Shown here: in pieces, positions 1-64,000 of the stretch
How the letters are laid out: the number at the start of each line of letters is the position of its first letter
Numbering within the stretch: position 1 is the stretch's first letter
Source: Antedon mediterranea
Taxonomy: Eukaryota > Animalia > Echinodermata
Length of the DNA stretch: 64,000 nucleotides
Direction of reading: 5' to 3'
Assembly: GCF_964355755.1 (NCBI RefSeq)
Contig: NC_092672.1
Span: forward strand, 32,618,437-32,682,436
The notes under the pieces: generated by a model
Told to the model about the DNA's origin: nothing
What the model saw: the letters and a program-made list of their open reading frames with translations, nothing else
Database searches by the model: none
Position numbers and translations under genes: made by a program

Positions 1-904
1 GACGTAGGCGCGCACAACGCAAAAGAATTGACCAATCAAAAGCGATGGATTATTCCAAATTGTGATTGGCCAATTCGCTTGCTTCACAATGCAACGACGT
101 AGGGAAGAGACTTGAAACTTTTCGAGCCACTATATTTGATAAAATAAATTGTCGTGATTGGTCAAAATACGTGCGGTGGGCGGTTCATTGATTGGTTCAA
201 CACAAAACAACGTAAGGCACCGTAAGGGATTTGACCAATCACAAGCGATGATTTATTTGGATTTGAATGTCTCTTTTCATTGGTCAACTCGTGGGAATCA
301 AGTTTTAGGAGTTAAACATAGCAGATAAGTCAATAATTCACAACGGTGAATAAGTTTTAATTGCTAAGATTTTTTTCATTTTCATCATTAAATAAACATT
401 TAAATATTTATTTGAGCAATATTCTATTAAAATCAATACAAACATCAACTTGTATACGTGCATTACATTAATAGGAAACATCTCTAAACAATTATTTTGA
501 AATGTCTATAAGACAGCATCAAAAAAGATTGTCACATGTGATACTGTATTTATGAATTTGCCTATAACAAGAAAGCAATATTATGACACTTGACTAGATA
601 CACAGGATGAAAAAGAACCCTAACACCATTACCATTCATTACTGTTGTGCTGTTTCCATGTAGGCTTAATTCATTTATTGCAAAAAAAATTGTAATTAAA
701 AAAAGTATTATTATAGCGGATTTATAATTTAAATTGTCATAACTTGTTGTCATTGTTTGTGTAACTAACTAATTGTGAGCAAATGTATGTCAACATGAAT
801 TTACCTTTGAACAAATAAAATGAAATATGAAAACTGTTGATGAATGAAATTTCAGAAATGTATGAAATTAGTATTATATTGGCAGATGACAGTTACAGTG
901 CTCA

Positions 905-1068
905 AAGCTCTGTTCACACCATCAAACTAGTTTGACAAAAAAAAGTGTGAAATGCCCAAATATGGTAGTGATATACCCAACTATGGTATGGTAGTGATAT
1001 GACATCATTATGTCCATATGTAGGCAGATCACATTTTTTTGTCACATGATAGTGTAGAGAAAGCTTTA
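905..1068. mobile_element. short palindromic MITE (aagctctgtctacactatcaaac family)
   Basis: Imperfect terminal inverted repeats. Related copies at about 7046-7172 and 16671-16796, plus a split copy at 2397-2463 and 5316-5407. Confidence 0.7.
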
Positions 1069-1606
1069 GTTCAGCCAATCAAATAATCCTTATAATATTA
1101 ATAATCAGCCTCTTTCACAAACATTAAATATATTAATTAATAGAAAAATAAAGAAAATAAAAGAAGTGATTTCTATTAATTATTTACAATAAATGTACCC
1201 TCATTCGTATTAAACATATTGTACTATAATTATCTAAATCTAGTACTGCATGTGCAAAATGTATTAAAAAATATAATCAAAATTTAAACAATTCTGTAAC
1301 ACATTCACTTTAAGGTAAGAAGATGATGAGACAATCATATAAATTGAATGTGGCAAAATTAGGATTTGATGGTAAATCAAAAAGTCATTAATTTCAATTT
1401 CAGGACTTGATTGGCAAAAGTCTTGTTGGCAAAAGAGCAATTAGTGGATAGGGAAGTGAGCCTAATATGGGCCAGGTAAAAAGCTTTGGGAGTAGACATA
1501 CATTGATAAAAGGGGTAGGGATGACCATATGTGGACAGTGGCAAGTGGACAGATGGTAGCCAGTGGTGTAACGCAGGGAACAAAGGCCCCTGGTTTAGCA
1601 CTGCTA

Positions 1607-1752
1607 AAGCTTGGTTCCTAGGACACAACGCAATGACATTTGACAGTTGACCAATGACAAGCGACAGTTTCAATAATTCATTGCTTCTGATTGGTCTAAT
1701 CCCTTACGTTGCGTTACGTCGTCGTGTTGCATCCCTAGTGGGTACCACGCAT
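1607..1752. mobile_element. small MITE-like element with internal CCAAT/ATTGG inverted motifs
   Basis: Ends aagcttggttcc...ctagtgggtaccacgc; a similar sequence lies at 1-300. Confidence 0.4.
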
Positions 1753-2205
1753 AAGGGGTCCGCTCCAACACTAGGTAGTTGCATTGGACTTTCATAATCT
1801 GGGGCCACTAGGTTTAGCCATCGAGTGCTCAAAGCCGTTACGACACTGGTGGTAGCGTAGTTTATAGTAAAAGATCAGGTGGCTGGATGGTAACATTAAC
1901 CACATGAAAAACATGGCCTTATTTGGGCCTATGGTAATAAAAGAACAGGTGGTAGCAGAGTTTATGGTAAATAAAAAGGTGGTTGGAGGTACCAATGACT
2001 TTGGTTGGTAAAAACACCAGAAGGTGTGGCAGCACTGGACAAGTTTTAGGAATATGGTCATTTGGTATAGGCTGTTCGTAAAGAACAGAATTGGTGGTAG
2101 AAGATACAGGCTCATATTTTTTACCTAGGCCATGAAATGGCAATCTCTGAGGAAGTCTACACCTGGGTTAACTTACCAGTGAATGTGTTACATGTATTTT
2201 GTTTT

Positions 2206-5200
2206 TTAAATTTTGTTGAAATAGTCAATTGCTTCTAGTTCTTTCTTGATTTTTTCCTTGTCTTCGTCACTCGGTTCAACCAACGGATGGCGGGGAGGTC
2301 CAAGGTCAAGTCCGGTGATGTTTGCTATAGTTTTGTTAACAGCAACATTTCCGCCTACAAAAAAAGAGATGAAATTGTCATACAAATCATACACTAAGCC
2401 CTGTCTACACTATCAAACTTTATATGACAAAAAAATGTGATGTGCCCATATATGGAAATGATGATTATTATTATTATTATTTATTGCCAAAAACCAGATA
2501 CAAACAAACAAAAACACAGAAACTAAGGGAGTAGGCAGGAACCTAATCACTATAACAAGAGTTCAGGTTCCGTACTCCCAAAGTAACAACAATCAATGAT
2601 ATATAATAAACTATATAAAAATATTTAAATAACAAATAGACGAATCAACAGTGTCAATATAAAATAAACGGATAAAATACATTATAGTCGATTCAACAAA
2701 GTCAATATAAAACATGTGATTTAAGTGAATTTAAAAATGTTGGAAAACTGTCTAAAATTAAAGAATTTTTAATCATTTCCGGTAATTCTTCCCACAACCT
2801 AGGGAATATGTTAATAGCGGAATGATGAAGACAATTGGTTCGAGCATAGTGATGAATGAACTTAAGTGTATCAAGGTGACGGCCATTAACAACTATAGAT
2901 TGACGAACACTACTACAATCAACCGTTCCAATAAGTGATTTACAAAAAAAGGATAACAGAAGATAATTTCTTCGATTAGATAGTGTAGGCCAATTTAGCT
3001 TAGTGAAACGTTCCTCGTATTCCATTTCACCTCTTGTTTGTTTAAGGACAAGCCTAGTAGCCCTTTGCTGGACTGCCTCGATACGTTCCGTAAGTTTTTT
3101 GGTTCGAGGCAACCACGCTGGGACACCATATTCAAGGATGGGGACAATGAGAGCTTTATAGAGTGAGAAAATAGCTGAAGGGGATGATCCTCCTGCAATA
3201 CTAGTAATAAAACCCAACATTCGATTTGAACTAGAAATAATTAAGTTTACATGGTCATCCCAAGTAAGTTCACTATTAATCGTGACCCCCAGATGACAAT
3301 GACTAGATACGGATTTAATAGGCAAGTCATTTATACGATAAACAGGTCTATACTCTTTCCTTGATCTTGTAATGTGGAGAACCTTGGTTTTATTTAAGTT
3401 AAGCTCCATTTCATTTAGATCACACCAAGAGGAAAGCCTGATCAGATCGCACTGAAGAACAACTTCATCGTCTACAGTAAATATATTTCTATAAATTATC
3501 GTGTCATCGGCAAACAATGCACATGGAGAAATAATAGATGAGGGAAGGTCATTTATAAATAAGTTAAAAACAAGGGGTCCAAGTACGCTGCCCTGTGGTA
3601 TGCCAGAGGTAATTGGGGATGATGGGCTAATGGATCCTTGATACAAGACTCTTTGGGAACGTCCCAATAGAAATGACTTGATCCATTTCCAGACATTGCC
3701 TCTGATATTGAAGTGACTAGCCAGCTTATTTAAAATAATGGTGAGGCAGTTTATCAAACGCTTTGGCGTAGTCGAGAAAGATAACATCAATTCTGGGGGC
3801 TTTAGTTTTATCTAGCGAAGATGCCCAGGAATGAGTTTTAGGTTGGTAAGTTGGGTAACACAGGAACGGGAGGGAAAAAAACCGTGCTGGACTTCAGTAA
3901 TTGGACAACTATAAGCAACGTGATCAGATATACTTGAAAACAGTATTTTTTCAAGCAGTTTCGAACATATAGGGGTAAGGGATATTGGTCTGTAATTACA
4001 AATTGCATTTTTGTCACCAGATTTAAATATAGGAGTGATATGGGACATTTTCCACTTAGCGGGGATTTCCCCCATACGCAGGGACAAGTTAAACAAATTA
4101 AATAATGGTGGAGCAATAAATTCGGAAGCAGATTTCAATATGTATGGATGCACGGAATCAGGACCTGGAGATTTATTAGACGAAAGTCCATTAATCACCT
4201 TCTCAACATTGTACACGTTAAAGTTAAGTTGAGAAAGTTCAGGGATTGGGACATTACAAACCGGAGGTTCACAGCTGGGAATTATGGGTGGGTTAAAAAC
4301 AGAAACAAAAAAATCATTAAATGAACTAGCAATTACAGGGTGTGACAAAACATTCACACCGTTAATATTAAAAGATAACGGTGCTGGTGATCTTCTACGT
4401 TCTCTAACAAAACGCCAGAAAGCTTTACGAGTAGTCACTTGTATTGTAAATAATTTGTTGACATATGAATAATACGACTTATTGCATAGACGCTTAACCT
4501 TATTACGAATAGACTTATAGTCATCCCATGCTGATACAGAACCAATACGTTTGGCTTTTCTGAACAGTCTATGCTTTACGTACCAACAATTTAGAATACG
4601 GTTTGGTAAGTAATACGTTAAAGGAAACTGCATGGTGATCACTGATCACTGGGTTATCAATGACATCAAGTGAAATTAAACGGTCTGGCCTGTTTGAAAA
4701 AACAAGATCAATTATTGTACCAGATGATGGGACCAAATGATTAGGCCTAGTGATTTCCTCAACAAGCTGAGTACAATTTAAAGCATTCATAGTGTCAAGA
4801 AAAATGGTAGGTATCGTATGTTTAAGATTCCAATTTAAATTAAAATCCCCAACAATATAAATATCATCATACTTTGGTAAGTGAGGTAATAAAGGCAGAA
4901 GAAAATTGTTACTAAAGTCATTCCAGAAGGAGACTGGAGAGTTCGGTGGGCAGTAACAAACAGTGAAAAGCATCTTATAATTGTCAATCGAAATAGAAAA
5001 ACATATAACTTCATGAGGACCAGAGTCCAGCAAATGACAATGAATTGGATTCAGTTCGTTCTTTATTGCTGCAAATACACCGCCTCCTTTCTTGTTGGGT
5101 CTGTCCTTTCTGATCACCATATAATCTTGAGGAATGCCCAGTGAAGATTTGAAATTTGCGCTTGGTAATACTCGGATTGTTTGAACAGTAATTGTGCGAT

Positions 5201-8200
5201 AAGTAGGCATGCTCCTCAACACTATGACTCCAAAAGAGCGATAAAAGGACATGATAAATATAAATAATAGTTATGCTCACCATCTTGAATGCAAACAAAT
5301 CCAAGCGAAATAAGATGTCATATCACTAACATATTTAGGCATATCACTATCATAATTTGGGCACATCACACTTTATTTGTCAAACTAGTTTGATAGTGTA
5401 GACAGAGAAGGAAAGACATACACTGCAGAAAGTAATAAAAAAATCATTCAAACCTCAAACTCTTCCTGGCTACAGAATTGATCCAAGGGGCAGTGAATAA
5501 TAAAATCATTGTTATAGCGAGAACTTACCATATTTCTTTAATACAGCAATAACTTCATTCATAAAATTCTATGAAAAATAAAATATAGGAATGTTAAATA
5601 TGCTGTATATATTCATTCATTATTTTATTTCAGATAAATATCAATTAAATTAAAATTGATCCAAAGGCAAAATACTGAAAAAACCGACAAAGCTGTGGGT
5701 ATCAGTTGCTGGATCTCAATACAATACAAAAAAAAAGAAGCAAAAAGCTAAATCAAAACAATAAAGTAAAACAGCCAGAAAAGTTAGCAGAGCTTTCGGG
5801 CAACACCCTAATTAATTAAAGCTACTTGGACAAAGATAGATATATTTTGTTTTATTTCTTTTATTCCTGTCCACTCGGACAGCAATAAAAGAAATAAAAG
5901 AAATAAAACAAAAGAGGCATAAGGCTGGTGAACAGAGGGTGGAGAACAAAATTAAGATATAAATATATATACCTGCTCTTTCCGTGCCAATTCTATGTTA
6001 CCGTCATCAAATGCTTTCAATAGTCTATTGACAACTTTTCCCAAGTAATTGTAAGTACTGATAAATAAAAAAAAAAAACCTGTACTAATATATTGAACCT
6101 TAAAATTTAATTATATTAACGTTAAAGATATATTGTCTCCCTAAAAATATTTTTTTTTTCAATTTTTTTGTTTAATATGCCATTTTAATGTCACATAATA
6201 GTTATTATTCACTTTGACCAAAAGCTGAATCAAAAAAAAAAAATTATTTACCTGAAAAAAGAAAACAGGCAAATAATGCCTAAATTGTCTGCCAGACAAT
6301 GGTTTTTGTTTAAAATTAACCGCCTCTTTTGTCTTTTTATAAGTGACATAATTATTTTTTTTAACAGAAGTGAATAACTTTATTAAAACTGCAAAATGGT
6401 CTATTTTAAGTCTTTGGTTAATCTTCATTTTTCATGTTTTTGAACATTTAAAGAATGCTTTGTATATATTTATGTTCTTGTTCATTGACTATGGACTTGT
6501 GCCGTTAAGTGATTGTTTTTATATTTACATACGTTATGTAATTATTATGTGTCATGAGGATGGGCGACTGTGACAGACCATGGAGGAAATATTCCTTTAT
6601 GGACAGACTTAGTTGAGTCTCTACCAATTATAGATATCCATTATCCATTTTAACAATCTTTTAATGTACAGATTTTATATACCTAACTTGTTGTGAATAT
6701 TTTATATGTTTATCTTGGTATTTTTTTTCAAGGGCCCTTAATGATCAATTCCTTTACTGGAACTGGATAGGCCACCTTCATCAAAAATGGTATTACAAAA
6801 TTATCATCCTCTCATGGTCTCACTATGCAAATAAGATAGATTTCACTTACCTACCAACGCCTCCTTTTACACCTAGCGTTAAAGATGGTAGAATTTGCTG
6901 AAATAAAAAAAATGCAAAAAAATAAGCCATAATTACAAATATATTTTAGAAAATACAACGGCCACATTGAGGTAAGATTTAGAAATTGTAAAAACTAAAT
7001 TCAGATATACTCAGGCAGTAGAAAGCAGGTTAAATAAAGCGCGGCCTACACTATCAAACTTTATGTGACAAAAAAATGTGATGTGCCCATTATGGATTTA
7101 AGCATATCACTACGATATTTGGAAACATCACACTTTTTTGTCAAACTAGTTTGATAGTGTAGACAGAGCTTTAGGTACTTTAACATAAATACAATACTGA
7201 TACAACTTTTTGACCTCTGACCTGACAAAAAATGTACAAATCAAGCCCGTAGCCAGTAGGGTTCACAGGTGCGAGCAATTGAACCCTCCCTGAAATACCC
7301 TATTTAAACCAGAGCGTATCCGGATATTCACCCCCTGGACATTTACCCCCCGGACAACTACCCCCCGGACAACCACCACCTGGACCACTACCCCCTTAGG
7401 ACAACTACCCCTTTAGGACAACTACCCCCCGGACAAATACCCCCCGGACAACTACCCCCTTAGGACAACAACCCCCTTAGGACAACTACCCCCTGGACAA
7501 CTACCCCCCGGACAATTACCCCCTAGGAACAATTACCCCCCGGACAATTACCCCCCGGACAATTACCCCCCGGACAATTACCACCCAGAAAACTATCCCT
7601 TTAGAACACCCTAACCACCCAGACCATTCAACAACCTGACTCTGCAACAGTGTATAATAGGAATTAATAACTATAATTTAATTCGTTACTTTGACGAATT
7701 ACTATTCATTGTTGTAAACAAAAGTAAAATATTGAACATAAATATAGCCTGGTATAAACTGAAGATTGTCACACATGATCATAGGATAGTCGAACGTATT
7801 ATATAGTACTCCCTGTATTTACTGTAAAGACTGGGTTCGCTAATAATAATAATAATTTTTGCGTCAGGACAATGCTTCGATAACCACTGGTCTTAAAAGA
7901 ATTAATTTTTGTCTCAAATTTGTCATATATGTATTTTTGTACACTTGAAGAATAATATCACTTTTGATATTTGACCTCAATGTTCACTCACCGAATAAAC
8001 GTCGATCTTTAAATAAATTCCCCTCAAATAAACGGTGACCATGTCACTCCCATGAAACATCATATGGAATAATCGGCGTCTATTTCCATTAGATTATACC
8101 CCCTCCCATTGAATAAACAACTTTCTTCCAATAAATGTCCACCTAAAAAATAAACAGCCCAGGCCGTTTTTTCAATAAATACGGTACTTTAAATCTAGCA

Positions 8201-11200
8201 CATCTAGGGTCTAGAATAGTCGGTTAAAAACGGGTGTTTCGAAACTAGAGACCCGAGACCAGAGACCAGAGACCCGAGACCCAATACGAAAAGGGAGACC
8301 TAAATATACGAAAAGGGAGACCCACGTACGAAAAGGGAGACCCCACTATACGAAAAGGGAGACCCCACTATACGAAAAGGGAGACCCCACTATACGAAAA
8401 GGGAGACCCTAATATACGAAAAGGGAGACCTAAATATACGAAAAGGGAGACCCAATTATACGAAAGGGAGACCCAAATATACAAAATGGGAGACCCAAAT
8501 ATACGAAAAGGGAGACCCACTATAAGAAAAGGGAGACCCACTATAAGAAAGGGAGACCCCACTATACGAAAAGAGAGACCACACTATACGAAAAGGGAGA
8601 CCCTAATATACGAAAAGGGAGACCCAAATATAGGTCTCCCTTTTCGTATTGGGTCTCGTGTCAGATCTCTGGTCTCGGGTCTCTAGTTTCGAAACACCCG
8701 TTAAAAACAGATGATTTCATTTTTACAGAAACCGGTCCTATATATTTGTCTACTTTTGGATGGGGGCGGTAGTTGACCGGGGGGTAGTTGACCGGGGGGT
8801 AGTTGACCGGGGGGTAGTTATCCTAAGGGGGTAGTTATCCTAAGGGGGTGGTTGTCCGGGGGGTAGTTGTCCGGGGGGTTGTTATCCTAAGGGGGTAGTT
8901 GTCCTAAGGGGGTAGTTGTCCGGGGGGTAGTTGTCCGGGGGGTAGTTGTCCTAAGGGGGTAGTTGTCCGGGTGGTAAACATCCGGGGGGTAACTGTCTAG
9001 GGGGTAGGTGTCCTAGAACCTTTAAACCAGAGACTAGAAGCAACTAGCCTAGATAATGGAGATTTTTGCCGTTTTTGTGGAACAATGTGCCCTTTTTAGC
9101 TTTGTTACCACTAAGACGTAAGCACAACAGAAGTAATTTTTTACCAGTCACAATAGTGAAAGATTTATTCAAACTGTCGCTTTTTATTGGTCAATTTGCT
9201 TGCATTGTGCTTACTTCCTTGCGTTGTGTCCTACTGGGAACCAATCTTTATGTAAAAAAAAACCACTGTAAAAATCCTGGCTACGGGCTTGCATATGTAA
9301 CGAACCCAACGAGTACGAACCTCATCAACAGCATACAACAAGTTATACTTGTCTGAAGACAATAATATGCAACGACTGAGGTCATACAGATTTTCAGAGG
9401 TGAATTTTGAACCTCGTAATGTCTTTATGTTAGTACACAGATTTAAGATACTTTCCAATGAAACTGAAATGAAAGTTGATAAAAAAGGAAACATGCTGGT
9501 GTGTGAAAAAAATGTTATCACATTTTAAGACAATATCTACATATTTACAATAATTGAAATAATGAATGGATTAACAAAATATAAAATTTTTTAATTTAAA
9601 ATAAACAGCAAGAATGTGAGACAGCGCATTTGTAGAACATTTACACTATTCTAAAATAAATGTGATAACACTAGATTAGTAGATTGTAATAAAACATGAG
9701 ATTAGATTAGTAGATTAAACTAAAACATGAGATTAGCTTATGATGAAGCATAGGATTAAATTAGTAGATTATGATAAAACATGAGATTAGATTAGTAGAT
9801 TATAATAAAACATGAGATTAGATTAGTAGATTATGATAAAACCATGGATTAGATTAGTAGATTATGCTCAAACAGGAGATTAGATTATGATAAAGCGTGG
9901 GATTAAATTAGTAGATTATGATAAAACATGGGATTAGATGTGTACTGTCTACCTCATCTCTTCCATAAAGAATATCAAACTGTCCGCCAGAATGAACCAA
10001 ACACCGTTGAAGGTCGTAAAGGTCATAAGAGGAATATTTGAGTCCTCGCATGTTAGGAAAGTTGACTACCTGATCCAGTAGATGGTTCATAGGAACTACA
10101 AACAAAATAAGTGCACCAGATACCATTATACATTAATTATGTGAAGTGTGTATTACAATTAGTAAAGGAGGGGTGGATATAAGAGATGGGGGTGAAAAGA
10201 GTGAGTTTAGTTGTAACAGAGCTATAAAGAGTTATACAAAATATAGACGTGAGACTTGTACAGTAATTGTCACAAATGAAATCACATCCTGCCAACCATT
10301 GGCGGTGAACTGACCCCTTAAATTTGTGCTTAAAGTCTTCTAATGACAGTCACAATTCTTTATACAGTATTACTCCCAGTATGACTCACAGAGGTGTTGG
10401 GAAGGGATGAAAAGTGTAGGGTTAAGTAGGCCTACAATCTATTATTCATAATGGGTTGCTATTGACAATGGGTTCTACATTCTATTGGGGATGTTCCTAT
10501 GTACTATATTATGGTTCTTCTAACCCCCAGTCAAACCAACACCTCCCGCCCCAAGACTATACTACATGTACCCACTTAGAGTATGCTTATGTTATAACTG
10601 TATATACTGTATTTGATAACACACCAGTGCGGCCAGTGATGGAAATGAAATTATGCTAGGTGGCAGCACAAAATTATGCCAAATTATGCATTTACATTTA
10701 CGGCCAAAATAGCATAAAAACAATGTATTAGAGGGCGGTGTATTTTTTTTTTCGTACCACCAAAGTGGTTAGCAAAATAAAAAAATTGATTTAGTAAAAA
10801 TTATGCTAGTTTTTTTAGAAAATATGCTAGATATGCTGAATCGTCTGCCATATTCTGTATCATTGGGTTTTTCAAATTATGCCAGATTATCTAGATTTCT
10901 AAAATTATGCCAGACAGCATAATTATGACAGATTTGGCCACTATTTACCACACGTGCACTGTGCACAAACCAATGATGCCCATGTGTCACATGTATCATG
11001 CAAATCTTTAGAACACCTGTCAGTATACATTTGCCTAGGTACTGCCCTCTATGGGCAAAAGGAAGTTACCTTACCAACCAAACAATAGAGGGTGCCATGC
11101 TAAAAATCAGATACATTACATTACAAAATAACAATAACAATCTTTGAAAATAGAATCCTCATTAAGTAGGCTTTGTATACTTACAATTAACACCAGTCAT

Positions 11201-14200
11201 GTTTGGGTTGTGGTAATAATATAGGGGTATTGTGGGAGCAGCATTGCTAACTTTCTGTAAAAATTCAGCAATCACCTCTGAAATAAAATTGAGATTAGAA
11301 ACTTCATACGATTAGTTTTACAATACGGGCGCTTGTATTGTATAGGTTAGGCGTAGAGGAGCTAGAGTCTTATATGACCACTATGTGGATATGATAGCTT
11401 CACATAGTGTCTGCATAAACTTCTATGTAGTTGCTGCAGTATTTAGAGTGGTTCATATAGCAAAATTACTTCAAAATCAATGTACCAGTGCAGAGCTAGA
11501 AATAATGATCCACTAGCAACCTTTTCTAGTTCTACAAAAATCTAACAAGCAATTTTGATTTTAAATAAAATCTTTCTAGATTAAACTGACTATTAAAAAA
11601 AAAATTACAACCAGAAAACATTAACACTGTGGTGACTTATTTCAAGTATTCACATGGAGTCTTACTTGGATTCGCTGGTTTAAAGAAAATTGTTGGGATT
11701 GTTGAAATAGCATCCGCACCGATGGCTTCAGAATGACGAGCCTACAAAATAACGATCAAATTATTTTACAACTTGACTATAATTAATATTTACTACCTGC
11801 AGACTTCTTCAGTATGATGACCTTGTTCCAAAACAAACTATTATTATTACATTATGCATATATCATATATTTGTATTATAAGGATGTATTGTCCCCCAAC
11901 AACATGAAAAATGAAGATTAACAAAATTTTGCCCTTTTGGTTGACCAATGGCACTTTAAAAGCTAACAAAAGTTGAAAACACAAATGAGTATGAGGGGAT
12001 TAGGTTTGAGCCTACTGCAGCCTGTGCCATATTGTGTCCTTAGGCAGGATGCTTTACTCACATTGCCTCATCCTTTGGATGGGATGTAAAGCCAATGGTC
12101 AATGTGTACATATAGTGCATGTTGGTACAATATTCATAGGGGTGTAGGAAATTACCTCCCGGTATGTTGGTACACTATTTGAAAACAGTAGGGGATCGTC
12201 TCCTTTTGTGTTGATCTTGGTAGGCGCTGCACTGCTGGCTGCCGTGGATGCATAGAGGGCCTATTCCGAATTTTCTCAGTTTGTATATCTAAACTTGAAC
12301 TAATATAGTAGCTGTATACATCATTATCATGATGATATGCAGATGCATTTATGCAGTGTATAGTTACTATAATCTATTCCTAACATTATTTTTTTCCATT
12401 GTGTATACTGTATTAAAATTTAAATTCATTCTCAGTCTTTGTATGACAGACAACCGGCCTTGAATTGTTTTATGTAAATTTCTTATGTGTATTGGCTTTG
12501 TCCCTTTTCATTGTCAGTATTTTTTTTAGTATTTTATAGCTATTTTTAAAATTCATTGTTGTAAATGGAAATTCAGTTTTACTAAAAAGATGATTTTAAC
12601 AAAAATACCATTAATAAATGGAAGAAAGCAAAACCAATGTAATGAAAATGCAGTAAGTGTACAGTAACGGCTAAACAATAAACACTAGAAAAACAACCGT
12701 TTTTTTTGTGTGTTTTACTGCAAAGATGATTTTATCAAATATACCATTAATGAATGGAAGTAAAAAAATCAACGTAACAAAAAATCAAAGTACAGAAAAG
12801 CTAAACAATAAACAACATTTATGGTTAGATTATGGTGTGACCTTTCCTCCATGGTGTGACCTTTACATTATGGTGTGACCTTTACATTATGGTGTGACCT
12901 TTCCTCCATGGTGTGACCTTTCCTCCATAGTGTGACCTTTCCTCCATGGTGTGACCTTTACTCTATGGTGTGACCTTTCCACCATGGTGTGACCTTTACT
13001 CTATGGTGTGACCTTTCCTCCATGGTGTGACCTTTCCTCCATGGTGTGACCTTTACTCTATGATGTGACCTTGGGTAGTGTTCCAATATGTATTCTTTCC
13101 TTTATTTTCCTTTTAAGGATCCCTGATTTCAGCGTGTTTTTGTGGTATTGCAATCATTTATGAACTAAAGAATGATCGCAAACAAAATATAAACTCACTA
13201 ATTCTTCCACTTCCTTCAGATTACCAGATCCAACTTGAACAATGATCGCCTTAAACCTTCATGGGACAGAAACCAGAAAATAAATTGAATTAATGCTTGA
13301 AAAACAAAGAAAGATTAGGCAAATATACTTGTTAAGCGTCACCGTCCGCCCTTCCCTGATTTTGAGCCACCTCCAGTTTTTTTTCAATGAAAAAAACAAC
13401 TAAAAAGTGTACATAGACAAATTTTATTGCATTAAATGGTTTTCTTGAAGTTGAAATGTTCATTTTAAAATGTTTATGATTGGTGTCAGTATATTTCAAA
13501 ATGGTAGCATGAATAAATGTACAGTACAGTAGTACAAAAAAAAAGTATTCAGAGGTTATTTAAGTATATTTTTCTATTTGGGCTTATAATTATATATATT
13601 TATTTTAGACACAGCACAAGTTTAATAGTGCGTACTATTGCACGCCATGTGACCCACAATCGTTCAATCAAATAACAGTGAGGGCGTGTGGCGCAGGGTG
13701 TTGGACGTTGGACTACTGATCGTGAGACCGAGGTTCGAATCCAACTCTTGCCACATTGCTTGTATCCTTAGGGAAGATACTTTACTTACGTTTGCCTCTC
13801 TCCACCCAGGTGTGTAAATGAGTACCCGGTTAGATCAAGACACAACTTTGCGCTGATTACTAGCTGCATTATGGGAGTATGTTTCCATATGTGTTTGATG
13901 CAAAAAATGACTGGGGTAATAATGTTCAGCGCTTAGAGAAGCTTGCTTGTAGAGCGCTATATAAGAATGATCTATTAACAGGAATTTATTTAGGTGTTAT
14001 AGTGATGTGATAACAAAACAATATACTATGTACAAACCTTCCGTCGGCGGCTTTAACCCATTTTTCGGCAACTTTTTTCCTTTCGTCTATTGTTAATGAC
14101 GGACCTTCTCCGGTGGTACCACAGACTGAAAATTCAAGAAAAAAAGTAATAAATACATTAGTAATCTGCAATTCAATCATGGTATGTAAATCTATCAACT

Positions 14201-16940
14201 TTTTTTCGAGGGGGCTGTTTATTCAACGTGGGGCGCTTATTCAAATAAATATGGTAATCAGATTTTAATGAAATATTCAAAAGTAAAATTTATTTTCTTA
14301 CTGTAAACATTCTTAACTCCGTTTGCAAGGAGATGTTCAATATATGGATCAATTTTTTCAAGAGCCAATTCTCTAAAAAAAAATAATTTAAAAATACATC
14401 AATTGATATTGAATATACAATATAGAATGTTTGAGATGCTACATGCAAATGTCCAACAATCAATATCGGATCACTCTAGCTGCACCTGATTCATCATAGC
14501 AAAATTCTGTAATACAGCAATACATGTGTTTCACATGGATCGCCTAATCACTCTTAACATAACCATATGGTATACAGGTATATGGAATTTTCCTACAACA
14601 CTGGGTAAATGTTGTTGTACTGTATGTGGAGATACAGCTCTGAGAATTGGGTACTAGCTGTAGCCATTATTTTTCTTTTGTGTGGAGAGTAGGAGATTAG
14701 TTTTTTATCATTAGTAGGTGATAAAGTACAGTACAGTACCTTTATTCCTCCATTGCCACAACAGTCAAAGAGTTTCAAAAACTTCAGTCAATACATTTAC
14801 ACAACCCTTAAAACTGCACTCCTTTTTGTATTCTAAGGGATCATGTCCAAATATTCTACTGCAGTTACTGCAATAATTGCATTTTTTTCCTCCAAAAACA
14901 TGATGTTATATTGTTTCAATTTAGGAGTTTATAAGTCAGTGTGTATGATTACACAAAAGGGGCTTGCTAAATAATAATAATTATTTATTGGAAAACTTCA
15001 CTTTTACAACAGTGGCACACTTTGATGATAAAGGTGCGTCCAAGTAAAAACTTAAAATGAAACAAAATAAATGTTGTGTGAAATACAGCATACAAGAATA
15101 AATAAAATTATTAACTTAAAAATAGAATTTAGCGTGAAATACAAAACGTTAGGCATACACTAATAAAAATAATAAAAAAAAATTAAAATGAAACCAAAAT
15201 AAATAAAAATGAATGAATGAATAATCAGAAACTGAGTTATGATAAGCAAATTGTGAACCCCTTTTGGTTTGTGTTACTGGATGTACTATGATGACCATTG
15301 AAAGACTGATTTGTGGACTAAATGATATATTTTAGTAACTTGTTTGGTTTGTGTTACTGGATGTACTATGATGACCATTGAAAGACTGATTTGTGACTAT
15401 GACATATTTTAGTAACTTGTATGGTTTGTGTTTACTGGATGTACTATGATGACCATTGAAAGACTGATTTGTGGACTATGACATATTTTAGTAACTTGTA
15501 TGGTTTGTGTTTACTGGATGTACTATGATGACCATTGAAAGACTGATTTGTGGACTATGACATATTTTAGTAACTTGTTTGGTTTGTGTTATACTATGCT
15601 TTTTTTTCCTTTTTTTTTTTCTTTGATAAAGTTTTTTAAATATTTAATGTCAACTTCATCACTGTTTACTGGATGCAATAAAGGAGAAAGAAATAGAAAT
15701 AGAAATAAAAGGCATATATAAATAAAATTAATTTCATGGAGTAAGTGTATGTAATACACAACACTAAAGCTTTATGCCTTATTATTTTAAGATATGTTTG
15801 TTTTTAAGATACTGTACTTAAAAACTTGTCAACATTATTACAAGTTGAAGAGTAAAGAAATGTAGTTATTGCAGTGTAACTGCAGTAGAATAATTTGAAT
15901 AAAAGATGCTTTATTTACCCATCACTATCAAAAGGTGTAAACGGTGCTGCAACAACTCCTGTTATTTTGAAATCTTTTAAATCCTAAAAAAAAAAAAACT
16001 TTGCGAGGTCACTCCTTCTTTCATAGTTTTAAAGGCAATTTCCAGGAGAAATTTTTTGGGGAGTTAAGGGGTGAGATGTTGGGGTCAAGGAGTGAGCTAT
16101 TTGGGGTCAAGAGATGGAATATTTGTGGAGGGGTGGGGTGTGCCAATTGATAAGTTATTGGGGGATCAAGGGGTGAGATGTTGGGATCAAGGAGTGAGCT
16201 ATTTGGGGTCAAGAGGTAAAGTGTTTGTGGAGGGGTGGGGTGTGCCAATTGATTAGTTATTGGGGGGTCAAGGGGTGAGATGTTGGGGTTAAGGAGTGAG
16301 CTATTTGGGTCAAGTGATAAAATATTTGTGGAGGGATCACGTTTGTAGAGGCTTAGATTAGAGGGAATCTAGAAAAATATATTGTAGTTAATGTGGTGGC
16401 TTAAATTAAAACAAAAACAGATGTTAAAAATCTCACGGATAAAGAGACTCCGAAATAAGCCTACATGATATTAGTTGATTCAAAACTACAAGGTTAAAAC
16501 AATTCAACATATGGAATATGATACAAACTAACTTTTGAATGGCGTGAACATTTATTACTCACTACAATGTTTTCAATGTTTAAGAAAAATAAATACATTC
16601 TTTATAGAAAGATGATCCATATAATAGATAAAACAATAGTTAATTTCATCACTTCTTTTTAGTATGTTTTAAGCTCTTTCTATACTATAAAAAAAAAATG
16701 TGCCCATATATGGACATGATGATATCATAAATAGTACCATATTTGGGCACGTATCACACTTTTTGTCAAACTAGTTTCATATTTTAGACAGAGCTTCAGC
16801 AGGCCCTAGGTCCTCCAAAATCCTGCAACTGTTTCAGAATAATCATTGCAAAATAATAATATTCTTTTAAAGATAATATTCTTTTTTCCTAATAATATTC
16901 TAATATAAAAATCAATGACCAAACTTACCTGAGATCCCAT
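2206..16940 (-). CDS. NPL: N-acetylneuraminate lyase (DHDPS/NAL family), spliced, about 308 aa
   Basis: GT-AG exons in phase: 16929-16940, 15919-15983, 14302-14372, 14038-14125, 13199-13256, 11666-11741, 11185-11277, [9953-10095 or 9321-9463], 6851-6897, 5973-6057, 5529-5568, 2206-2354. Total 927 nt. Motifs seen: [34 protein letters not shown] (Schiff-base Lys), YGRDE, GGVGSTYN, GPPRHPL. Confidence 0.93.
2464..5252 (-). mobile_element. 5'-truncated, frameshifted non-LTR retrotransposon (CR1/L2-like LINE ORF2: APE endonuclease + RT)
   Basis: APE motifs [26 protein letters not shown] (4569-5252). RT motifs KSPGPD, NYRPISL, QHGF (3812-4642) and [19 protein letters not shown] (2702-3790). (TAA)n 3' tail at about 2464-2483. 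Confidence 0.93.
6123..6425. mobile_element. partial TTAA-bounded (Kolobok-like) non-autonomous element
   Basis: Starts ttaaagatatattgtc; similar to 29645-29995 and to the reverse complement of 34940-35214. Confidence 0.55.
7315..9020. mobile_element. foldback element with inverted minisatellite arms (ggacaactacccccc)
   Basis: Array at about 7330-7610 and its reverse complement at about 8765-9015; flanked by the direct repeat tttaaaccagag at 7303-7314 and 9021-9032. Confidence 0.75.
8232..8699. mobile_element. MITE with 9-bp TSD (Mutator-like) and internal tatacgaaaagggagacc repeats
   Basis: TIR gggtgtttcgaaactagagacccgagaccagaga; TSD gttaaaaac at 8223-8231 and 8700-8708. Confidence 0.85.
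9321..9463 (-). CDS. NPL: NPL alternative catalytic exon B (143 nt)
   Basis: ttcag acceptor and gttcgt donor; same length and phases as exon A; encodes [47 protein letters not shown]. Confidence 0.82.
9672..9940. repeat. about 31-bp tandem repeat between NPL exons A and B
   Basis: Unit resembles agattagattagtagattatgataaaacatg, roughly 8 imperfect copies. Confidence 0.85.
9953..10095 (-). CDS. NPL: NPL alternative catalytic exon A (143 nt)
   Basis: tgtag acceptor and gtagac donor; encodes [47 protein letters not shown]. Confidence 0.88.
12831..13072. repeat. 19-bp minisatellite
   Basis: Unit atggtgtgacctttcctcc, about 13 copies. Confidence 0.9.
13682..13975 (+). mobile_element. tRNA-derived SINE with CORE-like centre and L2-like tail
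   Basis: A box tggcgcagggtg and B box ggttcgaatcc; CORE-like tgtatccttagggaagatacttt...ctctccacccaggtgtgtaaatg; tail agcgcttagag...agcgctatataag. Confidence 0.75.
15262..15590. repeat. about 80-bp tandem repeat, 4 copies
   Basis: ggtttgtgttactggatgtactatgatgaccattgaaagactg is repeated. Confidence 0.9.
16066..16335. repeat. about 100-bp G-rich tandem repeat, about 2.6 copies
   Basis: aaggggtgagatgttggggtcaaggagtgagctatttgggg is repeated three times. Confidence 0.85.
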
Positions 16941-17608
16941 TGTGTGATGTGGCAAGATCTACAATACAATGTTAAAAAAAAACCAATTAATAGCTGTAAA
17001 ACAGAAACAGACCACAAAAATAATCAAATAAGCAATTCTTAGCGAAAATAGTGACACAGTTGATTAATTATCATATTGTGTATTCACAAAGCACCACAAA
17101 CAAATCACAACACCTCACTAAAGGCTAAAGCAACACAGTTGAATTCAAAGTGCAGCATATTTTTCCACTAATCACCACAAACAAAATTAATAAGCAGGCT
17201 ACATCACCTTTACTATAATATTAGGATTAAATATGAACTGTGAAAAAGCCTGTTTTTACCTGTAGGAATAATGAGTGCATACTAATTACTGGCAATTTAT
17301 TGATGTCCATATAAATACATACTGTATCAGGACATTTTTTAGTTTATCAAAAATATCAAGGGAGAAATTTCATTTTATTTTATCGTCGGGAGAGCGAGAT
17401 TACTCGAGAACTATAACTTGGCTTACACAAATACTAAAGTTTGCGTTAAAAAAATGTTAATGCCTTTATCGATAGCAAGAAAGACAATGGCCTTCAAATA
17501 AAATAAATAATTGTCAATTTTGGCGTACCATGGTTTTGGGCGTTCCATACTTGGCGACCGAAAAATCGGCAGCAGCAGCGTACACGTTTTGTATGGTATA
17601 CTTTCCAG

Positions 17609-18236
17609 GAATACAGATCACTCCGGCCGCGCTTAAATCCGGCCGCGATTCTTTCCGGCCGGAGCTATGGAGCGCCCAATGAGTCTTTTACAACCGAGAC
17701 ACGTTTTTTGTAGAGAATCAAAATAAACAATAATTAGACGTGACGGATATTTGATTTGAAATAAATTAACTAATATTTTACATATTGTTATTAACTATAT
17801 TTAGTAAGTATGGGTACTGGCAAGATAAAGTGTTATAAAAATAAGGTTTTTAACTAATTTTTAATGTCAATGTAAAGCTATAAAATGTACATAGAAAGAA
17901 ATTAAATTAGACGGGTATTTGATTATTTGAAAAGAAAAAGTTAAGTTTAGTTTGAAAGAAAAAGCAGTTCCTTCTTTGAATGTTAATGAAAAAAGTAAAA
18001 TTGTTGCTAATAAATATTCAACTCGTTCCATTTAAATTCTTTTTTCTTTTAATTCTTTTGGTCACCAAGAATTTGTTATAACACTGAACAGTATAGAAAA
18101 CGTAGATATGGGCGCTCCATACTAACGGCCACTTTGCACAGGGGAGTCAAATTGAATAGCGGCCGGAGTGCATAACATCGCGCTAAACTGCTGATACGGC
18201 GGCCGGAGTGAAGCGCGGCCGGAGTGATCGGCTTCC
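17609..18236. mobile_element. MITE with 8-bp TSD in the NPL/SLC35E2 intergenic region
   Basis: Inverted repeats gatcactccggccgcgctt / aagcgcggccggagtgatc; direct repeat ctttccag at 17601-17608 and 18237-18244. Confidence 0.75.
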
Positions 18237-19477
18237 CTTTCCAGTAATCAGTATGGTCATCAAAATCGGTCATTTAATTAATGTCAATGTTTCTAATACT
18301 TACAGTATCAAAAAAACAAATATCTGTGTTAAAATGTGCAATTGGTAACAACTATCTCTAATGTATCCGTCTGTAACGCTGAAATGATGATTAGTTTAAA
18401 AATCGATGGTCCCACTGCCTGCACTCTGTGAAGTCTTTCTAGTCTGTGCAGGCTTTATGGAAAACATGCAACATAAACAACAATAACTGTTGATTACGTC
18501 ATAATCCTCAGACTTTATTATTGCGGTTTGTTTTGTGTTGCTTGATTGGTCACGGGAAACCTACGCATAATTATTAATGATAATATTAACTTTGAATGAA
18601 ACATCATGGAGGACGTATACCTATTAAATAAATAAACTAATTGATTTAAAATCATAGATGCGTGCCGCTGAAATTGTTCTTTAAATTAAAAAACGTTGAT
18701 TGATTATGTTTTGGTTGTAGCTTAACATAGAGGGGGCTATAATCAAAATAATGTACACGTTGATGGTTGGTGGCACGACGGCAGCTAGCAGCAGTCGTGG
18801 TTTTGTAATCTCTGGTGGCTGTACTTTTTCACACGTTAAACGGACACGAGTTGCTTCGCCTGGGCTGGCTCGACTCGGATGTTGCTTTCATGGCCTAAAA
18901 AAAACCCATTCTATAGGCCTAGTAGAGATGTGTGCTACCTAGACTAAGTTTTCTCTTATATTCTTAAGCCTATAATTTGTACGATTATTTGGTTATCAGG
19001 TAACTGATTCAGTGAAGAATAATTTGTTAATGCATGTGTTTTTTGTCAGGCCGGAGAGCCTAAAAAAAAGGCCGGCGCCAAAAGGCCTACCTAGTAGCTA
19101 GGGCTCTAGCTAGTTTTCTAGAGGAGGGGCCTGTGTGTGTACTTAGGCTTTCCATAGCCTAGCCCACAGGTAGTGTAGTATGCTAGGCCTAGCTAACCAA
19201 GTAAGTAAGGTAGGGTAATAGTTGACGCTCTCGAAATAGTCAAATCATACCTTCTCGCAACGAGTAATAAACCATTGGAACAGTTATACCAGCCAATGTT
19301 GTCAATTCTGAGACCACTATTCTAACACCTTCAAGAAACGCATCGACACAATGTAGTTGATATAGGGTTAAAAAGGCATCGCCTAAACTTTCCTAAACTA
19401 AACTGATTAAAATTTTTATTCTTTTGCCAACAGTTTCTTGAGATCCTTTTTTTAAAATAAATATTTTTTCAGAGTAA

Positions 19478-27591
<8,114 letters not shown>

Positions 27592-28239
27592 TTTTAAAAA
27601 TTTCAGGTTTTTTGAAACTTTATTTATAAGAACAATTTAAATTTTGTTATGACTACTAAGTGATATGCAATACTATGGTAATGTTTATTGATTTCAATTC
27701 TTTCTTGATTGTCTCTGTTTTTAGGGGTCTGCATGCATTTATTTTAGGAAGGAGGGTGGGTTTGAGAGGTTGTTCGGCTGTAGTAATTTGTGTTACTATG
27801 TAATAGGAATTCATAATAACTTTCTTGGGTTATCCTCAGTTCATTCAGTTAAAATTGTTTTCTGTAAAATTGAATGAACTGAATTAAAATGAAATGAAAT
27901 GAAACGTATCAATAACCAATTATAGGTTAATTTGAATTCTTTATCAAGACTTGGCAGGTGCCATCTCTTCCCACCCAGCTTCATTGTGCACATGCCCCGT
28001 GTATTACCTCTTAACTACAGTACTTATCCAACGAGTTCTAAATAACTCGCATTTTAAACAGTTTTATGAAAATATATCTATATATTTTTTTTTCATATAT
28101 TTTATATTTACATTTTTGAGTTATAGTTTTATTTATATGCCTGGAGTGTCGACAATCTCAACCTCAGGTTCCTGATTTGAATTAATTCAGATTTCTTGCA
28201 CAACAAATCTGTTTGGTCAAATGCAAGACCGATTCTTAT

Positions 28240-28470
28240 TCGCTGTACAATATGTCTATCTTGCATATAGAATCAACAGCTGAAGTCTCATCCGAAGGGC
28301 AGTGGTTGAAATTCTGAACTAGGAATTATTGCATTAAAATAACAGGCAGATCAACTTTGTGGACAATTTTAAGATCAATATTTATTAACTGATATGTCTC
28401 TTTACAATATGTCCATGTATATGGAACCAACAGCTGAATATCTCATCCGAAGGACGGTGGATAATACTTT
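28240..28470 (-). repeat. two degenerate SINE-like fragments (Deu-domain-like ccttcggatgaga motif)
   Basis: aacagctgaa...tctcatccgaagg occurs twice (about 28275 and 28430). Confidence 0.35.
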
Positions 28471-29644
28471 GGATCTTGAATTACCGCATGAAATTTTGAA
28501 ACATTAACTTGCTGGGCAAGTGTAACAAAACATTAATGTCTTAATCAATGGTATACCTCAATTAATGTTTTCAATATTTTATTGTTTAATTTATTATTCT
28601 TTTTTGCATGTATGGACAATCATTGATGCACGGTTGACGGTATATTTTCAATAGGGTGCCGTTTACAGAAACAATTTAGAAACATATTTGTGACTTTTGT
28701 AAAAATGATTTATTATATTCTCTGTGTATAAATACAAAATATATTTGTATAAAAGATTTTAGTAAACTTAATATAAATACCGGAAAACAATGCATGTTAG
28801 GCGACTATACAGAATTATGTGAACTATATAACATGATTATAATATTAAAGTATAATAAATAATATGTTTTAATATTAAATGATTTGAAAAGAGTTGCACA
28901 GTTGAATTGTCCTTCTTATCATTGTTTACCATTAATTTTTTTTTTTAAAACCATATTTAATGAGGGTGATCCATCCAGCTATTGCTGATCATTAGGGACC
29001 CTCAGAGGTTCACAAGATGCTCTACATAAACAAATTCTTATTACAAGTCTTTGGGAGTGAAGTAATTTGGTACTTAGAAAAAATCCTGACATGTGATGGG
29101 ACTTGGACCTTGGAGTGGTAGCCAGGCATCATAACCACCAAGCCACAACTTCACTCATTATTAGGACTAGATTATTTACTAGCACACAAGGGGCTATATA
29201 TTCCCCTTTTAAAAACCTTTCAGGGCTATATTATACCTGTGACTGAAAAAATGCTTAACATTTTTATTTCAATCATTCACAGCAGATCAGTCTTGGTTTA
29301 AGTTTCATGCATGAGTGATTTTTCTATAGCGCCCTCAATTTTTATTGAAGATTTAGGCCTAGTACTGTACTATTTTTTTGCCAAAGAATTCATATTTAGA
29401 CCTATATATATCATACAAAAATCAGCTAAAATTTTATTTAAAAAAATGTATATATCTGACCAGCCCTGTTTTTTAATTGATGATGTGCTTATTTACTAAC
29501 GTGTATTCACAAAACAAAAATATGCGTAAACAAAAGTTCAGATACAAAGTTGAAATAGGCCTAACATTATTATGATCATTGTGTTTATGGCTTCCCACAG
29601 AATACATTGGAACTGTTTCATATTGATACCCATAACATACTCTC

Positions 29645-29995
29645 TTAAAGATATATTGTCCCCAACAAAAATGTTTATTTTTAAATTTTTGTTTAATATG
29701 CCATTTTAATGTCACATATTAGTTATCAACCTTGACCAAAAATTGGATTGAAAAAAAATTGATTTACCTGAAAAAACTTTAATTTAAAGCAAAAAAAATA
29801 GTAAAATTGGCTGCCAGCCAATGGGATTTGGTTTAATTTGAAAACCTTATTTTTCCTGTTTTTTTTCTACATAAGTGATTAACTTTATTAACAAAATAAC
29901 CTATTCAAAGTCTGATTTAATGAATCTTATAGTCATGTTTTTTTTTTTGGGGGGGGGGGGGATGGAGGAGGGGGGGGGGGGAAATACATCTTTAA
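29645..29995. mobile_element. TTAA-flanked (Kolobok-like) non-autonomous element
   Basis: Termini ttaaagatatattgtcccc and gggggaaatacatctttaa. Confidence 0.6.
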
Positions 29996-30829
29996 GCCTA
30001 GCTTTTGACTTCAACGTTGAATATTGAGTTTCTTGAATATTTAGTTAATTTCAAATGTTTCTTAAATACTCAACGAACAAACCTGGTTAATACTATTAAT
30101 AAATCAAGTAATTTTTGTTGACAACAAATGTTACACTAATACCAATATTTTAATGGAAAACCTGTAAAGTAGCCTACAGTTGGTGTGAAATGTTTTCATA
30201 ATTCTCATCTTTATGTTTTTATCAATCTGTTATTTTTTTTTCATTTCAGGAAGAATGTGTTACAAGATTGAAGAATGATTGATAAACTACCAAATCTTAA
30301 TAACATTTCAAAATTGATTTCTAAGATTAAAAAAATACGGCAAATGGTCTATTGTTTTAATAACTAGATAAATAAATACATGGTTTCAAATTGTATATAT
30401 TGAAATTATTAAAATGTACAAAATATGGGAAATTTTTAATGTAATGGAATTACCTTGTCCGATAAGACTACCAACAGAACCATGGAGCAGGTGAGGCTTG
30501 ATAAGATATTACGGCGATGGATTACGGTTCCTCTGCACTGTCTTGACCGCTCGTAACACAATTATAAAAAGGTTTTTTTAACATTATTCACTGCAACGGT
30601 GCTGCTGGCCAGGTTTGCTTACAATGTTGATTATCTATGTATACCATTAGAAATCGGAGACATTTGGAAGTTACTAGCTGTAGAGGAATGTCCATTTGCT
30701 TCAGACTTTGCTTGTCTTGTTATCAATACAAATGTTAATTGGAATGTTGTTGTCATGTATGCCGTTGTTACAGTACTGGTATGATCTACACTAGTACAGT
30801 AGTAGATGGATCATTTGTTGGTAGTTGTA

Positions 30830-32870
30830 TGTTTATGGTCTTTTGTTGGCAATGTGGTGGTCTTTCAGAAATTTGTTGGTAAGATGGTGGACTTGGTTGC
30901 CAATTTGGTGGTCTTTTGTTGGCAATTTGGTGGTCTTTCTTGCCAATTTGGTGGTCTTTGGTCATTTGTTGGCAATCTGGTGGTCTTTGTTGCCAATTTG
31001 GTGGTCTTTCGGTCAATAATTGTTACCAATTTTGTGGTCTTTCGCTCATTTGTTGCTAATATGGTGGTCTTTCGGTCTTTTGTTGGCAATGCGGTGGTAT
31101 TTGTTGCCAATTTGGTGGTCTTTCGGTCATTTGTTGGTATGATGGTGGACTTTGTTGCCAATTTGGTGGTCTTTTGGTCATTTGTTGCCAATTTGGTTGT
31201 CTTTCGGTCATTTGTTGGCAATGCTGTGGTCTTTGTTGCCAATTTGGTGGTCTTTCGGTCATTTGTAACCAATTTGGTGGTCTTTTGGTCATTCGTTGCC
31301 AATATGGTGGTCTTTCGATCTTGTGTTGGCAATGCGGTGGTCTTTCGGTTAGTTGTTGGTATGATGGTGGACTTGGTTGTCAATTTGCTGGTCTTTTGGT
31401 CATTTTTTGCCAATTTGGTGGTCTTTTGGTCATTTGTTGGCAATGCTGTGGTATTTGTTGCCAATTTGGTGGTCTTTCGGTCATTTGTAACCAATTTGAT
31501 GGTCTTTCGGTCATTCGTTGCCAATATGGTGGTCTTTCGGTCTTGTGTTGGCAATGCGGTGGTCTTTCGGTTAGTTGTTGGTATGATGGTGGACTTTGTT
31601 GTCAATTTGCTGGTCTTTTGGTCATTTTTTTCCAATTTGGTGTTCTTTTGGTCATTTGTTGGCAATGCGATGGTCTTTGTTGCCAATTTAGTAGTTTTTT
31701 TGTCATTTGTTGCCAATTTAGTGCTCTTTCGGTCATTTGTTGGCAATGCGGTGGTGTTTCGGTCATTTGGTGGTCTTTCGGTCATTTGTTGGCAATGATG
31801 TGGTGGTCTTTCAGTAATTTGTTGCCAATGTCGTGGTCTTTCGGTCATTTGTTGGCAATGTGGTAGTCTTTGTTGCCAATTTGTTGGGTTTTCGGTCATT
31901 CGTTGGCAATGCGGTGGTCTTTGTTGCCAATTTTGTGGTTTTTGTTGCCAATTTGTTGGGTTTTCGGTCATTTGTTGGAAAAGCGGTGGTCTTTGTTGCC
32001 AATTTGTTGGGTTTTCAGTCATTTGTTGGCAATGCGGTTGTCTTTGTTGCCAATTTTGTGGTTTTTGTTGCCAATTTGTTGGGTTTTCGGTCATTTGTTG
32101 GCAATGCGGTAGTCTTTGTTGCCAATTTGTTGGTTTTTCGGTCATTTGTTGGCAATGCGGTGGTCTTTGTTGCCAATGTTGTGGTTTTTGTTGCCAATTT
32201 GTTGGGTTTTCGGTCATTTGTTGGCAATGCGGTAGTCTTTGTTGCCAATTTGTTGGTTTTTCGGTCATTTGTTGGCAATGGGGTTGTCTTTGTTGCAAAT
32301 TTTGTGGTTTTTGTTGCCAATTTGTTAGGTTTTCGGTCATTTGTTGGCAATGCGGTAGTCTTTGTTGCCAATTTGTTGGTTTTTCGGTCATTTGTTGGAA
32401 ATGCGGTGGTTTTTGTTGCCAATTTGTTGGGTTTTCGGTCATTTGTTGGCAATGCGGTTGTCTTTGTTGCCAATTTTGTGGTTTTTGTTGCCAATTTGTT
32501 GGGTTTTCGGTCATTTGTTGGCAATGCGGTGGTCTTTGTTGCCAATTTGGTGGTCTTTCGGTCATTTGTTGCCAATTTGGTGGTCTTTGTTGCCAATTTG
32601 GTGGTCTTTCGGAAATTTGTTGCCAATTTGATGGTCTTTCGGTCATTTGTTGGTAATGCGGTGGTCTTTTGGTCATTTGTTGGCAATGCGGTGGGTTTTC
32701 GGTCATTTGCTGGCAATGTGGTGGTATTTTGGTCATTTTCTGGCAATGCGGTGGTATTTGTTGCAAATTTGGTGGTCTTTCGGTCATTTGTTGCCAATTT
32801 GGTGGTCTTTCTGTCATTTGGTGGTATGATGGTGGTCTTTGTTGCAAATATGGTGATCTTTCGGTTATTT
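30830..32870 (-). repeat. coding minisatellite of 21- and 30-nt units (QQMTERPPNW / QQRPPHC)
   Basis: Units such as tttgttgccaatttggtggtctttcggtca over about 2 kb. Confidence 0.92.
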
Positions 32871-33879
32871 GGTAGGTAAGTGGTTGGCCAACGGAAGTAT
32901 ATTGTTGCCTAATGATGTTGGAATTTCTCCAGTCACTACATGAATTGTAAATTGAACCAGACGACGTGCCTTGTGAATATTGTACAGGTATCTGAGCACT
33001 CTTTCGCCATAACATACATTTTACTCGTAGATTACGCTGTGACCTGAAGTCAAACAATTGGGACAACTCTTTTATAGATTGTTCTGCCATGGGTAGCTGA
33101 TACTGATTCTCTTCACCTCGATCAATAGTAGCAACCTCAAAAAAGTTGGCCTGTCGAGCAACAGAACTAAAAAACTCTGTGTTTCCACCTTTTGAATTTC
33201 CCAAATAGAATAGATAGGCACCGGGTTTAGCATGGTTTAGTAGGTCTCTGAGTGTCTCTTGTGAACGAGGTAGTGCCTTTATAGCCGATATAAACTTACT
33301 ACATGTTATAAGATCAGCCTTCGATATTGCTTGTCGGTGGTCATGTAGTATGGACTGACTGACTTCAAAATGAAGATAGTTAGCTGATAGGTTTCTTTGT
33401 TGTTGATTTAAACTTGATTGTAAACAATAAAAAGCAATTTTCCAATCTAGATGTCTATCTAGAACTGTTGCAGTAATATGCATATCTTCGTGACCTTTAC
33501 TGTTGAGAAACATCCTGACACCAAACAAGTCTGTACCGGGTCCTCCACCCAAAGCGCAGACATTCAGACAGCCACGAAGTGAAACATTTTCAAATAGTGC
33601 GTATAAATTACCGTTTTGATAGAATTGTTGTAGACTGTCGAAGATACCATAGCATAATACGGGAAAATAGAGAAACACGTAACAGGCTTGGTACGCAGGG
33701 TCGTCAAAATTTACATCTCCAAGACCATATTTGAGAGAAGGTCCTTCATAGCAATTCAAAAGTTCCTTAATACGGTGTGCCAGTTCATGTTTTCTGTTTG
33801 TATACATTAATATACCGTGTATTCCATGTCTTGTCAGTAGCATAATCGGTTGTCCAAGAACCCAACTATGGCAATCCAT
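30865..33879 (-). CDS. SAM-dependent methyltransferase-like paralogue 1 with Q/P/W-rich repeat tail (tail frame-shifted, possibly decaying)
   Basis: About 295-aa domain (about 33000-33879) with [44 protein letters not shown] and KPGA; followed by 21/30-nt repeats. Confidence 0.8.
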   Translation of the reverse strand: MDCHSWVLGQPIMLLTRHGIHGILMYTNRKHELAHRIKELLNCYEGPSLKYGLGDVNFDDPAYQACYVFLYFPVLCYGIFDSLQQFYQNGNLYALFENVSLRGCLNVCALGGGPGTDLFGVRMFLNSKGHEDMHITATVLDRHLDWKIAFYCLQSSLNQQQRNLSANYLHFEVSQSILHDHRQAISKADLITCSKFISAIKALPRSQETLRDLLNHAKPGAYLFYLGNSKGGNTEFFSSVARQANFFEVATIDRGEENQYQLPMAEQSIKELSQLFDFRSQRNLRVKCMLWRKSAQIPVQYSQGTSSGSIYNSCSDWRNSNIIRQQYTSVGQPLTYQITERSPYLQQRPPSYHQMTERPPNWQQMTERPPNLQQIPPHCQKMTKIPPHCQQMTENPPHCQQMTKRPPHYQQMTERPSNWQQISERPPNWQQRPPNWQQMTERPPNWQQRPPHCQQMTENPTNWQQKPQNWQQRQPHCQQMTENPTNWQQKPPHFQQMTEKPTNWQQRLPHCQQMTENLTNWQQKPQNLQQRQPHCQQMTEKPTNWQQRLPHCQQMTENPTNWQQKPQHWQQRPPHCQQMTEKPTNWQQRLPHCQQMTENPTNWQQKPQNWQQRQPHCQQMTENPTNWQQRPPLFQQMTENPTNWQQKPQNWQQRPPHCQRMTENPTNWQQRLPHCQQMTERPRHWQQITERPPHHCQQMTERPPNDRNTTALPTNDRKSTKLATNDKKTTKLATKTIALPTNDQKNTKLEKNDQKTSKLTTKSTIIPTTNRKTTALPTQDRKTTILATNDRKTIKLVTNDRKTTKLATNTTALPTNDQKTTKLAKNDQKTSKLTTKSTIIPTTNRKTTALPTQDRKTTILATNDQKTTKLVTNDRKTTKLATKTTALPTNDRKTTKLATNDQKTTKLATKSTIIPTNDRKTTKLATNTTALPTKDRKTTILATNERKTTKLVTIIDRKTTKLATKTTRLPTNDQRPPNWQERPPNCQQKTTKLATKSTILPTNF

Positions 33880-34361
33880 TCTTCTTTTTTGTACTTTAAA
33901 ATGTAAATTTCTACTTAAAAATGTTATTTCCTTGTCTATTTTTTAACTCAGTGTATGCCTACCTTTGTAAGTAAACGACAAGTCAATATCACTTTCAGAT
34001 TTCAAAACTGGATTTTCCAAATGTCAGTCACTTCCTGTGCGCCATGTGATTCACTTTTAATTGCCATCAGACTTGATACATCCGCACACAGACAAAGCAG
34101 TTAAAAACAATAAAAATATTCTAGACTTACATAATAATAATAATAATAATAATAATATTTATTAAACAGTTTATAATTATTATCTTCACTTATCAATTGG
34201 TGATTATAATAATGTTGTTGATTCAACCAAGTGTAATGTCTAGTATTAAATAAACAAAATGTATAATATCTAGACTAGATAATTGATTTGAACCCTCTTG
34301 ACACACAATAACGTTGGTCATTTTATGCTATACCCTTACCTACATCAATCTTTCTTGTATT

Positions 34362-35214
34362 TTAAACATGTATTGTCCCCCCAAACATGACAAATATAGT
34401 AAAATCACACTTTGAATATATTATTTTGTATCTTTTTCAATATAAAATTTAATGACAAAAAGAGAGATCGACGTTTCGGTACCATCATAGAACCATTTTC
34501 AAGATCAAGTGAATACAAAACAATAATAATTATGTGCACTAAGCACCAAAGTTGGTGACAGGAAATGCTAATTGAGGGCTAATTAAGTAATTAGCTCCTC
34601 CTACTGAGTTAGATAAACAATTTAGCTTTGATGGAATCCGATTGTTTATTGAGTGTAGGTTTTATCTCTTTGATCCACAACATCTCCTTAATTAGGCAAT
34701 CAAACTTATTGTTACATTTAGATAAGACTCTAAAGTATTCTGAGATATCACCAGTTATGCCATGTTGTTTTAGATGATCGCCTATAATACTTTTGTTATG
34801 TTCATTAATGCATTTATAAAGGTGTCGGCAAGTGTAACCGACATAGTTTGTATCACACAAACCACATTGAAATTTGTACACAACGCATTGTGAATTAATG
34901 ATTCTGGGTTTCATTTCTTTAGGTTTTGTATCTTTTTAATAAAGTTAATCACTTCCGTGGAAAAAAAACCCGGAAAAAATTAATGTTTTCACTTATAAAA
35001 TGACAAAAAATAAATGGTTAAATTCAACCAAAAATCCATTTCCTGGCAGCCAATTTGACTATTGTTTGGTTTAAATTACAGTCTTTCAGGTAAATACATT
35101 TTTTTTCGATCCAATTTTTGTTCAAATTGGATAACTATTAGGTGACATTAGAATATATACATATTCAAAAAACATTTTTAAGAATTATTTTTTCAGGGAG
35201 ACAATACATCTTAA
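34362..35214. mobile_element. TTAA-flanked Kolobok-like element hosting a Penelope fragment
   Basis: Termini ttaaacatgtattgtccccc and gggagacaatacatcttaa. Confidence 0.55.
34440..34925 (-). mobile_element. Penelope-like retroelement 3' fragment (GIY-YIG endonuclease)
   Basis: ORF 34609-34914 has VVYKFQCGLC..YVGYT.RHL...EH and E..WIKEIKPTLN; downstream lies a cttgaaaatgg...ccgaaacgtcg motif typical of PLE terminal repeats. Confidence 0.8.
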
Positions 35215-35984
35215 AACGTACCTTAAAATGTATTTTATCTGTATTTTACAACATTTTAACATTTTTAAACTCATTTTTATAATTTTATGTGAACGTTTAA
35301 CTTTGAACAAACGAAACTACTATACTATTTTTTACTGCGTTTGATCATGAATAAATGAAATGAAACAGTTTTATTCTATCGTAGCGTTTCAGTGGAAAAA
35401 AAAATAAATCCATTTATTTTCAATTTGAAGAATATGTTATGAATTTAAGAATAAAGAATAATTGATAAACTACCATTTATAAAAACAACAAAATCTTTAT
35501 ACAATTATGAATCTATCTATTTTCGAAACCTATCAATTCCTTACATGGGAACAACCGGAGGGTTGGGCCATCTTGAGCGGGTAAGTTCAGAGAGCGCTCT
35601 TAATGTTATAAACATATACACAGTATTGACCTGCATCAATCCAATTGTATTTATCTAATATATATCCGATTCAGATTCAGATAATATTTATTTAGATAAT
35701 AATGAATGAATATATACAAAATAGAAAAAAGATATTAAAGTGAACATAGATAAAGCAGTCATTGGTAGTCATTATTATCATGGATCCCTTCTAGAAGTTA
35801 AAAACTTGTCTCGTAGGGACCACAACAAAACACATTACTAAAAAAATAATAATAAACCTAGAATATATAATTATATAATTTAGGATAAAAAATTACAGTA
35901 TAATAACATAACTAACATATTCTTTATAAAAATCATTTAAATTATATTTCAATAGTTTCATATTAAACATATAGATATGAATAA

Positions 35985-36178
35985 GATAAATCATGAATGA
36001 TTCCACCGAACGTTCGAGTTAAAATAACTATAGTGAGACATTAAATTTTAATGAATAGGCAAACTGCCTTAAAATGTGACATGTTTCGAGAAACTATTCT
36101 CATCATCATTCATTCATTAAATGTCTCATTATAGTTATTTTAACTCGAAAGTTCGGTGGAATCATTCCTGATTTATCT
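35985..36178. repeat. inverted repeat (foldback), about 60-bp arms
   Basis: gataaatcatgaatgattccaccgaacgttcgagttaaaataactata versus tatagttattttaactcgaaagttcggtggaatcattcctgatttatc. Confidence 0.75.
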
Positions 36179-36657
36179 AACAATACAGAGGCCAACTACT
36201 AATGAATAAGATAACAGTTATATTACAACTATTATATTAAAATTCTTTAAAAATGCAGGATAGTGGATGGGTATGCAAAGGGAGGTATCAGGATGGCTTA
36301 GATTGGTGTCATCAGTTCCTCTTGCTGCCGCAACCATGCTATCGATCCAGTGTGATACACTTTGGAATACCAGTGTTGGTTCTCTGTTGGTAAAATGAAC
36401 GTCGCTCTTTGCATGCAGACTTGGTGGTGGTGGTTATAGATGGTTCTTTTAATCCTACTTGTTTTTGTTCAAAAGTGTTTGGAGTTGCATGAAGTACTGT
36501 ACAACTTGTTTGAACATCACGTGGTGGCTGCCTTGCAGAAATATCATGAGAAGGCTTGTGTGGCTGGGATTTCCCAAATCACCGAAGATGGACGTGGCCT
36601 CAGAATACGGTTCTATTTTGCTATTTTTAGAATGACTTGTGGATAGTTTACAGCAGT

Positions 36658-37551
36658 CTAAATCTTTCGCCATAACATACATTTTACTCGCAGGTTACAC
36701 TGGGTATTAAAGTTAAACAAGTTAGATAATGCATACGCATGCCATGGTTGTTCATTTTGCGGTAACTTATATGGATTTTTCTCACCTCTATTGATGTTAG
36801 AAACCTCAATAAAATTTGCTTTTCGAGCAACAGAACTAAAAAACTCTGTGTTGCCACCATTTGAATTTTCCAAATAGAATATATATGCACCAGGTTTAGC
36901 GTGTTTTAGTAGCTGTACGAGTGTTTGTTCCGAGTTTTTTAGTGCTTTTATAGCCGAAATAAATTTGTTACATGTTATTATATCTGCATTCGCGATCGCT
37001 TCCAGATGGCCATATAGGATTGAATTCCCTGCTTCAAAATGAACATATTTAGCTGATAAATTTCTTGTTTGTTTATTCATATTTAAGCGTAAACATTCAA
37101 AAGCAATTTTCCAAAGAGGATGTCGATCAAGAACTGTTGCAGTAATCCGAATATCTTCATAACCTCTACTGTTGAGAAACATCCTGACACCAAACAAGTC
37201 TGTACCAGGTCCTCCACCCAAAGCGCAGACATTAAGACAGCCACGAAGTGAAACTCTTGCGAATAGAGTGTTTAAATGCATTTCGTTGTAAAATTGCTGT
37301 ATACTGTTAAAGATACCATAGCATAAGGCGGGAAAATAGAGAAACACATAACAGGCTTGGTACGCAGGATCGTCAAAATTAACATCACCAAGACCATATT
37401 GTAAAAATAATCCTTTATACGAGAAAAAAAGTTCCATAATACAATAAGGCAGTTTATCTTTCTTGTCCGTAAGCAACAATAAAATGTCCACACTATTCTT
37501 CATGAGAAGCAGAACGGGTTTACCCAGAGGCCAAATCTGATAATTATTCAT
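36658..37551 (-). CDS. SAM-dependent methyltransferase-like paralogue 2, stand-alone domain (297 aa)
   Basis: Intronless ORF with the same motifs; ends directly after CMLWRKI. Confidence 0.85.
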   Translation of the reverse strand: MNNYQIWPLGKPVLLLMKNSVDILLLLTDKKDKLPYCIMELFFSYKGLFLQYGLGDVNFDDPAYQACYVFLYFPALCYGIFNSIQQFYNEMHLNTLFARVSLRGCLNVCALGGGPGTDLFGVRMFLNSRGYEDIRITATVLDRHPLWKIAFECLRLNMNKQTRNLSAKYVHFEAGNSILYGHLEAIANADIITCNKFISAIKALKNSEQTLVQLLKHAKPGAYIFYLENSNGGNTEFFSSVARKANFIEVSNINRGEKNPYKLPQNEQPWHAYALSNLFNFNTQCNLRVKCMLWRKI

Positions 37552-37644
37552 TCTTACAATTGTGTTTTCTTGTGTGTTGTCTAATAACTTAATTGTTATG
37601 ATGGAGAAAATAACTGAATAGAAGTATATATAATTTGTAATGTT

Positions 37645-37716
37645 GGAAATTCCATTTCTAATTTATTAGTTAATTATTAAATATAGTATAATTATTTTTA
37701 AACTTGCGGAATTTCC
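37645..37716 (-). promoter_or_regulatory. paired NF-kB/Rel-like sites upstream of paralogue 2
   Basis: ggaaattcc at 37645-37653 and ggaatttcc at 37708-37716. Confidence 0.45.
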
Positions 37717-37892
37717 AATACTTAGTCCTCTTATCTGTGTTGTGTGTATCTAATTTGTCATGGCAACAAGTCATCTGATGCATGCAAATTAACAATTTTA
37801 GCATTCACAAAATCAGAATAAACATCGCCCGATTCTGAAATGAACACGACATTTAACCGTAGCATTGTGTAGATTAGTTTTCTTTTTATGCT

Positions 37893-39344
37893 TCTATATA
37901 TAAATTTACGTAAGGGCAAAATTCGGTAAATCGCGCGTTATTTCTAGAATGTTTACTCGATGGTATATAAAGTTGGTTAGAATCTCGGTACTGATTTAAA
38001 CCACCTGATGTAACCCTGTTTACTAATTAAATTGAGTTCGATAATTAGTTATTGACAATTAAAACAAATTTAGGTTCAACGATTTGCCCCAAATAGGGGT
38101 GTTTTTCGATCGTGGTATACACTGTCTAATGGATGTCCATCTTGAAAAATACCCACAGACAATAATACGAGGATGCTTCGCATTTTCCTATCTCCTCCTA
38201 CGATAATGGTTTTTAATGGCTGAAAACCAGTTGAACAGCTCGAATACAGCATCATAATGTTGAAGACAGGCCGATTTTCTTTAAAAAATACTATTTTGAT
38301 AAATTTAATATACGTTTATACAAATGTATTGACTTGCGATGAATGGAACATTCCAATCTCTGTTCCACAATTCAAGTGTCTATTCCCTCAGGCGTCGTAA
38401 AGGCAAGTACTGTATACTCATAACAGAAATTTGATCCATTTTTTTTTCAATCTGTACTGCAGAGGTTGGATATAGATTTTTTTTTAACGGATAATGAACT
38501 AGCGTTTTCAGTCGCCGTATATATTATGTACAAATATTTATTATTGCAGTTAAACCACCCACATCATCACCCTTCCCTCACTGGCACGAGTAGCGTTGTA
38601 AAGCCAGTAGAGGATAGGCCTACGGTGCATCACATGCCCTAAACGCAGAACAACTTTGGTGGGTAGGGTAGGAACCAACTTAAAGTATGATTGGCTCTAA
38701 GAAACAATTGAAAACCATTAGGCCTACTAATTAAGTTGAGTTAGATAATTTAATATTTATTGACGATTAAATCGAATTTATGATTTGCCCCGAATAGAGG
38801 TGGTTTTCACAAATTGTTTTACATTATATAAACATATACACGTCGTATTGATGTATCGTTACATATACTGTACAGTTTCAATTGACTAGGACGGTGATCA
38901 TTTCAACAAAGTATTACATCGCAATGTTTTACTGTGTTTAGTGGTATATTATTTGTAAAACATGAAAACAATTAATATTTCGTTACTAAATGGATAAAGA
39001 ATATATTTAAAAATTGTTCCTCTTTGCACCCATCCTCTTCCCCATCCCTCAACCCTAATGTTACATACAAAACACAAATTATTAAGTTTGTTTAAATTTG
39101 ACTTAAACAATTGGTCTCATTTTTTGACAAGTTTCTCTTTCGGAAGTAATTCCCAGGGTGCTATTTTTAGTTGAGTACATAAATCACATTGTCTATTTAT
39201 TCGTTGCTGTAAACGACATGTATTTGTCCTGCGGTACGTACATTTGAAATCGCCAGTTTTTTAACGCTGAAATTATTATGTATTCGAGAACCATCTGTGG
39301 GCACGACCTAGATGGTACGCGAGCGAAGCGAGCGTACCATCTAG
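37893..39344 (+). mobile_element. non-autonomous Helitron followed by a head-to-tail truncated second copy (from 39345)
   Basis: 5' TCTATATATA; 3' hairpin gatggtacgc-gagcgaagcga-gcgtaccatc ending in CTAG; tctatataaatgtacgtaagggcaaaattcg restarts immediately afterwards. Confidence 0.78.
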
Positions 39345-39911
39345 TCTATATAAATGTACGTAAGGGCAAAATTCGATTTGAAAAAATACAAAAATGTAAT
39401 CATGCATTATGGCTAGAAATGTTCTTAGTATCGTTATAGTAGTGTGATTGTTTGTATATTTTTGCATGGGTGTAGTTTCAAAGGCTTTTGTACTGGTATA
39501 ACAATACTTTCTTTTATTTCCGTTGGACAATTTGCTATGTCATTGAAAATGTCTGCGATATGCGCGTGGGTAGTGTGGGTTCCAGACGGAGATTTGACTT
39601 AATATTATTTCAGTCTGTTTGGCGCGTGTTTAATTGTCATTATGATCAATATTAGTCATGTTACAATTTATTTTATTTCAACAATATTGAAGGTATAATA
39701 AGGCCCCTTTACCAACACAATTAATATTAATTATCTTGTACCATATAGGCCTAATCAAATATGTCTACGGTTGCTTATCTGAATTGGCAGCTTATTCAAA
39801 TATGTTGATAGGCCTACTATGATAAATTAATATATTTCGAGCATGGTATGTTTGTTCCTAAATATAATAAGTCTCAGTCTATTGATTCACGAAAGTAGAA
39901 TAAATGGTTTT

Positions 39912-39921
39912 GGAATTTCCC
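39912..39921 (-). promoter_or_regulatory. consensus NF-kB site upstream of the PARP gene's putative non-coding first exon
   Basis: ggaatttccc equals GGGAAATTCC on the minus strand; donor aag|gtaggt at 40006/40007 and acceptor at 40641, 2 nt before the ATG. Confidence 0.5.
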
Positions 39922-40643
39922 GGTTATTACTATATCCGAAGGCGGAAGGGTCAATAAGACTGACACCCATTACCATGTCAACTTTTTGGAGAGTTTTTTG
40001 AGAAAGGTAGGTTGGTATTATAATTTTTATTTTATTTTATTCAATCGAAACCAACAGCGATAATTACCGCCACTAACAGGTTTGATACAAACAAAGCCAG
40101 GACTGTTTAAACCACCTTGTTTGTATTTATGATATATATTTTTACAGTATGCTTACAGAAACAAAGGCCTAATAGTAGTACAACATTATGGGATTCTCAT
40201 TATATAGAAGTATGCTTTACGGAAGCCATCGGAGGTGACAAACGTCCTGGCCAGCAAAGCGTAAACAAACAACTATAACATAGTGTTTTCAGGGGATTCA
40301 GGACACCACAATTACCTTGGTTTATTTTGATTTACAAGACTACCTCTTGCTTAATCATCTTGGCATATTCTTCAGATACATACGGGTTGAACTCTAGTTA
40401 GTGGCCAGACCAGTTTATTCTATTCAGCTCAGATCACTTGCCATTTACGATTTTATTTTGGAAGCGCCGCTTCAATCGTAAACATCGTCAATGTTAATAT
40501 AACAATCCTGAAAAGGGTCTAAGGTACAACCATGGAGAAATAAGTTAGTTAAATAACTTATTTCTTCATGGTACAACTGATTGCGGACGGGTTTATGTAA
40601 TATTATTAATATATACTATATATTCTAATTCCTTATTAAAGCA

Positions 40644-43600
40644 ATGGATGACAAAAAAAGAACTCGACGTCGTGGTGGTCGTGGTAAAAAAAATAAACAC
40701 AAATGTTTAACAAGCAAATCGCATGTGACAGAGAAAGCTTTGAAAATTGTCTGTCAAAATGGTGGTAGAATTTCCTTACAAGATCTTGAGGAGAAAATTG
40801 GAAAGGTTTCACCCGATCTAGGAAGTTTGGAAAACATCATATCAGACCTCGATCATGAGAATTACCATTTTAAGTTCATAGACTATGAAGATGGTAATGT
40901 TGATATCGAAGTGTACACTCAAGTCAAGATCTGTCAAACATATCAAAAGAATGAATGCACCGATGACTGCACTGATTTACACCTGTGTGGTTACTTTGCA
41001 ACAGGTACACATTCTTTAAATTGTATTAAAAAAAACAATGTGGAAAACAAATTATATGATTTGTTTTAATCTGAAAAACAAAACAAACAAAGTACAGTAC
41101 AGTGCAAACATTATTACAGTTTGAGTAGGTTTTCTATTTTAAAAGACACTAGCCTAGGCCTGAAGGCTAATTCGATCATTTATGATTTTAGCAGTAGTTA
41201 GTTAAACCTAGCCTGTACAGTGCAATGATATGAAAGGTCTTCCATTCTCTGCTACAGCTGGTTCGGATGGAGCATACAGTACATACTGAATATTTGCCAT
41301 CACAATTTTTTATCTACCGACCTCTCAATTTAAAATTCGAAAACAACTTTTGTTAAGCCTAATAATATTTTAATATATTTTATTTTCTAAAATAGCTGTT
41401 GCTGAACGGCCCAACTCACAAATCATTACAAATACAAATCCGGTACATGCAGATAACACCACCCTCAATTCAAACCCAGCAAACCAGAAACATATTTATT
41501 GTGTATTGAATTATTTTATATTGTGTATTATACAATAGGCCATAAATGAGACAATCTGTCACCGTTGAAATAAGTGTCACATTTTTCTTAAACCGCGAAT
41601 GATTGAACATAATAAAATTATGATAACTTTTTCATTATTTTAAAATTCAAGGTTCTTTCTGCCCATGGTTTGAAAGTCAAGGCTGTAAAAAAATGCATCA
41701 GTATTTATCAGAACACAACAAAAAAGTGCTAAAGAACTTTAAAATTGCCTTTTTGTCTCAAGAACATGCATGTACGTTATTTCGATGGGCCTGGCCACAG
41801 TTTACAGTTCCCGATTTCTGCATTCAATACCAAACAAATACAGGTTGTAACAAGCAATGTTGCAGATTTCTACATCTTTGCAAGTAAGAATATATACTGA
41901 GTTTGTCAATAGTTGGTAGAAATTAGTCCTTCCCGCAATTTTCTAGAACGACTGAACAATTGTTGTTATATACAGTTGTTCTAAACTGGGTGACAGTTCT
42001 TGTGTTGGTGTACATCGTCACTCAATTTAATTCTTCCTTGAACATCTGATATTATGCAGCATTCACTTTTAACATTGTTAAAGGAAATTACAAAAGTACA
42101 GAAATTTATTAATTACTTTTTAAAATAATTAAATTGCTGTAAATCATATGCATTTTTGTCTTAACGTCTCTATTTTTTTTCTTCTTTATCTTCGTTTCAG
42201 AAATTATGTAATGGAAACTTGCAAATATGGAACTCAATGCAAGTTTGCTCATGATATTAATGATGAAGAATCAAACATTCAGTTACTGAACCAGTTTAAA
42301 ATTACACTTTGCCGTTCTGATGATATATTCCTCCTGATTAGAGAACGCCGTCAAGGATTTTATCGTCCTGATGTTGAAGTGTTTCAGGAAAGCAGTGATA
42401 CAGAAGGAAGTGAATACAGTCAGGAAGAAGGCAGTGACACAGAAGAAAGAGAATACAGTCAGGAAGAAGGCAGTGATGCAGAAGAAAGAGAAAACAGTCA
42501 GGAAGAAGGCAGTGATGCAGAAGAAAGAGAAAACAGTCAAGAAGAAGGCAGTGATACAGAAGATAGAGAATATAGTCAGGAAGAAGGCAGTGATAGTGAG
42601 GAAAGAGAATACATTCAGAAAAAAGGCAGTGATAATGAGGAAAGTGATAGGCAAAATGAAGACACTTATCATGGGAAAGGTTTTAGTTCTACTAACAAAT
42701 CATATCAGGGAGCAAGCCAATCCAAAAGTATGTTATGCTATCATTTTACCAAATAAAACAAATTTGAGAAAAACACCACATTAATTATGTAATTCAATAA
42801 GAAAGTACCAAATAATGCAAACAAATATACAAATGCTATACAAATTTATATTATATTACAGTATTTAATTTAGTAATTTAGTAATTTTGAATTACTCTAT
42901 TAGTAATGAAAGATTCCAATGCCAGAAAGAGATACCCACCACGTTTTCGTCACAATCATAGTCGAAGAAAAAAACAAGAATGTTTAACAAGTAAATATAT
43001 AGTGATTGAGAAAACACTGCAAGTGGTCTGTCAAAATGGTGGTAGAATTTCTGTTGAAGACCTTAAAGAGGAAGTTGGAAAGATTTCACCTGATCTAGGA
43101 AGTTTGGAAAACATCATATCACACATGGATCATGAGTATTACTATTTCAAGTTTGAGTACAAAGATGGTAATGTTGAAGTGTACACCGATCTCAATATCT
43201 GTCAGTCATACCAAAATAATGAATGCACTTACGATTGTCCAGATTTACACCTGCGTGGTTACTATGCTACAGGTACAGTTGCCAGAGCAAAAATATATAC
43301 TTCACATTTTGGTATATTACATATGTATAATATATATATATATATATAATACTATGTATAATTATTAAGAATAAGTTTTACAAGATATGAGTACTCACCA
43401 TTAATTTCATTGACATTACTGTATACCTAATTAGTAACAGTATATGCTAGTTAAAATTCTATTTAATACAGCATTTGGCAAAGATGTTATAACTTTGTTA
43501 TTAAATGTGTCTTTTTATTATAAGGTTCTTGTTGCTGGTTTGGTCAAAACTGTAAAAAAAGTCATGAATATCAATCAGAACACAAAGTTTTAAAAAACTT

Positions 43601-46600
43601 TGGCATTGCTTTTCTAAGACATGAGGAGTTGAAAACTCTACTTCGATGGAAGTGTCCACAGTTTACAGTTCCCGATTTCTGCATTCAATACCAAACAAAT
43701 ACAGGTTGTAACAAGCAATGTTGCAGATTTCTACATCTTTGCAAGTAAGAATATATACTGAGTTTGTCAATAGTTGGTAGAAATTAGTCCTTCCCGCAAT
43801 TTTCTAGAACGACTGAAAAATTGTTGTTATATACAGTTGTTCTAAACTGGGTGACAGTGCTTGTGTTGGTTCACATCGTCGTTTAATACTTCCTAGAACA
43901 TCTACTGACATTATTAATTACCTACTGCTGTTATCAAAATCCTATGCAATTTTTGTCTTAATGTCTCTATTGTTTTCTTCTTCATCTTCGTTTCAGAAAT
44001 TATGTAATGAAAACTTGCAAATATGGAACTCAATGCAAGTTTGCTCATGATATTAATGATGAAGAATCAAACACTCAGTTACTGAACCAGTTTAAAATTA
44101 CACTTTGCCGTTCTGATGATATATTCCGCCTGATTAGAGAACGCCGTCAAGGATTTTATCGTCCTGATGTTGAAGTGTTTCAGGAAAGCAGTGATACAGT
44201 AGGAAGTGATTATAGTCAGGAAGAAGGCAGTGATACAGGCGAATATAGTCAGAAAGAAGGCAGTGATACAGACGCAAGAGAATACAGTCAGGAAGAAGTC
44301 AGTGATACAGAAGAAAGAGAATACAGTCAGGAAGAAGTCAGTGATACAGAAGAAAGAGAATATTGTCAGGAAGAAGGCAGTGATAGAGAAGATAGAGAAA
44401 ACAGTCAGGAAGAAGGCAGTGATACAGACGCAAGAGAATACAGCCAGAGAGAACGCAGTGATAATGAGGAAAGTGATAGGCAAAAGGAAGACACTTATTA
44501 TGGGAAAGATTTTAGTTCTATTAACAAATCATATCATGGAGCAAGCCAATCCAAAAGTATGTTATGCTATCATTTTACCAAATAAAGCAAATTTGAGAAA
44601 AACACCACATTAATTATGTAATTCAATAAGAAAGTACCAAATAATGCAAACAAATATACACATACTATATACATTTATATTATATTACAGTATTTAATTT
44701 AGTAATTTTGAATTACTCTATTAGTAATGAAAGATTCCAGAGCCAGAAAGATATACCATTACCGACCGCGTCGTCACAATCATAATCGAAGAAAAAAACA
44801 AGAATGTTTAACAAGTAAATCTGTAGTGGTTGAGAAAACACTGCAAGTAGTCTGTCAAAATGGTGGTAGAATTTCAGGGCAAGACCTTAAAGAGAAGGTT
44901 GGAAAGATTTCACCAGATCTAGGAAGTTTGAAAAGCATCATATCAGACATCATGGATCATGAGTATTACTATTTCAAGTTTGAGTACAAAGATGGTAATG
45001 TTGAAGTGTACACCGATGTCAATATCTGTCAGTCATACCAAAATAATGAATGTACCTACGATTGTCCAGATTTACACCTGTGTGGTTACTATGCTACAGG
45101 TACAGTTGCCAGAACAAATATATATATATATTTCACATTTTGGTATTATATTACATACATAATAACCTTTTAAAATACTATATAGAACTATTAAGAATAA
45201 TTTTTAGAAGATATGAGTAGTCAACATTAATTTAATTGACACCTAATTAGTAACAGTATATGTAGTTGAAATGTTAGTTAATACAGCATTTGGCAAAGAT
45301 GTCATACTTTGTTGTTAAATGTGTCTTTTTATTATAAGGTTCTTGTTGCTGGTTTGGTCGTCAAAACTGTATGAAAAGCCATGAATATCAATCAGAACAC
45401 AAAGTTTTAACAAACTTTGGCATTGCCTTTCTGAGAAATAAGCAGTTGAAAACTCTACTTCGATGGAAGTGTCCACAATTTACAGTTCCTGATTTCTGTA
45501 GACCATACCGTGGTACCAGTGGTTGTTGCAAGATATCCTGTAGATTTTTGCATATATGCAGGTAAGTGGCTGATAAAGAAATTAAATAAGTTTTTGTACT
45601 ATCTCATTGTTCTTCACAGAATTAATTTTAATTATTTAATTGTACGTACGCGTCGTGACGTTTGCTCCTAATCACTTCCCATCATACATTGTGCAATGAC
45701 GTTCCTTATTGCCAGTATTGAACGATACTTTGTTATTTGTTATTATTGAGAGAATATGAAATGATGACATTTCTATTTTACTACATTGGTTAAATTATAT
45801 TTGCATTTCAGAAATTACGTTATGAAAACTTGTAAATTTGGAACACGATGTAAATTTGCCCATGACATTTATCAAATAGAGTCTAATGTGGAAATACTGA
45901 AGAGGTTTAAAATTAGTCTTGAATATCAATCGGATGATGTCATCCGCTTGATCAAAGAGCGCCATGCTGGTTTCTATCGCCCTGATGTTGAGGTCTTGGA
46001 GGGTGATGGAGAAGATAGCCATTGTAGTCAGGAAGATGTTATCAAAGAAAGAAAAGAAATCAGGCAACTCCAAGCATTACCTAGGCAAGTTCAGAAACTA
46101 CCTCAGCAAGTCCCGAAATTGTCTAAGCAAGTCCAGATATTACCTAAACAAGTTCAGGCAATGCCCAGTAGCAAAGAAGAAAGAGGTACTAGCAAACCAG
46201 CAAAGGATGCACTTCAAGGGAAAATGAGAGATCTTTGCAAAGATTACCTGAAAGGAAACTGCATTAATGGCAGTATGTGTCAAAAAAAGCATTGCAATCT
46301 TCCTTACCAGTGGCAGTTGTATGTTTATGGTAAAGGGTGGATTGATGTTGGTGATAAACCAAATCTTAAATTAGAAGGCGGATTTTGTAGGAATGTCAAT
46401 GATTCTGCTCGGTTTCCATTGAATTCTACTTGGTAAGTTTTGACCACTTTCTTTTGCTGAGATTATAGTTGGAATTTGATTATTTTCACTTTGGCAAAAT
46501 TCACTTAAAAAAACCATGTTTAGTGAAGTCGGTTTACAGTGCCATCATGGTTAGTCAATTACATGTTGTACATCAACAAAAACAATAGTTTTTCCCATGC

Positions 46601-49600
46601 GTTACTTTTTTGCTAGGTTCATAGGTTAAATTTATTTTATTAATCTTACTCTCTCATTACTTTTTTTTAAAGGAATGTGTGCTTTGAAGACATGGTTGCA
46701 TTTGAAGGGTTGAATGTTTTTTCACTTGAGCGTATTGAGGTCAAAGGTGATGAAGATATATCTGATGCTTATTTGATATCTCCTTGGTCATGGTATTATA
46801 AAGATGAACACGGAAATTGGATTGAATATGGTGAAAAGGTAAGTAACAGGAAAATGTGTCGACAAACTTGAATCTTTGAGGAGATCACCAAGCTATTCTT
46901 GTTTTTAAATGTTGGCGTAAAATTGTGAATGTTCATTTTTCACCAGAACACAAAGCAGACATAAACAGTTCAGATATTGAAAGTTTGTTTAAAGGTTATA
47001 AACATGGAAGATCCACCATTAAATTTAAAGCAGGTAATAAACACTATACTTTGAACTTCTCTACTATGAGCCAAACCAACGATGTATCTGGTACCAGAAG
47101 ACCTGTTCGTCGAAGGCCAGTGGAACAGATAAAGCCAGAAGATGTTAGGAAGTACAGAGAAGATAAACCTTGGTAAAATATTCTTTCATGTCTTTTTCTG
47201 CCTGGTGATTAATATTTATTGGTGTATTCATAAAAAAACGTTTGGCCTACGGGATACAATGTAACGCTAATAGTCTAAAAATAAAACTGGCACAGATGAC
47301 CAGAAAGTGTTCCAATTCAGGCCACTGCGATCAAAATACAAATTTGCATCGTATGATACTGAATTTCACAGTGTGATTCCTTCCCAGCTTGAAACTTAAA
47401 AACACACAGACTATAAAATCAATTGGTTAGATGTTTACTTTACGTTTAATCTCAGCCATGCCTTAACACTCTATTGTCATGTTTATTTTATTTTCTGTTA
47501 GGCCAAACTGTCTTACTACATTTTAAAAACGCTAAATTCAACCAATCAGTATTATTGTGCATTAATTTGTATATGTATATAACGTAAGACGGGTATTTTA
47601 ATCATAAACAAACAAAAAGTAAATAAAAGAAAACAAAATGTATTGTTCAATATAATTAAAAGTACGACCTAGCCAATTATATAGCATTTTTAAAATCTAA
47701 CAATCAATAGTTGATTATAGTATTAGTAGTACTCCAGACTTTTCTTCTTATCTTGTTTAAATCAATTTCTTTCTCCCAATCGGTAATGTACTCGCTTTTA
47801 AAACAGCATATCTAATCTATTTGCAGGCTACACAGTTATACTTTCCCACGGACTTGGGATATGACAGCAAAACCAGACCGTCTTGTAATAGTAAGGAAAG
47901 AAACAAATCGTAAAGAATACAAAGAAATACACAAATTCTTTAAAAGTACACTCCCAGATGGAAAAATAAGAAAAGTTGAACGAGTTCAAAATGAGATTTG
48001 CTGGGAAACATTTGTACGGTAAATACATTATTATTTGAATTTTGCTAGAAATTTACTAATTTAGCAGATTTTTTTTGTTTACTATTATTAATTATTAACA
48101 CATTTTAGTGTATTCTTTGTCATTTGATTGGTTAATTCGTATCACATGATCTTCATTATTAGTTCTATTTAACAGAAATGTGATATTGGTGATGGTGATA
48201 TTCAACGATACTATTGAATGTACAGCTTTTTAAATGTTAGAATATTGTGTAATGCAAATGGTGTAACTATTGGTGATCCTGCTGAAACCATCACTCAAGA
48301 TCATAAATTCTTCCTTGCTATGTATGCTACTACTTCATAAATGTTATAAAATGCTTTTTTTTTTCTTATAAGGCAAAAGGAAACGATGATGAAGAAAAAT
48401 TCTTGTAGAAAAGTTAAAGAACTCCAACTGTTTCATGGAACAACGCAAGATAAAGTTGATGATATCTGTCGCGATAATTTTGACTTCCGCTTGAGGGGTA
48501 TTGCTAAACACCGCAAACCCCGCAAACCTCCAAAAAAACATAGCAAACCCCATCGAACCAACATAAAAGTGATTGAATCATGTAGTGTACAACCTACTGG
48601 GTATATCCATGTAAAAAAAAAATTAAATTTCTACTGTTAACAACTTATTTTTGGGGTAAAACATCATTTTTTGGTCAAAAATGATTGCTAAACCCCGCAA
48701 ACCTCCAAAAAAATATAGCAAACCCCACCGAACCAACATAAAAGTGATTGAATCATGTAGTGTACAACCTACTGGGTATATCCATGTAAAAAAAATATTA
48801 AATTTCTACTGTTAACTATTTATTTTTGGGGTAAAACATCATTTTTTGGTCAAAAATGATTGCTAATTTTTAACCAAAAAATGATGTTTTATCCGCAAAA
48901 AAGTAGTTAACAGTAGAAATTTAATATTTATATACCCAGTGGGTCGTACACTACATTATTCAATCACTTTAATGTTGGTTCGGTGGGGTTTGCTATGGTT
49001 TTTTGGAGGTTTGCGGGGTTTAACAATCATTTTTGACCAAAAAATGATGTTTTACCCCAAAAATAAGTTGTTAACAGTAGAAATTTAATATTTTTTTTAC
49101 ATTGATATACCCAGTGGGTTGTACACTACATGATTCAATCACTTTTATGTTGGTTCGGTGGGGTTTGCTATGTTTTTTTGGAGGTTTGCGGGGGTTTGCG
49201 GGGTTTGCGGTGTTTAGCAATACCCCGCTTGAGCGGTACACGAGTTGGTCATGTTTATGGCAAAGGAGCTTATTTCGCAAGGTCAGCAAAGTATTCCAAT
49301 AAGTTCGCTAAACAAGATAGTGCTGGTAAAAAGAGAATGTTTGTTGCAAGAGTTCTGGTTGGTAGCTACACAGTTGGTACAAAGGATACGTGCCGTCCCC
49401 CATATAAAGACCCCACAAATAAGGAAAAGGGGTCGTATAACTCTTGTGTTGATAATATAACTAATCCAAGTATTTTTGTAGTGTTTGATAACAATCAGGT
49501 TTATCCAGAATATCTGATCACATATACAGTTTCATCGGATTGTGAAACTTTTAATATGGCATCATACATGCAATTGTATTGTGGTAGCAGCCAAAATGTA

Positions 49601-50958
49601 GCAAGCATACCGATCAGTCGACCATCAAGTCTTGTTCCAACTGCTAGTCATCCATTGTCCAGTAACACAAATTCAGCAAGCAAGGTCAGTTCACCTACCA
49701 CTCGATTTTCAAGACTTGCTTCAGGCGATAATTCATCTTTCAGTAGTCCAAGTTCAACCAGCCTACATACTATTCGGTCTTCACAAACTCCTTCAAGTAC
49801 AAACCAAACCAACAGTAGCCAAAGTTCTATTGCAAATATCCCACATACTAGTCGGTTGTCAAGAAGGGCTTTAAGTACAATCAACCATCTAACAGTAGCA
49901 AAAGTTCTATTTGGAATATCCCAAGTTCTGTTGGGAATATCCCAAGTTCTATTGCAAATATCCCGCCTACTAGTCGGTTGTCAAGAAGTGCTTCAAGTAC
50001 AAATCAACCATCTAACAGTAGCAAAAGTTCTATTTGGCATATCCCAAGTTCTGTTGGGAATATCCCAAGTTCTGTTGGGAATATCCCAAGTTCTATTGCA
50101 AATATCCCACCTACTAATCGGTTGTCAAGAAGTGCTTCAGGTACAAACCAACCATCTAACAGTAGCAAAAGTTCTATTAGGAATATCCCAAATTCTGTTG
50201 GGAATATCTCAAGTTTTATTGCAGATTTTCCGCCTACTAGTCGGTTGTCAAGAAGTGCTTCAGGTACAAACCAACCATCTAACACTAACAGTATCCCAAG
50301 TTATATTGGGAATATTCCAAGTTCTGTTGGGAATATCCCAAGTTCTATTGCAAATACCCCACCAACTAGTCGGTTGTCAAGAAGTGCTTCAAGTACAAAT
50401 CAACCATCTAACAGTAGCAAAAGTTCTATTTGTAATATCCCAAGTTCTGTTGGGAATATCCCAAGTTCTATTGCAAATATCCCGCCTACTAGTCGGTTGT
50501 CAAGAAGTGTTTCAAGTACAAATCAACCATCTAACACTAACAGTATCCCAAGTTATATTGGGAATATCCCAACTTCTGTTGGGAATATCCCAAGTTCTGT
50601 TGGGAATATCCCCAGTTCTATTGCAAATATCCCACCTACTAATCGGTTCTCAAGAAGTGCTTCAAGTACAAACCAACCATCTAACAGTAGCAAAAGTTCT
50701 ATTTGTAATATCCCAAGTTCTGTTGGGAATATCCCAAGTTCTATTGCAAATACCCCACCAACTAGTCGGTTGTCAAGAAGTGCTTCAAGTACAAATCAAT
50801 CATCTAACAGTAGCCAAAGTTTTATTGGGAATATCCCAAGTTCTATTGCAAATATCCCACCTACTAGTCAGTTGTCAAGAAGTGCTTCAAGTACAAATCA
50901 ACCATCTAACACACAAGACAGCAAACCAAATAACAACACAAGATGTATCTGTATGTAA
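40644..50958 (+). CDS. PARP12/ZAP(ZC3HAV1)-like protein: 3 CCCH zinc-finger modules, CCCH-WWE-WWE, mono-ART PARP domain, S/N-rich repeat tail, CaaX; interrupted by a MITE and a 1-nt frameshift
   Basis: Exons 40644-41004, 41652-41883, 42201-42727, 42904-43272, 43525-43744, 43997-44556, 44725-45099, 45339-45561, 45812-46432, 46673-about 46838, about 46947-47172, 47827-48018, 48373-end. Motifs LHLCGY, LPYQWQ, WYYKDEHGNWIEYG, YTLNFSTMSQTN..GTRRPVRRRP, ERVQN, LFHGT, YGKGAYFA, MFVARVLVG, YNSCVD...PSIFVVF..NQVYPEYLITY. Confidence 0.88.
48496..49225. mobile_element. palindromic MITE inserted in the PARP catalytic exon, 8-bp TSD
   Basis: TIR gggtattgctaaacaccgcaaacc; TSD cgcttgag at 48488-48495 and 49226-49233; removal restores DFRLSGTRVGHVYGKG. 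Confidence 0.93.
49840..50910 (+). repeat. coding tandem repeat of the PARP tail (PPTSRLSRSASSTNQPSN + NIPSSVG units)
   Basis: Composite repeat with variable numbers of 21-nt aatatcccaagttctgttggg units. Confidence 0.9.
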
Positions 50959-52344
50959 TATATTTTTTATTTGAACACACTCTGCTTGTTTAGCAGCTTT
51001 GATCGATCATTTAAGTTTGGTTTGTCTTTTGACATGTATACAATTAGCCTAGTTTTAGAACGTCTTATTATTCAGAAATACAAACAACTACAACGTGACT
51101 GATTGTTTGAAAAGATAAGTGTAAAGCACGCGCATAATTAATTTTCTTAATTTTTAAAATTAAATCGTATGACCATTTAGCTTGCTGGGCAAGTGTAACA
51201 ATACATTAATATATTAATGTCTTAATCAATGGTATACCTCAATTAATGTTTTCAATATTTTACTGTTTTATTTATTATTCTTTTTTGCATGTATGGACAA
51301 CCATTGATGCACGGATGACGGCATTTTTTTAAAGGAAAAAAATAGAAACATATTTTTGACTTTTGTAAAAATGATTTATTATATTCTCTCTGTATAAATA
51401 CAAATATATTTGTATAAAAGTAGATTTTTTGTGTCTTACTTGGGTTCATCCCACTTTTATTGACATAAATACATATATATTGTACATTACATTTCTGTTG
51501 TACACATCACTTTATATGTTCTGATCCATTGTGTTTTTAAATTACGTTTACATATATCTTAGCTTATATACTTTAATATACTTTATTATTAACTATTTCT
51601 TATAAAAAAAACAGTAATCCATTAACATGTATATTTATCCTATTAACATTTGTTTTTAATCATGCATATTTGCTTTCTTTTTGAGTTTATCTTTTTCATT
51701 ATTATCTTTTAACACTTAACTTTTTTATAGAGTTAAACATTTTGTGTTTAGAGTATTTAACTTTTTTTAAACCCATAATTTATTTTCCAACTAAATACAT
51801 AATTTATTTTCCAACTAAATATATAATTTATGTTCAACATACATTTCAAGTAATTTTATTCCATTTACATATATTTTATCTTGTTTGTATCATGATGTAT
51901 GATACAAAAGTAGATTTTAGTAAACAATGCATGTTAGGCGACTATATATTCTGTTTACCATCGATAGAAAATTAATAAATGTTGAATTTTAAAGAATTAT
52001 GTGACCCAGAACATAATTATAAAAAGTATAATAAATAATATGTTTTAATATTAAATGATTTGATAAAGTTGCACAGTTGAATTGTCCTTTTTATCGTTGT
52101 TTACCATTAATTTTCAACACATTGTCAGGACTACATTGTTTGGTTCTTATTTGTTCATTTCAAGTACATAGGCCTTTGGACTTAAATACTAAAAACATAA
52201 CTAAGACTATAACCTAAGATAACTACATATTTCGTCTTTCATAAGCAAAATTGTCTTAAACTATAAGAAAAGTTTGTGTTTGAAAACATAACTAACAGAT
52301 AAACTAAAGATAAACATAAATAAATGTTAGTATAAACTTGTTTC

Positions 52345-52908
52345 TTAAACCTTCTTTAGAGTGTGTCCAACATACACTCCTACCTTTAGGCCCAAATCAA
52401 AATTGTTCATATCTTGAATAGCCTTCGATGCAGTATCATGGTCTTCGAAGCTTACAAAACCGAAGCCTCTGCTTTTTGAATTTTCATCATGCATCACTTT
52501 AGCACTGACGATTTTTCCATATTTATTAAACACTTTCAGTTGATCATCTGTAATATCAATGTTCAAGTGCTTGATATAAATGTTTCTGTAACTCTTTATC
52601 TTATCAGCCATGTTGGCATCTCTGGCTTTACTAGGAATCCAATGACCCACATACACTTTTTTGCCATTGAGCAACATGCCGTTGACTTTACTTACAGCCT
52701 TTGAGGCATCATCTTCTTTCTCAAATTGAATAAACCCATAGCCTTTTGACTCATTGTTATCATCACATTGAATCTTACAAGAAAAAATGTTACCAAATTC
52801 TGAAAATGTATCATACAGAGCTTTGCTATCAATTGACTTGTCCAGGTTTTTTAATGAAGACGTTTCCCGTGCCAGTACGACGTAAAGTTGGATTACGTTG
52901 AGAACCAC
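52345..52908 (-). pseudogene. out-of-frame continuation of the captured PABPC sequence (RRM2-RRM3)
   Basis: [49 protein letters not shown]; separated from the upstream ORF by two +1 indels at about 52904 and 52850. Confidence 0.82.
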
Positions 52909-55900
52909 ATAATATGGATTGGGCGCCCTTTCATAGCATCAAAGTTCATTGTGTTTAGGGCTCTTTCTGCATCTGCGGCTTTTTGAAAATTTACATACGC
53001 GTAGCCAAGGGAACGTCTGGTGAAGGCATCACGACAAACGCGTATGGATAAAATGGGTCCAGCTGTTGAGAATTTTTCAAAAAGCATAGCTTCTGTAACT
53101 TCAGGATTCAAATCTTCAACATATAAAGAGGCAATACAGTAGTTGGACACTTCTTGCGCATTTATCATTTTGTTTTGTGGTTTTATTTCTGGTTTTGGCT
53201 TTTGAATATCTGACATAGTGGAATACAGTGAGGAACTTGTTGGTGATGCCAGTACTAAAGTAGTCGACAAAGTTACAGGATGCGTTGGTTTGATTTGTGG
53301 TTTTATTTCTGGTTTTTGCTTTGGAATATCTGACATAGTGGAATACAGTGAGGAACTTGTTGGTGATGCCAGTACTCTGTCCATGTTATAACTTGTTCTA
53401 TTAGTAGTCGACAAAGTTACAGGATGCGTTGGTTTGATTTGTTGTTTTATTTCAGGTTTTGGCTTTTGAATATCTGATCTAGTGGAATACAGCGAGGAAC
53501 TTGTTGGTGATGCCAGTATTCTGTCCATGTTATAACTTGTTCTATTAGTAGTCGACAAAGTTACAGGATGCGTTGGTTTGATTTGTGGTTTTATTTCTGG
53601 TTTTTGCTTTTGAATATCTGACATAGTGGAATACAGTGAGGAACTTGTTGGTGATACCAGTACTCTGTCCATGTTAAAACTTGTTCTATTAGTAGTCGAC
53701 AAAGGTACAGGATGCGTTGGTTTGATTTGTGGTTTTATTTCTGGTTTTTGCTTTGGAATATCTGACATAGTGGAATACAGTGAGGAACTTGTTGGTGATG
53801 CCAGTACTCTGTCCATGTTATAACTTGTTCTATTAGTAGTCGACAAAGTTACAGGATGCGTTAGTTTGATTTGTGGTTTTATTTCTGGTTTTGGCTTTTG
53901 AATATCTGACATAGTGGAATATAGTGAGGAACTTGTTGGTGATGCCAGTACTCTGTCCATGTTATAACTTGTTCTATTAGTAGTCGACAAAGTTACAGGA
54001 TGCGTTGGTTTGATTTGTGGTTTAATTTCTGGTTTTGGCTTTTGAATATCTGATCTAGTGGAAGACAGTGAGGAACTTGTTGGTGGTGCCAGTACTCTGT
54101 CCATGTTATAACTTGTTCTATTAGTAGTCGACAAAGTTACAGGATGCGTTGGTTTGATTTGTGGTTTTATTTCTGGTTTTTGCTTTGGAATATCTGACAT
54201 AGTGGAATACAGTGAGGAACTTGTTGGTGGTGCCAGTACTCTGTCCATGTTATAAATTGTTCTATTAGTAGTCGACAAAGTTACAGGATGCGTTGGTTTG
54301 ATTTGTTGTTTTATTTCTGGTTTTGGCTTTTGGATATCTGATCTAGTGGAATACAGTGAGGAACTTGTTGGTGATGCCAGTATTCTGTCCGTGTTATAAC
54401 TTGTTCTATTAGTAGTCGAAACAGTTACAGGATGCGTTGGTTTGATTTGTGGTTTTATTTCTGGTTTTTGCTTTGGAATATCTGACATATTGGAATACAG
54501 TGAGGAACTTGTTGGTGATGCCAGTACTCTGTCCATGTTATAACTTGTTCTATTAGTAGTCGACAAAGTTACAGGATGCGTTGGTTTGCTTTGTGGTTTT
54601 ATTTCTAGTTTTTGCTTTCGAATATCTGACATAGTGGAATACAGTGAGGAACTTGTTGGTGATGCCAGTACTCTGTCCATGTTATAACTTGTTCTATTAG
54701 TAGTCGACAAAGTTACAGGATGCGTTGTTTTGATTTGTGGTTTTATTTGTGTTTTTTGTTTTGGAATATTTGACATAGTGGAATACAGTGAGGAACTTGT
54801 TGGTGATGCCAGTACTCTGTCCATGTTATAACTTGTTCTATTAGTAGTCGACAAAGTTACAGGATGCGTTGGTTTGATTTGTGGTTTTATTTCTGGTTTT
54901 TGCTTTGGAATATCTGACATAGTGGAATACAGTGAGGAACTTGTTGGTGATGCCAGTACTCTGTCCATGTTATAACTTGTTCTATTAGTAGTCGACAAAG
55001 TTACAGGATGCGTTGGTTTGATTTGTGGTTTTATTTCTGGTTTTTGCTTTGGAATATCTGACATAGTGGAATACAGTGAGGAACTTGTTGGTGATGCCAG
55101 TACTCTGTCCATGTTATAACTTGTTCTATTAGTAGTCGACAAAGTTACAGAATGCGTTAGTTTGATTTGTGGTTTTATTTCTGGTTTTGGCTTTTGAATA
55201 TCTGACATAGTGGAATACAGTGAGGAACTTGTTGGTGATGCCAGTACTCTGTCCATGTTATAACCTGTTCTATTAGTAGTCGACAAAGTTACAGGATGCG
55301 TTGGTTTGATTTGTGGTTTTATTTCTGGTTTTGGCTTTTGAATATCTGACATAGTGGAATGCAGTGAGGAACTTGTTGGTGGTGCCAGTACTCTGTCCAT
55401 GTTATAACTTGTTCTATTAGTAGTCGACAAAGTTACAGGATGCATTGGTTTGATTTGTGGTTTTATTTCTGGTTTTTGCTTTGGAATATCTGACATAGTG
55501 GAATACAGTGAGGAACTTGTTGGTGATGCCAGTACTCTGTCCATGTTATAACTTGTTCTATTAGTAGTCGACAAAGTTAAAGGATGCGTTCGTTTGATTT
55601 TTTGTTTTATTTCTGGTTTTGGCTTTTGAATATCTGATCTAGTGGAATACAGTGAGGAACTTGTTGGTGATGCCAGTATTCTGTCCATGTTATAACTTGT
55701 TCTATTAGTAGTCGACAAAGTTACAGGATGCGTTGGTTTGATTTGTGGTTTTATTTCTGGTTTTTGCTTTGGAATATCTGACATAGTGGAATACAGTGAG
55801 GAACTTGTTGGTGATGCCAGTACTCTGTCCATGTTATAACTTGTTCTATTAGTAGTCGACAAAGTTACAGGATGCGTTGGTTTGCCTTGTGGTTTTATTT

Positions 55901-58862
55901 CTAGTTTTTGCTTTGGAGTATCTGACATAGTGGAATACAGTGAGGAACTCGTTGGTGATGCCAGTACTCTGTCCATGTTATAACTTGTTCTAGTAGTCGA
56001 CAAAGTTACTGGATGCGTTGTTTTGATTTGTGGTTTTATTTGTGTTTTTTGCTTTGGAATATTTGACATAGTGGAATACAGTGAGGAACTTGTTGGTGAT
56101 GCCAGTACTCTGTCCATGTTATAACTTGTTCTATTAGTAGTCGACAAAGTTACAGGATGCGTTGGTTTGATTTGTGGTTTTATTTCTGGTTTTTGCTTTG
56201 GAATATCTGACATAGTGGAATACAGTGAGAAACTTGTTGGTGATGCCAGTACTCTGTCCATGTTATAACTTGTTCTATTAGTAGCCGACAAAGTTACAGG
56301 ATGTGTTGGTTTGCTTTGTGGTTTTATTTCTGGTTTTTGTGCTTTAACAACTGACCCAACGGAGGACATTGAGAAACGTGTTGGTGATGTCATATAGCCT
56401 TTGCTATTAGTACTCGACGTGGTTACAAGATGCGTTGTTTTGTTTTGTATTTTTATTTTTGGTTTTTGTGTTTTCAAAACTGACCCAACGGAGGACATCG
56501 AGGAACTTGTTGATGATGTTGTATAACTTTTGCTATTAGTATTCGACGTGGTTACAGGATAATAAGTTGTTTTACCTTCTGTTTTTTCTGATTTTTGCTT
56601 TTCAATACCTGATTGAATAGAATACGCCGAGGACGTTGTGGAACTCTTTATCTTATCAGCTATGATGGCATCTCTGGCTTTACGAGGAATCAAATGACCT
56701 ACATACACTTGTTTGCCACTGAGCAACATGCCGTTGACTATACGTATAGCCTTTGAGGCATCATCGTCTTTCTCAAATCGGATAAACCCATAGCTTTTTG
56801 ATTCATTGTTTTCATCACATAGAATCTTACAAGACAAAATGTTGCCAAATGCTGAAAATGTATCATACAGAGCTTTGTTATCAATTGACTTGTCCAAGTT
56901 CATAATGAAGACGTATTCCATGCCAGTACGTTGAGACCACGTAATACGGATTGGGCGCCTTTCGATAGTATCAAATTTCATTGTGTTTAGGGCTCTTTCT
57001 GCATCTGCGACTTTTTGAAAATTGACATGTGCGTAGCCAAGCGAACGTCTGGTGATGGCATCACGACAAACGCGTACGGATAAAATTGGTCCAGCTGTTG
57101 AGAATTTTTCAAAAAGCATAGCTTCTGTAACTTCAGGATTCAAATCTCCAACATATAAAGAGGCAATAGAGTAGTTGGACACTGCTTGCGCATCTATCAT
57201 TTTGTTTTGTGGTTTTACCGTTTCAGGTTTTTGCTTTTGAATATCTGATCTAGTGGAATACATTGAGGAACTTGTTGGTGATGCCAATACTCTGTCCAGA
57301 TTATAACCTTTGATGTTAGCAGTCGACGTGGTTACAGGATGGGAAGCTGTTTTTCGTTTTTCTGCTTCAATACGTGGCCCAACAGAATACTTTGTAGAGC
57401 TCAACGGTGATGCCAGTACTCTCTCCATGTCATACTCTTTGATATTAACAGTCGACGTGGTTACAGGATGGGAAGCGGCTTTTCTTTGTGTTTTTAGTAT
57501 TGTTGGTTTTTTTTCAATGGAATACACAGAGGAACTTGTTGGTGATGCCAGTGTTCTTTTCCAATTAGCAGTCAACATGGCTAGAGGACGGTCTTTTTGT
57601 CCACCTGGCTGCTGTAGGCCTACTGTGTTCAACTTATATGTTCTGGAATTTTCTTTTGATTCAAGTGAAACCCTATCATAACGATCATTGCTTTCAGAAG
57701 GGATCACATAACTACTGAATGGTTGCCTTGCAGAAATATTATATTGCTGACTTTTGTGGATGGGAATTCTCCAATCTCTAGGAGGCTGCGATAGTGTAGG
57801 TGATGTGAGCACATTTGTCTTCTGAGGAATGTAGTTCTGGGTTTGGTTAGGTAGTATCGCTTGTTTTGCACCCAGAAAATTGCCTGAATAATATAAAGCA
57901 GAATACTGATTTGTATAGCTGAAATTTCTCCCATCACTGCATGGTGAAACAGGAGGTATCTGATGAGTCTTTCGCCATAACATACATTTTACTCGTAGAT
58001 TACGCTGTGAACTAAATTTAAAATATTTGGATAACTCTTCTGTATGCCATGACTGTTCTGTGTTGGGCAACCGGTATGAATTTTCTTCACCTCGATCAAT
58101 GCTGTAAACGTTAACAAATTGTGCCTGTCGAGCAACAGAACTAAAAAATTCCGTATTACCTCCTTTTGAATTTTCTAAATAGAAAATAAAGGCACCTGGT
58201 TTAGCTTGGTTTAGAAGTCTTAGGAGTGTCTGTTGTGAATTCGGTAGTGCCTTTATAGCAGATATAAACTTACTACATGTAATCAGATCTGCACTAGCTA
58301 TGGCTTTTACATGTTCATTGGAAATATATCCTGTAATACCGACTTCAAAGTGAAGATAGCCAACTGATATGCTAGATTTTCCACCTAGACTTGATAATAA
58401 ACAATTAAATGCAATTTTCCAATTGGGATGTCGATCAAAAACAGTTGCACAAATCATAACTTCTGTATAACCGTTACTATTGAGAAACATCTTAACACCA
58501 AACAAGTCTGTTCCAGGTCCTCCACCCAAAGCGCAGACATTAAGACAGCTACGAAGTGAAGTAGGCCCCAATAGTGTGTCCAAGTATCCCTTGTGATAGA
58601 ATTGTTGTAGGCTGTTGGTAATACCATGACATAACACGGGGAAATAGAGGAAAACGTAACATGCTTGGTAAGCAGGATCGTCAAAATCAACATCTCCACG
58701 ACCATATTTGAGAGACGATCCTGTGTATGAGTTATAAAGTTGTACAATGCAACTAGCCAGTTGATCACGACTTTTGTTGGTATACCTTAAAATATCGCGT
58801 ACTCCATCGTTCGTGAGAAGCAGAACAGGTTTGCCTAGAGGCCAAGTCTGGTAATTATCCAT
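52893..58862 (-). CDS. SAM-dependent methyltransferase-like paralogue 3 fused to PABPC-derived RRM1-RRM2, about 22 x 48-aa repeats and a second RRM1 (1989 aa)
   Basis: Single uninterrupted ORF. MTase-like domain at about 57970-58862. [45 protein letters not shown] and [25 protein letters not shown] (about 56640-57200) are recognisably cytoplasmic PABP. Confidence 0.88.
53180..56340 (-). repeat. 144-bp coding tandem array, about 22 units
   Basis: Identical phase recurs at 53341, 54781 and 55501 (multiples of 144); unit [48 protein letters not shown]. Confidence 0.95.
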
Positions 58863-58973
58863 TCTTTAAGTGGTAGGCCTATTATGTAATAAGCTTGGTA
58901 CTGGTTCATGAAAGATGTGTAATAATATGATGAATAACTAACGTTTAGAAAAACATATTATTTTTCAATATTC

Positions 58974-59017
58974 GGAATTTCCAAATTTTATTTAATAATA
59001 TCAAATCTGGAATTTCC
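58974..59017 (-). promoter_or_regulatory. paired NF-kB/Rel-like sites upstream of paralogue 3
   Basis: ggaatttcc at 58974-58982 and 59009-59017. Confidence 0.45.
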
Positions 59018-59898
59018 AAACATTCGTCATATTGATTTTGGTATTGATTTTTGGAAGTCTTAGCAACAAGTTAGCCATTCATGTGATCATTAAAAATGAT
59101 TCACTAAAAAACTAAACAATTATTCACTAAAATGATCCATATGACGCGATCGATACTAGCAGACAAATCGGCAGTAAACATTTAGAATTTAAAGGCTGCT
59201 TAAAAAAAACATTACAAGTAAAAAGAATTGTAAATGACAAAATGGGTTAGTTCTTAGAATTATATTATATTGATCATGTGACTGTCCTTTTCAAAAGGTA
59301 GGTATGATTCTGATTGGTTGATCTCCATAAAACGAAACAATAAATACACACAATGTATGATTATATAGCTACAGACCAAAGAGTATAGAAGCTTCGATTT
59401 CAATGGTCGTGTTTATACAACACCCTAAATTTGAACACGGCTTAAATTTTTAGCGTGTTGTTCGGACCGAGGTCAACCCACCTTAACGTTTGCTGTTATA
59501 CTAGAAATCACGATACCGTGTTGTACCGGAAGTTTCATCAACACGCAGTGCATGCTAGTATAAAAGGTCAAATCGTTGATCGCTTGAATTGAATTGTTGG
59601 CTGGGTTGTTGTCAACAAATCATCGTCGCCTCCTCGCTGTCCGATGTATTCGCGCGGTTTTTACCATTTTCATTATTGTATTCGTTCACGTTTGCATTGT
59701 TGTTTATTTTGTTGTCGGTTCATTTAAATTAATAAAAGTTATTTTAAGGGTTTCATTGTTTCATCTATACACTATGGAAGAAGATGCCATTTTTGCGATG
59801 TTATTTTTTATTCTGTTTGGAGTGGGAAACGATAGTCTATAGAGGCCTACTACCACTACGAGTTGGCCCTACCAGGCTAGGCGTAAGACGTGGTAGGA

Positions 59899-60745
59899 TA
59901 TGGAACGCCGTTTACGCAACATTTCGATGATATGAATTTTATGACGCGATATGTGAATGAAATGCATCGATATGAATTGAATGGCGTGATATATGAATGA
60001 AATGTTTTGAATTGAATGCTTTGAATTGAATGTTTTGAATGAAATGTTTTGAATGAAATGTTTTGAATTGAATGTTTTGAATAAAATGTTTTGAATGAAA
60101 TGTTTTGAATGAAATGTTTTGAATGAAATGTTTTGAATGAAATGTTTTGAATGAAATGTTTGAATTGAATTGAAAAGTCAAACTATTGGCGGCGTATGTC
60201 ATTCCCGCTCGCGATTTTTTTTCAACCTCTTAATAGGCCTAAGCATGGGTACCCTCATCTCCTTTCAACGCTGTCATCAATATGAATCCTTTACAGAGAC
60301 TCCCTAACAGACCTGAAACATTGGAATACATATTTCCGAACCCAGGTCTGTTAGGATTCTCTGTAAAGGCAGCGTGGAAGAAAGGAGATGAGGGTACCCA
60401 GGCTTAGGCCTAAGAGGTTGAGAAAATAATCGCGAGCGAGAATGACATACGCCACCAATAGTTTGACTTTTCAATTCAATTCAAACATTTCATTCAAAAC
60501 ATTTCATTCAAAACATTTCATTTAAAACATTTCATTCAAAACATTTCATTCAAAACATTTCATTCAAAACATTTCATTCAAAACATTTCATTCAAAACAT
60601 TTCATTCAAAATATTCAATTCAAAGCATTCAATTCAAAACATTTCATTCATATATCGCACCATTTAATTCATATCGATGCATTTCATTCACATATCGCTT
60701 CATAAAATTCATATCATCGAAATGTTGCGTAAACGGCGTTCCATA
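59899..60745. mobile_element. fully palindromic MITE with TATGG termini and 6-bp TSD (IS3EU-like)
   Basis: TIR tatggaacgccgtttacgcaacatttcgatgatatgaat; TSD gtagga at 59893-59898 and 60746-60751; arms contain 14-bp gaatgaaatgtttt repeats. Confidence 0.85.
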
Positions 60746-62132
60746 GTAGGAGGATGATTGCTGGCAGCGAAGCAGCAATAAATGGGCCCAATCTTGTTAG
60801 ACGTCGCATGACATGATTGATATTACGACCTGTTTTAACGAGAGGTCAAAATATACCCTGAGGACACTTCCAACACGGTAACGGCGACCGGGAATCCACC
60901 AAATTTTAGGATTCAGCCAAGTAGCCTTTTTTGCAATTAAAATCTCATTACACGGAATCTCTTTGTTTTTATACAACACACTTCTCGTAGGCGTGTAGAA
61001 TATGCGTGTAATAGCGTGTTGTATAAACGCGCCCAATGACAAATCGATTGATGTCGTCTGTCGTCATCCGGACTAAGGCTATCAAATAGCATTGCCTGGA
61101 CCAGAGAAGGTTATCAAATAGCCTTGCCTGGACCAGGGACGACTATTAAATAGCCTTGCCTGGACCAGGGAATTGTGAAATGTGTAATTACACTCTTCCC
61201 TGTCTGGACCTATAGAAACCATCAAAACTGTGCAGAGGTGGGGAGCGAGGAAACACCTCGCTATATCCGCCGTGCACACAGTGAATACATGACGTAGTAT
61301 GGAATGGCTAGACAAGATATTGATTTGAACTCAAATAGGCCTACTTATAAATCAGCATAGAATAAATAAAAGGCCGACTATTCAAGGCTACGCTTCACTT
61401 GAAGCCGAGGGGTGTACCCTTTCAACGTTTAGAATAAACATCGCCCAGTTCTAAAGCAATCTTTTGAACCATATACAGTGTGTGGTTAGGCCTATTATAG
61501 TTTTCTTTTATGATTTGAATACTGCAATTGAAAACTTTTAGGGGAATTCTTCTACAAAATCTATTAACACGATGAGTTTTCTTCTTCATCACTGTCAATG
61601 GAGTCGCACTATAATCATCTCAATCAAAGAGAGGGTTCCGTGTTCGAATCTCGGTTGGATGGCTTTATCTCATTTTCACAGATTTCCTCGTCTTTACCTT
61701 TTCACTAATTAATTTTCAGTATATTTGTGTATGTTTGTAATGCCTGTACATTTTTACTTATAATGTATAGGCCTAATCTACCGATTCTTATCTGAATCAT
61801 GCATATTTAAATATTTACTTAACATAATATTATTAAATATATTTGTTCTTTCACTTATACTGTACATTTAATATTAAAACACTCAAAGTTCAAAACCTAT
61901 ATGATTTTTCATACACTAGTAAATTACATAGAAAAGTAAAATTGTACAATTTCGTGATACATTTATATATATAATATAATAATTAACTTGGTACAAATAC
62001 AAATTTTAACTAAAGAGGAGCACAGCTGACATTTCGGGGTGCCTCCCATCCCATTTTCGTGTACAGTCATTTTTAATATCTGCTACGCAATTTCTTTGAT
62101 GAATGATGCCGCATTATTTAAAATAAATCAAG

Positions 62133-63731
62133 TTACAGCAAAATACATGGGCATGTGGTGGAACGGTGTTGAGATTCTGTTCTTTGACTTCTTTGTGATT
62201 CTGCTCTTTGGTGACTTCGATCTTCTTGACTCTGATCTGAATCTGAATCTAGATAACATGTCACATAATGGTTAGGTAATTGTCTTTGCTCTTGCAGTTG
62301 TTGTATTTGAGCTTGCAGTTGTTGTTGGCTTTGAGCTTGCAGTTGTTGTTGTCTTTGCGCTTGCAGTTGTTGTTGTCTTTGCGCTTGCAGTTGTTGTTGT
62401 CTTTGTTTTTGCAGTTGTTGTTGTCTTTGAGCTTGCATTTGTTGTTGTCTTTGAGCTTGCAGCTGTTGTTGTCTTTGAGCTTGCAATTGTTGTTGTCTTT
62501 GAGCTTGCAGTTGTTGTTGTCTTTGAGCTTGCAATTGTTGTTGTCTTTGAGCTTGCAGTTGTTGTTGTCTTTGAGCTTGTAGTTTTTGTTGTCTTTGCGA
62601 TTGCAGTTTTTCTCTCTGTGCTTGTAACTGTTGTTGTCTTTGCGCTTTCAATCTGGTTTCTCTTTGCGCTTCATAGTTTGTTGAAGCAATCGGTACACTA
62701 TCATAGAATCGACCACTGTTTTCTGTTATTGTAACAACATGATGGTCAGATGTTTGCCTTCTAGATTTTGATATCGATGACTCATGTCCATGTCCTGTAT
62801 AGTTTAAATTTCTCGCATCACTGCGTGATGAATAGTTTGCAGTAGGCATCTGTCCAATCTTTCGCCATAACATACATTTTATTCGTAGATTACGCTGTGA
62901 ACTGAAGTCAAACAATTGGGACAACTCTTTTATCTGCCAAGATTGTTCTGCCATGGGCAGCTGATACGGATTATCCTCACCTCGATCAATAGTAGCAACC
63001 TCAACAAAGTTTGCCTGCCTAGCAACAGAACTAAAAAACTCTGTATTACCACCTTTTGAATTTTCCAAATAGAATAAGTAGGCACCTGATTTAGCATGGC
63101 TTAGTAAATCTTTAAGTGTATGTCGTGCATTTCGTAGTACTCGTATAGCTGATATAAACTTGCTACATGTGATCAGATCTGCTTTGGCTATGGCTTTAAG
63201 ATGTTCAGATGCAACACGTCTACTAATGGCTTCAAAATGAAGATAATCAGCTGATAACTGTGGTTGCTGATCTAGGCTTGCTAGTAAGCATTCAAAAGCA
63301 ACATCCCAGCTGGAATGTCTATCAAGAACAGTCGCAGTAATCCGAATATCTTCATAACCTCTACTGTTGAGAAACATCCTGACACCAAACAAGTCTGTAC
63401 CGGGTCCTCCGCCCAAAGCGCAGATATTAAGACAGCCGCGGATTGAAACTCTTTCTAATAGCATGTTTAAATGCATGTCAACGTAGAATTGCTGTAGACT
63501 GTCGAAGATACCATAGCATAAGGCGGGAAAATAGAGAAACACATAACAGGCTTGGTACGCAGGATCGTCAAAATCTACATCTCCGTCACCTTGATAAAGC
63601 GATGAGGGTTTATAACAGTCGACAAGTTCCTGCATGCATTCGGTCAGTTCGTCATGCCTGTCGGTGTACAGTAATATTCTATGGACCCCTTGCTTCATGA
63701 GAAGCAGAACAGGTTGTCCAAATCTTTCCAT
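62133..63731 (-). CDS. SAM-dependent methyltransferase-like paralogue 4 with QAQRQQQL repeats and C-terminal CaaX (CPCILL)
   Basis: Intronless 532-aa ORF with the same domain at about 62860-63731; 24-bp repeat at about 62290-62650; ends C-I-L-L-stop. Confidence 0.87.
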   Translation of the reverse strand: MERFGQPVLLLMKQGVHRILLYTDRHDELTECMQELVDCYKPSSLYQGDGDVDFDDPAYQACYVFLYFPALCYGIFDSLQQFYVDMHLNMLLERVSIRGCLNICALGGGPGTDLFGVRMFLNSRGYEDIRITATVLDRHSSWDVAFECLLASLDQQPQLSADYLHFEAISRRVASEHLKAIAKADLITCSKFISAIRVLRNARHTLKDLLSHAKSGAYLFYLENSKGGNTEFFSSVARQANFVEVATIDRGEDNPYQLPMAEQSWQIKELSQLFDFSSQRNLRIKCMLWRKIGQMPTANYSSRSDARNLNYTGHGHESSISKSRRQTSDHHVVTITENSGRFYDSVPIASTNYEAQRETRLKAQRQQQLQAQREKLQSQRQQKLQAQRQQQLQAQRQQQLQAQRQQQLQAQRQQQLQAQRQQQLQAQRQQQMQAQRQQQLQKQRQQQLQAQRQQQLQAQRQQQLQAQSQQQLQAQIQQLQEQRQLPNHYVTCYLDSDSDQSQEDRSHQRAESQRSQRTESQHRSTTCPCILL

Positions 63732-64000
63732 CTGATGTGCTCCGGGTGAAAGTGTTAATATGAGTAAAATGAAATAACAGTAAATATAGTAGTAGATCTG
63801 GTAAGTCCAAATAACCCTGCAGCCTACACGAGACCTTTCGACCGAAGTAACTTTAGTAGCTGTAGGTCTATCTATAAAAATCTAAGATAATTTCGAACAG
63901 ATTGCGGGAACTGAGAACAAATTTCCTCAAGTAGAAGGCCTAGCGTCTATACAATTTCGATCATTAACTATGTTTTGCTACAGGACGCGAGAACTTGGAA

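Follow-up and report, generated by a model that had tools for sequence, protein, structure and literature searches.

How did a methyltransferase (MTase) gene of the feather star Antedon mediterranea come to carry RRMs of a poly(A)-binding protein, and do these RRMs direct the enzyme to RNA? The question is raised by a fusion ORF in the 64,000-nt stretch of DNA analysed here, hereafter the window. The initial annotation described an MTase-like domain joined to PABPC RRM1-RRM2 in one 5970-nt frame, and we find the same arrangement (Table 1). The class I MTase domain is followed by PABPC RRM1-RRM2 (block 1), then by a 48-aa unit repeated about 21 times and by another RRM1 (block 2). Stop to stop, the ORF covers 52893..58865 on the minus strand. 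Its start agrees with the opening residues of XP_071946187, an annotated A. mediterranea protein that represents a second fusion gene, MTase-RRM2-RRM2-RRM3. The PABP part, placed earlier near the PABP N-terminus, begins at aa 556 (position 57200), at the host start codon itself. Pfam RRM_1 matches three stretches of the captured region (E 3e-55). RRM4 and MLLE had been reported missing; accordingly, a query with host RRM4-MLLE matched only RRM2 and RRM3 positions, and MLLE is absent from the window. The 144-bp repeat, whose degenerate units extend to ~56605, makes up about 1150 aa of the ORF, and the first +1 insertion in block 2 leads to the stop at 52893-52895. The repeat, the second RRM1, the two +1 insertions and a 6-residue linker deletion were absent from the initial annotation.

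Table 1 Features of the fusion ORF and its neighbourhood, in window coordinates.
Feature	Position	Strand	Remarks
Fusion ORF, 1989 aa	52893..58862	minus	5970 nt, ATG at 58862 to stop at 52893; no evident introns
Class I SAM-dependent MTase domain, aa 1-298	57969..58862	minus	PF11312-related, METTL17/Rsm22-like fold
Low-complexity linker	57201..57968	minus	last part: 2-3 degenerate repeat units
PABPC retrocopy block 1, RRM1 and RRM2	56640..57200	minus	in frame
S/T/P/K-rich tandem repeat, 144 bp (48 aa)	53259..56339	minus	21.4 copies, 95% matches
PABPC retrocopy block 2, RRM1	52905..53168	minus	in frame at fusion C-terminus; G17E in RNP2
Two +1 insertions, block 2 RRM1-RRM2 linker	52849..52901	minus	at ~52901 and ~52849
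Out-of-frame RRM2-RRM3 remnant of block 2	52345..52848	minus	ends directly after RRM3
Unfused MTase paralogue	62133..63737	minus	Q-rich repeat tail, end CPCILL (CaaX-like)
Unfused MTase paralogue	36658..37551	minus	no tail
Unfused MTase paralogue	30865..33879	minus	long Q/T-rich repeat tail
Tandem PARP12/ZAP-like exons	40629..50974	plus	winged helix, CCCH fingers, PARP catalytic domain; between MTase paralogues

The identification of the captured copies as a retrocopy is supported, because at least one host intron is missing from them. The contig of host PABPC departs with GT directly after the SCK codon (loose end in run X5, 56826), where the fusion continues unbroken; further probable host exon ends lie near 52972 and 52590. 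In the phylogeny all captured blocks fall into one clade that adjoins crinoid PABPC. The retrocopy-derived chimeric gene proposed at the outset is thus upheld by the missing intron and by the tree. By identity, the best match of block 1 is A. mediterranea PABPC P0006 (80% over 99% of the block), and its comparison with human PABPC1 RRM1-2 gives an E-value of 2e-73. The phylogeny does not support P0066, a divergent PABP paralogue, as the source of the capture. The sister fusion scores 295.9 against TIGR01628, for which the cut-off is 497.1, and does not qualify as a full PABPC with four RRMs and MLLE. An origin of the repeat unit from the captured PABPC 5' UTR is likewise unsupported: ~25-30 letters of host UTR, seen as loose ends and compared by eye, do not resemble the window sequence that lies upstream of 57200.

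Misassembly or sequencing error as the source of the fusion is ruled out by independent contigs and by the annotated sister protein. An X5 contig of another organism spans 57199-57995, from the MTase end to the PABP start, so that the concern about misassembly raised initially can be set aside. A second species (organism B) shares this MTase-PABP join. The indels listed for it upstream of the RRMs are -3, +27 and -3 nt, which account for all but 3 of its 36 gap letters, and an 18-nt linker deletion is common to organism B and the window copy. The frame upstream of the RRMs is kept although no CaaX at the fusion end could explain it. The frameshifts in block 2 are not assembly errors either, as both are present in contigs of X1 (52539-52974) and X8 (52694-52974), each with 0 differences and 0 gaps, the two +1 insertions included. 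For organism B, an X7 contig over this region (52848-52974) shows 12 differences and one unplaced gap.

RRM2 is in frame in the window fusion and in XP_071946187 alike. The junction peptide of the latter is encoded by a joint in X8, 57755/56900, with a net 834 nt and the frame kept. This joint is not due to splicing: its ends lack GT..AG, they are separated by 20 other letters, and it fits a separate annotated gene. We took X8 as RNA by guess and from its host PABPC contig, which is unbroken over 52753-53166, where DNA-like runs break; no RNA dataset is listed. X8, in which the XP_071946187 junction lies, behaves as RNA. For the sister gene, the MTase end and RRM2 are linked within one contig of X8, at the level of contigs only. 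For the window gene, no contig in X8 spans the MTase and an RRM, and the exact-match pieces that exist are indistinguishable from DNA carry-over. As a silent control, 51000-52300 failed, since X8 includes both a haplotype or paralogue that skips 51404-51922 and a contig of 2161 nt, its strand unassigned, that is identical to 52023-52477. Contig depths are unsuitable for ranking genes, and X9 and X10, which hold short shallow pieces only, were left out of the evidence.

The MTase itself is a member of an undescribed invertebrate family, in which a CaaX end is frequent. Its AF2 model (mean pLDDT 95.7) is Rossmann-like with 7 strands, and the leading fold matches are class I MTases. The best chains reach Z 19.1 (rmsd 3.7, 254 aligned), 19.0 (3.8, 247) and 15.6 (3.6, 253), with the next row at 14.2; they come from mitoribosome assembly intermediates and we take them to be Rsm22/METTL17 (TMq 0.56-0.58, 9-12% identity). 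The Rsm22 Pfam family matches neither the MTase domain nor the relatives scanned. PF11312 is not matched at E<=1 by the window domain, P0001, P0002 or P0003; many relatives from the profile search pass PF11312, which makes the crinoid domain a distant branch. At E<=0.001 the family counts 482 representatives in bacteria and invertebrates. One spider relative bears the name '25S rRNA like protein'. Searched directly by sequence against solved structures, the MTase gave nothing at E<0.2, and a 109-sequence profile found only METTL6 (E ~4e-4). NCBIfam matched 0 of these 109 members, and PADLOC returned 13 weak C3a159 matches and 2 to mad2. In a table of PMC6546367, C3a159 has 3 members and a value of 27.06, for which reason we do not adopt a CRISPR link. 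A viral fold search yielded generic MTases only. Recent bacteria-to-crinoid transfer is unsupported: in our tree (FastTree, midpoint root, taxa known for ~20 of 109 rows) the crinoid sequences group with proteins of other echinoderms and of arthropods, and the bacterial-type clade is separate. In the literature, covered through listings and the openings of abstracts of mostly open-access papers, we found nothing on the fusion, the animal MTase family or an MTase-AlkB pairing.

Which reaction might this enzyme catalyse? The GGGPGTD motif, D143, W148 and S201 are intact in the window copy; motif I (G113-G117), D119 and the acidic D143 are conserved in 91-100% of the 109 aligned members. Two residues depart from the family, a conserved Asp (94%) that is Glu at position 230 and a His (72%) that is Leu at 77. 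Among 83 bacterial loci, retrieved with one sub-clade query, mutually related and ~20% identical to the crinoid domain, DUF1848 lies directly downstream in 43 and an AlkB-like gene is adjacent in 37; none has both and three have neither. The one AlkB partner that we searched is closest to ALKBH3 (E 3e-37), then to ALKBH2. A neighbour of the ALKBH2/3 demethylase type or DUF1848 in 80 of the 83 loci suggests N1/N3 base methylation, with the crinoid MTase as a predicted base-N-methylating enzyme. That it is aimed at RNA is plausible, with help from the relatives of the family.

In host numbering, block 1 carries Y57H, N101Y and K105M and keeps F103, Y142, F144 and M163, with 6 aa deleted from the RRM1-RRM2 linker. 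The equivalent of Y56, the stacking tyrosine of RRM1, is therefore His, and that of F142 is retained. For these two RNP1 aromatics, the accessible part of PMC2887948 reports a >100-fold loss of poly(A) affinity in the double mutant. In every copy RRM2 retains the equivalents of F142 and M161. Helix 1 of RRM2 is unaltered in block 1, and several RNA-face residues are altered.

This last pattern, with helix 1 and the M161 equivalent kept while the RNA face changes, suits a protein that binds SAM and RNA without methylating RNA, or that methylates protein. RRM2 would then dock on eIF4G/Paip-type partners, as a dominant-negative PABP that damps translation. The substitutions at 230 and 77 lean the same way, as does the nearest solved fold, METTL17/Rsm22: METTL17 is described in PMC11785013 as lacking evidence of methyltransferase activity. 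We nevertheless consider such a non-catalytic or protein-directed role improbable, for the SAM-binding motifs are intact and conserved across the 109 members, and the ALKBH2/3-type partner of the bacterial kin fits a methylated base. Yeast Bmt6 (YLR063W), moreover, is an active m3U enzyme, responsible for m3U2843 of 25S rRNA and mainly cytoplasmic, according to the part of PMC3950682 available to us.

Base methylation of RNA being the preferred activity, it remains to ask what the tail contributes. Four MTase paralogues surround the PARP12-like genes of the 64-kb window. Their tails are unrelated repeats or missing, and the tailless paralogue implies that tails are dispensable; a CaaX end occurs in one window paralogue and in one Anneissia relative. 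The MTase could hence be the only working unit, the PABPC retrocopy having landed in a hypervariable tail with no targeting role. Constrained at first, as a stand-alone retrogene or an early fusion, it would now be amplified and eroded like the repeat units. RRMs occur in 0 of 131 other family members (among the 147 matches listed, P0001-P0003 excluded), which favours this account together with the variable tails, the two real frameshifts in block 2 and the tests of selection given below. It is harder to reconcile with a frame preserved across two genes and two species despite several indels, with RRM2 RNP aromatics present in all copies (without statistical significance), and with a sister fusion found in the RNA-like run X8. 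We regard a passenger tail as the strongest of the rival explanations, though less likely than not.

Since their duplication, the RRMs look neutral. Between blocks 1 and 2, dN/dS is 1.01 (0.53-2.34; 32 non-synonymous and 9 synonymous differences), a value inflated by RRM2 of block 2 being already out of frame. Near-invariant PABP columns are substituted about as often as expected by chance, both in block 1 (10 against 10.2 and 14 against 12.2) and in the two RRM2 of XP_071946187 (15 against 13.7 and 14 against 12.6). BLOSUM scores of the RRM substitutions are indistinguishable from a neutral model (p 0.10-0.53), and the lack of stops is not significant (P 0.21-0.65). The repeat variants are neutral as well (6 of 39 synonymous, ~9 expected). 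Host and block 2 differ by 15 aa and 50 nt; the rough lineage dN/dS derived from them, 0.18-0.25, argues for early constraint on the captured RRMs. Neutral evolution of the RRMs, which the initial annotation regarded as evidence against its proposal, is thus seen after the duplication (dN/dS ~1) but not in this rough early estimate. Purifying selection acts on the MTase paralogues (dN/dS 0.34-0.41, every upper bound <=0.60), and for the two fusion MTases a hand estimate gives ~0.46 (50 nt and 29 aa differences). In the window copy, the RRMs appear to be drifting, partly broken and decaying.

Altogether, we lean towards RRMs that tether this MTase family to RNA while those of the window copy decay, and would put the chances of this slightly below even. 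The scheme starts from what is observed, MTase genes of one exon each that form a tandem family and whose repeat tails are interchangeable. A PABPC cDNA (RRM1-RRM3) would have entered the tail of one member once; intron loss is observed, retroposition is the probable route. Duplication and deletion of repeat and RRM cassettes, also observed, then produced MTase-RRM1-RRM2-(repeat)21-RRM1 in the window and, in XP_071946187, MTase-RRM2-RRM2-RRM3. The RRMs may thereby have replaced a membrane anchor by an RNA or mRNP anchor, with single-stranded, A-rich RNA in the cytoplasm, whether messenger or viral, as the putative target. The methyl group, judging from the relatives, would sit on the pairing face of the base (m3U, m3C or m1A type) and stall ribosomes or polymerases. 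The PARP12/ZAP-like neighbours and the dynamics of the family suggest a role in innate defence.

The same immune-type neighbourhood could fit an integrated decoy, as the initial annotation had envisaged: the RRMs would mimic host PABP, and a viral anti-PABP factor that hits them would release or activate the MTase. An arms race might account for the fast, mosaic evolution of the RRMs, and TRIMCyp, a restriction factor with a retrocopied housekeeping domain, is a precedent. A decoy should resemble its target. Block 1, however, reaches only 82% identity to host PABPC, over residues that hardly differ between the PABPC of Antedon and that of Anneissia. Picornaviral proteases cut PABP in its RRM4-MLLE half, and this C-terminal half was not captured. 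With no crinoid virus factor identified and no positive evidence, we judge the decoy very improbable.

Tethering to RNA could be part of a broader picture. Unrecognised invertebrate defence MTases, kin of bacterial ALKBH2/3-eraser or DUF1848 modules, might damage single-stranded RNA at its base-pairing face; placed by their tails, often through a prenyl anchor, they might have been re-aimed in feather stars, in one case, to polyadenylated RNA via PABP RRMs. We hold this to be unlikely; if true, it would be a TRIMCyp-like invention, an RNA-alkylating restriction factor. Should the RRMs target the MTase, the fusion would be a naturally occurring base-methylating enzyme directed to poly(A), which would matter for antiviral immunity in invertebrates and as a tool for RNA editing; should they not, it clearly illustrates how a repeat tail can take up a retrocopy. 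The gene is a young chimera whose domains are still being shuffled, and few genes have been studied in this group. With it comes an uncharacterised animal MTase family, whose chemistry can be predicted: its methyl mark should be one that enzymes of the ALKBH2/3 type take off.

How does the fusion compare with known systems? In TRIMCyp and jingwei, retroposition brought an abundant housekeeping mRNA into the 3' region of another gene, which thereby gained a new binding module. Their function is demonstrated; here an RNA-binding module joins an enzyme, with a putative function. TRMT2A and ALKBH8 combine an RRM and a class I MTase in one chain and act on RNA. They are ancient, conserved, single-copy tRNA enzymes, not retrocopy-derived, with RRM and MTase families unrelated to those described here. 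Bmt6, presumably a member of PF11312, shares the class I Rossmann MTase with the crinoid domain, many relatives of which match PF11312. The crinoid domain itself misses PF11312 and belongs to tandemly expanded genes whose tails are repeats or end in CaaX; here it bears RRMs. METTL17/Rsm22, an RNA-associated SAM-binding fold, is the best whole-domain structural match, but the match covers the MTase fold only, the other domains differ, and METTL17 may be non-catalytic, as far as the available part of PMC11785013 goes. UG25 reverse transcriptase systems have an MTase domain associated with DUF1848 (PMC9226505, available part), the pairing seen in 43 of the 83 bacterial loci; the likeness is one of domain pairing. 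No reverse transcriptase is among the recurrent neighbours listed for these loci, and the available part of PMC9226505 does not mention an ALKBH2/3-like partner for UG25. PABPC (P0006), the source of the RRMs, differs from the fusion by its introns, RRM4, proline-rich linker and MLLE; in the fusion, the RRM1-RRM2 linker is shortened, substitution is faster and the RRMs are shuffled and duplicated. Both ends of the captured PABPC region are rearranged.

The fusion is real. An initial annotation had described a 5970-nt open reading frame joining a methyltransferase (MTase)-like domain to PABPC RRM1-RRM2, and we confirm it on the minus strand, within 1990 open codons (52893..58865). Pfam recognizes three RRMs in this frame and two more in the next one (52938-52345); no remnant of RRM4 or MLLE was found in the window, as first noted. 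The RRM1-RRM2 linker of the second PABPC copy (block 2) carries two +1 insertions. Across both, contigs of runs X1 (52539-52974; possibly the sample behind the window assembly) and X8 (52694-52974; a different sample) show 0 differences and 0 gaps, and a host PABPC contig has one letter fewer at each site; RRM2-RRM3 of block 2 are therefore truly out of frame. Blocks 1 and 2, each with its upstream repeat units, are 81% alike over 957 nt, and on sequence likeness they are an internal duplication. An 870-bp inverted repeat lies directly upstream of the gene (59899-60745).

Features of the fusion gene, its surroundings and bacterial relatives
Feature	Position	Strand	Remark
Fusion ORF	ATG 58862 to 52893	minus	5970 nt, 1989 aa
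MTase-like domain	aa 1-298 of fusion ORF	minus	followed by linker
PABP RRM1-RRM2 (block 1)	57200-56640	minus	
144-bp repeat	between block 1 and second RRM1 of fusion ORF	minus	21.4 copies
Second PABP RRM1 (block 2)	53168-52905	minus	in fusion ORF
PARP12/ZAP-like N-terminal units	40629-50974	plus	at least three in tandem, plus one PARP catalytic exon
Example bacterial MTase-partner pairs	L003:1294-2774, L001:2995-4780, L004:4154-5831		

The closest MTase matches are crinoid: Anneissia japonica LOC117109372 (51%) and Antedon mediterranea XP_071946187 (81%). The latter, annotated only as 'uncharacterized', is also a fusion, with MTase, short linker, RRM2, spacer, RRM2 and RRM3 in succession. One X8 contig joins window position 57755 to 56900 via 20 other letters (net -834 nt, in frame), which by hand translation give the junction peptide of XP_071946187. 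Since X8 contains pieces identical to the window gene as well, its organism has both fusion genes. We treat X8 as RNA because its host PABPC contig runs unbroken over 52753-53166; a contig of this RNA-like run bridges the MTase-RRM join of the sister gene, and no X8 contig provides a transcript across that of the window gene. In a second organism (run X5), an 883-nt contig extends over 57199-57995; it shows 21 differences and listed indels of -3, +27 and -3 nt, 3 of 36 gap letters being unlisted. The 18-nt linker deletion recurs in other X5 contigs over RRM1-RRM2 (7 differences in 257 nt), and RRM2 with repeat is covered as well; no single X5 contig was found across the whole MTase-RRM-repeat stretch. 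RRMs occur neither in the two closest Anneissia proteins nor in the 131 further family members scanned (of 147 listed matches other than P0001-P0003). On present data, the fusion is limited to Antedon-like feather stars.

The parent of the RRMs is a crinoid PABPC: the A. mediterranea protein P0006 is 80% identical to block 1, and the likeness begins at the host start codon. Their intronless state, noted initially, was borne out, since an X5 contig departs from the alignment at 56826 with coding-strand GT, exactly after the SCK codon, so that one host intron is missing from the fusion. A joint near 52972 in X1 and X5, together with a 549-letter X1 contig aligning over 52590-52780 only, suggests two further host introns. 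In the proposed phylogeny (16 rows, none omitted), the two blocks of the window cluster with the two parts of XP_071946187 as a single clade (97/96) nested in crinoid PABPC, hence one capture event. A broken LINE-type element (2702-5270, minus) has reverse transcriptase Pfam matches in two frames and, by eye, an endonuclease-like frame; it is a candidate for the kind of retroposition machinery at work in this genome. Among the proteins of Anneissia japonica, three are PABPC-like (P0007, P0008, P0066), and two of these diverge in their RNP motifs; PABP duplicates therefore recur in crinoids.

Four MTase paralogues in the window, 63-67% identical to the fused domain and each one open frame, have unrelated repeats or no tail; they evolve under purifying selection (dN/dS 0.34-0.41). 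With a profile search, 482 representatives were retrieved at E<=0.001, and the 20 relatives looked up (8 without a name) include sequences of crinoid, starfish, brittle star, centipede, scorpion and spider, as well as one acidobacterial cluster. A tree of 109 members separates a short bacterial-type clade from an animal-type clade. In the latter, a CaaX-like (prenylation-type) end is found in 11 of 59 database proteins, each belonging to the 30 that reach 340 aa or more; this suggests that echinoderms and arachnids have prenylated methyltransferases placed at membranes. Such ends are seen in Anneissia P0001 (CCILL), in P0128, P0142, P0144 and others, and in one window paralogue (CPCILL; 62133-63737, minus).

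The top fold matches of the AF2 model of the MTase domain (pLDDT 95.7) are chains of mitoribosomal small-subunit assembly intermediates (Z 19.1, 19.0 and 15.6), presumably Rsm22/METTL17; the fused MTase is not an Rsm22 orthologue. Many family members match PF11312, which we take to include yeast Bmt6; the crinoid domain has no match and is not a threshold member. Bmt6 is described as the cytoplasmic 25S m3U2843 methyltransferase of yeast (PMC3950682). SAM-binding motifs are intact in the fused domain, and we consider a non-catalytic or protein-docking use improbable.

Bacterial relatives offer a clue to the chemistry. Among 83 non-independent loci (3 viral contigs and the best 80 of 111 genome matches), DUF1848 lies directly downstream of the MTase in 43, and an AlkB-like dioxygenase adjoins it in 37 (18 downstream, 19 divergent, many of these cyanobacterial); none has both, three have neither. 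For the single AlkB partner that was searched, the nearest matches are ALKBH3 and ALKBH2. AlkB-type enzymes are described as stripping methyl from N1-adenine and N3-cytosine (PMC4738411). On the simplest reading, the MTase would methylate the pairing face of bases and its partner remove or convert the mark; we only infer this, because of the non-independence, the cyanobacterial loci and an identity of ~20% to the crinoid domain. The surroundings repeatedly include type I restriction genes and serine recombinases, several loci lying inside such elements. The MTase pairs with DUF1848 or ALKBH2/3-like partners are candidates for an undescribed methylate-and-erase, toxin-antitoxin or defence module. 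Among the papers listed by literature searches, none dealt with the fusion, the animal MTase family or the MTase-AlkB pairing.

Altogether, we tentatively propose, at a little under an even chance, a family of methyltransferases that act on RNA and owe their placement to interchangeable tails. In one lineage, PABP RRMs would have been acquired to anchor the enzyme to RNA or mRNPs, probably in a defence role; the fusion gene would then have duplicated, the window copy being more degenerate (eroded RRM1-2 pair, broken RRM2-3). Its predicted activity resembles that of TRMT2A and ALKBH8, which we take to be RRM-guided RNA methyltransferases, and its origin that of TRIMCyp; it is not a member of PABPC. 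In favour of working RRMs, both fusion genes have RRM2 in frame and retain its RNP1 aromatics and M161 equivalent. Across two genes and two species, the upstream frame has outlasted several indels, and no CaaX remains to explain this. The dN/dS check called for initially gave a divided answer: host and block 2 differ by 15 aa changes among 50 nt differences (rough early lineage dN/dS 0.18-0.25, assuming an even split of synonymous change), but dN/dS of the RRMs since duplication is 1.01 (0.53-2.34). Also counted against function, substitutions fall on near-invariant columns as often as expected by chance in all copies of RRM1 and RRM2, and the apparent RRM3 constraint is confounded by host-lineage changes; RRM substitutions are no milder than neutral, the absence of stops is not significant, and the fusion-gene repeats are neutral. 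Moreover, in block 1 the Y56 position is occupied by His and the RRM linker is six residues short; Y56 is half of a residue pair whose double mutation is described as cutting poly(A) affinity >100-fold (PMC2887948). That the RRMs are passengers is a real, if lesser, possibility.

The defence part of the anchor reading touches on the neighbourhood. Between the MTase paralogues, plus-strand exons give weak matches to PARP12/ZAP-type winged-helix and CCCH domains, and a PARP domain is closest to PARP12 (E 2e-25). Vertebrate PARP12 and ZAP are described as antiviral and as going to stress granules (PMC7552005); taken alone, the adjacency would be a weak sign of a defence role. An integrated decoy, as initially envisaged, seems very unlikely to us.

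After the PARP catalytic exon comes a tail of 123-bp Ser-rich repeats (49822-50911). MITE-like 175-bp units form inverted pairs at 22285-22821 and 48495-49226, ~90% alike between sites, and a 38-bp minisatellite (22916-24343, 37.6 copies), open in several frames, is probably non-coding. Finally, a 2161-nt X8 contig is identical to the window over 52023-52477, then skips 51404-51922 (region 51177-51404 involved), with related joints in X1, X5 and X7; it is a candidate 3' UTR of the fusion gene or of the PARP gene.
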